Virus record (IMG/VR): IMGVR_UViG_3300001798_000005
Strand: one strand, 5' to 3'
DNA: 64,000 bases
From: a virus
Lineage: Duplodnaviria > Heunggongvirae > Uroviricota > Caudoviricetes
In this document: piece after piece, positions 1-64,000 of the stretch
Layout of the letters: every line of letters starts with the position of its first letter
How positions within the stretch are numbered: the stretch's first letter is position 1
Translations under genes and position numbers: made by a program
Notes under the pieces: generated by a model
The model's database searches: none
What the model was told of the DNA's origin: nothing
Seen by the model: the letters and a program-made list of their open reading frames with translations, nothing else

Positions 1-169
1 GTGATAGAGATCCCCGAGGGGGTGGATTTTGAGATACTGGATTACGACGGCTGGGAGTGGGTGGCGGAACGCCATCGGCGGTGGCCTGGATGACTTGGTT
101 TGAGGCTTTTCTCTGGACCCTTGCTGGGATCTGGATTGCAGAAAATTTAACAAAAAGAAAGGAAACAAA

Positions 170-451
170 ATGCAAACAATGAGTTTTGAAATTCCCCTCG
201 GGAGTGACGTTCAGGATGTCGTGACCGGCTTTAAGGGGCGGATTGATTCGGTTTGCCTGTGTCTAAATGGCTGCATCCGCTACAGTGTGACGCCGATGGT
301 CAAAGATGGCGGCATCGGGGAGGGCTATTGGTTTGACTCCCAGAGGATCGAACTCCTCGGACCAGGCATTAACGCCACCAAGCCCCAAGAGCAAACGGGG
401 ACCGGTGGGCCGATGACACGGAGCCTAATGGAAAAATCAGCCCGGGGGTGA
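170..451 (+). CDS. hypothetical protein (93 aa)
   Basis: ORF with AGGAAAC-N5-ATG RBS; no recognisable motif. Confidence 0.5.
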   Translation: MQTMSFEIPLGSDVQDVVTGFKGRIDSVCLCLNGCIRYSVTPMVKDGGIGEGYWFDSQRIELLGPGINATKPQEQTGTGGPMTRSLMEKSARG

Positions 452-461
452 GAATATGATA

Positions 462-527
462 ATACTCATAGAACTCCCTTATGGATTCTGGTATTATAAT
501 TGTATACCAGAAAGGGAAAGAGGAACG
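462..527 (+). promoter_or_regulatory. Conserved early promoter/operator copy 1: ATACTCAT box, TATAAT (495..500) centred in dyad CTGGTAT-N9-ATACCAG, RBS AAAGAGGAACG
   Basis: 44-nt stretch 484..527 is exactly repeated at 57978..58021; related copies at about 1510 and about 59592. Confidence 0.6.
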
Positions 528-531
528 CCCA

Positions 532-837
532 GTGAACGCCATCGAAACTGCCCAAGCCATCATCGCCAAAGCCCAAGCCACCCTGGCAGATCCCAGTGCT
601 GAACGCGCCAAAGGCGAGGCTTATGTGGACGCCTTGGCGGCTTCGGGAAATCAAGTCAACCAAGCCCTGGCGGCTGGGCTTGACCGGCACCACAGCGCCA
701 ATATCATCGCCCAAACGGATTTTGAATTTGATCGCCGGGACGCCTTCGGGCCTAAAGGAACCGTTCAAGATAGCCGAGAAAACCGCATTGAAGCGGCTGA
801 CCTCTTGGACGCCTTCGAAGAGGAAATGGGCTGGTAA
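532..837 (+). CDS. hypothetical protein (GTG start, about 101 aa)
   Basis: GTG at 532 sits at the same spacing after the conserved RBS as the ATG of the 58026 gene. The upstream ATG at 481 lies inside the promoter element. Confidence 0.5.
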   Translation: MNAIETAQAIIAKAQATLADPSAERAKGEAYVDALAASGNQVNQALAAGLDRHHSANIIAQTDFEFDRRDAFGPKGTVQDSRENRIEAADLLDAFEEEMGW

Positions 838-849
838 AAAAATAAATAT

Positions 850-885
850 ACCGATCGGTAGATTAATTTCTACCATAATAGAAGT
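850..885 (+). promoter_or_regulatory. Two adjacent palindromes (TACCGATCGGTA; GGTAGA-N6-TCTACC) in an AT-rich leader, candidate operator of the downstream RHH gene
   Basis: Perfect dyads read directly, about 60 bp upstream of the 938 ATG. Confidence 0.4.
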
Positions 886-937
886 ATAAACTATGCCATA
901 AGTATATACTATTGAGTTAATATGTAAAGGGGAAGTC

Positions 938-1312
938 ATGCCAAAAAACAACCCAGAGCCCAGGACGGCGCACATCTTCTCAATTCCGGATCGTGAATTT
1001 CAAGCCCTCAAGAGCTTGGCCGCCCAGGCGGGGGTTTCGATTGCTCAATACTGTGAGGACCTAATCATGCTCAATCCCGATATTGAGATTGAGAGAAAAG
1101 AAAAGTGCAAAAACAGAAATATCAACATGTCGGCCACCACCTGGGCGCGGCTCAAAGAGCGGGGAGACCAACTTGGAGTTTCGGCTTGCTCGGTCCTGAG
1201 GGGGTTAATCGGCCCAGCGGCCTTGGTGGATGTCAGATTCATGCAGAATGGTATTCATGTTGTGGCCTCCCCGATGGTCAAGAAGGTGGTCTATAACGCC
1301 CCAGGGGGGTAG
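938..1312 (+). CDS. tandem ribbon-helix-helix (CopG/Arc-like) DNA-binding protein
   Basis: Two RHH-like segments (FSIPDREFQALKSLAAQAGVSIAQYCEDLI and NMSATTWARLKERGDQLGVSACSVLRGLI). Confidence 0.45.
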   Translation: MPKNNPEPRTAHIFSIPDREFQALKSLAAQAGVSIAQYCEDLIMLNPDIEIERKEKCKNRNINMSATTWARLKERGDQLGVSACSVLRGLIGPAALVDVRFMQNGIHVVASPMVKKVVYNAPGG

Positions 1313-1509
1313 ATAAAGTCACCTGGAAGGCGAACCTAGACCCCTTAACTGGACCTCAGAAACCATTGCGCGGGCTCCCGCTCCCCCAAATGACACCAGG
1401 ATACAAGCCAGACATTTGGATGATGGGGGAAGCTTATCCTTCTTTGGAATAATTTTATTTACACAATACCCCTTAGCGAGCGCCAATAGGCGCTCTTTCC
1501 TTTTGTGAT

Positions 1510-1569
1510 AATCCTCATAGAAATATTGATCAAAACTATGGTATAATATCCTCATACCAGAAAGAAAAG
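1510..1569 (+). promoter_or_regulatory. Conserved early promoter/operator copy 3 (ATCCTCAT box 1511, TATAAT 1542, TGGTAT-N9-ATACCAG dyad)
   Basis: Shares box, -10 and dyad with copies 1, 2 and 4. Confidence 0.5.
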
Positions 1570-1599
1570 TTTATCAGTGCCCCTGAAAGGAGCCTACCG

Positions 1600-1803
1600 A
1601 TGCCTACCCCAACTCAACTCTGCCGCCTTAAAGGTCACTTAAAGGAACAATTCCTTCAGGCTCCAATCACGGTCATCACCGGAGAGGCAAGCGAGGCTTT
1701 CCCTCACCGGTGGGTGGCGGAACGTTATCCTGCTTCAATTTGCTTAACCTGGCAGGCCAAAGTAGATTATTGCCAAGAATGCTTTATTGAGCTTCCCGCC
1801 TAA
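1600..1803 (+). CDS. hypothetical protein (67 aa)
   Basis: ORF after GAAAGGAG RBS, downstream of promoter copy 3. Confidence 0.45.
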   Translation: MPTPTQLCRLKGHLKEQFLQAPITVITGEASEAFPHRWVAERYPASICLTWQAKVDYCQECFIELPA

Positions 1804-2077
1804 AGCGGCTCAGCCGCACCCCTGCGTGCCTCGCAACAAGCGGGGCACTTTAGGTTTTCACCCTTTCGGGCTGGCCACTCCTTGGCGGCTGAGTTGTAGT
1901 GTTCGTCCCAGTGGGTCGGGATCACACCTGAGGGGTTGGCTCTGGTCTTTTGACGATTGCCGCCCTGACCGTCCAGTTGGTCCTCGGCTGATGCCTCCAT
2001 CTTGCGGGTCTGTTGGGTCTTGATGTGTCGAGTATTCCAGTGGTGACAAACCCGAGGGTTGCGACGGGTACGGCTCA

Positions 2078-2404
2078 TCAATCCCACCAGTGGTTGCCGA
2101 GTCGGGCCACCATTTGCCAGATCCGATCCCAGTGGTATTTTTCCAGTTTTTCAGAATTTTCATACTGGGCACGCGCCAGTAACGCTTCACCGAAGCGCTT
2201 TTCAATCTTCCAGCCGTCAGGATCTTTAATACAATCCAGCTCCACCACTCCTGTACACAGCCACGGTGAATTCTGGTATCGATCAATATGGGTCCTCATT
2301 ATGGCGATCTGTTCCGCCCTTTTGGCCCCATCGAGCCTGTAGCCGTCCTGGACCGAGGCCTCTAGACGTTTCAGCTTAAAAGACATTATAGGCAAAATTG
2401 CCAA
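2078..2404 (-). CDS. hypothetical protein (108 aa)
   Basis: ORF only; lies in a GC-rich stretch with overlapping ORFs in all frames. Confidence 0.25.
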   Translation of the reverse strand: MAILPIMSFKLKRLEASVQDGYRLDGAKRAEQIAIMRTHIDRYQNSPWLCTGVVELDCIKDPDGWKIEKRFGEALLARAQYENSEKLEKYHWDRIWQMVARLGNHWWD

Positions 2405-2471
2405 AAAGTCAAAGTCATTATCTCACCAGATAATCGGTAGCCAATCCCAGGTTCGGCTTCTCTAATTCTCT

Positions 2472-2885
2472 TCATCTCCTGACCCACCCACGCGGTACAG
2501 GGCGGCCCTCTGATCTAAAGTAATAGGGTTGGACCCCCAATATTGAAATCATGTGCCTTAATGCCTCGCTGGGGGTATGGAAAAATCTCTTTACGTTCTG
2601 GAAGACCAGAATATTCCGATCCCGATAGTGTTTTCTTGCTTTTGGATCCCGATAGCCTCTTTTGACCTGGAGGCGTTTTGTGCGGATCTGATCGACGTCG
2701 AGGTATTCGATTTTGAAATCAAAGCCACTCCCGTCCTCAATAGAACCCATACGGGACCGCCGATAACGGATCAGATAGTCCCGATCCTGAGCCCGTCCCA
2801 GGAGGGCCTCCACGAAGTGCTCAGCCGCCAGGCCGAGCTGGCTAATGGGATCGTCGTAATTATGTTTAGTTTTGGTTTTCTTCAA
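2472..2885 (-). CDS. hypothetical protein (137 aa), possible nuclease-like fold
   Basis: ORF; weak D..E.K-like pattern (GFDFKIEY..QVK). Confidence 0.4.
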   Translation of the reverse strand: MKKTKTKHNYDDPISQLGLAAEHFVEALLGRAQDRDYLIRYRRSRMGSIEDGSGFDFKIEYLDVDQIRTKRLQVKRGYRDPKARKHYRDRNILVFQNVKRFFHTPSEALRHMISILGVQPYYFRSEGRPVPRGWVRR

Positions 2886-3039
2886 TGACCCATAACCTCG
2901 GGAAGCCGTCTATGAGGAGTTTCTGACCTTCAGAATCCCACCAGAGGGAGAAGGTAAAGAACTCTATTACTTCTGTAACTGTTTTTTGCATCATGTGGAT
3001 ATTTTATTATTTTTCTGAAATTTACGCAAGATGACCCAG

Positions 3040-3189
3040 CTACTGCCGGGCCATCTGCTCAATTTTTTCCTTATTGGCTTTGATCCATGCGTGTGCCTCG
3101 CGGGACATCCGGTGGCCGTAGATGACCTTCACCTCCTCTGGTGGCTTGGGTGGGCGGCCACGAGGGCGCTTGGGGGTTGAGTCAGGCAT
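3040..3189 (-). CDS. small AT-hook-like basic protein (49 aa)
   Basis: ATG overlaps the stop of the upstream gene (ATGCCTGA); RPRGRPPK motif. Confidence 0.3.
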   Translation of the reverse strand: MPDSTPKRPRGRPPKPPEEVKVIYGHRMSREAHAWIKANKEKIEQMARQ

Positions 3190-3544
3190 CGCGCTCAACC
3201 TCTATGCTAAGGCTCTCGCATAGGGCTAGTAGCTTTCTGGGCGGGGTATCCCCCTTCTTATTCCGCTCTGCTAGCGTGGCCAGTACCAGTTTTTTAAAAG
3301 CCTCTTTGCAGAGCACAGTTGATCTCCTGTATGTCAGTATGCCTGTGGACGGGCAATAGTCAATGTCTCTGACTAGAGGATCAGCTTCTAGATGAGAGGT
3401 CTGTGGGGGCTGGTATCCGAAGCCAACCAACCATTCAGCGTGGGTTATTTTGACAGAATCAAAATGGTATGACTCTCCGACACGCACAGCTTCATATATA
3501 CAGCCAGCTCTGTGTTGGCCCCTCTTGATGGCCTTTTTGCTCAT
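3182..3544 (-). CDS. hypothetical protein (120 aa)
   Basis: ORF only. Confidence 0.45.
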   Translation of the reverse strand: MSKKAIKRGQHRAGCIYEAVRVGESYHFDSVKITHAEWLVGFGYQPPQTSHLEADPLVRDIDYCPSTGILTYRRSTVLCKEAFKKLVLATLAERNKKGDTPPRKLLALCESLSIEVERDA

Positions 3545-3675
3545 TGGGTTACGTCCTTTCTGGCGGGATTGCCCGCAGCTCTTGGGTATGTAAGTATTAT
3601 CGTCGAGACGGGAAAGAAATGCAATAGTTTTTTGTCGTTACGTTTAATATTTCTTAAATTTTTGTTCTGTAAGAT

Positions 3676-3972
3676 CTATTTAGACAGGGGGAAGAAATAG
3701 GAAGCACGTGCTCTTGTCTGGACTTGTATTTTTTGCTCATCGATTAATTGATTAATCAAGCTATTTCGTTGGCTCTTATTTAGCCATTGAGTCTTTCTAG
3801 TTAGATCCATTTTGTAAATTCCACAATTATCTGAAATTATTTTATAAATTTTATCTTTCTCACTGTGCCGAGTTGGCTTAAACTCCCCCCTGGTGGTTAT
3901 TATTTCAATTATTTTATCCAGCTTCTCCTCCAGGGTGGTTATTTTGCTTAAAATGAAGTCAACAGTATCCAT
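3676..3972 (-). CDS. small wHTH-like protein sharing the C-terminal motif of the primase-polymerase (possible origin-binding regulator)
   Basis: C-terminus LTRKTQWLNKSQRNSLINQLIDEQKIQ versus primase C-terminus LTRKTQNLNKRRRTEILNDLVESHQIQ. Start assigned to the second ATG (AAAGGAG RBS). Confidence 0.5.
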   Translation of the reverse strand: MDTVDFILSKITTLEEKLDKIIEIITTRGEFKPTRHSEKDKIYKIISDNCGIYKMDLTRKTQWLNKSQRNSLINQLIDEQKIQVQTRARASYFFPLSK

Positions 3973-3999
3973 ATATGGCAATCTCCTTTGATAATTCAA

Positions 4000-4306
4000 G
4001 TATTATAATTGATTTTTTTGATTTTGTAATTCATGAAGTGTATTATTAAGAAAAATATACAACTACAATTGTAGCAATATACATGTGTAATAATATATAT
4101 ATAATATTAATATATATATTATTAATATTATATATAGTATAGATCATCTAGTACACTTCATCAACTTCACGCTTCAACCCCGGTACTGTCTCAGATACCG
4201 GGGTATGGATTTTTGGCTTGAAGCGTGAAGTGTGGGGTTGAAAACTTGTGGGTGATTGACTTTCAGCGATATTGAAATCTGACTGAAACGGGCTGAAGCG
4301 TGAAGC
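4000..4306. other. Candidate replication origin: AT-only tract 4081..4140, then iterons TGAAGCGTGAAG (4218, 4294 forward; 4167 inverted) and inverted repeat CCCCGGTA-N10-TACCGGGG (4178..4203)
   Basis: Read directly; lies immediately 3-prime of the primase/helicase gene and 5-prime of the wHTH paralog. Confidence 0.5.
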
Positions 4307-6502
4307 CTAAACTGGCTGGAAGATCCGCCAAATAGACGTCTTGCCATCATTATCGCATTGGATCTGGTGAGATTCAACCAGGTCATTCAGAATTTCGGTC
4401 CGGCGTCTTTTATTCAAATTTTGGGTTTTTCTCGTCAGGGCGGCCTGGGTGATTCCCTGATGGGCCTCGATGATCCGCAATACTTTTTTCAGCTCGCCCT
4501 CGGTTTCGTTGTCGCTGACGTGTTGGCTCACCATGGCCGCCATCCGGTCCGCTGACATCAGGGCGACGTCATTTGCCCAGCTGATTAGGTCTTTTGTGAT
4601 TACGCCATCCCAGGAGGCCGTGAGGGCGATTTTAGCCGAATGCTCAAAGGATCTCGACCAACACCCCTCCAGACCTGACTTGAGACGGATTTCTTCCGCC
4701 TGTCTGGCCCGGCAGGCGATCATGAAGTCATCCCAAGCCTTCTGGGCCTCTGGGGTCATGAGGATCACTTGAGGCCGGATGGCTGGTTTGCCCAGACTAC
4801 TGAGGTCTATCGCGACATGACCGCCCCTCGGGTGGGCATTGGTCGGCATCGCAGCCAGCTCCTTGATGGCGGATACGATCCCCTCTGGGGGTTCCCCGAT
4901 CCCCTGGCGGCAATGGGGGACGAGTTCAAAGCCTTTTTCTTCAAAATAGAGCCACCGGGCCATAAAGCCATCGCTGGACTCTGAACTCGACAGGGCCTCA
5001 TGGATGTGTTGCGGCACAGAAGTTGCATGAACGTTGAGGCACGGCTGGTCGATATCGGTTCTTCCACGCTTGCCGTCGGCGTTCCCGTACTCGGTTCCGG
5101 CGTAAATCTCGTTTGCCTCGCTGAAGAGCTTCAGCATGAGGGTAGTGATCCCCGCCTGGGGACCGGCGTTTTTTCCCGACATGTGCTTCAGGGTCCGGCC
5201 AAACTCGTCCAATTGCAAAAACGCCCGCCCGTTCCGTTCCGCCAAGGTCTTGAGCAATCCGGCCCCCGAGGCGGGGTCTCCCCCGATCAGGCCCGTCAGA
5301 CCGGCCTCAATCAGAAGAATATTGGCGCATTTTCGATTGTGGTCCTTTCCGGCCCCCGAGGCCGCCATCCCGAGAGTATAAAGGTTGGTCCTGAGGTCTG
5401 ATTCGGTCGCGACCCGATGAGCCCGAACGGCTCCCAGCATCGGTAGAGCTGCCGCCATGGCGAGTTCGGCCGACGGCCATGGGGCTCGGTCCATCATCCA
5501 CCGCACGATATCGCCCAACAACCCCGGTGCCCGCAGGAGGAGGTCATTTTGGACAATAGGGACTTCTACCCTTGGGAGTATATTCCCCCCTGGGATGATA
5601 CAGCCCCGATCTACCGGTGGGGGGGCGGGCTTGACCCAGCCATTTTCATAAGCCCAATAGAAGATCGATTCAATTTTCTTTTCATTTCTCTTAAAGGATT
5701 TCCACTTGCCCGGCTGACGCTTTTCCTGATACTTCAGACTGCTACGGCTCCACTGGTCCCAGAGGGGGAACCCCTGATCGCCCAGGTGGGTCTTGAGCGC
5801 CATCCCGACCTCGATCCAAGTATTGTAGTCATCCGCTGGAATACAGGACAGAGCGGACTCGATCTCCTGATCTGAGGTCCAACTGTAGTCTTGCTGGATC
5901 GCGTATGCCGCAGCGGGCTTGAAGCGCCGAAAAATATCGTCAACCCTTTCGCAAAAGTCAACCGGCAGTTGGGGAATTTTCTCAAAATCAACAGTCGTGA
6001 GGTCTTCCTCGGTGAGCCAGCGGTATTCTGCCCCGCAGGGGTGGACCGTCGGGGGGAGGACGGTCTGACGGCCATCTGAGAGGAGTTCAACCACCATATC
6101 GCCATGGAGTTTCCACTGGTGGGTTTCCTCCCCGGAATGGAGGTAAAAGGCCGTGAAGCCCTTTTCGCCCATCTTCTTTACTGGCGAATCCGGCACCATG
6201 GCCTGAATCTCTGCGTGGATGCCTTCGGCGTCAAAGTCATAATCCAAGGCCACCAGACACCCCAGCGGCCCGAGGGTCATCCCGATCCCGGCGTCGGGCC
6301 ATTTCTCCCAGGCTTCGATCTCAGACGGACTAGCGAGCCGGTGGCTGTAGTGCTTGGTCCACTCCCGCATCTTGCCCCAACGGTATTGCTGGATCTCGGG
6401 ATCAAAGTAGTAGCTCCCTGGAGCTTTCGTCCCTGGACAGATCGGGATAACGGGGAGGTCCTTTTCAACGTACCGGCGGGCGACTTGGGCGAATTTTGAC
6501 AT
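4307..6502 (-). CDS. primase-polymerase (prim-pol) / replicative helicase-like protein with C-terminal wHTH
   Basis: 731 aa. N-terminal prim-pol-like region (VIPICPGTKAP...LDYDF), central P-loop-like GMAASGAGKD, C-terminal wHTH. Confidence 0.55.
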   Translation of the reverse strand: MSKFAQVARRYVEKDLPVIPICPGTKAPGSYYFDPEIQQYRWGKMREWTKHYSHRLASPSEIEAWEKWPDAGIGMTLGPLGCLVALDYDFDAEGIHAEIQAMVPDSPVKKMGEKGFTAFYLHSGEETHQWKLHGDMVVELLSDGRQTVLPPTVHPCGAEYRWLTEEDLTTVDFEKIPQLPVDFCERVDDIFRRFKPAAAYAIQQDYSWTSDQEIESALSCIPADDYNTWIEVGMALKTHLGDQGFPLWDQWSRSSLKYQEKRQPGKWKSFKRNEKKIESIFYWAYENGWVKPAPPPVDRGCIIPGGNILPRVEVPIVQNDLLLRAPGLLGDIVRWMMDRAPWPSAELAMAAALPMLGAVRAHRVATESDLRTNLYTLGMAASGAGKDHNRKCANILLIEAGLTGLIGGDPASGAGLLKTLAERNGRAFLQLDEFGRTLKHMSGKNAGPQAGITTLMLKLFSEANEIYAGTEYGNADGKRGRTDIDQPCLNVHATSVPQHIHEALSSSESSDGFMARWLYFEEKGFELVPHCRQGIGEPPEGIVSAIKELAAMPTNAHPRGGHVAIDLSSLGKPAIRPQVILMTPEAQKAWDDFMIACRARQAEEIRLKSGLEGCWSRSFEHSAKIALTASWDGVITKDLISWANDVALMSADRMAAMVSQHVSDNETEGELKKVLRIIEAHQGITQAALTRKTQNLNKRRRTEILNDLVESHQIQCDNDGKTSIWRIFQPV

Positions 6503-6668
6503 CAGGCGACCTTTCTCTATATGGGTTTTTGATCGTACTCTATTGAGTCAAAAAGGTCAAAAAACAATCATTAAAAAATTCACTTGACCGATCGGATATT
6601 CTTTCGTAAGATTTTGGAATCGGAAAGCATCGCTTTTTGATACTTTATGAAAATGAAAAGGAACGCCC

Positions 6669-7496
6669 ATGCTCGATCTTAAACAGCTCAAGCCAAAAGT
6701 AACGCACGATCCCCCCCGGTTGGTCTTCTATGGTCCCCCCGGCAAGGGAAAGACCTACACAGCCGCCCAGGCGGGCGAGCATATCTTTCTGAATATCAAT
6801 GATGGCCTCGGGGGCATCCCCCATACGGCTTTCCCGATCCGGGGCGCCGACAAGGGCGATGATATCTTCAAGACCTACGATGAGATCATCTGGGCCCTGG
6901 ACGCCATCCTGAATCAGGATCATGACTTTCGGGTCCTGATCATTGATGGTCTCTCTGACCTGGAGGAGCTCATCCACCGCCAGATCTGCGCCGCCTCGGG
7001 GGTGAGTACGATCGCCAAGGCCTGCGGGGGATACGGGAAGGGCTACGTTGAGGCCATGAACTCCTGGAATGAGGTCTTGTCCCTCTTGAGCCAGATTCGG
7101 CAAAAGCGGAACATGGTCATTGTCCTGTTGGCCCACTCGAATATCAAGTCCTACGCTGACCCGATGGCGGACTCCTATGACCGCCATGTCCTAAAGCTCC
7201 ATGACGCTGCAGCTTTTCGGATCCGAGAATGGGCGGATGCGGTTTTGTTTCTTGATCAGAAGGTCTATATTGACAAATCCCAAGAGGGCATGAAGAAAAT
7301 CGCCAAGGCGAATTCCTTGGGGCTAACGTTTTTCACCTCTGAGAATCCCCGCCATCAGGCTAAAAACCGATACGGGCTGCCCTCGGAGATCCCTATGTCG
7401 TGGCAGGGGCTCATGGCCGCCATGAGCGAAGCCGCGACAAAAGCGAACACCGTAACAGCAAGCGAGAGAGAGAACACACACAATGGCACGATTTGA
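6669..7496 (+). CDS. Sak4-like RecA-fold ATPase (AAA_24-type)
   Basis: Walker A VFYGPPGKGKT; size and adjacency to a DUF669-like gene. Confidence 0.6.
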   Translation: MLDLKQLKPKVTHDPPRLVFYGPPGKGKTYTAAQAGEHIFLNINDGLGGIPHTAFPIRGADKGDDIFKTYDEIIWALDAILNQDHDFRVLIIDGLSDLEELIHRQICAASGVSTIAKACGGYGKGYVEAMNSWNEVLSLLSQIRQKRNMVIVLLAHSNIKSYADPMADSYDRHVLKLHDAAAFRIREWADAVLFLDQKVYIDKSQEGMKKIAKANSLGLTFFTSENPRHQAKNRYGLPSEIPMSWQGLMAAMSEAATKANTVTASERENTHNGTI

Positions 7497-7962
7497 ATTT
7501 GACGCCACCGGGCAGCCTCAGCGGGAGGAATTCACCATTCTGCCCGACGGGAGCTATTCGGCGGTCTGCACGGCCTCCGAGATGGTGGCGAATAAATCCG
7601 GTGAAGGTCAACACCTTCTTTTGAAATTCAGCGTCTTTGAAGGCCCCCGAGAGGGCGCTTTCGTTTCGGACCGGCTGAATCTCGTCAACCCCAACCCCCA
7701 GACGGTCGAGATTGCCTATAAGGTTCTGACTGACCTCCTGCTGGCCATGGAGGGCGTTCGGGGGACCGCCAAAGTTGAAAATACGGATGACCTAATCGGG
7801 CACCCGGTGGTGATCAAAGTCGGGACCAACAAGGCGACTGAGCAGTATGGCCCCTCTAACAAGATCACCAAGTATTCCCCCTGGGTGGCTGGGTCTGCCC
7901 CGCAGCCCGTGGCCGTTGCGGTCGCGGCAGGACCGCCCGCGAAGGCGCCTTGGGAAAAATAG
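7483..7962 (+). CDS. DUF669-like protein (putative ssDNA-binding partner of Sak4)
   Basis: MARFEFDATG N-terminus and about 150-aa size typical of DUF669; gene order. Confidence 0.5.
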   Translation: MARFEFDATGQPQREEFTILPDGSYSAVCTASEMVANKSGEGQHLLLKFSVFEGPREGAFVSDRLNLVNPNPQTVEIAYKVLTDLLLAMEGVRGTAKVENTDDLIGHPVVIKVGTNKATEQYGPSNKITKYSPWVAGSAPQPVAVAVAAGPPAKAPWEK

Positions 7963-8379
7963 CGCAACAGCGCACAAGAAGCCGGGAGCGAAAAGCCAGG
8001 CCCCCAGTAAGCATAGCCTTCGGGCCGCTCCTGATCTGGGGAGGTTACTCCACCGTCATGGGCCTCTAGGGTTGATTCGCCCGAATGAGGATCTAGACCC
8101 AGCGAGGAGTGGATCAAAAGGCTCGGGAAAGCCTTAAGGGGATGCCGTTGGGCAAAATGGCACAGCGGCATTCTCTCCCACCCCTCACTGGAGCGCTTTG
8201 ATAAAGCGTGGTCCAGGACAGCCGGAGGCCTGTCGTCTCCCCTGACCCCGGCAGGGTGCGTAAGCGCCGGGACATGGGGCTGATTGGATTTGAATGGGTC
8301 TAAAGCCGCTTGTCGGAGGGCTCATCACGGCGGTTCGACTCCGCCCAGCTCCAATATTTTGCAAAAAAGGAGACACAAT

Positions 8380-8739
8380 GTGATCAACCCCGCACCCAAT
8401 CTTGTCGTGATTGAGCTTGACTATCGCCTCATGACCCACAAGGGCCAGGATGTTGACGTCACGGGCCAGATCTGGATCGACCTCAACGACGTTGGGATCA
8501 TCAGGACTGAAGTCCACAACGGCGAGACCTTCACTACCACTTTTCAGGACAAGCGGAATGGCTCAATCGTTGAACTCGGACCGGCTGGATCGAAATCATT
8601 TTTTGAAAAGTGGGAACGATACTGCGCCGAGAAGGATCTGATCCGCGAGCGGGATCTTCCGGCTCAGAAGACCGGAAGCTTGATCGCAACCCCCTTGGGG
8701 GAATTCAACCCCAACGGGGGACGGATTGTTAAAATATAG
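8380..8739 (+). CDS. hypothetical protein (GTG start, about 119 aa)
   Basis: AAGGAG 7 nt upstream of GTG at 8380. Confidence 0.45.
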   Translation: MINPAPNLVVIELDYRLMTHKGQDVDVTGQIWIDLNDVGIIRTEVHNGETFTTTFQDKRNGSIVELGPAGSKSFFEKWERYCAEKDLIRERDLPAQKTGSLIATPLGEFNPNGGRIVKI

Positions 8740-8823
8740 TTGACACACTTTAAAAAATTTCATAACATGATAGCACAGCAAGCGACCGGACATCTACGAA
8801 CACGCAAGGGATACGAGAGAGCT

Positions 8824-8851
8824 CCCCGGTCGAGAGATCGGGGATTTTTTT
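8824..8851 (+). terminator. rho-independent terminator candidate
   Basis: CCCCG-N10-CGGGG followed by ATTTTTTTA. Confidence 0.45.
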
Positions 8852-9310
8852 ATGGATAGACAGGACTTCAATGCCCTCTTGGCTGAGATCCTTCATGAAA
8901 GTAAGCGTTACGTCGATTGCCGCTCTCGTGGGCTCCTGAACCTCCGGCAAATCGGTCAAGGTGGCGATATTACTCTAGAGGATGGGATCCTAACCCTTGT
9001 GATTTGTGTTCTTGAGCTCCAGGTTGGCCACGGCGGGACGGCTGAAGCCATCCAGGTCCTGGAGGAGTTGACCTCAGAGGGCCGCACCCTGATGGATGCC
9101 CTCAATAGGGCGCTCCACAGTCCTGACCCACAGGATTGGGAACAGACCAAGCTGATCCTGGACCTCAATTTGCGCTTTGCGGATCTGTTCCTCTGTGAGG
9201 AGGGCTGTCCCCCGAGGCGGTATCACTTCGGCGAGGGTGTCCCGGAAAAGTCCAGACGAGCCCATTTGGCGGGATCGATCTTCCGCAAGCTCAGAAGGGC
9301 TTTCTCATGA
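8852..9310 (+). CDS. hypothetical protein (152 aa)
   Basis: ORF; no SD, starts directly after terminator T-run. Confidence 0.35.
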   Translation: MDRQDFNALLAEILHESKRYVDCRSRGLLNLRQIGQGGDITLEDGILTLVICVLELQVGHGGTAEAIQVLEELTSEGRTLMDALNRALHSPDPQDWEQTKLILDLNLRFADLFLCEEGCPPRRYHFGEGVPEKSRRAHLAGSIFRKLRRAFS

Positions 9311-10152
9311 CCGCCATTCCGTTGCCGCCGCATGACATTCGGGAAAAGATCTTTGATGCCTGGAAGGCCCGTGAGGCCTCGGCCCGATCAGATCCTCGGG
9401 TCCACCTGGGGGCAAGTGAGATCGGAAAGCCCTGCCTGAGGGCGGCCTGGTACACTTTCCGATGGGCTGATGCGGAAGAGTTTGACGGGCGGCTATTGAG
9501 GCTCTTCCGAACCGGTGAGCTGGAGGAGGACCGCTTGGCTGATGATCTGATGATGATCGGTTGTGAAGTCGTCCAGCTCGATGTCAGAACCGGTAAACAG
9601 TTTCGGGTCTGGCACCCCTGGGGGCATTTTGGGGGAAGCTTGGATGCGGCAATCCACCACGTCCCCGATGGCGGGGACAAGTGGCACGTTGGCGAATTCA
9701 AGACCCATAATGCAAAATCTTTTGCTAAATTACAGAAGCTTGGCGTGAAGGCCGCCAAGTGGGAGCATTTTTGCCAAATGGTGATCTATATGGGCTTCAC
9801 TGGGATGGATCGCGCCCTCTATGGAGCAAAGAACAAGGACAACGATGATCTTTATTTTGAGCGCGTCAGATTTGACGAGACGCTTTTTGCGGATCTTTGC
9901 CGCAAGGCCATGTCGGTCATCAGATCCCCAGAACCCCTGGGGCGAGTCTCTGAGGATCCAGAATCCGATGAATGCCGTTATTGCCCCTTCCGGGCGGTTT
10001 GCCATTTCGGGAAGCCGATCAAGAAGTCATGTCGGACCTGCCGACACGCAACTCCCGAGGAGGGGACGACTTGGAGATGTGGATTTCATCAGCGCGGGAT
10101 AGCGGTCCCGGAGCAAGCAGTAGGCTGTAGTGAGTGGTGGGAGATCAAATGA
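9307..10152 (+). CDS. Cas4-like PD-(D/E)XK exonuclease with C-terminal Cys cluster
   Basis: D..EFK motif (LDAAIHH...VGEFKTH) and Cys cluster DECRYCPFRAVCH...CRTCRH. Confidence 0.6.
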   Translation: MTAIPLPPHDIREKIFDAWKAREASARSDPRVHLGASEIGKPCLRAAWYTFRWADAEEFDGRLLRLFRTGELEEDRLADDLMMIGCEVVQLDVRTGKQFRVWHPWGHFGGSLDAAIHHVPDGGDKWHVGEFKTHNAKSFAKLQKLGVKAAKWEHFCQMVIYMGFTGMDRALYGAKNKDNDDLYFERVRFDETLFADLCRKAMSVIRSPEPLGRVSEDPESDECRYCPFRAVCHFGKPIKKSCRTCRHATPEEGTTWRCGFHQRGIAVPEQAVGCSEWWEIK

Positions 10153-10766
10153 GAGAGAAAGTCAACAAAGGCAAATATGTCATTCTGCTAGGTGGGAAAA
10201 TGTATTCCGGCAAGAGCACCGCTGCGGCGGGGATCGCTCAGGGGAGTGAGTTCCGGTGGGCCATCACACCTTTGGCGGGGTGGATCAAGAAACTCATCAA
10301 TCTCTATCATGGCGTGACGCCCGAGGAGGCGCTTTTGAGGAAAGAGGAAATCCGTCCCGATTATCAAAAATTTGGAACTGAGGTAGTCCGGGACGGCTTT
10401 GCGACTGATTTTTGGGTTCGGACCTGCATGAACCAAAACGGCAAGCTGAAAATCATTGATGATTGCCGATATGGGGACGAGATGGCGACCATTAGGGAAA
10501 TGTCGGCAAAACTGATCACGATCTGGATTGATGCTGATGATTCAGTCCGACAACGGCGCTGTGAGGCGCAGGGGAGGCAATGGATGCCTGAGAGCTCCAG
10601 CCATGCGAGTGAGAAAGGTTTTACCGGGGAAGAGGACTTTTGGGATTATCGGCTTGAAAACAACCTAGATAGCGTCTTTCCCCTCCTTCAGGTCCTTGAT
10701 CCGATCATTGATCTCATTGATCGGGACGTAGACGATCTGAATATCCGAAAGTCGGCCTTCCGATGA
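10149..10766 (+). CDS. deoxynucleoside monophosphate kinase-like P-loop kinase (T4 gp1-like)
   Basis: P-loop GGKMYSGKST and PLAGWIKK resembling the gp1 LAGPIK motif; ATGA overlap with the upstream gene. Confidence 0.45.
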   Translation: MREKVNKGKYVILLGGKMYSGKSTAAAGIAQGSEFRWAITPLAGWIKKLINLYHGVTPEEALLRKEEIRPDYQKFGTEVVRDGFATDFWVRTCMNQNGKLKIIDDCRYGDEMATIREMSAKLITIWIDADDSVRQRRCEAQGRQWMPESSSHASEKGFTGEEDFWDYRLENNLDSVFPLLQVLDPIIDLIDRDVDDLNIRKSAFR

Positions 10767-10966
10767 GCTATTGGGAAGACAAGAAGTATCACGTTGAGCT
10801 TGAGCTGGCCTGCTTGAACCTGGAGCGGCTAAATGCCGCATATGAGCTTAATCGGCTCACTGGGCTGATGGCATCCCTTCATGCGGAGCTTAACCGCATT
10901 AATCTCCGCTTGACACAATCGTCCTGAATCTTGCATAATAATTTTATGCAGTTCAGGAGAACAACC

Positions 10967-11173
10967 GTGGAAATTGTATTTTTAATGGTGGGATTAGTTA
11001 TCGGCGCGATGGCGGTCGGCGTCGTGGCTGGATCGATGATCGATGAAGTCAATTCTGATAAAGAATACCTTCTTGATCTCCTCCAGCAGTACAATGGCGG
11101 CCAGGAGATCCCCCACCGGGATCAGTGGGCCTGGAAGGCTTTTCGAGAAGCCAGAAAGGAATTTAAGGCATGA
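10967..11173 (+). CDS. small membrane protein (about 68 aa)
   Basis: AGGAG-N7-GTG; TM segment VFLMVGLVIGAMAVGVVAG. Confidence 0.4.
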   Translation: MEIVFLMVGLVIGAMAVGVVAGSMIDEVNSDKEYLLDLLQQYNGGQEIPHRDQWAWKAFREARKEFKA

Positions 11174-12525
11174 TGGCGTTCAAGTATGACGAATGGTTGG
11201 AGGACGAAAAATCCAACTATACAGAGTTGCCGGATGATTTTGCCATGCCGGATCTAATTACAGATTTCGAGTCCCTTTCTGAATCCCAGCAGGCCGCCAT
11301 TGAGGCGATTGATCACGGTCACAATATGCTGATCACCGGCCCGGCTGGCTCGGGGAAATCTTATCTAATCGAATATCTGAAAAGGCACCATCGGGCAACC
11401 GTGACGGCCTCCACAGGATTGGCGGCCCTCAACGTGGGCGGGACCACGATCCACAAATGGGCCGGAATCGGGATTGCCGAAGGGGATCCTGAAGAGATTG
11501 CGGAGAAGATCCAAAACGCCGGTTGGTCAAAAGATATCAAGCGCCGCATTTCGGATGCCAGACTGTTGATCATTGATGAGATCTCAATGATCAGTGATAA
11601 AGTTCTGACCTGCCTGGATGTGGTCTTTCGGCGTATCCGGTTTTCTGATGAGCCCTTTGGAGGGATTCAGATGCTTTGCTTTGGGGACTTCTTTCAGCTC
11701 CCCCCGGTCAGTCGAGCCGGTGAGACCTTTTGCTTCAAAAGCCCAACCTGGGAAAGGTCTGGTTTTAAATATTGTGAATTGACAAAAGTTTTCCGGCAGG
11801 CAGATGGCCCTTTCTCCTCGGCCCTCCAGCGGATCCGGCGGGGAATCTGTAGTCCTGCCGATGCGGCGATTCTGAGATCCCGCGATGGCCTGATACCAGA
11901 GGGTCTCAAGCCTGTCTATCTCTTCCCCACCAACGCACAAGTGGACGAGATGAACATGCGGGAAATGCTCAAGATTCCCGGTCCGACGAGGGTTTACCAC
12001 CCCAGTGATGTCCTGAACGCCAAATCACCCGCCCAGGAGAAATTGTTTCTCGATCAACTCAACCGGGACTGTCTGGCCAGCAATCCACTGATCCTCAAGG
12101 AGGGCGCTCAGGTGATGTTGCTGAAAAATCTTACCCCATCATTGGTCAATGGCTCCATGGGGATCGTAATCGAGATGGCCGAAAGCTCTGTCAAGGTTCA
12201 ATTTACCGATCAGGAGATCTGGATTGAGCCCAAAGAATGGACCCTCCAAGAGGGCAATACCCTTCAGGCCACCCGGAAGCATATCCCCCTGAGACTCGCC
12301 TGGGGGTTGAGTATCCATAAATCACAAGGCCAAAGTCTGGATCGGGTTTACTTGGACTTGACGAAGATTTTTGAAAAAGGACAGGCCTATGTGGGGCTTT
12401 CGAGATGCAGATCCCTGGAGGGGCTGTTCCTGAATGGCTTTCATGAATCCGCCATCCAGGCCCACCCGGACGCAATAGAGTTTTATCAACAACAGGAGAT
12501 GCAAAATGAAACACATCATGCTTGA
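11170..12525 (+). CDS. Pif1/RecD-like SF1 DNA helicase
   Basis: Walker A LITGPAGSGKSYLI, Walker B LLIIDEISMI, FGDFFQLPPV. Confidence 0.7.
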   Translation: MMAFKYDEWLEDEKSNYTELPDDFAMPDLITDFESLSESQQAAIEAIDHGHNMLITGPAGSGKSYLIEYLKRHHRATVTASTGLAALNVGGTTIHKWAGIGIAEGDPEEIAEKIQNAGWSKDIKRRISDARLLIIDEISMISDKVLTCLDVVFRRIRFSDEPFGGIQMLCFGDFFQLPPVSRAGETFCFKSPTWERSGFKYCELTKVFRQADGPFSSALQRIRRGICSPADAAILRSRDGLIPEGLKPVYLFPTNAQVDEMNMREMLKIPGPTRVYHPSDVLNAKSPAQEKLFLDQLNRDCLASNPLILKEGAQVMLLKNLTPSLVNGSMGIVIEMAESSVKVQFTDQEIWIEPKEWTLQEGNTLQATRKHIPLRLAWGLSIHKSQGQSLDRVYLDLTKIFEKGQAYVGLSRCRSLEGLFLNGFHESAIQAHPDAIEFYQQQEMQNETHHA

Positions 12526-13063
12526 TCTCGAAACCCTCAGCGCCCAAACCGATGCCGCGATCGTCTCCATTGGGGCGGTGAAGTTTAGCCCCAATGGAGC
12601 AGACGATGAGGCCACCATGCGGGACCAGGATCGGTGTCTGGACATCAGGATCGATCTTGACTCAGCCATGGCGCATGGCCACGTCAGCGGATCCACGCTC
12701 CAGTGGTGGTTTAAACAGGACGCCATGGCGATTCACAAAACCTTTTCAGATCCCAATAACAAACCCATGAGTCTTCGAGACGCCATGGATGCCTTCTATG
12801 ACTTCAGCCAGGGCTGTGTCTACCTGTGGGGCAATGGGGCGAATTTTGACAATCCCATTATCCGCAATGCTTGGAGTAAGGTCTCCCAGGCGGATTTTCC
12901 GATTGCGTATAACAAGGATCTGTGTTACCGGACCGTGAAGGAGCTGGTGCCGGTAGGCAAGATGCCGATGATCCCTAAATGTGGCACGGCCCACAATGCA
13001 CTTGACGATGCCATCTATCAAGCCCGGCACCTTCAGGCCATGTATGGGGTGATGGAGTGGTGA
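12506..13063 (+). CDS. DnaQ-like DEDDh 3-prime-5-prime exonuclease
   Basis: MLDLETLS (Exo I), C-terminal H..DDA motif. Confidence 0.6.
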   Translation: MKHIMLDLETLSAQTDAAIVSIGAVKFSPNGADDEATMRDQDRCLDIRIDLDSAMAHGHVSGSTLQWWFKQDAMAIHKTFSDPNNKPMSLRDAMDAFYDFSQGCVYLWGNGANFDNPIIRNAWSKVSQADFPIAYNKDLCYRTVKELVPVGKMPMIPKCGTAHNALDDAIYQARHLQAMYGVMEW

Positions 13064-14844
13064 TCCTCCGCCCCTACCAACAGGCTGCCATCTCGGCCCT
13101 TTATAGCTATTTTGCCGCCCATGACGGCAATCCCTTGATCGTTATGCCGACAGCTTCCGGGAAGTCCCCCACGATGGGGATGTTCATCAAGGAGGTCATT
13201 CAGTCTTACGATAATCAAAAGATCCTCATGGTCACACATGTTCAAGAACTCATTGAGCAGAATGCGGCGGAGCTTCAAGGGATCTGGCCCCAGGTCCCCC
13301 TGGGGATCTATAGCGCTGGTCTGAATCGGCGGGATACCATATTCCCCATCACGATGGCGGGCATTCAGTCGGTTTACCGGCATGCTGAAAAATTTGGATT
13401 TGTCCACTTGATGCTCATCGATGAGGCTCACCTGCTCAGCAATGAAGATTCATCCATGTATCGAATTTTCATTACTGAATTAAAAAAATACAATCCAAAC
13501 CTGAAGGTCATTGGCTTCACCGCCACCCCGTATCGGACCAAGGGCGGCCCCCTGACGGCTGGCGAGAAGGCGTTATTTACAGATGTCGCGTATGAGGTGG
13601 AGATCTCTGATCTGATCCGACAGGGCTATATCTGCCCCCTGGTGAGTAAATCATCAGCCGTTCAGGCTGATTTATCCAATGTCCATAAAAGAGGCGGTGA
13701 ATTCATCGCCAAAGAAGTCGAAGAGGCCTTTAATGTCTTGGACCTCACGGAAAGAGCCCTGGATGTGGTGCTTGACCTCGGACGGGGCCGCCGGGCTGGC
13801 TTGGTGTTCTGCTCTGGTGTCGCCCACGCTCAGGACGTGGCCGAACGGATTCGCCAACGCGGGAAGACCTGTGAGACTGTCACGAGCGACACCCCGAAGG
13901 AAGAGCGAGCCAGAATACTTGAAGACTTCAAGGCGGGGAAATTAGACTTTGTAACCAATGTCGGCGTACTCACCACCGGGTTCAACGCTCCGAATTGCGA
14001 TCTTCTGGTCCTCCTGAGGGCCACCAACTCTCCAGGACTTTTCTGTCAAATGCTCGGAAGAGGCTTCCGCCCCAACGGCAACGGCATGGCGGAGTCAATC
14101 CAGAACGGCAAGACTGATTGTCTGGTGTTGGACTTTGGCGGGAACCTTATGCGCTTCGGGCCGGTCAATATGCTGGACCCGAAGGAACCCCGAGTCATCC
14201 CCGGGAAAGAATGCCCTGAGTGTGGTGAGGTTTGTGCCGGCTTGGCACTGTACTGTCGGGCCTGCATGTACCGCTGGGGGGAGATGCCGACTAAGACATG
14301 CCACAAGTGCGGTCAAGAGTGCCATGCTGCAGCCCGGATGTGCAAAAACGAGACAGAAGCCGGGATCTGCAATACTGAATTTCCAAAGTCAACCATGCAT
14401 GATGTCTATGCCGCCGATGGGACCATTGTGGCAATGCTCCCCAGTGAGGCCGGGGAAGACTATCCGGTGAGTCACCTGGAGGTGATCGAGCATCGAAAAT
14501 CCAATACCGCCACCCCGTCCCTGAAGGTGACCTATTATTCCGGGACCGACATGCAAAAATTCTCCGAATGGGTCTGTTTTGAGCATCAGGGATTCCCGCG
14601 CCGCAAGGCAGCCCAGTGGTGGGCCGCCAGGACTGAACTCGGTTCCCCGACTCCCCAGAGTGTTGCGGAAGCCCTGGGGAGAATGGAGGAATGCTTCCAT
14701 CCTCAAGTGATCCGGGTCAAGCGGGAAGGTAAATATTTCCGCATCGATCAGGCTCGGGACTTTATTGACCGCCCTTTTGATGTCCTGATCAAACGGCTCG
14801 ATCCCCCCGAGGGGCGTCCCTACGCGGACCAGGTTCCATTCTGA
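13057..14844 (+). CDS. SF2 DEAD/DEAH-type helicase with C-terminal Cys-rich zinc-ribbon region
   Basis: PTASGKS (motif I), LIDEAH (motif II), FTATP (motif III); multiple CxxC pairs at 14200..14350. Confidence 0.65.
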   Translation: MVILRPYQQAAISALYSYFAAHDGNPLIVMPTASGKSPTMGMFIKEVIQSYDNQKILMVTHVQELIEQNAAELQGIWPQVPLGIYSAGLNRRDTIFPITMAGIQSVYRHAEKFGFVHLMLIDEAHLLSNEDSSMYRIFITELKKYNPNLKVIGFTATPYRTKGGPLTAGEKALFTDVAYEVEISDLIRQGYICPLVSKSSAVQADLSNVHKRGGEFIAKEVEEAFNVLDLTERALDVVLDLGRGRRAGLVFCSGVAHAQDVAERIRQRGKTCETVTSDTPKEERARILEDFKAGKLDFVTNVGVLTTGFNAPNCDLLVLLRATNSPGLFCQMLGRGFRPNGNGMAESIQNGKTDCLVLDFGGNLMRFGPVNMLDPKEPRVIPGKECPECGEVCAGLALYCRACMYRWGEMPTKTCHKCGQECHAAARMCKNETEAGICNTEFPKSTMHDVYAADGTIVAMLPSEAGEDYPVSHLEVIEHRKSNTATPSLKVTYYSGTDMQKFSEWVCFEHQGFPRRKAAQWWAARTELGSPTPQSVAEALGRMEECFHPQVIRVKREGKYFRIDQARDFIDRPFDVLIKRLDPPEGRPYADQVPF

Positions 14845-15312
14845 AAAAGGGATGAGACTTACGTTGGAGGACGTCGCCGGGGAAAGCGCGGAAGGGGAGC
14901 GGAAGGTAAAACCCCGGTAATCGGCATTGTGGAACGTGGTGGGGAAGTCAAAGCCATTGTGTCCACCGATACTAAAGCCGCAACTATACTACCGTTTATC
15001 TGCGAAAACGTAGAGCCCGGTTCTCAGATGATGACGGACGAGTACGCATCCTATAGCAGGATCTCATTGAACGGTTTCACTCACCAGCGCGTGAACCACG
15101 GTGTTGGTGAGTACGTGGCGGGCATCGTCCACACAAACACAATCGAAGGATTCTGGAGCCAGTTAAAGCGCTCCATAAACGGGACTTATCACTCGGTTAG
15201 TCCGCGTTATCTTCAGTCGTATGTGAATGAGTTTGCGTATCGTTATAATCGTCGCCACGTCCAGGAGCATCCTTTTCACGCTTTGACTTCAACGGCTGCG
15301 CGGCTCGTGTAA
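14845..15312 (+). mobile_element. IS1595-family (ISXO2-like) transposase DDE-domain fragment, in frame after the helicase TGA; lacks start codon and N-terminal Zn-ribbon (pseudogene/remnant)
   Basis: KRDETYVGGRRRGKRGRGAEGKTPVIGIVERGG ... VSTDTKAA ... HTNTIEGFWSQLKRSINGTYHSVS..YLQSYVNEFAYRYNRR. Confidence 0.7.
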
Positions 15313-15345
15313 GGATACGATCAAACTCTTCTTCAGTGATCGACA

Positions 15346-16119
15346 TCACACCTCCAACTTATTTATTTGAGTTGCTTCTAAAATGCTAATGATTTTTTCG
15401 CCCAAAGGGGAATTGCGATAGACAGGAGTTGCATAAATCTTTACGGGTAAATTATTCCTAACTTCCTCCTCAAGAAAAGCATTGTCTTGAATCGCGCACT
15501 TATATGACTTAGAAGCACCGTCCAATTCTACAAAAAATCGGCAAGTCCTCTTTTCCCAATCAATACTCCGAAGCTCTCCGGTCAATTCTTGAGGTTCTCC
15601 GCGCTCTGTTTGAGGCTCTGGAGTCGATATAGGCTCAGCCTCAATAAGTTTAGGCTTAACCTCTTCACTTGAAATTGAATATATAGGTTCTGGGTTTTCA
15701 TCTTCAAAGGCTTCAGCGCTCTTTATAAAACCGGCAAGAAATGGGGCGGCAAGTCTATCAGTCACACGTTTAGGCAGACGACTTTTACGTGTCGTTGTGG
15801 TAGTTGTAGTTTCCGTCTGTTCAAATGTATCCATTCCGTTCAGCCGATCATTCACTTCTGTTGCCATTTTTGTCAGGTAACTTTGAGTTAATGGAAGTAC
15901 CGTTTGCAAACCTTGAACTAAAAAATCGAATTCCCACGAACCGTGGTAGACATCAATGAGTCGCAATTCAGGAATTGAACCATTTTTCTGCTCTTCCCTT
16001 ATAATTATCCCTAGTGTTTCTTGATGCGCCATAAAGAAGTCGCGCAACATATCTATAGAGATGCCATCATTTCCCTCGGGCTCAAGACGTATCTTTAGTT
16101 TGACAGATTCCACACTCAT
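15346..16119 (-). CDS. hypothetical two-domain protein (257 aa) in AT-rich passenger region
   Basis: ORF with poly-Thr linker; lower GC than flanks; TTGACA-type promoter candidate at about 16174. Confidence 0.45.
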   Translation of the reverse strand: MSVESVKLKIRLEPEGNDGISIDMLRDFFMAHQETLGIIIREEQKNGSIPELRLIDVYHGSWEFDFLVQGLQTVLPLTQSYLTKMATEVNDRLNGMDTFEQTETTTTTTTRKSRLPKRVTDRLAAPFLAGFIKSAEAFEDENPEPIYSISSEEVKPKLIEAEPISTPEPQTERGEPQELTGELRSIDWEKRTCRFFVELDGASKSYKCAIQDNAFLEEEVRNNLPVKIYATPVYRNSPLGEKIISILEATQINKLEV

Positions 16120-16516
16120 TTTCCATGACCTGACTCAGTTACTACGAGCGTCATGGTATCACAAACACATACCTGTCAAGAGGGGATAGTTACCAATGAT
16201 CTAGTTAATAAAATCTGCTCCTGAGCCACATCAGGACCTCCCAGAGGGCGATCAGGCAAAGGCCAAAGCCCGCCATCCGCATTCCCAACAGGGCACCCTC
16301 AGGCAATTTTGTAATCCTGAATTGAGCCATTCACCAAGGCCCAATGATCGCCCTGATAGGCCTGGACGGCGTCCATCTGGGCGGCTTGGATCTGATGATT
16401 GATTTCCCGCTTGAGTTCGGGATTAAGTTTGAATTTTCTTTCAATGTTTGCCATATAGTTTTGAAACACTTCTCGATCCTCCTGTTAATTACATAATATC
16501 AGATCGATGTAGGGTG

Positions 16517-17125
16517 TCAATACTTTTTGCCATGCTTATGGGGCCGCCGGGCATTGTATTCAAGCTTTCTGCCGATTGTCTTCCCGATTGTGCGCTGGTC
16601 TGAGTCAGCATGCCCGGTTGAGGCCAGGCAGTCCAAAAGGCGAATAAAGACATCAGCTCCCTCGACCTCCCAGCCCTTGCGGTCCGGTAGGTGGGAATCC
16701 ATCAAGTCCTTTCGATCCGCTTCCAGCATTTCAGAAAGCTCACTATGGATCAGGGCAATCATACGAGCACGTCGCATGGGTTCAATGATGGGGTGGAGGC
16801 TTTCAACAAGCGCGTCCAGATAGGGGACTATGTTGATCGTGGGATCTGTAGCCTCAACCGCAATGGCCCACTTGTTAATAATGGAATTAATTTCTCCCCA
16901 AGTGTCAAAGCCCTTTGCCTTATTGGCGGCCTGGATCTCAATAGCCCATTGGTCAATGCCTTCAAAGACCTCATAGGCCTCCAGGGGATCAGTCAGGGAG
17001 GCCTCTACACCGGGAGCATTTTTCGGGAAATGCATTACTACTGGCATATCGGCCAGCTTTGAAGCAAAGAAATCACTCATGGCCTTGTTGGCCTCTGGTG
17101 ATTTGTCACAAAAGAGATCCATCAC
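16517..17125 (-). CDS. MazG-like all-alpha NTP pyrophosphohydrolase-like protein
   Basis: ALIHSELSEMLEADRK and EVEGADVFIRLLDCLA resemble MazG/HisE EExxE-type motifs (from memory). Confidence 0.35.
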   Translation of the reverse strand: MMDLFCDKSPEANKAMSDFFASKLADMPVVMHFPKNAPGVEASLTDPLEAYEVFEGIDQWAIEIQAANKAKGFDTWGEINSIINKWAIAVEATDPTINIVPYLDALVESLHPIIEPMRRARMIALIHSELSEMLEADRKDLMDSHLPDRKGWEVEGADVFIRLLDCLASTGHADSDQRTIGKTIGRKLEYNARRPHKHGKKY

Positions 17126-17273
17126 TTTCCTCCATTTTTACGCTGTCATGTTTTTCCCGAATTAATTCCCTCAGCAGGGCCGAGTATCGAATCTGCAATT
17201 TTTGCTCAAGCCATTCAAGCATTTGGACGGTTTCCCGATCGAGGGAATAGGTTTTGCGAATATGCTTAATCAT
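17106..17273 (-). CDS. ribbon-helix-helix (CopG/antitoxin-like) protein, 55 aa, overlapping the start of the MazG-like gene
   Basis: MIKHIRKTYSLDRETVQMLEWLEQKLQIRYSALLRELIRE; ATGATTAA overlap with upstream gene stop. Confidence 0.4.
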   Translation of the reverse strand: MIKHIRKTYSLDRETVQMLEWLEQKLQIRYSALLRELIREKHDSVKMEESDGSLL

Positions 17274-17547
17274 CGTCTTCCCTTGGGCAAAATTGCTCTT
17301 GAACGTCTCTGGGGTTAATGTCTGTTGGCCAATTCATGATTTGGCCAGTGTCGATATTGATATCAAAGATCAGGTAATCGCCAAAATGCTCCCCTGGGAA
17401 GAAGCTCGGCACATATTCATCATCGATGGACCCAATCAGCTCCCCCTGGGCGTCAAAGAGACTCCCGGAAAAACGATCTGAAATCTTGATGTGCATTTTG
17501 AGGATCTTTGCGTCCACTTTTATTTTTTTGTATTGTTCAATTTCCAT
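17266..17547 (-). CDS. hypothetical protein (93 aa)
   Basis: ORF only. Confidence 0.4.
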   Translation of the reverse strand: MEIEQYKKIKVDAKILKMHIKISDRFSGSLFDAQGELIGSIDDEYVPSFFPGEHFGDYLIFDINIDTGQIMNWPTDINPRDVQEQFCPREDDD

Positions 17548-17747
17548 CAGCGTCCCAGCTCTTTCAATGTGTTTTCAACTTGGTTGATCATCCCGGCCTT
17601 GGCACAATACAGAGCGGCTTCTTGTCCGATCTGAAGGGTGGCCCGAGTGGTGAAGAGAGCATTAGAGACCAATAAGACCAGCAGGACTGATGAAATTATT
17701 TTCCATTTCTTGATTTGCTTCTCCAGGGCGGTGAAAGTGGCTTCCAT
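17547..17747 (-). CDS. small membrane protein
   Basis: TM segment IISSVLLVLLVSNALF; large overlap with ligase 3-prime end lowers confidence. Confidence 0.25.
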   Translation of the reverse strand: MEATFTALEKQIKKWKIISSVLLVLLVSNALFTTRATLQIGQEAALYCAKAGMINQVENTLKELGR

Positions 17748-18408
17748 TAGGTTTCTCCTTTTCTGCAAAGTCACTACATTTCAGTTTTGTGATAATCCGA
17801 TTGCCTGATCGGGTCTTGAGTTCAACAACTGGGCGGGCCACGACGCCTTCAGCCCGGAAGGCCCCTCCATGGGTCCAGGTGGAATTGAATCCAACTTTGA
17901 CAAATTCAACCATTTCCAGCAGATTCCCTCGACCAACGATCGGAACGACCGAAAGGCCAAAAGTAGATGCTACATTTTCCAGATCAGGTCTTTTGAGCCA
18001 CCAATTGCCAACTTTGACGTCAAAGAGTACAAAGTCTTGATCGGGGCGATACAGTGCCCCAACTTTTTGGATCTTAGCCCCATAGCCCTCTCCGTAGAGG
18101 ACTGCGCCATTTGGAAAATCCTCATTGAGCTTTGCACTCTGATGGAAAAAGAGTTCTTCCAACCTGTTGATCAGGCTTGCTGGAATTTGAGCGTTAGCGG
18201 TCCGTCCCCCGAAGGATATCCTACCCCCATTGGCGATAGGGTCGACGATGATCCGAATATTGGTCCCATCGACTTTCTCGGTCCAGACCCAATCCATCAG
18301 CGCCAAATATTCAAAATATTCATTACTGTACTGCCCTTCCAGAAGGGCTTTTGATTTATTTTCAATATCCCGCTTGAAGACCGTGTTGATTTTGTGGTAT
18401 TCAGACAT
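17662..18408 (-). CDS. ATP-dependent RNA ligase-like nucleotidyltransferase (Rnl2-like)
   Basis: Motif I KVDGTN (KxDG), EGYG, FDVK, EGVVARP-like motifs; 248 aa. Confidence 0.55.
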   Translation of the reverse strand: MSEYHKINTVFKRDIENKSKALLEGQYSNEYFEYLALMDWVWTEKVDGTNIRIIVDPIANGGRISFGGRTANAQIPASLINRLEELFFHQSAKLNEDFPNGAVLYGEGYGAKIQKVGALYRPDQDFVLFDVKVGNWWLKRPDLENVASTFGLSVVPIVGRGNLLEMVEFVKVGFNSTWTHGGAFRAEGVVARPVVELKTRSGNRIITKLKCSDFAEKEKPNGSHFHRPGEANQEMENNFISPAGLIGL

Positions 18409-19051
18409 GGATTAACTCCTTTCCTGAACAGTTCCAACCGGGATATTCCCGCCGGGCAAATAATTCATATTTCTTTTCAACACCAGGATACATGGCCTCA
18501 ATGAGGGGATGGATGTCGGGCTTGCGGGAATGTTCCATGATTTTCTCCCGAATGATCGAGGGGGTCATCCGCTTGCCCCCAAAGGCCGCAGGCGTGACGC
18601 CTTGCCCCCGCGTGGCGATTATGCATATTTCGGCATTGGAAGCAGTATAGTGGCCAGGGCCATATTTAAGCTTTCCAGACCCTTTCTGTTCCTTTGTCCA
18701 CACAAAGCCAATGGTCGAGTATTCAAATCCCCACCCCTGGAGGACCGTCAGGGCATCATTGGGGCGGGTCCAGGTCTGAGTGGGCTTCCAGGAGGGTCGG
18801 CGACGCTGGCCATCGTACATCATCGGAAATGTCATCCACATGAACAGGATTGACCTCGGTCCCGCCAGGGCGGGGACGTCATACGTGATCGCAGGGTTGA
18901 TGATGTCCTGGGCCTTGAGGCATTCATAATGCCCGTCTGCCCCAGAGCCGAACCGGGTCCGGCCTCCACCGGTTAGGCGGTTGGCGTATTTCCAATTCGG
19001 ATCGGCCAAGAGGAGGGTCGCCTCAGGGAGCGGTTTTGTGATTTTAATCAT
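18401..19051 (-). CDS. MT-A70-family N6-adenine DNA methyltransferase
   Basis: LLADPNW (DPPW-type motif IV). Confidence 0.65.
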   Translation of the reverse strand: MIKITKPLPEATLLLADPNWKYANRLTGGGRTRFGSGADGHYECLKAQDIINPAITYDVPALAGPRSILFMWMTFPMMYDGQRRRPSWKPTQTWTRPNDALTVLQGWGFEYSTIGFVWTKEQKGSGKLKYGPGHYTASNAEICIIATRGQGVTPAAFGGKRMTPSIIREKIMEHSRKPDIHPLIEAMYPGVEKKYELFARREYPGWNCSGKELIHV

Positions 19052-19089
19052 TGTCTATCCTGTAATGGATTCGATTATGGCGCTTGAGT

Positions 19090-19260
19090 TTAATGCTTAC
19101 AAAATAAATCGGACGACTCACTCCCCTGGAGACAATTCAAGCATGCGTATCCCCTTTTATATTTAGGATTGCTGAAGCCTCCCAAGATTCCGAAAGCACA
19201 GACAAAGGAAGAAATTGCCAATATTGTAATCGCGAAAATAGCAGGGCATTCATTTATCAT
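19090..19260 (-). CDS. micro-membrane protein (56 aa) translationally coupled to the SPFH gene
   Basis: ATG overlaps SPFH stop (AAATGATAA); hydrophobic AIFAITILAISSFVCAFGILGG. Confidence 0.35.
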   Translation of the reverse strand: MINECPAIFAITILAISSFVCAFGILGGFSNPKYKRGYACLNCLQGSESSDLFCKH

Positions 19261-20021
19261 TTCTTCAACCCCATAATGATCGAGCTATTGCCCGCCACGG
19301 TCTCGGGGAGCTTGCCGTCCCATTTCTCGACCCACTTAAGCTCAACCAACTTGGGGGAGTTCGCCAGAGCTTGACTTTGTAGCCGAATGGACTCGGCCTC
19401 GGCCTGAGCCTTGGCAACGGTGATTTCAGCCTGTTTCTTTTCCCGGTCAAGCTCGTACTGCTTCTTTTTAGCGGAAATCTCCATCTCCTGCTTCTCAATG
19501 ACAGCTTTCTGGAGCGCCTCCGGCAGCTCAACGTGAGTGATCGGAATATCGATGATCTCGATCTGCCCCTTGATGGATTCTCTCACCATGGCCAGAACCT
19601 GTGCCTTGATGGCATTCACGCCACCCGTGACGGCCTCGGCCTTGTATTGAGATACGATTTGGCGGAAACTTTCCTGCACCTGCGGGGCAACGAGGACCTG
19701 ATAGGGGTCGCCTTGAACGTTTTGAAAAAGGTTAAGGAGTTGCCCCTCTGGGAGCCGGTACTGCACCCGGAACGAGATCGCCAGCGGTTGTTGATCAGAC
19801 GTCAGTGGATTGGCCGAACCCTCAACGGCGACCTGTTTGGTCGTGAAGGTGTGGATGCGTTCCGTGAAGGGGTTATACCCGAACAGGCCAGGGCTGAGGA
19901 GATCCTTCTTTACTGCGCCAAGCTCGACTTTGATCCCGCGCTCGCCGGGGTCAATGGTCGCGCAACCAGTCAGCCCCAAGGCCATCAGGGCCGTGAGGGG
20001 GAAGATTAAACTATTTTTCAT
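19257..20021 (-). CDS. SPFH/band-7 (prohibitin/HflC-like) lipoprotein
   Basis: Lipobox LTGC after signal peptide; SPFH-like core then charged coiled-coil tail (EKQEMEISAKKKQYELDREKKQAEITVAKAQAEAE). Confidence 0.55.
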   Translation of the reverse strand: MKNSLIFPLTALMALGLTGCATIDPGERGIKVELGAVKKDLLSPGLFGYNPFTERIHTFTTKQVAVEGSANPLTSDQQPLAISFRVQYRLPEGQLLNLFQNVQGDPYQVLVAPQVQESFRQIVSQYKAEAVTGGVNAIKAQVLAMVRESIKGQIEIIDIPITHVELPEALQKAVIEKQEMEISAKKKQYELDREKKQAEITVAKAQAEAESIRLQSQALANSPKLVELKWVEKWDGKLPETVAGNSSIIMGLKK

Positions 20022-20142
20022 TTGTGTCCTTTCCGAGTAATTTATCAATGAGTCCCTGAAGGCGCCCCATGCCCTGTAAGATCACTGCCAGGGTGACGCC
20101 CACGAGCAGGACGGCCAGAAATTCAAATGCAATCATTTTCAT
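20011..20142 (-). CDS. micro-membrane protein (43 aa) immediately upstream of and overlapping the SPFH gene
   Basis: AAGGTGGAGG RBS, MKMIAFEFLAVLLVGVTLAVIL. Confidence 0.35.
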   Translation of the reverse strand: MKMIAFEFLAVLLVGVTLAVILQGMGRLQGLIDKLLGKDTNEK

Positions 20143-20176
20143 AATGCCTCCACCTTACGTAAATTTTATCCCGATG

Positions 20177-20530
20177 TCAAGATTTCCTTTTCCTTTCTGA
20201 GTTCTCTTTTGCAGTCTTGGCCTTGTGGCAATCTAGGCAGAGTGTCTGCATGTTCTCCAGCCCCTTTGATCCTTGATCGATCAGCGGGATGATGTGATCA
20301 AGTTGCCATCTCGGATCATAAGCCCCACAGGCTGCACAGGTCCCCCGGTCGCGCTTAAAGATGATCGTTCGAGCATGGCTGGGCCATGCTTGAATTTTGT
20401 ATTCCTCGACACAAATAGGGTGCCACCCGGCTCGACGATTGATGGTCCCATTCTTGTAAATAATCTTTCCACACCATTTACAATACCCGGGTTTTACAGA
20501 TTTCTTTTTGGGTTTTCGGTGATCAGGCAT
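20177..20530 (-). CDS. HNH endonuclease
   Basis: CKWC...HPICV...CAAC..DHIIP...N...LC..CH. Confidence 0.65.
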   Translation of the reverse strand: MPDHRKPKKKSVKPGYCKWCGKIIYKNGTINRRAGWHPICVEEYKIQAWPSHARTIIFKRDRGTCAACGAYDPRWQLDHIIPLIDQGSKGLENMQTLCLDCHKAKTAKENSERKRKS

Positions 20531-21107
20531 ACTCGACTAGTTCAACAGACTGCTCAAGATTAGAGATAAAGGCATAAATCGAATCCCAACTATCATGCCT
20601 GATGAAGTTATCATATTCGGCGTTATAGGGCTGAGTGAATAAAATGGGCCATCGGTCCTCAACGGGGCGATATTGATCCCAATGTTGTCGCCACTTCAAG
20701 AGGTTCTTACCATGGTCTTCAATCAAGATATCGACATCAATGAGTTCCTTCTTCCAGGTGAAGATACAGTTTTTCTCACTGATTCGAGGAATATGATTTT
20801 TTAACCACTGAAGCTTGCACTCCTGACCGGTCCGGCAGGCGGAGATGATGATAATCTCATGGCCGTCATCGATCAGTCGATTGACATTCTCAACGGCTCC
20901 CCTGATGGGCGCCAGATGGCGGAAAAAGCCAGGCTCACAAAAGTATTGAAATACATCCTCACGAGTCGCATTTTTACAATTTTTCTGAAAATCGTATTTC
21001 GTGATATCCTCCACTGACAGCGACTCCCCATGATAGCGATTCAGCTTTTCCACCACTGAGGCCGTAAGGTCACACAAGACCCCATCCATGTCAATTCCTA
21101 TTCTCAC
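20523..21107 (-). CDS. 5-prime(3-prime)-deoxyribonucleotidase (HAD-type, NT5C-like)
   Basis: N-terminal IGIDMDGVL (DxDGVL) HAD motif, about 190 aa. Confidence 0.55.
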   Translation of the reverse strand: MRIGIDMDGVLCDLTASVVEKLNRYHGESLSVEDITKYDFQKNCKNATREDVFQYFCEPGFFRHLAPIRGAVENVNRLIDDGHEIIIISACRTGQECKLQWLKNHIPRISEKNCIFTWKKELIDVDILIEDHGKNLLKWRQHWDQYRPVEDRWPILFTQPYNAEYDNFIRHDSWDSIYAFISNLEQSVELVEYA

Positions 21108-21193
21108 TGCTGTCTCCTTCTGTGATGATGTGTATTAATTTTTCCAAATAGGGATCACCGGCCCAAAAGCCGCTATAGAGTAATTCTTCAAAT

Positions 21194-21700
21194 TCAAACA
21201 GAGCTGGTGACCAATCCAATGACGATCTCCTTTATGTGTTCCAGGATGGCCTTCGGGGCTGGTCGGCGGGTCAGGATGATGTGAATCCCTCTCTTACCCT
21301 CTGGCTGCCTGATAGGGCTGAGCCATGGCAGTGGTGCCTCAATCTGCTTATCGTTGACGATAATCCCGGCATCCTGCATGGCATCCTGGACGGCCTTGAG
21401 GTAATTATCGGCGTCTCCTCTCGGTGAAGAACAAAAGAACTCACAGATCATGAAATATCGGTTATCCTTCACGTAAGCGGTCTTGCCTTTCTCGTCATAC
21501 CGGAAGGCATGTGTGGCTTCTAGCCAGAGATCTGAAAAGGCAGATTTGAACATTGTCGCCAACGTTTTTTTGTATTCAGTGTACTCTTTTCTGTTGTAGA
21601 CATTTTTTACACCCGCTCGGGGCCGGGGCGTCGGCATCGGGTCAATGGGAAAATCGATAAACCATGCATCACGCCGCCTAGGGGTTTCGATGACCTCCAT
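21194..21700 (-). CDS. RusA-like Holliday junction resolvase
   Basis: GDADNYLKAVQDAM (D.DN..K...D). Confidence 0.6.
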   Translation of the reverse strand: MEVIETPRRRDAWFIDFPIDPMPTPRPRAGVKNVYNRKEYTEYKKTLATMFKSAFSDLWLEATHAFRYDEKGKTAYVKDNRYFMICEFFCSSPRGDADNYLKAVQDAMQDAGIIVNDKQIEAPLPWLSPIRQPEGKRGIHIILTRRPAPKAILEHIKEIVIGLVTSSV

Positions 21701-21777
21701 CAGGCTCCGAGGAGCGCAGCGGCGCCAAAATAGGATATTCCGATGATGATCACCAACAGGAATAATTGTCTTAACAT
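21700..21777 (-). CDS. 25-aa hydrophobic peptide coupled to rusA-like gene (TGATG overlap)
   Basis: GGAGAG-N5-ATG; MLRQLFLLVIIIGISYFGAAALLGA. Confidence 0.2.
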   Translation of the reverse strand: MLRQLFLLVIIIGISYFGAAALLGA

Positions 21778-21898
21778 TTCTTCATCTCTCCATCGCTGAT
21801 TTATTCATCATAAGATTAATCTTACATAAGGTCAAGGCTTGACATGAATTTTCAAATTCAATATCATTAAGGCCCTTATAACTCTTACTTCTCTTCAG

Positions 21899-21922
21899 CC
21901 GCCCTTGGGCGGTTTTTTCTTT
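21899..21922 (+). terminator. plus-strand-oriented rho-independent terminator (CCGCCC-TTG-GGCGG + TTTTTTCTTT)
   Basis: Read directly; sits in a minus-strand gene block. Confidence 0.45.
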
Positions 21923-22376
21923 AAAAGCGCTTGAACCAATTTAGAGGGAAGAGGATGACGGCCCACTTGTATTTTTCCGCCTCAACTCTCGCAATACCGG
22001 CGAACTGCGCATCGAGGGACAAGAAGCTGTTCGTGGCCGGAGTATGCCAGGGCGAAAGGTCCGGGTTCCACTCACCCTTGGAGTTCTGGGTTTCAAAACG
22101 AAACAATTCGGGGTGGGGGAACTTCCCTTTCTCTTGCCAGAATCTATCGTGCCAGAGGGATGGGCCATCCCAGGGGCCATCAGGGCGGGCGACCCCCCAG
22201 AGGGGACGAGGGACTGAGGCCTTGTCGTATTCGTAGCCTGCGGCCATAAAGAGGCGTTTTCTGAACCCTACAGGCCCCCACTCTTGAGTGTAATCCTCAT
22301 CGAGCCGGTAAAGATTAGTCGCCTCATCGTACTGAAGGACGGGACTTTTGTAATTTTCTTGTGTGCTGTATGTCAT
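21921..22376 (-). CDS. DUF1353-like phage protein
   Basis: YEYDKASVPRPLW-type motif (from memory of DUF1353). Confidence 0.35.
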   Translation of the reverse strand: MTYSTQENYKSPVLQYDEATNLYRLDEDYTQEWGPVGFRKRLFMAAGYEYDKASVPRPLWGVARPDGPWDGPSLWHDRFWQEKGKFPHPELFRFETQNSKGEWNPDLSPWHTPATNSFLSLDAQFAGIARVEAEKYKWAVILFPLNWFKRF

Positions 22377-22858
22377 AGTACCACCAAGTCGATCACGGGC
22401 GATTCATCAGAAATGCCGCGCAAGACAGCAAATAACTTTTCCACTTGTGCTCTCTCCAGTGGATTACGGCCCAATAGCACGATACAGCCAGCCGAGCCCG
22501 GCTTGGTATTCTCAGGGTGGAGGCCAATATCGAAGCGCTGATAATTATTGCGCTTGTGATCATAGATTCGTCTGGTATTGCTGGAATCGGTGAAGATTTT
22601 GAAAAACTCACCAATACCATCATAGTCAGACCACTTCCCGGCCTTGAGGGAATGGAGATCGATCTGATGCCTCCCAAACGGAACTGGGCTCTTGCCCCTC
22701 ACCCAATCGGTTCCCTCATAGCCCTTCTGTCCCGAACGGGCCGCCATGCGGTGAAAGAGCGTTCTGGCCTTCTTGGTATCGGGATCATAAGCCTGAAGGG
22801 TCAGGGCGCCATCAATTGAATGGACCTGCTTGTCAAAATAAAGCGTAAATTTATCCAC
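22373..22858 (-). CDS. L,D-transpeptidase-fold (YkuD/DUF2778-like) protein, candidate endolysin
   Basis: GLHPENTKPGSAGCIVL resembles H...S.GC[IV] catalytic motif; GTG start overlapping holin-like stop (GTGGATAA). Confidence 0.35.
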   Translation of the reverse strand: MDKFTLYFDKQVHSIDGALTLQAYDPDTKKARTLFHRMAARSGQKGYEGTDWVRGKSPVPFGRHQIDLHSLKAGKWSDYDGIGEFFKIFTDSSNTRRIYDHKRNNYQRFDIGLHPENTKPGSAGCIVLLGRNPLERAQVEKLFAVLRGISDESPVIDLVVL

Positions 22859-23108
22859 GCGGCCCAGCCTCACAGTTCTGGCAGTGACCACAGATCTCCA
22901 TGATCTTAAGCCGAATATCAGCCAACAGGTCAGGCGTGGAGGCATGGTGCTCCTTCAACGTGATGGCTTCAACGATCAATCGGTCCATCTTGTCTTCAAT
23001 CCGATTCATGGCCCCCGACATGGCAAAAACAACCAACAAGGCGAGCCCGATTCTGGAATTAAGGATCTGGCCAATAACTTTAAGCGTCGCGGGGTTCGGG
23101 ATCTTCAT
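22851..23108 (-). CDS. holin-like small membrane protein
   Basis: 85 aa, TM IGLALLVVFAMSGAM, adjacent to lysin candidate. Confidence 0.35.
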   Translation of the reverse strand: MKIPNPATLKVIGQILNSRIGLALLVVFAMSGAMNRIEDKMDRLIVEAITLKEHHASTPDLLADIRLKIMEICGHCQNCEAGPRG

Positions 23109-23235
23109 TGCTCTTTTCCTGCGTTTCGAGTAAACGTTTCATTTCACCGAGGCGGCGTGTCACTGTATCCAAAGGCCAAAGCCTTATCATGCCTTACCCG
23201 ATCCGTTTTACCTTGGAGGGGTGCTTGGGGTCCAT

Positions 23236-23559
23236 TTAATTACTCTCTGTCGGGGCTGTGAATAAACTTAGCATCTCGTCTCTCGCCGCACTGAGGGGAC
23301 CTTCTGCAACAGGCGCGTTTTGGATGATCGCCACGGCGGCAAGTATGTCCCCGGACTCTAGGGCGAGCTTCACTCCGGCCTTCAAAGGGTAGAACGCCCC
23401 CCGCTCTTCTGGAGAGAACGACATAAAGATTTTTTCTAATGCTTCTGGGATCGCTTGGGCGGCTGTAATCTGTTGTGCCTTTTCCACGTTGATCTTAATT
23501 CCCATCAGCGTACTCCCATGCATTTCGGGCGGATCTATCTGTCGGTAGATCCTGAACAT
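23236..23559 (-). CDS. hypothetical protein
   Basis: ORF only. Confidence 0.4.
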   Translation of the reverse strand: MFRIYRQIDPPEMHGSTLMGIKINVEKAQQITAAQAIPEALEKIFMSFSPEERGAFYPLKAGVKLALESGDILAAVAIIQNAPVAEGPLSAARDEMLSLFTAPTESN

Positions 23560-23767
23560 CTACAATCTGGAATGGTTTACCGGCTGGAACATCCTTCATG
23601 GCTATATCTTCTGGTGTTACCAACCTAAAGCCGATCGGTAACTCGTCTGTGATTTTAATTAGAGGTATCCATTGACCTGTGATTGGATTGATAGCGTTGT
23701 TAAGTGCTGGAATCAACACAACAACTGAACCATCGTCTAGGGGGTATATAATTCGTTTATTATCCAT
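23495..23767 (-). CDS. hypothetical protein
   Basis: ORF only; start uncertain. Confidence 0.35.
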   Translation of the reverse strand: MDNKRIIYPLDDGSVVVLIPALNNAINPITGQWIPLIKITDELPIGFRLVTPEDIAMKDVPAGKPFQIVDVQDLPTDRSARNAWEYADGN

Positions 23768-24993
23768 TATTGATCTCCATAGAAAGCGGCATATGCACGG
23801 GTTTGGTCCTGGGCGCTCCCTGAGGAGTTAAAACAAACCATTCGTATAAGGGAAGCCGTAGGGGTTGTTGCGCTTGAGAAAGCATTCCAGCTTCCATCGG
23901 AAGCCCCGGTGTTGTATCCCCCAATCACCCCACAATAATTTGCGTCTGAAAAGGCCGTGGTGAAGTTAATGGTGTAGTCGCCTGTGCCGTTATCCCCAAC
24001 AGAGCTTACGTTGTAGCTTTTATTAATGGTAACCGTCCCCGTGCCAACAAAATAAACCCAAGCCTTCGCAGCGGATGGGTGGTATTGTTGACGCCCTGGG
24101 GAGACAAAAGCAGTTAAAGAGCTTCCCGTTTCCTGTTCCGCCTGAGTTGCGGCAGCGTTGGCGCTTTTTCCCACAAAAGCGGTATAGTTAGTGCCTCCAC
24201 TGAAGATAATGGCGCCATCGCCAGTATTGAGCACCAGGGTCGCGGCGCCGTTAATCGTGGAGGTCGTGGGAGTGATCGTCACCGCCCCAGCGCCGAGGTT
24301 GTGAGTGAAATAAGCCCAGCCGGATTCAAACCCCGCCCCGGCCTGAGGAAGCGTGACTGCGATCGCGGATCCGTTGGAGTGGGTGACGAGTTTATTTCTG
24401 TCGGTTGTCAATACCGTGTAAGTTGTGCCCGTTTGGGCATTGGTGTAATAGGCAGGCGGCAGGCCCCCGAGGAGCATTAAATTTGTCCCATCATAGGCCT
24501 GAAGCTGGAAAGAGGCCGCCGGGAGATCCCCCGAGATCGGGTCATTCCCGTCTGGGCGTTTGAAGGACTTGGCCCCCACGGCGTTGTAGTTCATCGTGGC
24601 CGCGCCGGTGTTGACCGTGTTGAGTTTGGTCAGGACCAGCTCCCCAGTCGTGTAGGCGGTCCGGGCGGGTGAGAGCGTTACCGCGTAAGTGTCATTTGAT
24701 CCCGCATCGGCGGCATAATTCCGGGAGCCGTCATACAGGGCGGCAGTCGTGGGGGTAAAGACATTCGTGGTGGAATTGATGGTCCCCATTGAGATCGAGT
24801 CGGTCCCATCATACCAGTTTACTGTCCAGATCGGGTTAGCGGTATCGTCGATCCAAATTGTGCCCGCTTCGGCATAAGCGGGAATTGAGCTCCCCTTGTG
24901 GTGACACATGAGGGCCTGCTTGCCGTCATTGTCCAATCCCCGATACTGTGTACCGGTTTTCCCAGATCCGATTGTATAAGTCGCCTGTGGCAT
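23767..24993 (-). CDS. tail fiber / receptor-binding protein
   Basis: 408 aa, Gly/Thr/Ser/Asn-rich, directly downstream of the J-like gene. Confidence 0.55.
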   Translation of the reverse strand: MPQATYTIGSGKTGTQYRGLDNDGKQALMCHHKGSSIPAYAEAGTIWIDDTANPIWTVNWYDGTDSISMGTINSTTNVFTPTTAALYDGSRNYAADAGSNDTYAVTLSPARTAYTTGELVLTKLNTVNTGAATMNYNAVGAKSFKRPDGNDPISGDLPAASFQLQAYDGTNLMLLGGLPPAYYTNAQTGTTYTVLTTDRNKLVTHSNGSAIAVTLPQAGAGFESGWAYFTHNLGAGAVTITPTTSTINGAATLVLNTGDGAIIFSGGTNYTAFVGKSANAAATQAEQETGSSLTAFVSPGRQQYHPSAAKAWVYFVGTGTVTINKSYNVSSVGDNGTGDYTINFTTAFSDANYCGVIGGYNTGASDGSWNAFSSATTPTASLIRMVCFNSSGSAQDQTRAYAAFYGDQ

Positions 24994-25003
24994 GTTCTAC
25001 TCC

Positions 25004-28000
25004 CTAGGGGACAATTGCCCCATATCCTTTTGCGATCCAGTCCATGGTCCGCTCGACACCCGTACCGGCAGCATTGAAGAATCGAACAGTAAAGCCTGCT
25101 GCGGATTTTGATGAAATTGTGACATAATCTCCAGTAGCGAGATCCTGGCCCGTGACGGCAATTGCCGGAATAGCCTTAAAGGCCTGTGAAAAGGTGATTG
25201 TCGATCCGGCTGCGGGACAGACGACATCCTCGGCGGCAATGATCCGATCCGGCATGTCGACTGTAACAGACAAAGCAGTGACGATAGGGCTGATTCCATC
25301 CTCATATGAATACAGGACAGCCTTAAACTGAAAAGCCCTTGCGGAGTAATCTCCGACAATGAGGGCCGTCCATGCGCTCCAGGTCGGAGTCCCTGAGGGG
25401 TCATCATTTGTTGTCCTGACAAAAATCGTTACTCCCCATTGAGATGCATCGCCGCCATCCCAGTTTGTGATCGCATCAATATCATTTCTCAGATCCATGT
25501 TATCGTACAGATCAGACCCACTGGCGGTTATCGATCCTGTTAAACGACTGGTATAGACACTTCCGAGATCCAAATATGTCAACCCGCCCGGATAGGAAGA
25601 GAAATCATAAGTCCCGATCGTGGTAATTCCCGCAAGCCCAATATCCCAATTCAAAATATCGTCTATATTAGTCCAATCATCTACAGTATCGGCACCGGTG
25701 AGCTGGAGCGCCCCATCGAGGGTTGAACAGTCAGTGCAGGTTCCGGTGAATCCGGGATCCTCCTGCAGGGTTACGATAACATTCAACCCCTGCAACTCGG
25801 CCACATTCGTGATAATCTCGGTGGCGTTATCGGATTCAATACCTGAAGTGTCAACTGCCTTAATGAGATAGGTTCCAATCAACAGGGGAGCTGATATCCC
25901 AGTAGCGTCTCGGGAGACTTGACTGATTAGGATATTGGACGTCCCCCAGGTAGCGCTGCCGTCGGTCAGGGGGGAAAATCGAATGACGTAATGATCCAAG
26001 TCCAGGTCTGTCACGGCATCCCAGGACAGATATGCGGCATCATTAATGACCTGCATGTTGAAATTATCTACATCCCCCGGTGGCGCCAAAAGCCCAGTAG
26101 CGGAACTCGTGGACGTAATATAAGTTGATCTCAGACTTCCCAGCCCCCCAATGGCCCTGACCCTGAAGTCATATTGTCCCGGAGCGGTATCGAGAAGATC
26201 AATTGAATTCCCCGAAGTCGTCCCGATCAATTGATAAGTGCTTGAGGATGCGGCCTTATAGCCGACTTCATACCGTTCTGCCCTGGCGTCAGAGCTGAAG
26301 GTCCACGATATAGTAATTGCTGATCTGATGTTGGCCCCAGATTGATAAAGATATTCCAGAAATTGCAAATCAGCCGGAGGTAATAGCGCTCCAGTGGGTA
26401 ATGTCGAATAGCTCGGCGTCTCAAGCGTAATATTGCCTTCAACCCGATCATATTTATCGGGGTCATAGAAGAGAGCCGAGACTTCAATAATGTGTTTATC
26501 AGTCTCCCGAACGGCTAAAACGCGAAATTGCCTCGGGAGAACATCAGTCCCAGTGATGACCCAAACCGCTCCCACGATAGGGGTTTGGGAAAAAACACTT
26601 TCAATCGTCAGTGCCGTGTAGGTCCCTGCTGCGTCGGTAATGTCGCGGTCCTCGATCGTTCCATCTGGCATCGTGACGGAAATTGAATAAGTTTCCCCAA
26701 CGGCCAACACGACAGAACTGTCAAGGGTAACGGTTGTGCTGGCAATTGCGGATAATCGACCACCGTAGCGGATTCCAGCATAATGGGGATCCTGGACTTT
26801 GATAATCTGACCTGGCCGGATATCAAAATGGTCCATCCCAGCCCTAAAGGTAACAGTCTCGGTTTCATATTTTTCGCTATCAAGGATCCATTTCCCGACC
26901 CGGTATGCCTGCCCCTTGGACGTGCAGCCATAAGCGACTGTATCGATTTGTCGCCATCCGAATTGCGCGATCCCATCTGGGTCTTCAATGACGACAATAT
27001 CGGGTTTATAACCGGTATCGGGGTTGATGTAGGAAATTGCCGCGACAGTATGACGAGCCTTCAGGGCTGCTCCAGAGTATTCGAGATTGCCCCCAATGAC
27101 GTTGGATCTCGTAACAAGCTTACTGACATCCGTAGGGGCATCCATGGCGGCAGTGATGGATGCCGTTGCCCAATAGGTCATACCCCTGAAGCATGATGAA
27201 AGCGCCGTCAAGACATTAAAGGCCTCTTGTTGGGATGAAATTACGCCATTGAAAGTAAAGCGTGGCTCGACCCCACCGAAGCCATCATCAATCATTTCAT
27301 CACAATAAACCCCAATGGCATACAGGGCCGCTTTATCGATCTGAGATGCGGAAACATTTTCCCCACATCCATAACGTTTATTGACGATCATGTCATATAG
27401 GACCCATGCGGGATTATTTGAATAGGCGATTGTAAATGATCCACCCCAAACGCCCGAATAAGTTCTCAGGGTCGGATTATAGTTGTCAGGAACCTGAATT
27501 TTAATTCCCTTGATCTCATAAGCCCTTGCGGGCAAATTGGATCCAAATTGGCTGGAGTCCACCGTCAGGCCAACAAGAGCGGTATCGTTATGCTTTAATT
27601 TAACATCTTTAATAATTGTATAACTTGACCAAAAGCTTTGTCCCTGTTGTCCCGATCCCGGCTCTGCATTGGCGCGTGTGACTCGAATATCCCAAGGGTT
27701 GCCCCCTGCGGGGAGATTAAGCCTATAGCTCACCTCGTATGGAGATGTTGTTTTCCCATTGATCTCTACTGGATTAGTGACATTTGTCATTGAGGCCAGG
27801 ACATAACCGCCTCCATTGCTCTGGACTTCAAACTGAATAAATACTTGAGAACCATAAACGTTCCCGGTGGCGGTATCCTGACTGTATAGTGCCGGAATTC
27901 TGATCTTGATCCGTGCAGCATCGGCTTCAGAATCGGTTATCTGTCGGACCACTGGGGTCCCGAAAATGACTTGAGTCCCTACGGTGACTTCAGTTTCAAC

Positions 28001-28330
28001 CCCGCTATAGCCCGGAAGGGGATCCTGGTCCGCTACCCCGGTCAATTCAGAATAAGACACCCCTGAAAAATTGTATGTCCCGCTTGAGTCCTGTAATGGG
28101 GTTTCGTCCAGGAAGATAGATTTCGCCCCATTGACGAGGCCAGAAATCTCCCCCTCGGAGAGGACATCAATCAGTCTGGCTGTTGTTTTACTCTGGAGGG
28201 TGTTTGGCGCTTCTATGGGGGTCTGGACTGATGTTGCAAGATTGCTTTCCCGGCGCTGTTTCCCTCCCCCGGAGCCATAAACGCCCCATAATTGAGATTG
28301 GCGCCTTGCATGTTTTTTAGACAGCTTCAT
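25004..28330 (-). CDS. lambda gpJ-like host-specificity / central tail tip protein
   Basis: 1108 aa; N-terminus LIDVLSEGEISGLVNGAKSIFLDETPLQD parallels lambda J. Confidence 0.75.
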   Translation of the reverse strand: MKLSKKHARRQSQLWGVYGSGGGKQRRESNLATSVQTPIEAPNTLQSKTTARLIDVLSEGEISGLVNGAKSIFLDETPLQDSSGTYNFSGVSYSELTGVADQDPLPGYSGVETEVTVGTQVIFGTPVVRQITDSEADAARIKIRIPALYSQDTATGNVYGSQVFIQFEVQSNGGGYVLASMTNVTNPVEINGKTTSPYEVSYRLNLPAGGNPWDIRVTRANAEPGSGQQGQSFWSSYTIIKDVKLKHNDTALVGLTVDSSQFGSNLPARAYEIKGIKIQVPDNYNPTLRTYSGVWGGSFTIAYSNNPAWVLYDMIVNKRYGCGENVSASQIDKAALYAIGVYCDEMIDDGFGGVEPRFTFNGVISSQQEAFNVLTALSSCFRGMTYWATASITAAMDAPTDVSKLVTRSNVIGGNLEYSGAALKARHTVAAISYINPDTGYKPDIVVIEDPDGIAQFGWRQIDTVAYGCTSKGQAYRVGKWILDSEKYETETVTFRAGMDHFDIRPGQIIKVQDPHYAGIRYGGRLSAIASTTVTLDSSVVLAVGETYSISVTMPDGTIEDRDITDAAGTYTALTIESVFSQTPIVGAVWVITGTDVLPRQFRVLAVRETDKHIIEVSALFYDPDKYDRVEGNITLETPSYSTLPTGALLPPADLQFLEYLYQSGANIRSAITISWTFSSDARAERYEVGYKAASSSTYQLIGTTSGNSIDLLDTAPGQYDFRVRAIGGLGSLRSTYITSTSSATGLLAPPGDVDNFNMQVINDAAYLSWDAVTDLDLDHYVIRFSPLTDGSATWGTSNILISQVSRDATGISAPLLIGTYLIKAVDTSGIESDNATEIITNVAELQGLNVIVTLQEDPGFTGTCTDCSTLDGALQLTGADTVDDWTNIDDILNWDIGLAGITTIGTYDFSSYPGGLTYLDLGSVYTSRLTGSITASGSDLYDNMDLRNDIDAITNWDGGDASQWGVTIFVRTTNDDPSGTPTWSAWTALIVGDYSARAFQFKAVLYSYEDGISPIVTALSVTVDMPDRIIAAEDVVCPAAGSTITFSQAFKAIPAIAVTGQDLATGDYVTISSKSAAGFTVRFFNAAGTGVERTMDWIAKGYGAIVP

Positions 28331-28985
28331 TTGTCAACCCCAAGCTTACCACCACTGAGCCGGTGCGGATTTGGCCATAAACGACCGGAACAGGAGAGCC
28401 TTGCTCAAATCTATTCGTCGGTGCATTGAGGAGAAATGATGGGCGCTGATCGGCTAATTCTCTAGTGTCGTAATTCTCCTTTCCTGGCTTGAGATCCAAC
28501 CTGGGGGCCGTGACGGCACTAATACCGGCAATGGTCAGTCCGGCGCCAATCAGCGCGATTGTCCCATAGGACAGAGTCGCCCCCGCGATGCTGACACCAG
28601 CCGATAGCCCCGCCCCAAAACCTGCCGCAGCCCCTACGGCCCCAAAGGCGGCAAATCCCAGACCGGTCGCCAGTAGCGCGACCCCGAGGACGAGTTTAAC
28701 AATTCCCCCCGCTCGGCTGCCACCGCCCGCGCCAGCCACCCAGGGGATGATGTGCAGTTCTGAAGCGCTTCCGAAGCTAAGCTCTAATTGATCTTCAGAA
28801 AGATCAGGACCCGCTTCAGGCTTGCCGTAGACGAGCCTGAAAGTCCCCGGTTCAATGGCGGCCCAGAAGCCCTTAAGCTGATGACCTAGCATCGATACTG
28901 CCATACGGGCATTGGGGATCTCGAATTCAAATTCAGATCCGAATTTTTCCGCCAAATAGCCGTGTAGAAAAACTTTTTTCTTCAT
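28317..28985 (-). CDS. lambda gpI-like tail assembly protein
   Basis: Gly/Ala-rich hydrophobic C-terminal half, position between K and J. Confidence 0.6.
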   Translation of the reverse strand: MKKKVFLHGYLAEKFGSEFEFEIPNARMAVSMLGHQLKGFWAAIEPGTFRLVYGKPEAGPDLSEDQLELSFGSASELHIIPWVAGAGGGSRAGGIVKLVLGVALLATGLGFAAFGAVGAAAGFGAGLSAGVSIAGATLSYGTIALIGAGLTIAGISAVTAPRLDLKPGKENYDTRELADQRPSFLLNAPTNRFEQGSPVPVVYGQIRTGSVVVSLGLTNEAV

Positions 28986-29706
28986 GATCTCTCCCTTTAT
29001 GATCATAAGTCAGGAAATGACTGATCGTTTTTTCCCAATGGCCATAAAGGCTTTGCCGGGATTGGTGATCTTGAATTTGGTGCAAAATGTGCGCCGAGGA
29101 GGTAATGATTCCGACGTGATTCGTCACGGGAGAATGGACTTTCATGAGCACAATGTCATGGATTTGTAGATCATTTTGTTCAATTTCTCTGAACCCATAC
29201 TGGGTGAAATTTTCAACAAATAGATCTTCACCCTTCTCCCACCAGAGGAATTCTCTCGGATACTCTGGTAAAGTGATTGATAGTTGAAGCTTGTAATAAT
29301 CCTTCAGGAGCGCGAAGCAATCCCCACCCCCATCGGTTCCGCTTGGCCCCCATCGGAAGTCCCGCTCGATCAATTTTGGAATCGGGACTCCGTCGCCGTA
29401 AAAGAATAAATAGGGTTTTCGGCCATCGCTAGGCATCACGACAATCCCCCACGGGACCGCAGTCCTGATCTGGCCCGCCTGATCGTCGATAGTCGGATAT
29501 GGAGTCCCGCAGGGGTGAGAATGGACGACGGCCTGAAGACCCCTCAAGGGGCAATGACTGTCAGGAATTTCAAAATAATTTCTGGGGTCAGGATGGACAT
29601 TGGGGGCGGGGATATATTGCCCATCGACAATAAAACCACATGACTCCTCTTTCCCGCACGAGAGCGCATGAGTGATGATCTTTTGCTCTACGTCTGGCCC
29701 AAACAC
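28933..29706 (-). CDS. lambda gpK-like tail protein (JAB/MPN + NlpC/P60 domains)
   Basis: EESCGF...HSHP (JAMM) and GGDCFALL...H (NlpC/P60 Cys-His); GTG start overlapping L stop (TAGTG). Confidence 0.65.
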   Translation of the reverse strand: MFGPDVEQKIITHALSCGKEESCGFIVDGQYIPAPNVHPDPRNYFEIPDSHCPLRGLQAVVHSHPCGTPYPTIDDQAGQIRTAVPWGIVVMPSDGRKPYLFFYGDGVPIPKLIERDFRWGPSGTDGGGDCFALLKDYYKLQLSITLPEYPREFLWWEKGEDLFVENFTQYGFREIEQNDLQIHDIVLMKVHSPVTNHVGIITSSAHILHQIQDHQSRQSLYGHWEKTISHFLTYDHKGRDHEEKSFSTRLFGGKIRI

Positions 29707-30413
29707 TATAGGGCACCAATTCCAGGGAAGCCCCCAAAGGGGAGATCCCCGTGTTGGCCAAATCTCAACCGGCAAGCTGAAAGTGTTTTGTTGCAAATAT
29801 CATTTGCCTCGGTGGTCGCGACCCCATCGCGTGTAAAGTAACTCGCTCCTGCGTACGGGCATGGCATGACCGCCGAAACGTCAAAAGAGCTTCCATTCCA
29901 TCTCCGATAGCGGAGATTGCAAAAGTTTTTGAAAATTTGGCGCCCAGGGAGCATTTTCCCCTGCTGGTCAAGTGATGATGCCAACTCCCATTCAATCTGA
30001 TTGCTATTTTGAGAAGACTTTCGATCAACTGTATAGACGTCAAGGGGGAGTGTATGATTACCAGGGTTAGACCCCCCGTCGAGGAATTCCCCAAAAGTCC
30101 TCATCCGGGTCAAGGTTGCGCCCAAGAGATCAGAAAATTCAATTGCCGCCGCCTGCGCGACTTTATTGACATTGGAAATTTTTATTCTCGGTCGGGGCTG
30201 AGGGCCTTTTCCGCTATATTCAAATCCAGTTGCTTCAAAGTCAATCGGCGTATAGTCCTGCCCCTGAAAGGCGATCGGAGCCCCCCCGAGATCAGTGGAG
30301 GTAAAATAAAAAGTTGGCCCACCGGCAAAATTACTGGCATCCAAGATATACAGTGCCACCAATTCACCTGGCTCAAAGCGTTGAATTCGATTTGCAATAG
30401 TCGAATCCGTCAT
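29706..30413 (-). CDS. lambda gpL-like minor tail protein
   Basis: Order and pattern resemble lambda L incl. C-terminal Cys cluster (CNKTLSACRLRFGQ...FGGFPG). Confidence 0.65.
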   Translation of the reverse strand: MTDSTIANRIQRFEPGELVALYILDASNFAGGPTFYFTSTDLGGAPIAFQGQDYTPIDFEATGFEYSGKGPQPRPRIKISNVNKVAQAAAIEFSDLLGATLTRMRTFGEFLDGGSNPGNHTLPLDVYTVDRKSSQNSNQIEWELASSLDQQGKMLPGRQIFKNFCNLRYRRWNGSSFDVSAVMPCPYAGASYFTRDGVATTEANDICNKTLSACRLRFGQHGDLPFGGFPGIGAL

Positions 30414-30760
30414 ATCAGATCGAATTCCTCCAGGAATGTTGCCTGAACGGTCAGTCCGCCCGGTGCTGGGGTGGCTTGGGTCCAGTGGTCACAGGTGAAC
30501 AGGATTGGCGTCGATTCGTTAGGGGGGGTGTAGTAAAAGGATGTATAACCCGCCCGGGCGGTCAGGAAAGTAACAAGATCATCAGATTCGGTTTGGGTCA
30601 AGCCCTTCCAGGTAAAATTATATTTCCTCTGTAGCCCATTCAATCCATCGGCTGCTCTTTGGGAATACCCATCTCCAAATTGGGCTTTCAGGATCCTGGC
30701 TTGGGTATCCTTGTTTGAATCAGTCGATGGTGCGACAGTTGTCGTTAGTGTAACGGTCAT
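30410..30760 (-). CDS. lambda gpM-like minor tail protein
   Basis: FGDGYSQRA motif shared with lambda M. Confidence 0.65.
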   Translation of the reverse strand: MTVTLTTTVAPSTDSNKDTQARILKAQFGDGYSQRAADGLNGLQRKYNFTWKGLTQTESDDLVTFLTARAGYTSFYYTPPNESTPILFTCDHWTQATPAPGGLTVQATFLEEFDLI

Positions 30761-33700
30761 GAGGCAATTCCCGGATTAAGTTGACCACCTTGACGGAGAT
30801 TTTCTTGAATTTGCTCCTGGATGAGTCCTTTCATGGTTTCATGAACGGCTTTGGCGACCTGATCCCCCATTGCTTTGTCCCTATTGGGATCTCCAGAGCC
30901 AGATCCTCCCTGAACGGTGACATTAATCTGAGGAGCAAAGACATTCCCTCTGCCAGAACCAACGGCCCTGACCCCCAGGGACCCGTCAGACATCCTCTTG
31001 AGGGGCATTATCGCTTCAGTGCCACGCTCGCCCATCAACCCGGTTTTTCCGCCGCCCATCGGGAACGCCGTTGCGCCACTGGTCAGTCCGCCCTGGGCGA
31101 AGGGGATAACGTTTCCATTGCGGAAGGCCCCACCGCTGGCGAAACCCGAGGGGGCCGCGATACTCCCAAGGGAGAGCGCCCCCGGCCCGGCACCCAGGAG
31201 GCCCCCGGCCCCGGTTGACACGCCAGCCACTCCACCGAATAACCCATTCAGTGAGGCGTAGATGGCTTTTTGAATCAAGGCCTGTAGGATCATTTTGAAT
31301 ATTTGTTTTGAAAGGTTGCCTAAGATGTCTGAAACCTTGGCTGAACCGGTGGCGATCTGATCAAAAGCGTTCACGAATGCATCCCCGAGGGACTTGGCCA
31401 ATTGGAGCATTTTCTCTTGTTTTTGAATTACGCCATCAAGAGATAGTTGAGAATTCTCGGTCTTGCGGGCATCCGCAAGGGCGGCAAGTCCACTAGTGGA
31501 ATTAAGATCATAGCCCTGATCGGCCAAAGACTTACGCCGGTTCTGTTCCCGCTGGGTCTCCTCATATGAGAAGAAGCTCATCTCGCCCGTAAAGGGATTT
31601 CGGGAAAGCCCCTGCTGGCGGGCTGAGATGAGGGCAAGATTATTTTCAATCGTGACCTGATTTTCCATTTGCCGATTAAGGTCTTCCCTGGCGAATTTCT
31701 GATCCGAAAGTGCTTTCGTGATATCCCGGATTGATTGCGCGTGGGCTGAATTCTCACTTATCCCGAGTCTAATGATCTCAGCATTTGCGCTATTGAGAGC
31801 CTCGGCGTCCCTCAGGGCATGGTTGCCCTTCAGCCGTGCCTCATAGAGGCCCTGCTCAACATCAATGGCTTTCTTTTGGGCATCAACATAATGTGCCACT
31901 TCATCCTCAAGTGATACCGCCTGGCCGCGCATCAGGGCGGAGGACAATAGCCCTCCTCTTTTGCTCTCGGGGCTGATGCCTTTGGCCTTGAGGGCGTTTT
32001 CGATTTCTTGTCTGTTTTTGGTTTCCCGAAGCCCAACAGTGCCGCCGGTCTGGAATGCCTCAAGACGAGCGGCAGCCTGTAAGGTCGCGTCCTGGGCGGC
32101 CTGAATGGCCGACACCTCCTCGGTGGCCCTACTGAGTTCTTTGGTTCGGAGAATCTGTTCCACCAGAGCTTCTGTCTGGGCCTTTGTGATCTTCAGATGG
32201 GCTTGTCTAACTTTGTCCTCAGCCTCTATGCGGTCTTTCATTTTTTGGGAAGCTAGATCCCCACCTTGGATTTGAGCATTCAGGAGCCTTTGGGCTTCGG
32301 CTTCCCTGGCGTTGGAGTCCTCGATGAATTGGCGGATCTTTTTGGCGTCGGCTGATTCTTTACCGGCTGCGCCGGGGAAAGATTTAATTTTATTATCACC
32401 CCCGAGGTCTGATTTAACCCCCCTCAGTGGGGTTTCCATTGCCGCAGCCAATTGAACTAAAGATCTCTTTCTGGCCTCACCTCGGGCTTTCCATTTATTG
32501 GATACGGCAGCCTCGGCAGAATCAAACGCGGCCTCTCCGAGGTTGAAGGCATCGCTCCCAAATGTCCCATTTTTAATACTCTCAAGGGTGAAGACAAATC
32601 GCTTCATCGCAATTCCACTAATGGTTATGCTGGTTGACAATCGGTCAAATAACCCTGACACCTCGGCAATGAAACCCGCCACCCCAAGGGTTAGCATTTT
32701 CCCCAGATAGGAAAGGAGCTGACTCATAGAGCCCCCCGTGAGATTCCCAATGGCTTTATCGAGCCTCATTACAGAATCCACGGCTTCTTGGAATATTTTC
32801 CCAAATGGCTCCCTGATGCGCTGTAGCCATTTATCCAGATCCGCAATGCTTTTCGATATCCCCTCCAGTCCCGCGCTCGCGAGCGCCGTGACGTGGAACA
32901 TTCTATTCAACGTATCGATCAATAGCAAGCTGGAATTTTGGACCTTGCCGAATGCTCTCTCAACTGAAGCTGGAAGATTTTTGAACTGCTCCTCAATTAA
33001 TTTTTCATTTTTCAAAATACCATTCAGGACCACATCAGAAGTTATCTTGCCGTCGGCGGCAGCCTTCTTGAATCTCCTGAATGCCTCTTCTGAAGTTTCC
33101 CCGGTTTTTCGGATCTGCTCACTTAACATGCGGGCAACTTTAGGCATTCCCTCCATGACTGAACGGAGTTCATCCCCCCGGAGGGTTCCAGAGGCCAGGC
33201 CTTGCGACATTTGGATCATGGCGTTCTTGATCTCTTCCGCTGTAGCGCCGGAGACAATACCGGCCTTGAGGAATGTTTCCTCAAACCGCAAGAGCTGATC
33301 CGTGGACGCGCCGATCGATTGAGCTGCGGGCGCTAACCGCGTGAAGGATTGAGCGACGCTTTGGATCGATATCCCTGTTTTGTCAGAAATCCCAATCAGG
33401 CGGGCCATGGTGCCGTCGAACTGGTCGAGATTGGGAAGAACGTTTTTAACCTTTGCTTGTAATTGATTAAACTCATCTGCAAGTGAAACGATTTTTAAAA
33501 GCCCAAGAGTTGCAATTAAACTCGTCAAAGCGCCAATGATGGCCTGGAATCCTCCCTGCATGGAAGAAAGTGTTGCGCTCATACCCTTTAGGCTTGAATT
33601 GCTTTTATTCTGTGCATCATTTAATCTCTTAAGCTGTTCCTCCAGCCTTTTTGCGGCAAGCTCTTGGCGCTTAATGGCATTTTCGGCCTTCATCTGCTCA

Positions 33701-33885
33701 GCAATCAGCTTTCTGGTTGAATTGGAATTTTTTTCAAAGGCAAGGACATTTCTCTCCCAGGCCCGCTGCGTCTTTTGGGTTTGTAGCTCAAGTTTCTGAC
33801 CAGCATCGGTCAGCTTTTTGAATTCTACCGTTGCCTTCTTGGCTGGCTCAGAATTAATGGTAACTTGTAAATTGGCGAGGTCCAT
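30757..33885 (-). CDS. tail tape measure protein
   Basis: 1042 aa coiled-coil-rich with Gly-rich C-terminus; position between GT and M. Confidence 0.8.
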   Translation of the reverse strand: MDLANLQVTINSEPAKKATVEFKKLTDAGQKLELQTQKTQRAWERNVLAFEKNSNSTRKLIAEQMKAENAIKRQELAAKRLEEQLKRLNDAQNKSNSSLKGMSATLSSMQGGFQAIIGALTSLIATLGLLKIVSLADEFNQLQAKVKNVLPNLDQFDGTMARLIGISDKTGISIQSVAQSFTRLAPAAQSIGASTDQLLRFEETFLKAGIVSGATAEEIKNAMIQMSQGLASGTLRGDELRSVMEGMPKVARMLSEQIRKTGETSEEAFRRFKKAAADGKITSDVVLNGILKNEKLIEEQFKNLPASVERAFGKVQNSSLLLIDTLNRMFHVTALASAGLEGISKSIADLDKWLQRIREPFGKIFQEAVDSVMRLDKAIGNLTGGSMSQLLSYLGKMLTLGVAGFIAEVSGLFDRLSTSITISGIAMKRFVFTLESIKNGTFGSDAFNLGEAAFDSAEAAVSNKWKARGEARKRSLVQLAAAMETPLRGVKSDLGGDNKIKSFPGAAGKESADAKKIRQFIEDSNAREAEAQRLLNAQIQGGDLASQKMKDRIEAEDKVRQAHLKITKAQTEALVEQILRTKELSRATEEVSAIQAAQDATLQAAARLEAFQTGGTVGLRETKNRQEIENALKAKGISPESKRGGLLSSALMRGQAVSLEDEVAHYVDAQKKAIDVEQGLYEARLKGNHALRDAEALNSANAEIIRLGISENSAHAQSIRDITKALSDQKFAREDLNRQMENQVTIENNLALISARQQGLSRNPFTGEMSFFSYEETQREQNRRKSLADQGYDLNSTSGLAALADARKTENSQLSLDGVIQKQEKMLQLAKSLGDAFVNAFDQIATGSAKVSDILGNLSKQIFKMILQALIQKAIYASLNGLFGGVAGVSTGAGGLLGAGPGALSLGSIAAPSGFASGGAFRNGNVIPFAQGGLTSGATAFPMGGGKTGLMGERGTEAIMPLKRMSDGSLGVRAVGSGRGNVFAPQINVTVQGGSGSGDPNRDKAMGDQVAKAVHETMKGLIQEQIQENLRQGGQLNPGIAS

Positions 33886-33886
33886 T

Positions 33887-34629
33887 TTACTTCTCTGTCA
33901 TGATTCGGATAAAACGATTATCAAGATCCCGAATGATCCGCAATTCCCACCGGTGGGGGTGGGTCAGGAAACATTCCCTCCATGCCATGATATCACTCCA
34001 ACTAATCGGCTGAGGACCCGACATAGAGTATTGGCGGCCCTCAGAGAGTTCCTCGAACCATTGAACGATATAAAACAACTCCCTGGGGGGATCTGGCATA
34101 TCGAGTTCCGGGACATCGATCCCTTGGGAGGCGACTTGCTCCAGATGATCCCTAACCGAACCCCCACCGTCTTGTGGCCTGGAGAGGCGGAAGAATGCTT
34201 CTGCCCATTCCAGCAACTCACTTATGAGGGATTGAAAAAATTTGAGCTTTCGGCAACAAAATCAGCTACCTGGCGACGAATCCAAGGGAATTCAGAAAAG
34301 AGTTTTGTCGCATTGGCAGCCGTGAAGGTTAAGGCTTCACCCGATACCGTGATATTTCGGAAGTCCACCACGCAAGCGGTAAGTTTAGCCAGTTCCTCTT
34401 TATCAAGCTCCTCAATGGTTACTTTATCGGCCTTCTGTTTAGCCCGCGCTTTATTGAGTCTCCGATTCAATAACTCTCGTTCTTTTTGAATAAACGGATC
34501 ACTGTCGGTCCCGACAACCGTTAAACCAATAGACTCCCCCGCCTCCGTCTTGAGGACTTCATCGGTTCCGGGATGACGCAGCTCCATGAACACCGGCTCA
34601 TTGGCGGTTGAAAATTGATTGAGATCCAT
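33887..34629 (-). CDS. gpGT-like chaperone fusion produced by programmed -1 frameshift at 34237..34243
   Basis: G-frame TCA AAT TTT TTC contains A_AAT_TTT; the -1 frame is open from there into ORF 33887..34216. Confidence 0.5.
34222..34629 (-). CDS. gpG-like tail assembly chaperone
   Basis: Position before tape measure; slippery heptamer near 3-prime end. Confidence 0.6.
   Translation of the reverse strand: MDLNQFSTANEPVFMELRHPGTDEVLKTEAGESIGLTVVGTDSDPFIQKERELLNRRLNKARAKQKADKVTIEELDKEELAKLTACVVDFRNITVSGEALTFTAANATKLFSEFPWIRRQVADFVAESSNFFNPS
34237..34243 (-). other. -1 ribosomal frameshift slippery heptamer AAATTTT
   Basis: Read directly. Confidence 0.5.
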
Positions 34630-34650
34630 TATGTGTGTCCCCTCTGTTGA

Positions 34651-35559
34651 TTATGATTTAACAACTTTAATCGTGGTGGCGTCGCTGGCATTATATAAGG
34701 CGTGGAAGGGCATCGTGATGATCCGGCTTTGTTCATTCGCCAGCGGGACGTCTCCACCTGTGTATTTGACAGTCCCCATTGTGAAGGTATAGGTGTTACC
34801 GGTTGTGGAATCCGTCACGGCGATCACAAGGGAGCTGGATGTTTCATTCAGGAATTTATTTAACATCGTCGCATCCTGATAATAGAGTTGCATAGAGCCG
34901 GTCACTTTAGCCCGACCATATTCGAGTTGTGGGGTCGTCGAGGATCCAATTACAAAAGTGGGCTGCAGGGAATTGTCAATCGTCATATCGAGTGAGGTCA
35001 CAATGGCAGAAGCTCCGCCGCCCTCAGTCAGGACAGCCGTGAAGGAATCAAAAGGTTCATTAGTCGAGGACGACGTAATGGTGGCATCAACAGAGGTTCC
35101 GCTCTGGGCCATATTTTTACCAATGAGGCCAAATGTCCCTTTGACGATTGCATTTGGATTTACTGACATTGAAAAAGTATTGACGGCGCAGCCGGTAAAG
35201 AGTCGATATTGGGCAATGTCGAGAGCCCGATCTTCAATGGAAAAATATTGAGGAGTCGTTCCAGCTTTCAGGACGCCAGCGGTGGTGAATTGGCCAAAGA
35301 AAGCGCTTTCGAGAAAGTCATCAAAATCATCAGCTCTGAGGTCGACCGCAATGTCACCTTGAACTTTCCGGTTCCCATGTCGGAGTAATGCGATCTGTCG
35401 GTCAGGTCTAATCTCGTCAGACTCGATCCCTTCCTTTATCAGGGACAGCGAATGGCTATTGATCGGCAGCGATAAAAATACCGGAGTCGCGGGAGTGGTC
35501 CCGAAGGTCGATTCCACCATGTAGGATAAGCCAGATCGGCTACCTTGTGCGAATGCCAT
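34651..35559 (-). CDS. major tail protein (gpV-like)
   Basis: 302 aa, position between U-like and G. Confidence 0.6.
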   Translation of the reverse strand: MAFAQGSRSGLSYMVESTFGTTPATPVFLSLPINSHSLSLIKEGIESDEIRPDRQIALLRHGNRKVQGDIAVDLRADDFDDFLESAFFGQFTTAGVLKAGTTPQYFSIEDRALDIAQYRLFTGCAVNTFSMSVNPNAIVKGTFGLIGKNMAQSGTSVDATITSSSTNEPFDSFTAVLTEGGGASAIVTSLDMTIDNSLQPTFVIGSSTTPQLEYGRAKVTGSMQLYYQDATMLNKFLNETSSSLVIAVTDSTTGNTYTFTMGTVKYTGGDVPLANEQSRIITMPFHALYNASDATTIKVVKS

Positions 35560-35609
35560 TTTTTATCCCTCAAATCTCAGGGGGGTTTCCCCACGTCACT
35601 AATATAATT

Positions 35610-36017
35610 TTAAACCCCGAATGCATACCACCCGATATAAACGGTCCGCATGTACCAATCAGGATCCTCTCCCGGCTGCGGTGCGGGTTCACAGTACGCG
35701 ATATGGACAGACTGACCGGATGCGGTCAGGATCGTGCCTTTCGGGAATGCGGTCCTGATGTTTCCCATCATCGTCTCAGCTGCCTGGGATCCCGCATTGG
35801 GGGGATAGAAGAGATCAAGGATCATCACGCCATCGGCGCGATCCGGTATCCCGACCCCCACGCCCGCCGTGCGGACCCGTGCGGTCATGACAGTACAGCT
35901 CAGCCATGGCGTCCCCGGCGTGGGTCGGTAAACGACATTTTCATATCTGATTGCCGGAACACTTGAGACGGTTGCCAACTGAGTCTCCAGAGCGGTGCGG
36001 ACCTGTAGGATCGTCAT
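35610..36017 (-). CDS. tail terminator (gpU-like)
   Basis: 135 aa, position. Confidence 0.5.
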   Translation of the reverse strand: MTILQVRTALETQLATVSSVPAIRYENVVYRPTPGTPWLSCTVMTARVRTAGVGVGIPDRADGVMILDLFYPPNAGSQAAETMMGNIRTAFPKGTILTASGQSVHIAYCEPAPQPGEDPDWYMRTVYIGWYAFGV

Positions 36018-36457
36018 AACTTGTTCAAGACCTCTTGCGCGATCTGTTGGGCCTCTGCGAGCGTGACAGCCACCATGCCCGCAGGGGCCTGCTGGGAGTG
36101 ACCCTTTTCAAGGGCCTGGATGTATGAGGCATTGTTGGCCAGGATGATGACATCGCCCATCTTGGCTTGGCCGATTGTGACCGTCAGGGCCGCAAAAGGT
36201 GTCGAGACACTCCCCGCCCCCCCGGTTTTCCCCTTATAGGTTTCCCATTGGGGCTGGTTGGGATGCCCCCCAAGATTGCCCAGGCTGGCCCACCAGGAGG
36301 CTCGGGAAAATCCAGTCTTCACTGGGTTACGGGTAATGATCCGTAGGGCTATCTCCTGAGAGACAGTTTTTAGAAACGCATCTGCTTTTTTCTCAACCTT
36401 ATTGAAAAATTTCGTCAGGTCTGCTGTAAAGGTCTGGGTCATGACTTCACCACACAC
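36014..36457 (-). CDS. tail completion / head-tail joining protein (gpZ / HK97 gp10-like)
   Basis: Position and size. Confidence 0.4.
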   Translation of the reverse strand: MCGEVMTQTFTADLTKFFNKVEKKADAFLKTVSQEIALRIITRNPVKTGFSRASWWASLGNLGGHPNQPQWETYKGKTGGAGSVSTPFAALTVTIGQAKMGDVIILANNASYIQALEKGHSQQAPAGMVAVTLAEAQQIAQEVLNKL

Positions 36458-36786
36458 ACATAAGCGATCACGGTCGTCCCCTCGGTGAGGGTCTGGACAT
36501 CCTCGATCGAATAACTGACGCTGCTCTTGATGATCAGATCATTGATCGTCGGCGCAACCGACAAGCCCTGGCCGGATATGATTATTTTTTTCTGGCCCGC
36601 CTGGGCGAGGCCCTTCCCTTTAGCGTAATCTGAAAATTCAATCAACTTGGCCGTGACGGTATAGTCTGTATTTGTTGGGGTGCTGGGGCCGGTTCCGGCA
36701 GTATAGGTTCGATTGCCCAATTTTCTCAACGTCAAGCTCTCCCCCTTGAGGAGGAGCAATCTATAGACCGGATACGTCAGATCCAA
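36439..36786 (-). CDS. head-tail adaptor (gpFII-like)
   Basis: Position and size. Confidence 0.35.
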   Translation of the reverse strand: MDLTYPVYRLLLLKGESLTLRKLGNRTYTAGTGPSTPTNTDYTVTAKLIEFSDYAKGKGLAQAGQKKIIISGQGLSVAPTINDLIIKSSVSYSIEDVQTLTEGTTVIAYVCVVKS

Positions 36787-37445
36787 TAGGCCCCCCAGGG
36801 GTCACCATCAAAGAGCTGATGGGGTTTTGGGTCGCCGTGGAAATAAACGATCCGTGCGTCTGCAGTTGGGCCGTTCTGGTCCCGAATGTCAGCCTTGTAG
36901 GACAGAATCTGACCAGGGAATTCGTCCTGAAGGATGATGGTTTCCGAGATCGGAATATTGCCATCCAGCCAGATCATATCAGAGACGCAATTCATCATCT
37001 GAAAGCGGTTTTTGTTCACATCTGATTGAAATTTTTCGTAAATCTCTTGACCCTTCTCGACTGAAAAGCTCATCACCCCACTGGCCCGCCGGGGGAAGTA
37101 AGGATCCCGGATCATCGCAAAGTCAGGGCGAAATTCAGCAATGTGATCAATGTCGCCAGTGATAATGGTATCCAGGCCCATAAAGAGCCGATGCCCGCCT
37201 CCGTAGGACCCCCGGAGGGCTTCCAGGAGGCAGAACATATTTCTGAAATCATTTTCAAACCGAACGGGACGGATATCCTCCTTGAAGTCATAATCCTGAT
37301 CGACCAGACAGACAAACTCAAAATCATCACAAAAGCGATTAATCCCCCGGTAGAGCTTATCGGCCCAAGTGGCGTCAAAGATATGGCGGGAATGTTGCGG
37401 GACGTCTTGGCCCTGATATAAGGCGGTCACGATGGTAACTGACAT
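36777..37445 (-). CDS. GT-A fold (GT8-like) glycosyltransferase-like protein
   Basis: IVTALY N-terminus, DXD-like LVDQD/DGD, C-terminal IVYFHGDPKPHQ resembling the GT8 H..G..KPW motif. Confidence 0.4.
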   Translation of the reverse strand: MSVTIVTALYQGQDVPQHSRHIFDATWADKLYRGINRFCDDFEFVCLVDQDYDFKEDIRPVRFENDFRNMFCLLEALRGSYGGGHRLFMGLDTIITGDIDHIAEFRPDFAMIRDPYFPRRASGVMSFSVEKGQEIYEKFQSDVNKNRFQMMNCVSDMIWLDGNIPISETIILQDEFPGQILSYKADIRDQNGPTADARIVYFHGDPKPHQLFDGDPWGAYWI

Positions 37446-38065
37446 AATTCCTCCAGGGTGATTTTCTGAAAAGCTTCAACCCGACTCTCCGGGGAGGCGT
37501 TCATGACTATTATCCCAGCCCTTTCGAGAGGCTCTTTCGTCGCCATGAAGTCTTCAGCCCATCCCTTATAGAGTCTATCCTGCATGGGGGAATCCCAATG
37601 ATAGCCCCCGTGCCAGTGCGATTGCTCCCCGATCCCCATATCGATCCCGAGGAGGATAATCCTTGCCGCGCCTTTAGAGTATGTGATATTGAGCGCTCCA
37701 TGACCGGTATTCCGACCCGCGACATCAGGGGGTTCCGTCAGACCCTCGGCGCGGGATCGCCGGAGATAATGAGCACCTTCGACCTTTTCCCCATCACATC
37801 CATGCCCGGGGTCATTCGCGGGGCTAATGATCAGGAACCGATCGCCCGGAAAGGCAATCAATTCTTTCTTCATGTTGTTGATGAAATTATGGTCCATCGA
37901 AACAATGCCATCACACTTGGCGGCTGGCATGAGCCCCGAGGCGTTACAGCCAAGGCGATAACCTGGCGGCAATCGATCGAAGTCAAAGCCCCTCAGGGAG
38001 TCTCCGCCGCCGATGATAAAAACTGTTTGGCCTTCCCAGGACCTATCCAGAACCGAATAACTCAT
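37427..38065 (-). CDS. DUF115 (Maf/MptE-like) putative glycosyltransferase
   Basis: FIIGGGDSL...GCNASG...DGIVSMD pattern recalled from DUF115/motility-accessory-factor proteins; start at internal Met. Confidence 0.35.
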   Translation of the reverse strand: MSYSVLDRSWEGQTVFIIGGGDSLRGFDFDRLPPGYRLGCNASGLMPAAKCDGIVSMDHNFINNMKKELIAFPGDRFLIISPANDPGHGCDGEKVEGAHYLRRSRAEGLTEPPDVAGRNTGHGALNITYSKGAARIILLGIDMGIGEQSHWHGGYHWDSPMQDRLYKGWAEDFMATKEPLERAGIIVMNASPESRVEAFQKITLEELCQLPS

Positions 38066-38498
38066 CTGCCTGTTCTCCACTGGGCGGATTGTGGAATTTA
38101 TCTCGACTGAAGGCCGCCGCCGGTCGGTCTGTGTCTTCCCTGACGTTCTCGATTTCGGAAATCGACACCCCTCCGACGTATGGCGACCCAAGGCCACCAT
38201 AGAGAGAGTTTTGCGCCGCTTGGGTCGTCAGGATGCCAATCAGGCCCCTGTAGTGTTCATATTGCTGATTGGCCGATACCCTGACGGATTCGATCGCGGT
38301 ATCGCACAACCGAGAATATTTAGCTGCCAATGATTGAGCGCAAAATATCGCCGCTGTATACTTGTCAGAAGTGGCCGCAATGGCGAAATTGATCTCAGCG
38401 TCTTGGAGCTGTTGATCATTGGTATCAGTGTCACCGATCAGAAACCGAACCGCCGCCAACGTGGAGGCTGCTGGGTCTCCGGCGTAGGTCCAGGTCAT
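38043..38498 (-). CDS. head-tail connector (gp6-like)
   Basis: Size and position upstream of adaptor genes. Confidence 0.4.
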   Translation of the reverse strand: MTWTYAGDPAASTLAAVRFLIGDTDTNDQQLQDAEINFAIAATSDKYTAAIFCAQSLAAKYSRLCDTAIESVRVSANQQYEHYRGLIGILTTQAAQNSLYGGLGSPYVGGVSISEIENVREDTDRPAAAFSRDKFHNPPSGEQADELFGSG

Positions 38499-38500
38499 CG

Positions 38501-39040
38501 TTACAACTCGACGTAATGAATGTAAGCGTATCCGGCGATCGCGGTCGCGGCCCCGGAGGCCACAGAACCCGTGATGGCTTGAGTGGAGGTGAAGAGCTTA
38601 ATGGTCTTGCCATTGGAGCCCGCATTGGCGATGTTGGTGAAAATCCCTGAAGAGACTCCAGTGGAGGCGGCTACGTTGGCCCCATCGATGAGCGAATCAC
38701 TCAAGGTGGTCTCGTCAGTCGCCACTCCTACATCAACCGTACAGGCGGCAGAGGTCAGGGTAGTGATATTCAGGACCACCAGGTGGACATATCCGGCCAC
38801 GCCGGGCGTGAAGGCAAAAACACCGCCAGCGGTCCCGACTGCCGCCAAGGCGACTTTCTTAACCTTAATGGGTCGTTTGGTCCCCGTGCTGGGCATCGCT
38901 AAATCGGCAGCCGTAACGGTTCCGGCACTCGTGATCCCTTCGGTGATGGTCAAAAGGCTAGAAGATGACCGGGCAACGGTTTTGAGGCATTCCATTATTT
39001 TCTGGACCGCATCAGATCCGGGTACTCTGTAACCGGGCAT
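38501..39040 (-). CDS. hypothetical virion protein (Thr/Ala/Gly-rich)
   Basis: ORF between capsid and connector genes. Confidence 0.4.
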   Translation of the reverse strand: MPGYRVPGSDAVQKIMECLKTVARSSSSLLTITEGITSAGTVTAADLAMPSTGTKRPIKVKKVALAAVGTAGGVFAFTPGVAGYVHLVVLNITTLTSAACTVDVGVATDETTLSDSLIDGANVAASTGVSSGIFTNIANAGSNGKTIKLFTSTQAITGSVASGAATAIAGYAYIHYVEL

Positions 39041-39321
39041 TATTTGACCTCTTTCTTTTCAGCCGACTTTTTGACAGGTTTTTCAAGTTTAACTTCAGGA
39101 GCCCCGATCAGCTCTGGTTCTGGTTCAGAAACCAACGCCGGGATATCGGGGTGATCGATGAATCGGTGATCCCACAGTTGGGTCATCCGGCGGGTATTGA
39201 CCGCCAATTGTCTCCAGGGGAAATCTTGCCCGATCCCCATCGGGTGCCCGTTGGCCGTAAAGGCCTTGCGGACCACGAATGTTTTCTTTAAATCAAAATC
39301 TATTCTGGCGCGAGGGCGCAT
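39040..39321 (-). CDS. hypothetical protein (start at internal Met; exact coordinate plus or minus 1)
   Basis: Longer ORF overlaps capsid gene 3-prime end; ends in Lys-rich tail. Confidence 0.3.
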   Translation of the reverse strand: MRPRARIDFDLKKTFVVRKAFTANGHPMGIGQDFPWRQLAVNTRRMTQLWDHRFIDHPDIPALVSEPEPELIGAPEVKLEKPVKKSAEKKEVK

Positions 39322-39367
39322 AAGACCTCCAAGGGGGAGAAGCGGGGAACAGAGTTCCCCGCTTGCT

Positions 39368-40354
39368 TTAAGCCACGATACTGGTAAAGAAATATCCCAG
39401 GTTTGCAGAAATGAGTTTTTGATCAAAAGCCATTTCACCTTCAACGCGGTCAGAGGCTTCTTTCTCAATTCTGAATTTTTTAATCCGAAGCCCATTAGAA
39501 CCGGCGCCGAACATACCCTTCCAGGAGAAGGTATAACCACCACTGGGGGTCATCAGGCCCGGACGAGGGGCGCTGTAGACCAAGAGGGCAGTTTTGCCGG
39601 TGATGAAGGCATGACTGTTGGTCACGGTTTCAGCCGCCGAGTTGTAGATCGCCGAACCGACAAGGATTTCGTCAAGTTCAAGGATCTGGGCAACAGCTTC
39701 CTTGGAGACCATTGCGGGTCTTCCGGCGGTTTGGCCGTATTTGACCCGATCGATGATGTCGGGGTGATCAACCAATTTGTCCCAGACTTCTTGACCGAGC
39801 ACCAATTTATTAGGGCGGAATCCGGTGGATTTGTGAACCACAGTCGCTCCCGCCCGAACGTCACTCAAGGGATCGGAGTTAGTGTAGTCACTCCACTGGT
39901 AGAGTTGACCAGTCGTCGGGGAAGCGGCACCGGTTTTGTCAGTCGTCCAGACGGAAGTCGTCATGAAAGAAGAGACGAATTTGGCTTCCTTCCTGATCAG
40001 CAATTTGGTCGTGACAAACTCAGTAGCTTCCATGTCGAGGTTCAACGGCACATCAGCGTTAGCGCGGATCTGATCCGGCACGTCTTTGTGCCAAGCCCAG
40101 ACGTTGGCGAAATAGCTGGGGGTATTGTCGATCCGGTAATCACCTCCGGCAGATTCAGCCCCAGGGGCCCGTACACGAGCTTCATCCCGGTTGAAATCCC
40201 CACGGTCGTATGTGAAAAAACGATCGGATTGTTTGTCTACAGGGATATTAGGGAAGACCTTATCGGCGATAAAGGCATCCTGGTTTTGCAAAAACGCGAC
40301 ACTGATCATTGTCAGCGGGGCGTTTACGTGGACATCTGATGCGGTAGGGTTCAT
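39368..40354 (-). CDS. major capsid protein (lambda gpE-like)
   Basis: 328 aa, pattern and order (D-like gene immediately upstream). Confidence 0.6.
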   Translation of the reverse strand: MNPTASDVHVNAPLTMISVAFLQNQDAFIADKVFPNIPVDKQSDRFFTYDRGDFNRDEARVRAPGAESAGGDYRIDNTPSYFANVWAWHKDVPDQIRANADVPLNLDMEATEFVTTKLLIRKEAKFVSSFMTTSVWTTDKTGAASPTTGQLYQWSDYTNSDPLSDVRAGATVVHKSTGFRPNKLVLGQEVWDKLVDHPDIIDRVKYGQTAGRPAMVSKEAVAQILELDEILVGSAIYNSAAETVTNSHAFITGKTALLVYSAPRPGLMTPSGGYTFSWKGMFGAGSNGLRIKKFRIEKEASDRVEGEMAFDQKLISANLGYFFTSIVA

Positions 40355-40379
40355 TCCCTAAATCTCCTCTTACTTCTAA

Positions 40380-40760
40380 TTACGCGGTGGCGGATGCGGC
40401 TTTGGCGCGGGGGTGGAACAAGATGGCGATCACGTTACCGCTTGCGCCAGTCTCCAGAGCCTCACCGAGGATCACGTCATTGGTCGCACAAGCGACCGCT
40501 TGACCATTAGTGTCACTCGCGACGGGGTTACCTTTAGTGATCGTGCCCGCGCAGGAGACCTTGGTGATTCCGCCGACACAAACCGAGGCCGCCCGACCGG
40601 CAGCCGCAGGAGTGTTTTGCAAAACCCCAATAGCGAATAGGCCATCACCGGCGGGATCGACTTGACCGTCAGACGAGACGTCAACAAAGTAATATTGCTT
40701 GGCTGACAGATCTGCACCCGCTTCAAAGTCAACGATTTGCATATTTTGCGAAAAAGACAT
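40380..40760 (-). CDS. head decoration protein (gpD-like)
   Basis: 126 aa, Gly/Ala-rich beta protein immediately upstream of capsid gene. Confidence 0.55.
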   Translation of the reverse strand: MSFSQNMQIVDFEAGADLSAKQYYFVDVSSDGQVDPAGDGLFAIGVLQNTPAAAGRAASVCVGGITKVSCAGTITKGNPVASDTNGQAVACATNDVILGEALETGASGNVIAILFHPRAKAASATA

Positions 40761-40782
40761 TCTCTTACTCTCTCCTCAGCTC

Positions 40783-41559
40783 TTAAACGACAGGATTCAA
40801 TTTGTCGTAAAGTTTCACACCCTCATCTGAAAACAGCGCTTTCGTGTAAGCTTGCTCAAAAGTTAGGCTTGGGTTTTTATCAACAATTTCTTTCGCCATA
40901 GCGGTTAGGCGGTCCTGAGGGGCTTTTTTCTCAACAGAAGCCTTGCCGACTTCCTTAAAGGCAGAACCCAGGGACTCATTGGCGGATTTCAAAACCTGAA
41001 GGGCGTATTCTTTATTATCGCCATCGAGGCCAGCCAAGGCTTTCAACAGTTGAGCCTTTTGGACTTCATCCCCAGGGAGGTTGGGGATTTCGGCATTTGC
41101 CTGTTTGGCAAATGCATTCAATTCCAGGACTTCCTGTTGGGACTTCAGGGTTTTGGCCATTTCAAGATTTTGTTTCACAACAGCTTCAAGCTGTTTCTGA
41201 ATGGTTTCCGAAAGCCCCTCTTTGGCAACTTCAGCGGCCTTGGCCTCAGCGGCCTCCTTGTCGGCGATCGCTTTAGCGACTTCCTGGGCGGCATCGGCTT
41301 GAGATTTGGCGAGTTTGTCCTCAGCGGTTTTTTGATCCGCCTGGGCCTGCTCAAGAGCTTTTTGCATTTCTTCCAAGGTCATTTTAGGGACTCCCTCATT
41401 AAATTCTGCATCTGTTTTAATTTCAGATTCCTCGATCATAGCATCCGAATCACACGATCCGTTTTTTGTCAACAGCATGTTGGCAAATTGATTTGCTCCA
41501 ATGGTGACATTTGATACTTCAGTGAGGATCAGCTTGTGACATTTCTTTTTAGCTTTCAT
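40783..41559 (-). CDS. scaffolding protein
   Basis: Ala/Glu/Lys-rich coiled coil between protease and decoration genes. Confidence 0.55.
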   Translation of the reverse strand: MKAKKKCHKLILTEVSNVTIGANQFANMLLTKNGSCDSDAMIEESEIKTDAEFNEGVPKMTLEEMQKALEQAQADQKTAEDKLAKSQADAAQEVAKAIADKEAAEAKAAEVAKEGLSETIQKQLEAVVKQNLEMAKTLKSQQEVLELNAFAKQANAEIPNLPGDEVQKAQLLKALAGLDGDNKEYALQVLKSANESLGSAFKEVGKASVEKKAPQDRLTAMAKEIVDKNPSLTFEQAYTKALFSDEGVKLYDKLNPVV

Positions 41560-42562
41560 CTAATTTTTCCCATACGGCATTGCCGCCTATTGAAAACATT
41601 TTGAGGTTGCCATCCTTGATGGATTTCCAAACCTCTGAATCGTCAATCTTCACACCAATCAGCCAGCCGACCTTTTTTAGATCAATCCCTAAAACCTTCT
41701 GAAGCTCTTTAGTGAACATCATCGATTCAACAATGGTTCCGGTGGATTCACCGACGTGCATTGTTTTATTGGATCTGGAGTCCTGCATGAATTCCACAAC
41801 CGCATCAGCCAAAACGTCTTCCGGGATGATGTCACCATGTTGGTCGATGACTTCTTTCCCGTCTTTCTCCACCACAGAGGCCCACCCATAGACGAGCTGT
41901 TTGTCAGTAGCGCCGGTCTTGATGATCTCCCCCTCCATCTTGAGGGTATCGGCCCAGTCGGTCCGGTAGGGCATCACTTCTTCCGCCTCGAAGGAAAGCT
42001 CAAAAGTCGGGAGCTTTACTTTAGAAAGATCAAAATTAAGTCCCACATTATAAGAGACCGTCACATGTGGCTCCCGGTATTCCGCCCAATCGAAATCCAT
42101 CCCGAGGGCAATTGCCTTCGTGTTTTGTTCATCTACCTCATGGCAGGGGAAGCTCAAAACCAAGGCCTCACGGTTTGGCCCAACGAACTTCAGAGAGTAA
42201 GGGGGGTATTCGTCATTTAACCCAATCTGTACCCGGATAGGGTTAACGAGCGGTTCATACCCGGCAAAACCATCAGGGGACCTGATGACGGTACAGTGAA
42301 GGAGTTCAGCCGGGACCGGGTTGGGGATCTTATTCTCTTCCGCCCATCTGGAAAGATTCACCTCAGTGGTGGCGTCGGGTTTCATCCATGAATAGATGCC
42401 GGCCGATTCCTTCCAGGTCCGTTCAGGAGATAAAAAACCCTGCTTCTCGACGGCGATCCAAGCGGCAAAGGATCGGTGGATCTCCCCCTGGTTGGGGGCA
42501 GCCAGGTAAGCCTTGTAGAAGGCTTCACGGGCTGGCATGTTGGGGATTTGGTTAAAGTCCAT
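41549..42562 (-). CDS. fusion of N-terminal 2H phosphoesterase (LigT/CPDase-like) domain and C-terminal XkdF-like (S78) prohead protease domain
   Basis: Two H-x-T-x motifs (LHCTVI, PHVTVS) about 79 aa apart; C-terminus LVYGWASVVEKDG...HGDIIPED...HVGESTG resembles XkdF-type proteins (from memory). Confidence 0.45.
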   Translation of the reverse strand: MDFNQIPNMPAREAFYKAYLAAPNQGEIHRSFAAWIAVEKQGFLSPERTWKESAGIYSWMKPDATTEVNLSRWAEENKIPNPVPAELLHCTVIRSPDGFAGYEPLVNPIRVQIGLNDEYPPYSLKFVGPNREALVLSFPCHEVDEQNTKAIALGMDFDWAEYREPHVTVSYNVGLNFDLSKVKLPTFELSFEAEEVMPYRTDWADTLKMEGEIIKTGATDKQLVYGWASVVEKDGKEVIDQHGDIIPEDVLADAVVEFMQDSRSNKTMHVGESTGTIVESMMFTKELQKVLGIDLKKVGWLIGVKIDDSEVWKSIKDGNLKMFSIGGNAVWEKLDES

Positions 42563-43569
42563 CAGTCACTCAAATAATCAATTTTGTAAAATACCGTACA
42601 GCGGCATTGCACCGTCAGGGCCGCAGGGGCACGGGGATCGCCCGGATATTGGATCAGATATCCCCCAGGGGCCTTGAAGGGTTCCCGGAGCCCCACCCCG
42701 TCGGGGTTCAGAGCCGGAATCCCCCCATGGGCATGCGCGGGTCTGGTTTTCCCATCTTTAGTATAAATCCACAAACGGCGGATCCGCTTTTCCTCAACCT
42801 GGCCCTTCTCTGCCATATCTTCCCAGAGGGCCTGGCCGGACATGCTGAGGGATCGGATCGATTCCGTGCGGGCGATGACTTCAGATCTGTACTTCAGATA
42901 CCGGTCCCGATACCGGGCCGTCATTCGGTCAATCTGTTCACCCTTCAGGGCCTTATCTTTTAAATTCAGAATCGTCCGATCAAACCGTTTATCCCGAAGC
43001 GCTCTGTTAAGCGCTTCGGATGGCTTGTTGATCAATGCCTGCCGGTAGTTCGATACTGCCCGATCCTGTGATGCCGTCAGGCCAATGTGATTTTTTATCT
43101 CCCTGGCGGTCTCGATGGGGTTGATCCCACCCTGGAGGGAGCGGGATACAATCTGCTCAATCGTGGTTCGGGTTTCATCCGTCAGGCCACGGATCAGGGA
43201 CCTCTTATACTGATCCAGCACCCCGGTCAGTTTTGGGTTTGCCTGATCGAAATAAACATGGGTGTCGACCCGAACGCCCTGCCCGAATGGATCCCGCGCT
43301 TGCGGGAGCGCCGGAACTTCTGCCGCGATAGCCTTCCCGGAAGTAACAAAGCTTTCACTTATCTGCTCCCCAAAGGGCTGAAAGGCGGCTGAAATGTTGG
43401 TTTCACTGATCTCCCCCAGTAGGAGATCCACTCGGCCCCGGCTGAGGAGATCCGTTATCTCAGTTTCCGGGATGACGGCTTGAAGGCGATCGAGGGAAAG
43501 CAAAAATGAGGCCGCCAGTGCTTTCTCATTTGCCGATTGAACGGTCTGGAGGTTCTGGCTTTGGTCCAT
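42562..43569 (-). CDS. phage Mu F-like / SPP1 gp7-like minor head protein
   Basis: ARTESIRS motif, C-terminal CRCT; directly downstream of portal. Confidence 0.6.
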   Translation of the reverse strand: MDQSQNLQTVQSANEKALAASFLLSLDRLQAVIPETEITDLLSRGRVDLLLGEISETNISAAFQPFGEQISESFVTSGKAIAAEVPALPQARDPFGQGVRVDTHVYFDQANPKLTGVLDQYKRSLIRGLTDETRTTIEQIVSRSLQGGINPIETAREIKNHIGLTASQDRAVSNYRQALINKPSEALNRALRDKRFDRTILNLKDKALKGEQIDRMTARYRDRYLKYRSEVIARTESIRSLSMSGQALWEDMAEKGQVEEKRIRRLWIYTKDGKTRPAHAHGGIPALNPDGVGLREPFKAPGGYLIQYPGDPRAPAALTVQCRCTVFYKIDYLSD

Positions 43570-44959
43570 TTTGTTCCCCTTGTTGTAGCGCTGGAGGTGT
43601 CATCTGGTCCCGATAGGTCATGATGTCTTCCGGTTGAATCTCCTCGGGGAGATCCGCCGCCTGGCGGAGAACCTTTTCAGTCTCGATGTCACCGCCAAAG
43701 ACCATCCCGGCGGAAGCGAGCTTAGAGACGTAATCACCGAGTTCAACCAAATCTTGAGGGGCAATCTGTCCCGGGGTGAAGATCGGCAAAAAGATCGGAT
43801 CAAACCCATTGATCCTCCACAACTTCGGCAGGAGATCGCGGTTAATGGTGTCGGCAATCCCCTTGACCATGCCCTCAATGGCCTTAATGAAAAGCTGAGT
43901 CTTTGATTTCGAGAGCGCAAAGGACCCCGCGTCAGTTGAGCCAAGCATGATAAAGTCAGCTAAAAAGGTTGTCGCGATCGCGCGATTGTACCGGAGGATA
44001 GTGTCATTAGTGTTAATCGCCCGTGAGCCGCCAGAGGTGATAAGGCTGACGTCAACCATTGGGGTGCTGCTCAAACTCCCATCTTCATTGGACCACAGAT
44101 CGGAGGGGATCACGATCCCGCCTTGCTCGTTAAACTTCATGTCCCGAGCCATCTTTTTATAAAGCGCCAAGGCGGCGGAATTGATCGGATTGGTGATGAT
44201 CTCCGACGGGATGCGGATAACCGGCAAGCCAGCCAGATCCCGCTCAATCCCGATTGCCTCGGTCCATTCAATATTCTTTTTAAAGTACCAAGGCCGGTAG
44301 CAGTTTCTCAGAAGGGATCGGCCTTCTGGGTTGTCCTTACGGGACGTGGTGCGGAACAGGATAGCCTTCTCCATGGGGATATAGATATTAGGGGCGCCAT
44401 TGGGGTCTTGTTGATAAAATCCCAAGATATCCCCATTGGGTGCCCGTTCCCATCGGTCGATACTTTCTTGACCCCGAGGGGCGAGTTTGTGGAGGCCGAT
44501 CCGGCCATCTGAATAATTGCTCGCCGCCATCCCGGCAGCAGGGCTTAACCCGTCCCGGCGCTTATAGACGGTTTCAAAGACCGAAAATCCAAAAACATTC
44601 TGAGTCAAGACCTCTGCCAAGAATTCACTCAAAGGTTGGTCCATATCGGATAAACACTCATCGGTGAACTCCGCATATTCGCCCGACGTGTCGGCCCCGC
44701 TGGGGCTAGACTTCCAATCGATGGCCTGAATGAGCCGCTCAATTCCGTTCAGGACGGCGCCGATGACGTCATCGTTATCAGCCATCTCACGATAAGTCTT
44801 TCGGCCACGGTCGCCCTGAAGTTCTGGGACAAATTCCTCCCAGATATACCCATTGGCGATCCTCAGACCCGTAACGCCCATTTGGGCCGTCGGGTCAATC
44901 GGAGGGGTTGCCTCGACCGGTTGGGCTGGCTTTGGTTTAAAGAAAGACATAATATCCAT
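43526..44959 (-). CDS. portal protein
   Basis: 477 aa between TerL and MuF-like gene. Confidence 0.65.
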   Translation of the reverse strand: MDIMSFFKPKPAQPVEATPPIDPTAQMGVTGLRIANGYIWEEFVPELQGDRGRKTYREMADNDDVIGAVLNGIERLIQAIDWKSSPSGADTSGEYAEFTDECLSDMDQPLSEFLAEVLTQNVFGFSVFETVYKRRDGLSPAAGMAASNYSDGRIGLHKLAPRGQESIDRWERAPNGDILGFYQQDPNGAPNIYIPMEKAILFRTTSRKDNPEGRSLLRNCYRPWYFKKNIEWTEAIGIERDLAGLPVIRIPSEIITNPINSAALALYKKMARDMKFNEQGGIVIPSDLWSNEDGSLSSTPMVDVSLITSGGSRAINTNDTILRYNRAIATTFLADFIMLGSTDAGSFALSKSKTQLFIKAIEGMVKGIADTINRDLLPKLWRINGFDPIFLPIFTPGQIAPQDLVELGDYVSKLASAGMVFGGDIETEKVLRQAADLPEEIQPEDIMTYRDQMTPPALQQGEQNGPKPEPPDRSIGK

Positions 44960-44968
44960 GAATCTATT

Positions 44969-46474
44969 CTATCTCGCGTATGGGTTGTAATGGGTCAGAC
45001 CACTCTGGAGATCATTGTCCCGAAGCGCCCTAGGGGCCTGCTGTTCATTCCCGGTCGTGATAGGGCCACAGGTGATCGCTTTTGGCTGACGGGACCATTT
45101 CATGATACGGCTCAAATATTGCGACATCGCGTCAACGTCATCATCATGAGTCACGTTGGGGAAATTGCACCAGTTCGCCACCGTGGCCTTTACCCATGGC
45201 TTGTTCCTGGGGACAAAGACCTTTCCGGCCTCAAAGTACGTTGAGACAAAATTGACCCGTTCGGTCTTGCTCATCCCCATGTTCTTGCCGGGCATCATGG
45301 CGATCACCGGGATGGCGGAATCGGCCCGCATGTCCTGAATGAGCTGTTGCCCTGAGGCCTTATCCTCAATGAGGGCCTCCAGGGCGGGGTATTGTCTCCA
45401 TTGGTCCCTGAAGGTCTTCTTAAGCTCCGGGTATGGCATCTTACGCTTAACCTGCTCAACCAGATAATGCCCATTGTCGCACTCGGCCCAGAGCTGACCG
45501 ACTGAATAGTCATTCTCCTGTTTTTCCTTGATCGCGGTGTCCCAGGACCACCGGAAAGCCTTCACGGGCGGAAGCTCATCCCAGTATTGGATCCATTCCG
45601 GTAAGAGGATACCCTTGCCGGGGCTGACATTCCAGTTTCCCCCCAGGAGTTGCTCTCGGTCGATTCTCGGCAGGGCCATCAGGTTAGCGAGATAGCCGGG
45701 ATCTTTTTCCATCAGGATCTTATTGTCATAAATGGAGGCCGCGATAAAGGTGAAGGACTTGGGAAGCGTTGGAAGTTCTGGGGTTGAGGGATACTTTTCC
45801 AAAAGTTCTTCAGCAGTGTCGCCCCAGAGGAATTCGTCTTCTCTGACGATGAACCACCGGATTTTACCCGACCGCTCTGGAATCGGCAGGCCATCTTCGC
45901 CGATCCACCAATCAATCAACTCCCTGACAAATGAATCCGAATCAGGGTTGCAGGTGGCCCGGATGTAAGGTTTGACCCCACAGGTGGAGCGATTCCGAGA
46001 AAACATATAGAAGAATTGCCCCCGGGTGAAGTGGGTCAACTCATCGAAACCCATCATGGGCAGCTCAGACCCCTGATAGGACAGCTTGTCCTTCTCGTGC
46101 TCCATATGGGCGAAGGTCACGCTTGCCCCGCTGGGGAAAGTCCACTGAAGCTTGGAGATCAAGGGCTTCCCGCCCAGTTGGGGAAACATGGCTTGGCTCT
46201 GATCCCAGAGTGAACCTTGTTTTTTGATCTGTGGAGAGGTCCTGCGGAATATGACAGCGCCGAAGTTGGGGTTATCGGTGTTGCGAAATGACTCAGCGAG
46301 AAGGCTCCAGGATTTTCCACCCCCCGCCGCCCCGCCATAAATGGCTACGTCAGCGGATGTTGACAAGAATAACTCCTGCGGGCCTGGCTGAGGGGACATC
46401 TCTATAGTCAAAATAGCCTCACTTGTTGAGCCTCTGAGATAAGGTTTTTCCAGCTTTAGGCTTCTGTTGTTCAA
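44969..46474 (-). CDS. terminase large subunit
   Basis: Walker A YGGAAGGGKS, Walker B GFDELTH, C-terminal nuclease-like region. Confidence 0.8.
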   Translation of the reverse strand: MNNRSLKLEKPYLRGSTSEAILTIEMSPQPGPQELFLSTSADVAIYGGAAGGGKSWSLLAESFRNTDNPNFGAVIFRRTSPQIKKQGSLWDQSQAMFPQLGGKPLISKLQWTFPSGASVTFAHMEHEKDKLSYQGSELPMMGFDELTHFTRGQFFYMFSRNRSTCGVKPYIRATCNPDSDSFVRELIDWWIGEDGLPIPERSGKIRWFIVREDEFLWGDTAEELLEKYPSTPELPTLPKSFTFIAASIYDNKILMEKDPGYLANLMALPRIDREQLLGGNWNVSPGKGILLPEWIQYWDELPPVKAFRWSWDTAIKEKQENDYSVGQLWAECDNGHYLVEQVKRKMPYPELKKTFRDQWRQYPALEALIEDKASGQQLIQDMRADSAIPVIAMMPGKNMGMSKTERVNFVSTYFEAGKVFVPRNKPWVKATVANWCNFPNVTHDDDVDAMSQYLSRIMKWSRQPKAITCGPITTGNEQQAPRALRDNDLQSGLTHYNPYAR

Positions 46475-46582
46475 AAACGCTCGATAGTTCCAAGAATTCC
46501 TTCAACCCCGGCAAGGTCTTAGCGGGCTCTTCCAGAGCCTTACAGAATTTTTCCCACGCCTCTGCGTCTAACCTTGCCTCGC

Positions 46583-46789
46583 TCACAATACCCTCAGATG
46601 GCTTTCTTTTTTTTTGTAAAAATCACAATTCCTGACCCCGAAGGCATCGTCAATAAAGACCACCTGGGTCACTAGGGCCTCCAGGAGGGGGCAGAGAGGC
46701 TCCTCCTCTGTTCTTTTTCCGCCATTCGTGCAGGTCCCGCACTGGTCATCTTTTTCGATACAGATTTGGCCATTATCGCCCAAAAACAT
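46583..46789 (-). CDS. small Cys-rich protein (68 aa)
   Basis: CIEKDDQCGTC...C pattern. Confidence 0.3.
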   Translation of the reverse strand: MFLGDNGQICIEKDDQCGTCTNGGKRTEEEPLCPLLEALVTQVVFIDDAFGVRNCDFYKKKESHLRVL

Positions 46790-48354
46790 CAGCCCCTCCA
46801 GCGGTTACCAGAAATGAAAAATATAGTCGTCGCCCCCGAGGGGTACATCCCGACATGAGCTTTGGCCCAAGTACTATAGCCCATGTTATACCCGAGATTG
46901 TATTGACTTGACGTCCCGGCCTGGATGGCTCGGTTCTTCTTTCCTGGTCCGTGGCCGTGGCCCCCTGAGGCGGCCCTGCCGGTCTTGGCCATCCCGGCCA
47001 GACTCCCCCGGGAACCATTGACGCCCTTGTCGAAGTGTTGGTTAAAATCCACCCCAAGGATTTCTACTTTTTCAGATCTGTCATGAAAGATGACACTTTC
47101 GGGATTTCGGATTCGTGATTCCATATAAAGCTTCAGCGGATGGGGGATAGAGATCTCCATTCCCCGGCAGGTGATCCCCTGGAGGACTTGAAGATTTAGC
47201 TCGTGATAGATCAGGGCATTCTCGGGATCCTGCCTGATATCGGCTTCTTTGAGCCACCGCTGAAGGGCGTCATTGTGGTTTGAGGGGACGATGTGGTAAA
47301 TCGTATCGGGTCGATTCAGGCAATCAGAAAAGAAGTCCACCAGCCGGGTAAGCTCATCATCGACTGAATTTAGCCCCCAGTGGTGCTTGGCGAAGTTCAG
47401 ATGAACATCCCCCCGGTGGTGGTGATTGGCTGAGAAGAAGTCCAAGACGTCATGATGGAATTCATGCTCGGGGTTCAGGACCTCAGTGATGGATCCCGCC
47501 CCCCAGGTGGCGGCCTTCACGCCTGGATCGATAAAGTCCAAATGGGTATCCCCGCAACTTAACGCCTTGAGGCGATGCTGCCCAGTAGTGCCATCAGGAG
47601 AATAGTAGCTATCAAGATCGTAGAATCCCCCATGGGGGTCGGCCTCAATATTCCTTAACCAGAAGTCTTCTCCATCTCGCTCCACCACCACGGCCCCACA
47701 GGCATGGCGGGCTGTGGCCTTCATGCCTGCGACTGATTCACTGTAGCGGGATTCCGTCACGGCGCCGGTGGTCATGAAGATCCGGGGGTTGTCCCCGACA
47801 GGGCGGGCGGCGGTTTTAGTCTCGATCGTGGGGTGGCCGATGACAAAGCTCCTCTGGGGGTCCAGGATATCCAGACCCGCCAGGGGGCTGGCGGCGGTGG
47901 CCTGGATGAAGGAATTGCCCATGATAGTCAACAAACCATTCACCTCGAATGAGTCAAGATGGATGTCATCCCGGAGTTCTCTGGCCCACCAGGTGGCTCC
48001 ATCCTGCTTGGCCAAGTAGGCGGAAACGTTCTTATACCGGATGGGGATCACGAGGAGCTTTGCCCCCCGGTGCTGGCAGTATTGGCGCAAGCTGGCCAGA
48101 AATGGCTCATTAATGGCGGTATTGTTAATCGCGCAAGTGACGATGAAGATTGATTTTTCATTATTGACAATGGGGGTCTGGACGCCCGGGGAGCTGAGTC
48201 GGGTTTTCTTCTTTATATTTAATTCTGAAATCCAATCGAAAAAAGTAGACTTTGCGACGCCGAGGAGCTTGGCGGCCTTTCTGACAGACCCGGCTCTCTC
48301 TAGAGCCTCGATGATTTCGCCAGTAGGAGGTTTAGCCGTTTTTGGACTTGACAT
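46789..48354 (-). CDS. N-terminal HTH + calcineurin-like metallophosphoesterase domain protein (521 aa)
   Basis: HTH AAKLLGVAKSTFFDWI; motifs GDTHLD and VPSNHND (GNH[DE]-like); sits between TerS and TerL. Confidence 0.4.
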   Translation of the reverse strand: MSSPKTAKPPTGEIIEALERAGSVRKAAKLLGVAKSTFFDWISELNIKKKTRLSSPGVQTPIVNNEKSIFIVTCAINNTAINEPFLASLRQYCQHRGAKLLVIPIRYKNVSAYLAKQDGATWWARELRDDIHLDSFEVNGLLTIMGNSFIQATAASPLAGLDILDPQRSFVIGHPTIETKTAARPVGDNPRIFMTTGAVTESRYSESVAGMKATARHACGAVVVERDGEDFWLRNIEADPHGGFYDLDSYYSPDGTTGQHRLKALSCGDTHLDFIDPGVKAATWGAGSITEVLNPEHEFHHDVLDFFSANHHHRGDVHLNFAKHHWGLNSVDDELTRLVDFFSDCLNRPDTIYHIVPSNHNDALQRWLKEADIRQDPENALIYHELNLQVLQGITCRGMEISIPHPLKLYMESRIRNPESVIFHDRSEKVEILGVDFNQHFDKGVNGSRGSLAGMAKTGRAASGGHGHGPGKKNRAIQAGTSSQYNLGYNMGYSTWAKAHVGMYPSGATTIFFISGNRWRG

Positions 48355-48713
48355 TTAAAATCCTCATGCTACCCATGGCACAATAGTATCATTTTAAAAA
48401 CAAACGATCAAAGGATTGACAAATATAGAATGTGATGTAAGATATATTTAACTGAACGGTTGGTGGGCTGATTAATACCAGTAAGCCAATCAGTAAATCC
48501 TGCTCTTGAGTCGAAAAGGGATCGCCCCGTGCCTTCAGGGGGTATCGTTTCTGAAGGCGCCAGTCTTGGCTGATTGACTCTCGCGCCGGTTTACGCCGGA
48601 ATCTGATGAAAGAAGCCGAAGTCCCTTGGCTAGGGGGACTTGATACCCTAGCCACCTTTTACTTTGGCGTCTGGACCTTGTAACTCCCGACAAGAGTAAA
48701 TGCCGGCTTTTCT

Positions 48714-49004
48714 TTATTCTTCATACCTTGTCCCCCGGCAGGACCGACAGACTATCCAGATCTCCATCCCGGCGGGCCAGTGCTGAAGCTCCCAGGCCGA
48801 CAGGAGATCAGCCGGGACACACAAGACCTCAAGGATCTTGCCCCGCCCACCGCAGTCCTGACACCGTCTGGCCTCAACGTTTTTTCGCATCCTTCTTGGC
48901 CTTCTGGTTTGCAACTTTTGCCGCCTTCTTGGCTTTATTGATCGCCTCAGTCCCGTTCGCCTTATAGGCCTTACACTTCTCCTTGTTCCGGCCCTTTTTC
49001 GCAT
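48714..49004 (-). CDS. Arg-rich basic protein with C-terminal CxxC...CxxC zinc ribbon
   Basis: First 45 residues more than 40 percent Arg/Lys; CQDCGG...CRSCRG; alternative Lys-rich frame 48874..49014 also open. Confidence 0.35.
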   Translation of the reverse strand: MRKRAGTRRSVRPIRRTGLRRSIKPRRRQKLQTRRPRRMRKNVEARRCQDCGGRGKILEVLCVPADLLSAWELQHWPAGMEIWIVCRSCRGTRYEE

Positions 49005-49387
49005 TGCCCGCCATTGTTGGATCTCCCATTGTCGGGCAGATACAGGGTTACCCTGGTGGCCCCGTCTCCGCCGGTTTCTGTCACTTCATGTTTTTCAGAC
49101 CAGTTAGCCCGGTTCTTCATGTTGAGTTCCCAAACCTTGGTGTTGAAATTTTTGATCTTGCCAAACATGGCATTCATCCCGGCGTTCTCCATCATTAGAA
49201 GATACTCTGCTTCCCCGAACTCTTTTGCCTCGGCGAATTCGGGGACAATTTTCAACCAATTGTGCATTGTCGCCATCTTGACGCGAATCACAGCGGCGAA
49301 GGATGAGAAAGATTTACCTTTCTTCATATGCTCAATGAGCTGTTCCGCATATTCGCGCCTGTAAGTATATGGCTTCGTGGGTGGCAT
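48971..49387 (-). CDS. terminase small subunit
   Basis: HTH-like N-terminus and C-terminal ...TLYLPDNGR motif recalled from TerS proteins. Confidence 0.5.
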   Translation of the reverse strand: MPPTKPYTYRREYAEQLIEHMKKGKSFSSFAAVIRVKMATMHNWLKIVPEFAEAKEFGEAEYLLMMENAGMNAMFGKIKNFNTKVWELNMKNRANWSEKHEVTETGGDGATRVTLYLPDNGRSNNGGQCEKGPEQGEV

Positions 49388-49457
49388 TTTGCCTCCTAGA
49401 GAAACGCGGGCCTAAACCCGCGAGGAACAACAGTGGAAAGGAAAGGACACAATTCTA

Positions 49458-49769
49458 TTATAAATCCTCGCTGACACTCTGCCAGCCTTCATCCCAAGCC
49501 CGATGCTCACTGCTAGCCTCCGGGTAGGGGTTCCAAACCCTTTGGGCGTTATGTTCGCTTCGGCTGACATAACCTTCCCGGTGGGCTTTGGCGATCGGGT
49601 CGGGGCCGGTGGCCTTGATCTCAGGAGTCTCTTCACCCATGAGCATTTTTTCAAACCCCACCATGGAAACCTGAAAGTCGCCATCATCTCTCATCTGGTC
49701 CAGGAGGGTGATGATGATGTCTGTGGCGTACATGGTTTTGGGCATTTTTTCAAGATCGGGTTTCATCAT
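49458..49769 (-). CDS. hypothetical protein
   Basis: ORF only. Confidence 0.4.
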   Translation of the reverse strand: MMKPDLEKMPKTMYATDIIITLLDQMRDDGDFQVSMVGFEKMLMGEETPEIKATGPDPIAKAHREGYVSRSEHNAQRVWNPYPEASSEHRAWDEGWQSVSEDL

Positions 49770-49969
49770 CCATCCTTTCGGGGCCGACTCATTATAGAGT
49801 CAGCTAAAATACTAACATCCTTTTGCATCTCGACCAAGTGCGTCGATAGCTTAATCGCCTGCTTGGTGTGGGGGCCGATCTGTTCCTCAAGCTCCCTTAT
49901 TCGGATCAATAGAGCCCCCAGGCGAGACGTCAAAGCCACTAACCAAATAATGACAATCCACTCAAACAC
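49766..49969 (-). CDS. small membrane protein
   Basis: TM FEWIVIIWLVALTS. Confidence 0.35.
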   Translation of the reverse strand: MFEWIVIIWLVALTSRLGALLIRIRELEEQIGPHTKQAIKLSTHLVEMQKDVSILADSIMSRPRKDG

Positions 49970-50786
49970 TCAAGGCCTCCTTCCGGCCCAGGAGGTTATA
50001 ACATTCTTCCCGCTCGGTTCCTTGGGGCCACGGAGACAGCTTCCTGAAAGATTGGCCTTTCTTGATATTGTAAACCGTTGATGCCGATATCCCGGTTAAT
50101 TTTGCAATTGTCTTATGATCGGAAGTAACTTCCAGAAGCGTCTTGACATTTCGGGCGAGATTCTCATCCAGGCGTTTTTCGATAAAACTGCGTTCCCGAT
50201 GGGGAGCATTAGTGCATTTTTGCGGTTTCATCCCAACCCTGTAGAGTGTTCCGCCATACCGGCGATCCTCTTTAATGTAATTGACAAAATCAATGCGACA
50301 TTGCCCTATTGGGGGAATGGTGTAAATCTTGGCCCCATTCTGGCTAACTGAAGTCACCCCAGGGCAGATCTTCCAAAAGAATTTACTGAAAGGAGTCTGA
50401 CCGATTGGTGAAGTGATCCCAGTTTGGGACTTGTGGGCATAATCAGCATACAGGTTTTGAAAGGATACTTTAGAGCCGAAAATAGGATCCAAGTCATTGT
50501 TCAATAATGATTCCCACCATGATTTTACGCCAGAATAAGTTAAGGTGATGTCTGATAATGCCCCAGATGTGCAATTTATTTTCATAAGAGGCGCTGTAAT
50601 CTTCCTATTCTCAAGGGACTCCTCAAGGCCTTGAAAGATTTGACTCTTGAGGGCTTCCTGAATCCGATCTTTTTCGCTGCTCATGCGATCATCGAGATAC
50701 GATGAATATTTTTCAAATTTTTCATTTATTTTTGCGTCAATCTTTTTGTCAATTGCTTCCCAGATTTTATCCCATGGAAAGATCAT
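49962..50786 (-). CDS. hypothetical protein with C-terminal HTH
   Basis: HKTIAKLTGISASTVYNIKKGQ. Confidence 0.45.
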   Translation of the reverse strand: MIFPWDKIWEAIDKKIDAKINEKFEKYSSYLDDRMSSEKDRIQEALKSQIFQGLEESLENRKITAPLMKINCTSGALSDITLTYSGVKSWWESLLNNDLDPIFGSKVSFQNLYADYAHKSQTGITSPIGQTPFSKFFWKICPGVTSVSQNGAKIYTIPPIGQCRIDFVNYIKEDRRYGGTLYRVGMKPQKCTNAPHRERSFIEKRLDENLARNVKTLLEVTSDHKTIAKLTGISASTVYNIKKGQSFRKLSPWPQGTEREECYNLLGRKEALSV

Positions 50787-50961
50787 TCATTTTCTCCTTC
50801 AACTGTTCTGCTCTCTGCTTTAATTTCTCTAGTGCGGGGCCGGAGGCCAGCATGGCATCACCTGAAAGTCGGCCTTCCTCACGGGCCTCCAGGATATCGC
50901 AATAGGTCTCCCGCAAGAGACGTAAATATTCATTATCGTTCATTTGTCCAGTATTGCACAT
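50767..50961 (-). CDS. hypothetical protein (64 aa)
   Basis: ORF at divergent switch point. Confidence 0.35.
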   Translation of the reverse strand: MCNTGQMNDNEYLRLLRETYCDILEAREEGRLSGDAMLASGPALEKLKQRAEQLKEKMNDLSMG

Positions 50962-51010
50962 ATGGGAATGTTATGCAACAATAGCGGCAATGGTAAGTTT
51001 GGGAGTAAAA

Positions 51011-51346
51011 ATGAAAAACCACGCGGAAATTTATCAAGCACTTTTGGATGGAAAAAAATTGACGTTCTCTCAAAAATCCTACGTCTGGCTCGAAGACGGA
51101 ACCCTTGTCAATCAGGCCGGCAACTGCCCAGAGAGCAACTTTTTATTCCCGGAAGACTGGGAAATCTACAAAGAGCCCAAAAAGAGCCTGACTTATGAGG
51201 AAGCGATTGCTTGCCGAAAGGTGAGGATCGTGTGGCCGAATGGGTGTGGGCAGGTTGTGGACCGCAATTCTGGAATGGATTGGGCGCTGACTCGCTTTGA
51301 CCTTGCCGAGCGCCGTGGGTATTTGATGGAGGAGGAGGTGGAGTGA
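51011..51346 (+). CDS. hypothetical protein
   Basis: GGAG-N5-ATG. Confidence 0.45.
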   Translation: MKNHAEIYQALLDGKKLTFSQKSYVWLEDGTLVNQAGNCPESNFLFPEDWEIYKEPKKSLTYEEAIACRKVRIVWPNGCGQVVDRNSGMDWALTRFDLAERRGYLMEEEVE

Positions 51347-51492
51347 TAATCTGTGATTTTTGCTTTAAATCGCAGTACGCAGTCAAACTGCTTATAGCAG
51401 GGCCAAATGTGATGATTTGCAATGCATGTGTGGATATTTGCAATGAAGTTGTGGCGGAACACGCCAAGGAAGGGACGAAAACCAATGACTGA
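51343..51492 (+). CDS. ClpX N-terminal zinc-finger (zf-C4_ClpX)-like micro-protein, 49 aa
   Basis: GGAGGAGGAGG SD then GTG; CDFCFKSQYAVKLLIAGPNVMICNACVDIC closely matches the ClpX ZBD pattern C.FCGK....KLIAGP.V.IC.EC...C. Confidence 0.55.
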   Translation: MIICDFCFKSQYAVKLLIAGPNVMICNACVDICNEVVAEHAKEGTKTND

Positions 51493-52012
51493 CAAGATGA
51501 CGCCGGAAGAAGATTATCAACATTGGCTTGAAAGTCTGTCTGGTTCAGATCTTCATGAGGACTGCTATTTTGTGACAAGTGACGAGATTTTGGAGCTAGA
51601 TACAATCATCGTCAATGAACGCGCCCAGGCCGTGGAGGAGTATCGACAAGATCTAATCCGTCGTGGCATTAGTGCGCTAGAGGACACAGATCGCAATCCT
51701 GCAATGATCCTCGTACTAGAGATCTATCGCGCCTTTGGCTGGCAAGGTGGCACAATCCATCAAGTGATCGCCGAGATAAAAAGGCTTCGTGAGGTGGGAA
51801 AAGGCCACCAGTGGCAGCCGATTGAGACCGCGCCGAAAGATACCAGCCAATATATACTTGCCTCCAGAACAACCGGAAGAGCATACTGGATTGTGTTTTG
51901 GCACCCAATGAAGGACGGCTGGTTTATCCCTGGGGCAAATACAAGCGTTTGTCCCACCCACTGGATGCCGCTGCCAGAGCCGCCACAGAGTCAGATGAAG
52001 GAGGGGATCTAA
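51485..52012 (+). CDS. DUF551-like domain protein
   Basis: C-terminal WQPIETAPKD...WMPLPEPP. Confidence 0.45.
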   Translation: MTDKMTPEEDYQHWLESLSGSDLHEDCYFVTSDEILELDTIIVNERAQAVEEYRQDLIRRGISALEDTDRNPAMILVLEIYRAFGWQGGTIHQVIAEIKRLREVGKGHQWQPIETAPKDTSQYILASRTTGRAYWIVFWHPMKDGWFIPGANTSVCPTHWMPLPEPPQSQMKEGI

Positions 52013-52362
52013 TGCCTTTTTACGAGTTACCCGGCCCAAAGGTTGTTGAAAAGTACACTGAATATCTTCGTATAGCAAAGGCAGACCCAAATGGTGAATG
52101 GAATTCAAATGAATATTGGATGAGTTGTGGCTTTAAGGCCGCCTGCACAATGTTTTTTGGCACTGTGTACGCTGGCTCTCTTATAATGCAGTCCGATAGT
52201 TTGCTTGAGGAGGAGACAGCCCAGGCCGTCCAGACCTTCCCTGAGGCCTACGAGGGCGCCAAGGCCAGACAGCCACTAGTGGGCGAGATTCTGCAACTTT
52301 CCCCGATTCCGGGAAAGTTGGATGTGCCACGCTTCTCCAGCACAGATGAGCCGGGGGTGTAG
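52013..52362 (+). CDS. hypothetical protein
   Basis: ORF. Confidence 0.4.
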
Positions 52363-52366
52363 GCGG

Positions 52367-52936
52367 ATGAAGGTACTTGTTGGCTGCGAATTCAGTGGGA
52401 TTGTGCGGGACGCCTTTCTGATGGCTGGTCACGAGGCTGTATCCTGCGACCTTCTTCCCACGGAAAGCCCAGGGCCTCACATTCAAGGTAATATTCTGGA
52501 TCATTTGGATGACGGGTGGGACCTAGGCATTTTCCACCCGCCTTGCACCTACTTATCGAATAGCGGGGTCCGCTGGCTGCATTCCGACCCGAAGCGGTGG
52601 GAACTTATGGCCGATGCGGCTCATTTTTTCAACACGATCTTGTCCGCTAATATCCCCTCGATCTGTGTCGAAAACCCGATCCAACATAAATACGCGCGGG
52701 CGCTTATCCCATTGTATCAACAGATCATACACCCGTGGCAGTACGGACACCCGGAATCAAAGACGACTTGTCTTTGGCTTAAGAACCTACACCCCTTAGT
52801 GACAACAAGAATCATGGAGGAGCGGGAACAAAGGCTTTGGAAGCTGCCGCCCAGCCTAACCCGCTGGAAGAAGCGCAGTGTTACTTATGCCGGAATCGCT
52901 CAGGCGATGGCAGAGCAATGGAGCAAGTATGCATAA
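52367..52936 (+). CDS. short DNA (cytosine-5)-methyltransferase-like protein lacking an obvious target-recognition domain
   Basis: Motif I-like GCEFSG, motif IV PPC (FHPPCTYLS), motif VI ENP (ICVENP); only about 190 aa. Confidence 0.4.
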   Translation: MKVLVGCEFSGIVRDAFLMAGHEAVSCDLLPTESPGPHIQGNILDHLDDGWDLGIFHPPCTYLSNSGVRWLHSDPKRWELMADAAHFFNTILSANIPSICVENPIQHKYARALIPLYQQIIHPWQYGHPESKTTCLWLKNLHPLVTTRIMEEREQRLWKLPPSLTRWKKRSVTYAGIAQAMAEQWSKYA

Positions 52937-53093
52937 TAATAAATTTTTACAACGGGCAATGCCGCAAAAATTGATTGAACAGAAGGAGGACCCCCAACCG
53001 TGACCAAATTTAGCGCCCACCTGGATCGCGTATCAGCCATTGTGGACAAGTGGCCCGAATGGAAACGTAATATTTTTGGAGGAAACGAGAAAA

Positions 53094-53276
53094 ATGACAC
53101 ATTTATTTTGGGAATCCTATGAGTCCGAAATAAGCCCTGAAGGCTATCGTATTGTGCAACTGGAGGGCGAGGTTGAGCGGCTGAAGGAAAGCGTAAAGTG
53201 GTATGACAGCCATTTAAGCGCCGTCAATGTGGTTTTTTTATCCAAAAGGGGGCGGGTAGTTGCGTCTATTTTCTGA
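53094..53276 (+). CDS. hypothetical protein (alternative overlapping frame from GTG 53000 also possible)
   Basis: Two overlapping short ORFs each with SD. Confidence 0.25.
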   Translation: MTHLFWESYESEISPEGYRIVQLEGEVERLKESVKWYDSHLSAVNVVFLSKRGRVVASIF

Positions 53277-53381
53277 GATGCTGGTACACCCTCGTCCAGG
53301 CCTACTGGGACGTCAGGCAGGGACACGAGCGGGCAAAGCTTTGGCAACGTATTGGTAAGGATTTGAAGGAAAAGAACAAAA

Positions 53382-53798
53382 ATGCTGACAAATGAGGAAT
53401 TAAATGCGATTCACAAGCGCTACCCGTTTAATCAGGATGGGGATATCTGGCATTTGCTGGCCCACATCACCGAGCAGCAGGAGGCCATTGAGAAGCTGCG
53501 GGAGGCGCTGAAGTGGTACGACTTTAAAGACATTCCGGGCAAAGAGAGCTATGATCAGTGGAAAAATAGGACTAAAGTCAAAGCGGGAGAGATTGCGGAA
53601 ACGGCCCTCGCCACCCCCATCGCCCAAAAGGCCCAAGCGGAGGCGAGGGTGCTGGAAGCGGCGAAGGGGATGGTGGCGGAGATGGAAAGACGCGGGATTG
53701 ACACGCACGGGGAGAGTTTCAATCCTCTTTATCGGCATATTGTTGATGCCGTCGAAGCCCTCCGGGCGCTGGAAGGGGGCGGTAGATGCTTTGGATAA
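53382..53798 (+). CDS. hypothetical protein, paralog A (MLTNEEL...LLAHITEQ family)
   Basis: Shares N-terminus and AHITEQxExIxKLR motif with 54087..54560; 21-nt DNA identity at 53455 and 54389. Confidence 0.5.
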   Translation: MLTNEELNAIHKRYPFNQDGDIWHLLAHITEQQEAIEKLREALKWYDFKDIPGKESYDQWKNRTKVKAGEIAETALATPIAQKAQAEARVLEAAKGMVAEMERRGIDTHGESFNPLYRHIVDAVEALRALEGGGRCFG

Positions 53799-53838
53799 AT
53801 CAGATTTTTTGTAAGCACAAATGGGAATACAGGGGTGA

Positions 53839-54072
53839 ATGGAAAAACTTCTTCGGGGCCACAGCAACACGATACCAATGCAAACATTGCAAAAAAATCA
53901 TTCACGAGGAGGGATAGAAATGCTGTTGAGACTCCTTAAATTCTTGATTGGCTGGGAACCTTGCCGACATCAATATGAAAAGGTGGCAAATGTTTTTGAG
54001 GATGGTGATTACACCCTTCCCATACATATCAAATATCGCTGTGTCCATTGTTGCAAAGTCAAAAAAGTTTAG
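53839..54072 (+). CDS. small Cys/His protein
   Basis: CRHQ...CVHCC. Confidence 0.35.
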   Translation: MEKLLRGHSNTIPMQTLQKNHSRGGIEMLLRLLKFLIGWEPCRHQYEKVANVFEDGDYTLPIHIKYRCVHCCKVKKV

Positions 54073-54086
54073 GGAAGGATTAAAAA

Positions 54087-54560
54087 ATGCTGACAAATGA
54101 GGAATTGCAGGCGATAGCCGAGCTTGAGGAAAGAGCCACTAAAGGGCCTTGGTTTATAAAAACCGACTCCTGTGATTGTGGAGACGGCTATGGATGCTCT
54201 CACAGGGCGTGGGGCTATGAGCTTTATCGTGTAGATCCAGAACCAGATCCCGAATGGGGAGACATGGAAACAAAAGCCCGCCAATGCCTTTCCGGTCTAT
54301 ATCAGCGTCCGGTTGCTGAAGATATTATAATAAGCGTTGATGATGGTGAATTCTGTGCCACCGCCCGCACAAACATCCCCGCGCTCCTGGCCCACATCAC
54401 CGAGCAGGCGGAGACCATTGGGAAGCTGAGGGACGTAATCAGAAAATCTACCACCTATCGATACCAGACGTGTGATGGCACTTGGTGTACAGGGTGCTGG
54501 AAAGACTTGGCACGCGATACCCTCGCCGAAACAGCCGCGTTTGAGACCAACAATGTTTAA
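54087..54560 (+). CDS. hypothetical protein, paralog B with Cys-rich insert
   Basis: See paralog A. Confidence 0.5.
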   Translation: MLTNEELQAIAELEERATKGPWFIKTDSCDCGDGYGCSHRAWGYELYRVDPEPDPEWGDMETKARQCLSGLYQRPVAEDIIISVDDGEFCATARTNIPALLAHITEQAETIGKLRDVIRKSTTYRYQTCDGTWCTGCWKDLARDTLAETAAFETNNV

Positions 54561-55131
54561 AAAAGCTAAAATAGATCTCAACACTTATCTGATCGCTGAT
54601 CTCCATCTCGGCCATAAGGGAATTATCAAATTTTCCAGAACTGAATTCGAGACCCTCGACCAGCACCACGCGGCCATTGTTGAGAGATGGAACTCAGTCG
54701 TTTGCCCCAATGACAAAATACTGATCCTGGGCGATCTAGCGTTTACGATCCCTGAGCTTGAAATCCTCCATGACCTGAAAGGGAGCAAGATCCTCGTCAT
54801 GGGGAACCATGACCTTAACAGCGCCTCCAGGTATTTGAAGTATGTCGATGACATCGGAGGCGCAGTCAACTGCACCATAGGGGATAAACGGCTGATCTTC
54901 ACCCATATCCCGATTCACCCAAATTGCATGCGATGGGATCTCAATATTCACGGCCACCTCCATGGGGGGCAGATTTTGGATCATACGCAAGTGGACAAGC
55001 CAAGGGATTTGCGATATTATTGCGTAAGTTGGGAGATCCTAAACGGATATCCCGTGAAGTTAGGAACAGTACTGGAAAGGATTGATAATGAAAATCACCA
55101 TCCCGGCGGAATTAATCCCCAAGAGCATTGA
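54553..55131 (+). CDS. calcineurin-like metallophosphoesterase
   Basis: DLHLGH, GDLA, GNHD, GHLH motifs. Confidence 0.55.
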   Translation: MFKKAKIDLNTYLIADLHLGHKGIIKFSRTEFETLDQHHAAIVERWNSVVCPNDKILILGDLAFTIPELEILHDLKGSKILVMGNHDLNSASRYLKYVDDIGGAVNCTIGDKRLIFTHIPIHPNCMRWDLNIHGHLHGGQILDHTQVDKPRDLRYYCVSWEILNGYPVKLGTVLERIDNENHHPGGINPQEH

Positions 55132-55345
55132 AATTCAATGCAACCCGGATGGGTCCCTCTCTCCACTGGTGACAATAAGATTTGCCATCTCGCCACAACG
55201 GGAAGGCGTCTCTGGGAGAGAAAGTATCTACACTTATTCAAATTTCATTTCTGCCGCCCTGGTGGGGAGGCTCGTTGAAGAAATCACCCAAGGGGTTGAG
55301 GAGAAGCTCATAAAAGATCTTTCAGAAGACCTGGGGGAGGAATGA
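55082..55345 (+). CDS. hypothetical protein
   Basis: ORF. Confidence 0.35.
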   Translation: MIMKITIPAELIPKSIEIQCNPDGSLSPLVTIRFAISPQREGVSGRESIYTYSNFISAALVGRLVEEITQGVEEKLIKDLSEDLGEE

Positions 55346-55551
55346 GCCATCCTGAGCCGAGAATCAATATAGCGCCCCTCAGGGATGCCGGTTATACCTT
55401 TATTTTGCGCCAGAGCAACACGGATGGACACTGGAAGTATAAAAACGGCCCCCTGATGAGTACTGCCAATGCCCTGAAGGACCTAGAGAAGAGGAAAATT
55501 GCTATCCATAGCCGCAAAGTTATGAAGCGACCCGCCTGGGAGGGGATTTAA
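55342..55551 (+). CDS. hypothetical protein
   Basis: ORF. Confidence 0.35.
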   Translation: MSHPEPRINIAPLRDAGYTFILRQSNTDGHWKYKNGPLMSTANALKDLEKRKIAIHSRKVMKRPAWEGI

Positions 55552-55832
55552 CCAGCAGGGAGGATAATGGAGGAAGCAATGTCGTTTTCCCGAGGTAACC
55601 ATGGTCAGCGCCATTTATGTCTTCACCGGTGATCGGACCACCTATGTCTACCTCCCCCAGAGGGGGCTGCCCAACGGGGCTGCGTTGGCGGAATGGGTTT
55701 TCAGATACCTACATGAATATTACTATTTATTTACTTTATAGATCCATGGTGGATAACATGGAGGGTTAGGGATTATTGACACCAGGTGGAATTTTAGATA
55801 AAATTACGTAATATCAGCAGAAGGAAACAGCA

Positions 55833-56177
55833 GTGAATTATAAAGAATTTATCACCCTGGCCAGTCAGGGGAAAAAGCTCCGAGATAAAACTTGGGGTAA
55901 GGAACTGTGGATCCAGATGAGGGATGATGGGACTTTTATCAGCTCGGACGGTCGGGCAATGCACTATCAGGCTGGGGCAGACGTTTCTGAATTTGAGATC
56001 TTTATCGAGCCCGTGACCTTTGAGGCATGTCTGGCTGCGCAAAGTGTCAATATTATATTTCCCGGCGGAAACGGATCTTCTGATGATAGCTATACTCAAT
56101 CAGGCGGTTGGACCCTCCAGGAGCTTTCAGTTTTTGATCTCGCCATCCGGTATGGTTGGGAAATCGAACTCTCATGA
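55833..56177 (+). CDS. hypothetical protein
   Basis: ORF. Confidence 0.4.
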   Translation: MNYKEFITLASQGKKLRDKTWGKELWIQMRDDGTFISSDGRAMHYQAGADVSEFEIFIEPVTFEACLAAQSVNIIFPGGNGSSDDSYTQSGGWTLQELSVFDLAIRYGWEIELS

Positions 56178-56884
56178 TCGCCATCCCCGACATTCATGGC
56201 CGCTATGATCGCCTTCAGGCCATTCTGAAACTGTTAAAAGAGGCCGGAAAGGCCGATCCCAAAAATATGATCTTCCTCGGGGATTATGTAGACCGAGGCC
56301 CGGAGTCGGCCCAAGTGGTCTCGACCCTGCGGGAGTTTCAGCGCCAAGGGGCTATTGTCCTTAAGGGCAATCATGAGGGGCTGATGTGTGATGCGGTTTT
56401 AAAGGGCCACTTTGAAGCAACTTCCCTTTGGGAGATGAACGGCGGGGGTGAGACAAGGCGATCCTATCATGCGACCTATCAGGACCCCAGCGCAGCCCTG
56501 AGGTATGATGCCAAGTGGCTGCAGGATCTGCCGCTCTATCACGAGAACGAAACGGAGTTCTTCTCTCACGCGCCCCTGCCACCGCTGTTAGAAAAATCTT
56601 CTCAATTCCCAGATTGGCGCTTGGCGCTCCTGAATGAGCAGATTATGACCTGGAGCTACTTCCAGCCAGAGAATGCCGCCTTCAAGGTGCCGGGCAAGGA
56701 TGCCTATTGCGGCCACGTCCACGCCCTCCGGGCCAATATCTGGTTACCTCGCTTTTATGAACGCTATGCCTACCTGGATGCCGGGTGCGGTTGCCTCCCT
56801 GATGCTAAACTGGTGGCTTTCGATACTGAAGAAAAGAGACTTTATGTTGATGACCTGGAGAAACAATATGGAACCTTTGAGTAA
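56174..56884 (+). CDS. lambda-type Ser/Thr protein phosphatase (PPP family)
   Basis: DIHG, GDYVDRG, GNHE and LWEMNGGGETR parallel lambda PPase motifs. Confidence 0.65.
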   Translation: MIAIPDIHGRYDRLQAILKLLKEAGKADPKNMIFLGDYVDRGPESAQVVSTLREFQRQGAIVLKGNHEGLMCDAVLKGHFEATSLWEMNGGGETRRSYHATYQDPSAALRYDAKWLQDLPLYHENETEFFSHAPLPPLLEKSSQFPDWRLALLNEQIMTWSYFQPENAAFKVPGKDAYCGHVHALRANIWLPRFYERYAYLDAGCGCLPDAKLVAFDTEEKRLYVDDLEKQYGTFE

Positions 56885-57242
56885 AGACAAAGAACTAGCG
56901 GAAGACTGGCGGGAGCTGGCGGAGGCTTTTCTAAAATTGCAGGATGTGGCCCAGAGGATGGTACCATTAGTGGTCGATCATGCTGAGGACCTGAAAAAGC
57001 GCCTTGCCCACAAGAGCGCCTCTTGGTCTGCCCTGAAGCACAAGGGCAAGAATCAGCGGCACGAGCTGGATCGTCAGCAAAGGAGGCTCCAGAAGCAAAA
57101 GCGAAAAATCGAGGAATTGACCCTTGAGAACCAAGGATTGAAACAGCTCATCACCATTAGGGCGATGGACAGTATGGGCTATAAAGTTGCCGAGGCTTTT
57201 TCACCGGACTCTGGCAGGTCCCCTGAAGGCATTGACGATTGA
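56868..57242 (+). CDS. coiled-coil protein
   Basis: ORF with heptad-like basic region. Confidence 0.35.
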   Translation: MEPLSKDKELAEDWRELAEAFLKLQDVAQRMVPLVVDHAEDLKKRLAHKSASWSALKHKGKNQRHELDRQQRRLQKQKRKIEELTLENQGLKQLITIRAMDSMGYKVAEAFSPDSGRSPEGIDD

Positions 57243-57511
57243 AAGACGACATTGCAGCCGCCATGGAGATTGTCCTGAAGGGGGGCGGAAGTATCCCGAC
57301 ATTGCTCTTTATCCCCGGGCACGGATTCTTGGACGCTCAGGGGATCCGGGATCTCCTGATGGGGCTCAATGATTCTTCTTTAGATTTTCTCAAAAAACTC
57401 CAAACCTGTCACCCAGTAAGGGTTTTCAAAGGCAAGTCTCAGCCGATCCCCGGCGGCGGCTTCGGGGGAAGGTTAAAGCTCAACCGCCTCAGCGACAAAA
57501 AGGATCCCTGA
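57239..57511 (+). CDS. hypothetical protein
   Basis: ORF. Confidence 0.35.
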   Translation: MKDDIAAAMEIVLKGGGSIPTLLFIPGHGFLDAQGIRDLLMGLNDSSLDFLKKLQTCHPVRVFKGKSQPIPGGGFGGRLKLNRLSDKKDP

Positions 57512-57841
57512 CGTCAAGGCCCCAGAGGACTGGATGACCAACGCAGCAGCGGATTCGGTGGCGAGGATGAAGCTATCGACGTCCCCACAGGGGACCGAAA
57601 CCTGTAGGCCATCATTGGCGGCCAGCTCAGGGATGCAGAGCGTGGTGGAGCCGCTTTTGAACGTAATGTTCATCGCGGTGCCATCGCTGATCCAGGCTCC
57701 GACGAGAAAGATTTTAGCAACCCCGGTGGGGGTTCGGATGGTCAGATCTGCCCCGGTGGTGTCGATAACGACTTTATACCCGTAGACGGTGGCCTTGCCC
57801 CGGCGGGTAATGGTGCTGACGAGTGTTGCTGAATTGGCCAT
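57473..57841 (-). CDS. hypothetical beta-rich protein, divergent from promoter copy 2
   Basis: ORF only. Confidence 0.4.
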   Translation of the reverse strand: MANSATLVSTITRRGKATVYGYKVVIDTTGADLTIRTPTGVAKIFLVGAWISDGTAMNITFKSGSTTLCIPELAANDGLQVSVPCGDVDSFILATESAAALVIQSSGALTSGILFVAEAVEL

Positions 57842-57955
57842 AAGGATCTCCCTGTCTGTTTATTTGATCATAAGCCATGGATCTGCTATGATGACTCCAC
57901 CATAGCTAAACCTTTATCCTTATCTGGCCGCAAGAAATTGTGGCTTTTCTTTGTG

Positions 57956-58021
57956 AATCCTCATTTGACTGTCATTTGATTCTGGTATTATAATTGTATA
58001 CCAGAAAGGGAAAGAGGAACG
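57956..58021 (+). promoter_or_regulatory. Conserved early promoter/operator copy 2 (ATCCTCAT 57957, TTGACT 57965, TATAAT 57989, dyad, RBS)
   Basis: 57978..58021 identical to 484..527. Confidence 0.6.
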
Positions 58022-58025
58022 ACAG

Positions 58026-58250
58026 ATGAACAGCCCGAAAACGAAACCAGAACGCCTTCAAGAAGAACTTGAACTTTCCCTGGATGTCCTTGACTCACTC
58101 CAGGAGAAAATTGCCGCAATGCGGATCCTCTTGGAAACCGGCAAGGCTGATCAGTATGCTGGCCGAGAGCTTCGATTCGCTGAAGCGTCCCTGCCGGGGG
58201 CTGAGTATGATATCCGGCGGTTTCAAGAAGCGATTGCCCTTTCAGCTTAG
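58026..58250 (+). CDS. hypothetical protein (74 aa)
   Basis: ATG at conserved spacing after repeated RBS. Confidence 0.5.
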   Translation: MNSPKTKPERLQEELELSLDVLDSLQEKIAAMRILLETGKADQYAGRELRFAEASLPGAEYDIRRFQEAIALSA

Positions 58251-58886
58251 GCTGAAGGGCTCGCCGTTGCGGGTGATCGGGAGGGTGGGGTAAACTCTTC
58301 TAACTTTATAGAGCATCTCATCACACGCCTGCGGGCTGCCAGAACCAACAATGAGCTGGTGTGTGCCTATGTCAAAAATATCACCCGGTTGACAAAATCC
58401 AGTTTCAGGCGCCTGTGGGGGCGGGGCCATTGGAGCTTCCAACTCCTCAACGGATTCCCCCAAGTCCAGATCGGGGAAATTGATCTCATCCAGCAATTCT
58501 GAAAGATCTATATCCTCCACGAAGGCGTCAAAGCTCTCCTGGGTGATGGTGCCGTGCTCGCTTGATGCCTGGAGGACCAGGGCCTTCGCGCCTTCGATGG
58601 ACTCGGCCCATATCTCGACAACCGGGAGGTCTGGCACGGTATAACCTTCGGCCTCTAGTTCCGCCAAGGCCTTGCAGCGCCCAGCGCCGTCGATGATGAG
58701 GCGGTGATCGGCCCAGACGTAGAAAGGAAAGCAGAATCCACGGTTGACTATTGCGTTTTTGAGTTTTGAGATATCTCGGTCCTCAACGGCCTTGAGGGTA
58801 TTGGCCTCGAAGGTCTTCAGCTCCCCCCAGGAGAGGGTTGGAACGTTTTGGACCTGAATGGGGAAGGTCTTTTGTTTCTTGGCCAT
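58242..58886 (-). CDS. ParB/Srx-like N-terminal nuclease-domain protein
   Basis: NAIVNRGFCFPFYVWADHRLIIDGAGRCKAL; acidic C-terminal half. Confidence 0.4.
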   Translation of the reverse strand: MAKKQKTFPIQVQNVPTLSWGELKTFEANTLKAVEDRDISKLKNAIVNRGFCFPFYVWADHRLIIDGAGRCKALAELEAEGYTVPDLPVVEIWAESIEGAKALVLQASSEHGTITQESFDAFVEDIDLSELLDEINFPDLDLGESVEELEAPMAPPPQAPETGFCQPGDIFDIGTHQLIVGSGSPQACDEMLYKVRRVYPTLPITRNGEPFSLS

Positions 58887-58894
58887 GTGTGTCT

Positions 58895-58917
58895 CCAATT
58901 AGGAAGTTCCTAATTGG
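58895..58917. promoter_or_regulatory. 23-nt palindrome CCAATTAGGAA-G-TTCCTAATTGG overlapping the RBS of the ParB-like gene (operator or parS-like site)
   Basis: Perfect 11-bp arms read directly. Confidence 0.45.
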
Positions 58918-58959
58918 ATTTTACTTGCCAGATGGGCGAAGTTATGTAACAATTGGAAT

Positions 58960-59109
58960 ATGAAACAATTCCTTTCCAACCGGCAAAAATCCCGCACCCC
59001 GAGAGGTGGCGGCTTTTGGTGCGTGAATTGTGATCGATGTATCGTTTCAGCGGGGCAGAGATGTCCTGTCTGTAGAGTCAGAAACGGAAAAAAGAGAGAT
59101 AAGCCTTGA
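58960..59109 (+). CDS. basic zinc-ribbon micro-protein (49 aa)
   Basis: CVNCDRC...CPVCRVRNGKK. Confidence 0.3.
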   Translation: MKQFLSNRQKSRTPRGGGFWCVNCDRCIVSAGQRCPVCRVRNGKKRDKP

Positions 59110-59462
59110 AGATAATCGTTTGTGGCGGCAGAAATTACACCGATAAGTCTTTTGTCTTTGAGTGCCTGGATGAGCTGAACGCGACAGGATTTATTGATCA
59201 GATCATTAATGGCGGAGCCAATGGCGCTGACGCCTGGGCCGAACTATGGGCAAAAGAACGGGGCAAGGATTGTGTCACTATCCCGGCCAATTGGCTAAAA
59301 TTTGGCAACCAAGCCGGGCCAATCAGAAACGCGCAAATGATCCAAATGAAGCCGGATCTCGTGGTGGCGTTCCCAGGGGGTAAGGGCACGGCCAACATGG
59401 CCCGGCAGGCAGTCTCGGCAGGTATAGAAGTCTGGAAAATGGAAAGGGATAAAAGTGACTGA
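59106..59462 (+). CDS. DUF2493/YspA-like SLOG-family protein
   Basis: IIVCGGRNYTD...INGGANGADAWAELWA...VVAFPGGKGTANMARQA pattern recalled from DUF2493; TTG start. Confidence 0.4.
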   Translation: MKIIVCGGRNYTDKSFVFECLDELNATGFIDQIINGGANGADAWAELWAKERGKDCVTIPANWLKFGNQAGPIRNAQMIQMKPDLVVAFPGGKGTANMARQAVSAGIEVWKMERDKSD

Positions 59463-59591
59463 ACCTTACAATTCCCATAAAGCTGGTAAAGATTTGGCCG
59501 CCAAGGTTAGGCCCTTATTCCGGGCGGGCCTTCTTGGCAGCCATGGAATCTTTCCCGGCTACAAGAATTATCTTTTGGTTCGATAACTGAT

Positions 59592-59655
59592 AATCCTCAT
59601 ACAATTCCATAAATCGTTTTAGTATAATAACCATATACCAGACAACAGAGGAACG
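59592..59655 (+). promoter_or_regulatory. Conserved early promoter/operator copy 4 (degenerate left arm)
   Basis: TAATCCTCAT 59591, TATAAT 59623, ATACCAGACAACAGAGGAACG. Confidence 0.45.
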
Positions 59656-59659
59656 CTCA

Positions 59660-59821
59660 ATGATTCTTTACGCCGGAACCCTGCACCAAACCCCCGCCAT
59701 CAGCTCTACTGATGCCCAACCGTGCCCGCACTGCGAAGGTTCCGGGGTCATCTGGGGCGGGGAAGATGACCTGACCTGCCTGGACTGTGATGGCTTGGGC
59801 CATCGGGTGGTGGAGCTGTGA
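59660..59821 (+). CDS. zinc-ribbon micro-protein (53 aa)
   Basis: CPHCEGSG...CLDCDGLG; stop overlaps next GTG. Confidence 0.35.
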   Translation: MILYAGTLHQTPAISSTDAQPCPHCEGSGVIWGGEDDLTCLDCDGLGHRVVEL

Positions 59822-60108
59822 AGGTCGTAATTTCTGAATGTCATGGGGGCTTTGGGTTGTCTGAGGCCGCCCAGATGTGGATCGCGGAAAAGGGATTGAA
59901 CCCTGATGCCCTCTTGGCCCAGTGGACCGCTGGGGAGCTGCGGGGGCTCCAGGTCCTAGTTGATTGCGTGGAAGCCCTTGGGGAGCGGGTCAACACCTCT
60001 TTCTCAAAGCTCTCCGTGATAGAGATCCCCGAGGGGGTGGATTTTGAGATACTGGATTACGACGGCTGGGAGTGGGTGGCGGAACGCCATCGGCGGTGGC
60101 CTGGATGA
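59818..60108 (+). CDS. hypothetical protein
   Basis: ORF; its 3-prime end is window positions 1..93 in the left copy. Confidence 0.45.
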   Translation: MKVVISECHGGFGLSEAAQMWIAEKGLNPDALLAQWTAGELRGLQVLVDCVEALGERVNTSFSKLSVIEIPEGVDFEILDYDGWEWVAERHRRWPG

Positions 60109-60184
60109 CTTGGTTTGAGGCTTTTCTCTGGACCCTTGCTGGGATCTGGATTGCAGAAAATTTAACAAAAAGAAAGGAAACAAA

Positions 60185-60466
60185 ATGCAAACAATGAGTT
60201 TTGAAATTCCCCTCGGGAGTGACGTTCAGGATGTCGTGACCGGCTTTAAGGGGCGGATTGATTCGGTTTGCCTGTGTCTAAATGGCTGCATCCGCTACAG
60301 TGTGACGCCGATGGTCAAAGATGGCGGCATCGGGGAGGGCTATTGGTTTGACTCCCAGAGGATCGAACTCCTCGGACCAGGCATTAACGCCACCAAGCCC
60401 CAAGAGCAAACGGGGACCGGTGGGCCGATGACACGGAGCCTAATGGAAAAATCAGCCCGGGGGTGA
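60185..60466 (+). CDS. duplicate of 170..451
   Basis: identical. Confidence 0.5.
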   Translation: MQTMSFEIPLGSDVQDVVTGFKGRIDSVCLCLNGCIRYSVTPMVKDGGIGEGYWFDSQRIELLGPGINATKPQEQTGTGGPMTRSLMEKSARG

Positions 60467-60546
60467 GAATATGATAATACTCATAGAACTCCCTTATGGA
60501 TTCTGGTATTATAATTGTATACCAGAAAGGGAAAGAGGAACGCCCA

Positions 60547-60852
60547 GTGAACGCCATCGAAACTGCCCAAGCCATCATCGCCAAAGCCCAAGCCACCCTG
60601 GCAGATCCCAGTGCTGAACGCGCCAAAGGCGAGGCTTATGTGGACGCCTTGGCGGCTTCGGGAAATCAAGTCAACCAAGCCCTGGCGGCTGGGCTTGACC
60701 GGCACCACAGCGCCAATATCATCGCCCAAACGGATTTTGAATTTGATCGCCGGGACGCCTTCGGGCCTAAAGGAACCGTTCAAGATAGCCGAGAAAACCG
60801 CATTGAAGCGGCTGACCTCTTGGACGCCTTCGAAGAGGAAATGGGCTGGTAA
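60547..60852 (+). CDS. duplicate of 532..837
   Basis: identical. Confidence 0.5.
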   Translation: MNAIETAQAIIAKAQATLADPSAERAKGEAYVDALAASGNQVNQALAAGLDRHHSANIIAQTDFEFDRRDAFGPKGTVQDSRENRIEAADLLDAFEEEMGW

Positions 60853-60952
60853 AAAAATAAATATACCGATCGGTAGATTAATTTCTACCATAATAGAAGT
60901 ATAAACTATGCCATAAGTATATACTATTGAGTTAATATGTAAAGGGGAAGTC

Positions 60953-61327
60953 ATGCCAAAAAACAACCCAGAGCCCAGGACGGCGCACATCTTCTCAATT
61001 CCGGATCGTGAATTTCAAGCCCTCAAGAGCTTGGCCGCCCAGGCGGGGGTTTCGATTGCTCAATACTGTGAGGACCTAATCATGCTCAATCCCGATATTG
61101 AGATTGAGAGAAAAGAAAAGTGCAAAAACAGAAATATCAACATGTCGGCCACCACCTGGGCGCGGCTCAAAGAGCGGGGAGACCAACTTGGAGTTTCGGC
61201 TTGCTCGGTCCTGAGGGGGTTAATCGGCCCAGCGGCCTTGGTGGATGTCAGATTCATGCAGAATGGTATTCATGTTGTGGCCTCCCCGATGGTCAAGAAG
61301 GTGGTCTATAACGCCCCAGGGGGGTAG
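60953..61327 (+). CDS. duplicate of RHH gene 938..1312
   Basis: identical. Confidence 0.45.
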   Translation: MPKNNPEPRTAHIFSIPDREFQALKSLAAQAGVSIAQYCEDLIMLNPDIEIERKEKCKNRNINMSATTWARLKERGDQLGVSACSVLRGLIGPAALVDVRFMQNGIHVVASPMVKKVVYNAPGG

Positions 61328-61614
61328 ATAAAGTCACCTGGAAGGCGAACCTAGACCCCTTAACTGGACCTCAGAAACCATTGCGCGGGCTCCCGCTCCC
61401 CCAAATGACACCAGGATACAAGCCAGACATTTGGATGATGGGGGAAGCTTATCCTTCTTTGGAATAATTTTATTTACACAATACCCCTTAGCGAGCGCCA
61501 ATAGGCGCTCTTTCCTTTTGTGATAATCCTCATAGAAATATTGATCAAAACTATGGTATAATATCCTCATACCAGAAAGAAAAGTTTATCAGTGCCCCTG
61601 AAAGGAGCCTACCG

Positions 61615-61818
61615 ATGCCTACCCCAACTCAACTCTGCCGCCTTAAAGGTCACTTAAAGGAACAATTCCTTCAGGCTCCAATCACGGTCATCACCGGAGA
61701 GGCAAGCGAGGCTTTCCCTCACCGGTGGGTGGCGGAACGTTATCCTGCTTCAATTTGCTTAACCTGGCAGGCCAAAGTAGATTATTGCCAAGAATGCTTT
61801 ATTGAGCTTCCCGCCTAA
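61615..61818 (+). CDS. duplicate of 1600..1803
   Basis: identical. Confidence 0.45.
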   Translation: MPTPTQLCRLKGHLKEQFLQAPITVITGEASEAFPHRWVAERYPASICLTWQAKVDYCQECFIELPA

Positions 61819-62486
61819 AGCGGCTCAGCCGCACCCCTGCGTGCCTCGCAACAAGCGGGGCACTTTAGGTTTTCACCCTTTCGGGCTGGCCACTCCTTGG
61901 CGGCTGAGTTGTAGTGTTCGTCCCAGTGGGTCGGGATCACACCTGAGGGGTTGGCTCTGGTCTTTTGACGATTGCCGCCCTGACCGTCCAGTTGGTCCTC
62001 GGCTGATGCCTCCATCTTGCGGGTCTGTTGGGTCTTGATGTGTCGAGTATTCCAGTGGTGACAAACCCGAGGGTTGCGACGGGTACGGCTCATCAATCCC
62101 ACCAGTGGTTGCCGAGTCGGGCCACCATTTGCCAGATCCGATCCCAGTGGTATTTTTCCAGTTTTTCAGAATTTTCATACTGGGCACGCGCCAGTAACGC
62201 TTCACCGAAGCGCTTTTCAATCTTCCAGCCGTCAGGATCTTTAATACAATCCAGCTCCACCACTCCTGTACACAGCCACGGTGAATTCTGGTATCGATCA
62301 ATATGGGTCCTCATTATGGCGATCTGTTCCGCCCTTTTGGCCCCATCGAGCCTGTAGCCGTCCTGGACCGAGGCCTCTAGACGTTTCAGCTTAAAAGACA
62401 TTATAGGCAAAATTGCCAAAAAGTCAAAGTCATTATCTCACCAGATAATCGGTAGCCAATCCCAGGTTCGGCTTCTCTAATTCTCT

Positions 62487-62900
62487 TCATCTCCTGACCC
62501 ACCCACGCGGTACAGGGCGGCCCTCTGATCTAAAGTAATAGGGTTGGACCCCCAATATTGAAATCATGTGCCTTAATGCCTCGCTGGGGGTATGGAAAAA
62601 TCTCTTTACGTTCTGGAAGACCAGAATATTCCGATCCCGATAGTGTTTTCTTGCTTTTGGATCCCGATAGCCTCTTTTGACCTGGAGGCGTTTTGTGCGG
62701 ATCTGATCGACGTCGAGGTATTCGATTTTGAAATCAAAGCCACTCCCGTCCTCAATAGAACCCATACGGGACCGCCGATAACGGATCAGATAGTCCCGAT
62801 CCTGAGCCCGTCCCAGGAGGGCCTCCACGAAGTGCTCAGCCGCCAGGCCGAGCTGGCTAATGGGATCGTCGTAATTATGTTTAGTTTTGGTTTTCTTCAA
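62487..62900 (-). CDS. duplicate of 2472..2885
   Basis: identical. Confidence 0.4.
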   Translation of the reverse strand: MKKTKTKHNYDDPISQLGLAAEHFVEALLGRAQDRDYLIRYRRSRMGSIEDGSGFDFKIEYLDVDQIRTKRLQVKRGYRDPKARKHYRDRNILVFQNVKRFFHTPSEALRHMISILGVQPYYFRSEGRPVPRGWVRR

Positions 62901-63196
62901 TGACCCATAACCTCGGGAAGCCGTCTATGAGGAGTTTCTGACCTTCAGAATCCCACCAGAGGGAGAAGGTAAAGAACTCTATTACTTCTGTAACTGTTTT
63001 TTGCATCATGTGGATATTTTATTATTTTTCTGAAATTTACGCAAGATGACCCAGCTACTGCCGGGCCATCTGCTCAATTTTTTCCTTATTGGCTTTGATC
63101 CATGCGTGTGCCTCGCGGGACATCCGGTGGCCGTAGATGACCTTCACCTCCTCTGGTGGCTTGGGTGGGCGGCCACGAGGGCGCTTGGGGGTTGAG

Positions 63197-63559
63197 TCAG
63201 GCATCGCGCTCAACCTCTATGCTAAGGCTCTCGCATAGGGCTAGTAGCTTTCTGGGCGGGGTATCCCCCTTCTTATTCCGCTCTGCTAGCGTGGCCAGTA
63301 CCAGTTTTTTAAAAGCCTCTTTGCAGAGCACAGTTGATCTCCTGTATGTCAGTATGCCTGTGGACGGGCAATAGTCAATGTCTCTGACTAGAGGATCAGC
63401 TTCTAGATGAGAGGTCTGTGGGGGCTGGTATCCGAAGCCAACCAACCATTCAGCGTGGGTTATTTTGACAGAATCAAAATGGTATGACTCTCCGACACGC
63501 ACAGCTTCATATATACAGCCAGCTCTGTGTTGGCCCCTCTTGATGGCCTTTTTGCTCAT
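63197..63559 (-). CDS. duplicate of 3182..3544
   Basis: identical. Confidence 0.45.
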   Translation of the reverse strand: MSKKAIKRGQHRAGCIYEAVRVGESYHFDSVKITHAEWLVGFGYQPPQTSHLEADPLVRDIDYCPSTGILTYRRSTVLCKEAFKKLVLATLAERNKKGDTPPRKLLALCESLSIEVERDA

Positions 63560-63690
63560 TGGGTTACGTCCTTTCTGGCGGGATTGCCCGCAGCTCTTGG
63601 GTATGTAAGTATTATCGTCGAGACGGGAAAGAAATGCAATAGTTTTTTGTCGTTACGTTTAATATTTCTTAAATTTTTGTTCTGTAAGAT

Positions 63691-63987
63691 CTATTTAGAC
63701 AGGGGGAAGAAATAGGAAGCACGTGCTCTTGTCTGGACTTGTATTTTTTGCTCATCGATTAATTGATTAATCAAGCTATTTCGTTGGCTCTTATTTAGCC
63801 ATTGAGTCTTTCTAGTTAGATCCATTTTGTAAATTCCACAATTATCTGAAATTATTTTATAAATTTTATCTTTCTCACTGTGCCGAGTTGGCTTAAACTC
63901 CCCCCTGGTGGTTATTATTTCAATTATTTTATCCAGCTTCTCCTCCAGGGTGGTTATTTTGCTTAAAATGAAGTCAACAGTATCCAT
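63691..63987 (-). CDS. duplicate of wHTH gene 3676..3972
   Basis: identical. Confidence 0.5.
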   Translation of the reverse strand: MDTVDFILSKITTLEEKLDKIIEIITTRGEFKPTRHSEKDKIYKIISDNCGIYKMDLTRKTQWLNKSQRNSLINQLIDEQKIQVQTRARASYFFPLSK

Positions 63988-64000
63988 ATATGGCAATCTC

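Follow-up and report, generated by a model that had tools for sequence, protein, structure and literature searches.

A constrained palindrome accompanies a phage ParB-fold gene related to ParB–DNA methyltransferase fusions

The window, by which we mean the entire 64,000-nucleotide stretch of phage DNA analyzed here, carries on its minus strand a ParB/Srx-fold gene at 58242-58886, encoding 214 amino acids followed by a stop codon (58242-58244). The start codon is the ATG at 58886, which is preceded at a distance of 6 nt by the Shine-Dalgarno sequence GGAG (58893-58896, minus strand), conserved at the related locus L016. A TTG at 58898 was considered as an alternative start and rejected, because a 2-nt indel in the orthologous L016 leader puts it out of frame. 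At its 3' end, the gene meets a convergent plus-strand gene for a 74-residue protein (58026-58250), which overlaps the ParB-like stop by 9 nt. This gene is driven by a strong repeated promoter element (57965-57994), and its transcript would cross the ParB-like gene in antisense orientation, in the direction of the palindrome described below. At L016, the ParB–methylase gene is followed by a co-directional gene, and antisense read-through is not evident there.

Upstream of the ParB-like gene lies a perfect palindrome, TCCAATTAGGAA-G-TTCCTAATTGGA (58894-58918, no strand), with 12-nt arms that are 100% complementary and a 1-nt center. A preliminary description of the locus had reported a perfect palindrome of 23 nt; the dyad is real and perfect, but with 25 nt it is longer than stated. 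It had also been said to overlap the ribosome-binding site of the ParB-like gene, and three of the four bases of GGAG (58896-58893) do fall within its stem. Directly after the stem, the plus strand continues with the T-rich, terminator-like tail TTTTACTT (58919-58926), identical in L016 at 8 of 8 positions. The complement of this tail holds TAAAAT (58923-58918), a possible minus-strand -10 element. It is the sole conserved -10-like hexamer, and an mRNA started from it would begin within the left arm and thus lack an intact hairpin. On the rightward side, a sigma-70-like promoter, TTGCCA-17-(TGT)AACAAT (58925-58953, plus strand), has a predicted start at about 58960. Its L016 counterpart, TTGCCC-17-(TGT)AAGAAT, keeps the hexamers, with changes at 6 of the 12 upstream spacer positions.

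The predicted start of this promoter coincides with the ATG of a plus-strand ORF of 49 codons (58960-59109) for a basic protein (pI 10.9) with a zinc-ribbon pattern (CxxC-x11-CxxC). The ORF is not called in the ENA record; by tblastn, it has homologs in Brevundimonas jumbo phages (54% identity, E 7e-6) and in Synechococcus phage S-SRM01. Its stop codon overlaps the TTG start (59106, in TTGA) of a stand-alone SLOG gene (59106-59462, plus strand, 118 amino acids). The palindrome thus does not separate the ParB-like and SLOG genes directly, as had been described, since the zinc-ribbon ORF lies between palindrome and SLOG gene. The assignment of the latter to the DUF2493/YspA-like SLOG proteins is sound: the protein matches PF10686 (YAcAr, formerly DUF2493) with 66.5 bits against a cut-off of 28.2 (E 1.8e-18, model positions 1-65 of 66) and phrog_289 with E 2.5e-25, and all 120 of the homologs listed among more than 1700 carry PF10686. 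It is a typical member of the YspA/YAcAr family, with a full-length Pfam match, the usual size, the glycine-rich motif NGGANGAD and a place in a string of small early genes, and it differs from the family in nothing distinctive, having no conserved partner gene and no ParB-like link. A link to conflict systems had been proposed for the SLOG domain; nothing of this kind was found here, as PADLOC gave no match and the homologs examined have unrelated small early genes as neighbors. A scan of 18 fetched loci (L003-L020, about 15 of them with a ParB-like gene) with the SLOG protein found none encoding a SLOG. Judged by gene order, the ParB–SLOG pairing is incidental and not conserved, and the SLOG and zinc-ribbon genes are in all probability independent early genes that became neighbors by chance.

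The preliminary description had assigned a ParB/Srx-like N-terminal domain to the minus-strand product, which is essentially right. Foldseek searches of the PDB and BFVD agree on the ParB/Srx (ParB-CTPase) fold, their best matches being viral ParB proteins and ParB-methylases. We based the assignment on PHROG and fold because Pfam and the PDB sequence and profile searches gave nothing useful: no Pfam family matched at E ≤ 10, including ParBc (PF02195) and its clan members, and the PDB searches with the protein were empty. Of the two domain profiles proposed for the divergent genes, DUF2493 was therefore recovered for its gene and ParBc was not. PF02195 was also not matched by any of 149 relatives, two of which match GmrSD_N and one DndB. 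Residues 1-125 of the protein make up a nucleotide-binding-type domain, residues 126-165 a disordered acidic linker and residues 166-214 a vestigial N6/N4-methyltransferase stub. In the predicted structure, only two helices (97-110 and 116-125) and then the disordered acidic linker (134-160) follow the nucleotide-binding domain. The sequence D66-G67-x-G69-R70 (IDGAGR) is invariant in the family and sits at the strand-helix turn expected for the putative GxxR or DGxxR phosphate-binding motif, and all 16 family-invariant residues are present in the window protein. The pI is 4.4 for the protein and 4.9 for its nucleotide-binding domain.

The family is large (3348 cluster representatives match at E ≤ 1e-3) and leads to DNA methyltransferases. 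The best PHROG match, to phrog_498 (E 7e-14), is to the N-terminus of a 633-position "DNA methyltransferase" profile. The closest relative, P0016, has 403 residues, of which residues 1-184 are 78% identical to residues 1-181 of the window protein, and residues 376-400 align to window residues 188-212 (E 3e-5). For P0016 residues ~185-375, no counterpart was found anywhere in the window, and neither a DPPY-type motif IV nor an FxGxG SAM-binding motif nor PF01555 was detected in the ParB-like protein by motif scan and Pfam. The sequence GDIFDIGTHQL, from residue 168, corresponds to the first methylase motif (GDxxxLGxHRL type). A second protein, P0015, has an equally short architecture, without gaps across the junction and with the same 25-residue spacing, at 38% overall identity.

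ParB-CTPase folds fused to N6N4 methylases are enriched in phages (PMC12704722). The window protein shares with these fusions (PF01555; phrog_498) a homologous N-terminal domain, the linker, the first methylase motif (GDxxxIGxHxL) and the last ~25 residues, and differs from them in lacking the ~190-residue core and any Pfam methylase match. The gene thus very probably belongs to the phage family of ParB–N6/N4 DNA methyltransferase fusions, of which it encodes the N-terminal ParB/Srx-fold module, with the ~190-residue catalytic core absent in frame and the start and last ~25 residues of the methylase left as a small stub of 50 amino acids. Because the core with DPPY and SAM-binding motif is missing, the 214-residue product should be unable to methylate DNA, and as far as its sequence tells, it also has no recognizable DNA-binding or partition parts.

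The loss of the catalytic core, together with the many family members that look like variously truncated methylase fusions and the position of the gene antisense to a strongly promoted transcription unit, could indicate a decaying ParB–methylase relic without a function of its own, with the palindrome as a leftover leader. We regard this as unlikely. The reading frame is intact with 16 of 16 family-invariant residues kept, and two independent samples contain the gene in identical form. Over codons 1-135, the window and L016 genes differ at 55% of synonymous sites (dS 0.98) with a dN/dS of only 0.065. This value speaks for purifying selection between the two but, being pairwise, does not tell whether such selection continues in the window lineage. 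Structure prediction gives the stub a fold (pLDDT 79-92), and it aligns colinearly with that of P0015. Moreover, stand-alone ParB domains without methylase make up about three quarters of the top family members, PF01555 being found in 33 of the top 149.

Family relatives occur in phages and prophages, near terminase, methylase or Tet/JBP genes. Gene orders include terS–ParB-like–methylase–terL, a position upstream of terL, and, for P0003, a position directly upstream of Tet_JBP and TAGT genes. In the window phage, no Tet/JBP gene was found, and no trans partner of the ParB-fold protein was identified. As the genes of the relatives either are fused to those of methylases and Tet/JBP dioxygenases or lie next to them, the window protein would most likely bind nucleotides and assist or regulate DNA-modifying enzymes in trans. 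There is a precedent in phage T-dioxygenases, which are activated by ParB-like proteins without a DNA-binding domain (PMC13229309). These 5mYOX-associated activators are likewise small phage ParB-fold proteins with a nucleotide-binding domain that work with DNA-modifying enzymes; they have a ParB-type C-terminal dimerization domain, where the window protein has the methylase stub.

The palindrome stands out in the genome. It is the longest short-loop perfect inverted repeat of the 60,015-bp genome outside an AT-only tract (4088-4136). In shuffled sequence (n = 20), repeats with arms of at least 10 nt and a loop of at most 3 nt numbered 0-2, mostly 0, and by our own arithmetic about 0.01 repeats with 12-nt arms would be expected by chance. 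Further copies of the half-site, which had been suggested as something to look for, were not found in the genome at 0-1 mismatch, and at 2 mismatches the count was at chance level (7 found, 8.05 expected). AATTGGA at 58948-58954 was considered as a third half-site and dropped, as it is not conserved in L016.

Absence of the palindrome from homologous loci would have spoken against its relevance, but it is present at the closest one, L016. The version in L016 and L017, TCCAAATAGGAA-C-TTCCTATTTGGA, is identical to that of the window at 23 of 25 positions, and the two differences are mirror-symmetric (T to A in one arm, A to T in the other). The loop and all other stem positions are invariant at a dS of about 1, and the neighboring GGCAAGTAAAA and GAGACACAC are identical in L016, compared with 55% of synonymous sites differing. 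The shared module (58455-58955, minus strand) consists of a 69-nt control region (58887-58955) and the first ~144 codons, i.e. the ParB domain; by blastn, window positions 58955-58455 are 83% identical to L016 positions 329-831, and outside the module both the flanks and the C-terminal part differ. As the palindrome was retained with a symmetric double change while synonymous sites approached saturation, we regard it as a constrained cis-element of the ParB gene cassette. From these comparisons it appears highly probable that the palindrome is part of a control region of ~70 nt that travels with the ParB domain between phages, and equally that it is constrained far more than synonymous sites, with its sole change keeping the base pairing. 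The covariation rests on a single compensatory pair from two independent versions, because protein-based locus searches of metagenome and genome collections found no further close relatives, nor did a third homology search with the P0016 N-domain as query.

The upstream dyad is not a general feature of the family, a possibility that we rejected: it is absent from L003-L008, L055-L058 and L010, and L009 has an AT-rich palindrome that is unrelated. The palindrome pattern CCAANNAGGAANTTCCTNNTTGG had 3 matches in IMG/VR and 25 in JGI metagenomes. Of the former, all read directly, one falls within the coding sequence of a DNA polymerase, and the other two form hairpins between genes of very large viral contigs; at the latter, tblastn detected no ParB-like gene on any of the 25 loci. 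The pattern was found in no reference genome, the stricter 25-mer had no match among 185,579 reference genomes, and the locus DNA showed neither near nor distant similarity to any of 50,697 cultured phages.

Centromere sites are usually palindromes and lie beside parB genes. The preliminary description had accordingly considered the dyad as a parS-like centromere and the phage as a plasmid-like prophage. In this reading, the palindrome would be the loading site of the ParB-like protein, serving either partition or, as a clamp loading site, the direction of DNA modification; the latter echoes a hypothesis of earlier authors, in a passage quoted in PMC13229309, that ParB homologs bring modification machinery to loci. 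In two phages, dyad and ParB domain are linked, and the reported lack of an integrase holds, in that Pfam scans of nearly all ORFs of at least 120 amino acids, supplemented by precomputed matches, detected none. The same scans found no ParA/CbiA-type family and no HTH repressor either. Like partition ParBs (P1, N15, chromosomal Spo0J), KorB and DndB, the window protein has the ParB/Srx fold, a D-G-x-x-R motif at the phosphate-motif position and a palindrome beside its gene. Unlike them, it has DGAGR rather than GERRxR, is acidic and is associated with one site only. It lacks an HTH domain (by Pfam and predicted structure), and its C-terminus aligns to the first methylase motif and last 25 residues instead of a ParB dimerization domain. 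The ParA-binding motif (L/F/I)G(K/R)G(L/F/I) is absent from its sequence. The genome, with Prim-Pol, helicases, a Mu-like portal, terminase and siphovirus tail genes, looks like that of a virulent siphovirus that brings its own replication module; partition genes, plasmid replication genes, a protelomerase and a lysogeny repressor were not detected in it. Family relatives are found beside terminase, and some in integrated prophages with an integrase; matches to the palindrome pattern elsewhere have no adjoining ParB-like gene. A parS-like role is thus very unlikely, and we conclude that the ParB-fold protein is very probably not centromere-binding and the locus very probably not a plasmid-partition module.

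A transcribed stem-loop is the most likely mode of action of the palindrome, with a probability that we put at roughly 0.45. RNA of either strand could form an 11-bp stem with a 3-nt loop; the hairpin centroid is at -14.2 kcal/mol, and the region fold has a z-score of -3.7, in both the window phage and L016. In the ParB-like mRNA, the stem would bury the GGA of GGAG, as in 5' stem-loops that occlude a ribosome-binding site, and may thereby throttle translation or stabilize the 5' end. On the plus strand, stem and TTTTACTT would have the anatomy of an intrinsic terminator, in which the stem is followed at once by TTTT, and might stop antisense read-through from the 57965 promoter just before the conserved promoter at 58925-58953. 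The window stem differs from both kinds of element in being AT-rich (4 GC pairs in 11) and palindromic to the center, and is a candidate for these roles on the strength of its sequence. The clearest terminators of the genome are GC-rich, terminator-like matches are not above chance genome-wide (21 found, 18.4 expected), and the nearest plus-strand gene upstream of the stem ends 640 nt away. A repeated terminator–promoter motif, hairpin–TTTTACTTGCC, was considered and rejected, as the 11-mer occurs at the palindrome site only and looser matches are no commoner than chance. It counts against the stem-loop that no convincing promoter of the ParB-like gene is found upstream of the stem within the conserved block.

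Base complementarity extends to the very center (12+1+12), beyond what an RNA hairpin needs, and the invariance of the loop and of the other stem positions at a dS of about 1 suggests sequence-specific recognition, besides or in place of pairing. The main alternative to the stem-loop is a double-stranded DNA operator for a dimeric regulator at overlapping divergent promoters, which we consider possible, if doubtful. The regulator could be the ParB-fold protein itself, as for DndB or KorB, or another phage or host factor; the zinc-ribbon and 74-residue proteins were rejected as shared regulators, both being absent from the L016 locus. If TAAAAT (58923-58918) is a -10 element, the operator would cover the ParB-like start, just upstream of the -35 of the rightward promoter, and would thus lie between or over two promoters, one of them with a phylogenetic footprint. 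A perfect dyad, near-complete conservation of primary sequence including loop bases and both flanks, and co-inheritance of cis site and ParB domain as one block, with C-terminal domain and neighbors swapped, would all fit. DndB, which one family member matches in Pfam (as two match GmrSD_N), has been described as repressing in an ATP-dependent manner (PMC12704722), and KorB as switching from clamp to repressor (PMC11790492). On the other hand, the protein is strongly acidic and lacks HTH and other DNA-binding domains, the Pfam scans showed no HTH-type regulator in the genome, there is one site only in 60 kb, a symmetric change in both half-sites needs protein co-evolution or luck, and ParB–methylase genes more remote from this one lack an upstream dyad. 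An auto-operator, the second option in the preliminary description, or another local control element is in any case viable.

A more far-reaching idea, which we hold to be quite improbable, is that the 25-bp dyad and the ParB-fold domain form a portable cis/trans pair, in which the HTH-less protein would load at, or be regulated through, the parS-like dyad and then switch the divergent promoters or target a DNA-modifying enzyme. If true, the former would amount to a miniature nucleotide switch of the KorB or DndB type, and the latter would involve an enzyme in cis (the fused methylase of the relative) or in trans (in the window phage).

The locus does not inform on plasmid-prophage biology, and nothing new comes from its SLOG gene. 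That ParB-CTPase-fold modules are common in phages, fused to or beside DNA-modifying enzymes, has been recognized only recently, and the role of these modules is unsettled. The locus represents a natural "separation-of-function" allele, in which the ParB-fold domain appears to be under strong purifying selection and the methylase core is gone, and a short conserved control element moves along with that domain. It therefore offers a convenient test case for the role of the ParB-fold part alone and for control at the RNA versus the DNA level.

By comparison with an orthologous leader, the ATG at 58886 is the true start of the ParB-like gene (58242-58886, minus strand, 214 aa). The TTG at 58898, the start of the listed ORF, was ruled out because a 2-nt indel in that leader shifts it out of frame. 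The preliminary description had assigned a ParB-nuclease-like or Srx domain to the product. Pfam gave no match to the protein, even at E ≤ 10, and PDB sequence and profile searches were empty. In PHROGs, positions 26-206 of the 633-position profile phrog_498 ('DNA methyltransferase') matched the protein at E 7e-14, and two 'ParB-like partition protein' families matched it weakly. An AlphaFold2 model with 15 homologues had a mean pLDDT of 76.8 (about 90 in the N-domain and 79-92 in the last 50 residues, with residues 134-160 disordered). Foldseek searches of the PDB and of viral models agreed, with viral 'adenine-specific DNA methyltransferase', 'ParB protein' and 'ParB/Sulfiredoxin' entries at the top. 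The ParB/Srx fold assignment therefore holds, on Foldseek and PHROGs rather than on Pfam.

An exhaustive profile search returned 3348 cluster representatives. Among the best 149 of these, PF01555 (N6_N4 methylase) was found in 33, GmrSD_N in 2, DndB in 1 and Pfam ParBc in none. Closest to the window protein is P0016, a ParB–methylase fusion of 403 aa. Its residues 1-184 align with residues 1-181 of the window protein at 78% identity, and its residues 376-400 with residues 188-212 (E 3e-5); P0016 residues ~185-375 have no counterpart in the window. Full-length relatives carry GDxYxIGxHRL at ~170, DPPY at ~205 and a tail at ~380-400. The window protein keeps the first motif (GDIFDIGTHQL, 168) and the tail (…PITRNGEPF), and a motif scan found neither DPPY nor a SAM-binding motif in it. 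The protein thus consists of a ParB-fold domain, an acidic linker and a vestigial methylase stub, and cannot act as a methyltransferase.

The same short architecture is found in P0015, a 38% identical homologue that aligns gap-free across the junction, with 25 residues from HQLIVG to NG as in the window. Its gene lies within an integrated prophage, with terS upstream, followed by a separate 569-aa methylase and then terL (a prophage position between terS and methylase/terL is occupied at locus L010, 5459-10365). Other relatives immediately precede terL or, at locus L014 (6001-8289), the Tet_JBP and TAGT genes. A further homologue is a lone opposite-strand gene on a 61-kb phage contig (locus L055, 2501-3712), in an 'island' layout like that of the window. 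Between the window and P0016 genes, the ParB domain has a dN/dS of 0.065 (dS≈0.98), and all family-invariant residues (16/16) are kept in the window protein, including D66-G67-x-G69-R70. That the gene and the adjoining palindrome are a relic without function seems quite improbable. Phages are reportedly enriched in ParB-CTPase folds fused to N6/N4 methylases (PMC12704722), and activation of phage thymine dioxygenases by ParB-like proteins without a DNA-binding domain has been reported (PMC13229309). An MT-A70 adenine methylase of the same genome (18401-19051) is a possible partner in trans of the ParB-fold protein.

Window bases 1-3985 are identical to 60016-64000, and ENA lists the same sequence as a megahit contig of 60,156 bp, which exceeds 60,015 by a k-mer overlap of 141 bp. 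The window therefore represents a complete 60,015-bp phage genome, circular (or terminally redundant). Gene content was assessed from Pfam on nearly all ORFs of at least 120 aa and from precomputed matches. These showed a siphovirus-type virion module (T4-type large terminase at 44969-46474, Mu-like portal, capsid protein, tail tube, tape measure and GpJ-like tip) and a replication and nucleotide module with Prim-Pol, AAA_24, DUF669, PD-(D/E)XK nuclease, dNMP kinase, PIF1 helicase, exonuclease, SNF2-type helicase, RusA, NT5C nucleotidase, RNA ligase and MT-A70 methylase. The combination of the dNMP kinase (10134-10766), the MT-A70 enzyme and the NT5C deoxy-pyrimidine 5'-nucleotidase (20523-21107) may reflect remodelling of the nucleotide pool or modification of DNA.

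Several other features of the genome were recorded. AT-only nested palindromes with arms of up to 17 nt (4088-4136), directly upstream of the Prim-Pol gene (4307-6502, minus), are a candidate replication origin. A protein encoded within the head-morphogenesis module (41549-42562, minus) combines Acb1 (anti-CBASS phosphodiesterase) and XkdF-type serine protease domains. What looks like a transposase remnant lies inside the replication module (14929-15312, plus): a 127-aa fragment matching the IS1595/ISXO2 DDE transposase domain (E 2e-34) over its C-terminal two thirds. A 49-aa ORF (63055-63204, minus), unmatched in Pfam, contains KRPRGRPPKPP, by eye a textbook AT-hook motif.

The palindrome beside the ParB-like gene had been proposed as a parS-like centromere, and the absence of an integrase had been read as pointing to a plasmid-like prophage. 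Unlike a partition ParB, however, the window protein has no HTH, dimerisation domain, ParA-binding motif or ParA partner. Its model contains only two helices between the nucleotide-binding domain and the disordered linker, and therefore no HTH domain; alignment to P0016 identifies the C-terminus as a methylase remnant. The protein is acidic (pI 4.4 for the whole, 4.9 for the N-domain), the dyad is single, and Pfam scans of nearly all ORFs of at least 120 aa, together with the precomputed matches, revealed no integrase, ParA, protelomerase or recognisable HTH repressor. Together, these observations leave the partition and plasmid-prophage reading without support, and we give a parS-like site very little chance.

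The palindrome itself, TCCAATTAGGAA-G-TTCCTAATTGGA (58894-58918), is real and perfect, with 12-nt arms and one central base, and thus measures 25 nt rather than the 23 nt first reported. Apart from the AT-only tract, it is the longest short-loop perfect inverted repeat of the genome; arms of at least 10 are essentially absent from shuffled genomes. As already described, it overlaps the ribosome-binding site, a GGAG 6 nt 5' of the ParB-like ATG with three of its four bases inside the palindrome. Because the genome is complete, the search for further half-sites is exhaustive; none was found at 0-1 mismatch, and 2-mismatch matches were at chance expectation.

At homologous loci, conservation is restricted to the sole close relative available (L016/L017, two independent assemblies). 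The palindrome is present there as TCCAAATAGGAA-C-TTCCTATTTGGA, with a T->A change in one arm mirrored by A->T in the other, so that the dyad is still perfect. The flanks GGCAAGTAAAA and GAGACACAC are identical, as are 23 of the 25 palindrome positions, against 55% of synonymous sites changed, which argues for strong constraint. The palindrome is absent upstream of distant family members, and pattern scans of viral, metagenome and reference-genome collections yielded no copy adjoining a ParB-like gene. Nucleotide homology between the window and L016 runs from 69 nt upstream of the ATG to codon ~144 (83% identity) and then ends. L016 has other neighbours, an unrelated divergent gene of 81 aa on one side and a co-directional ORF downstream. 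What travels is therefore the ParB domain together with its control region.

Immediately 3' of the stem on the plus strand comes TTTTACTT, which scored as terminator-like, and then TTGCCA-17-(TGT)AACAAT (58925-58953), a promoter-like sequence reading away from the ParB-like gene. In L016 both hexamers and the TGT are kept while 6 of 12 upstream spacer bases are changed, as a genuine promoter would lead one to expect. The start predicted for it falls on the ATG of a zinc-ribbon ORF, whose mRNA may thus be leaderless. On the minus strand, TAAAAT (58923-58918) is the only conserved -10-like hexamer. No acceptable -35 accompanies it, and an mRNA started from it would have its 5' end inside the left arm. 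The RNA stem-loop has about -14 kcal/mol on either strand, and the 91 nt around the palindrome fold better than 200/200 shuffles in both phages.

A rightward early transcription unit encloses the ParB-like gene, which lies antisense to it. The plus strand has three copies of a ~70-nt promoter-leader element (57940-58028; 60461-60543, equal to 446-528; and a diverged third, 59577-59662) in which TTGACT-18-TATAAT is close to consensus. Its core is a perfect 27-nt palindrome, TTCTGGTATTATAATTGTATACCAGAA, around the -10 TATAAT, and the element resembles a common early promoter that carries its own operator. The copy at 57940-58028 drives a gene of 74 aa that at its 3' end overlaps the ParB-like stop by 9 nt, and the terminator scan detected no other terminator-like site on that plus-strand path before the palindrome. 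The early region has two lone minus-strand genes, a 122-aa ORF (57473-57841) and the ParB-like gene, and beyond each of them, reading along the plus strand, come a hairpin with T-tract (57926-57945 and 58894-58918) and then a plus-strand promoter. This order suggests that both are contained, in antisense orientation, in the 3' portion of a rightward transcript.

Our tentative reading, with a probability of about 0.45, is that the palindrome acts as a nucleic-acid stem-loop, by 5'-UTR occlusion and/or as a plus-strand terminator. It would sequester three bases (GGA) of the ribosome-binding site in the ParB-like mRNA, and in plus-strand RNA the stem and its conserved T-tract would terminate antisense read-through just ahead of the supported promoter. 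The double change that preserves pairing also counts in its favour. A protein operator is less likely. Several points speak for it and against a stem-loop: complementarity extends through the centre, neither the loop nor any other stem position varies at dS~1, no promoter is mapped 5' of the stem, the stem is rich in AT whereas the clear terminators of the genome are GC-rich, and terminator-like matches overall are not above chance. However, no candidate regulator was found, the only common protein is acidic and without a DNA-binding domain, and the site is unique in the genome.

The SLOG (DUF2493) assignment of the plus-strand gene (59106-59462) was confirmed by PF10686 (YAcAr, formerly DUF2493; 66.5 bits, cut-off 28.2) and phrog_289 (E 2.5e-25); PADLOC gave no match. 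This gene does not directly flank the palindrome as first described, since a very basic 49-aa zinc-ribbon ORF with CxxC-x11-CxxC intervenes (58960-59109), its stop overlapping the SLOG TTG start (59106). The ORF is uncalled in the public record. Brevundimonas jumbo phages and Synechococcus phage S-SRM01, in which it carries a gene annotation, have counterparts 48-55% identical to it, and we treat it as real. More than 1700 SLOG homologues (~115-120 aa) were found; at the loci examined they belong to runs of small early phage genes, with SSB/SSAP, HNH or integrase genes nearby and no ParB-like or zinc-ribbon partner. Conversely, a scan of 18 fetched loci (L003-L020, of which ~15 are ParB-like) with the SLOG protein detected no SLOG gene. 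The gene is an ordinary SLOG gene, and its pairing with the ParB-like gene is incidental.

The palindrome is probably a short conserved control element, post-transcriptional or transcriptional. The ParB-like gene belongs to the phage ParB–methylase family; its structure, a conserved ParB domain without the catalytic core, is unusual for the family but understandable.
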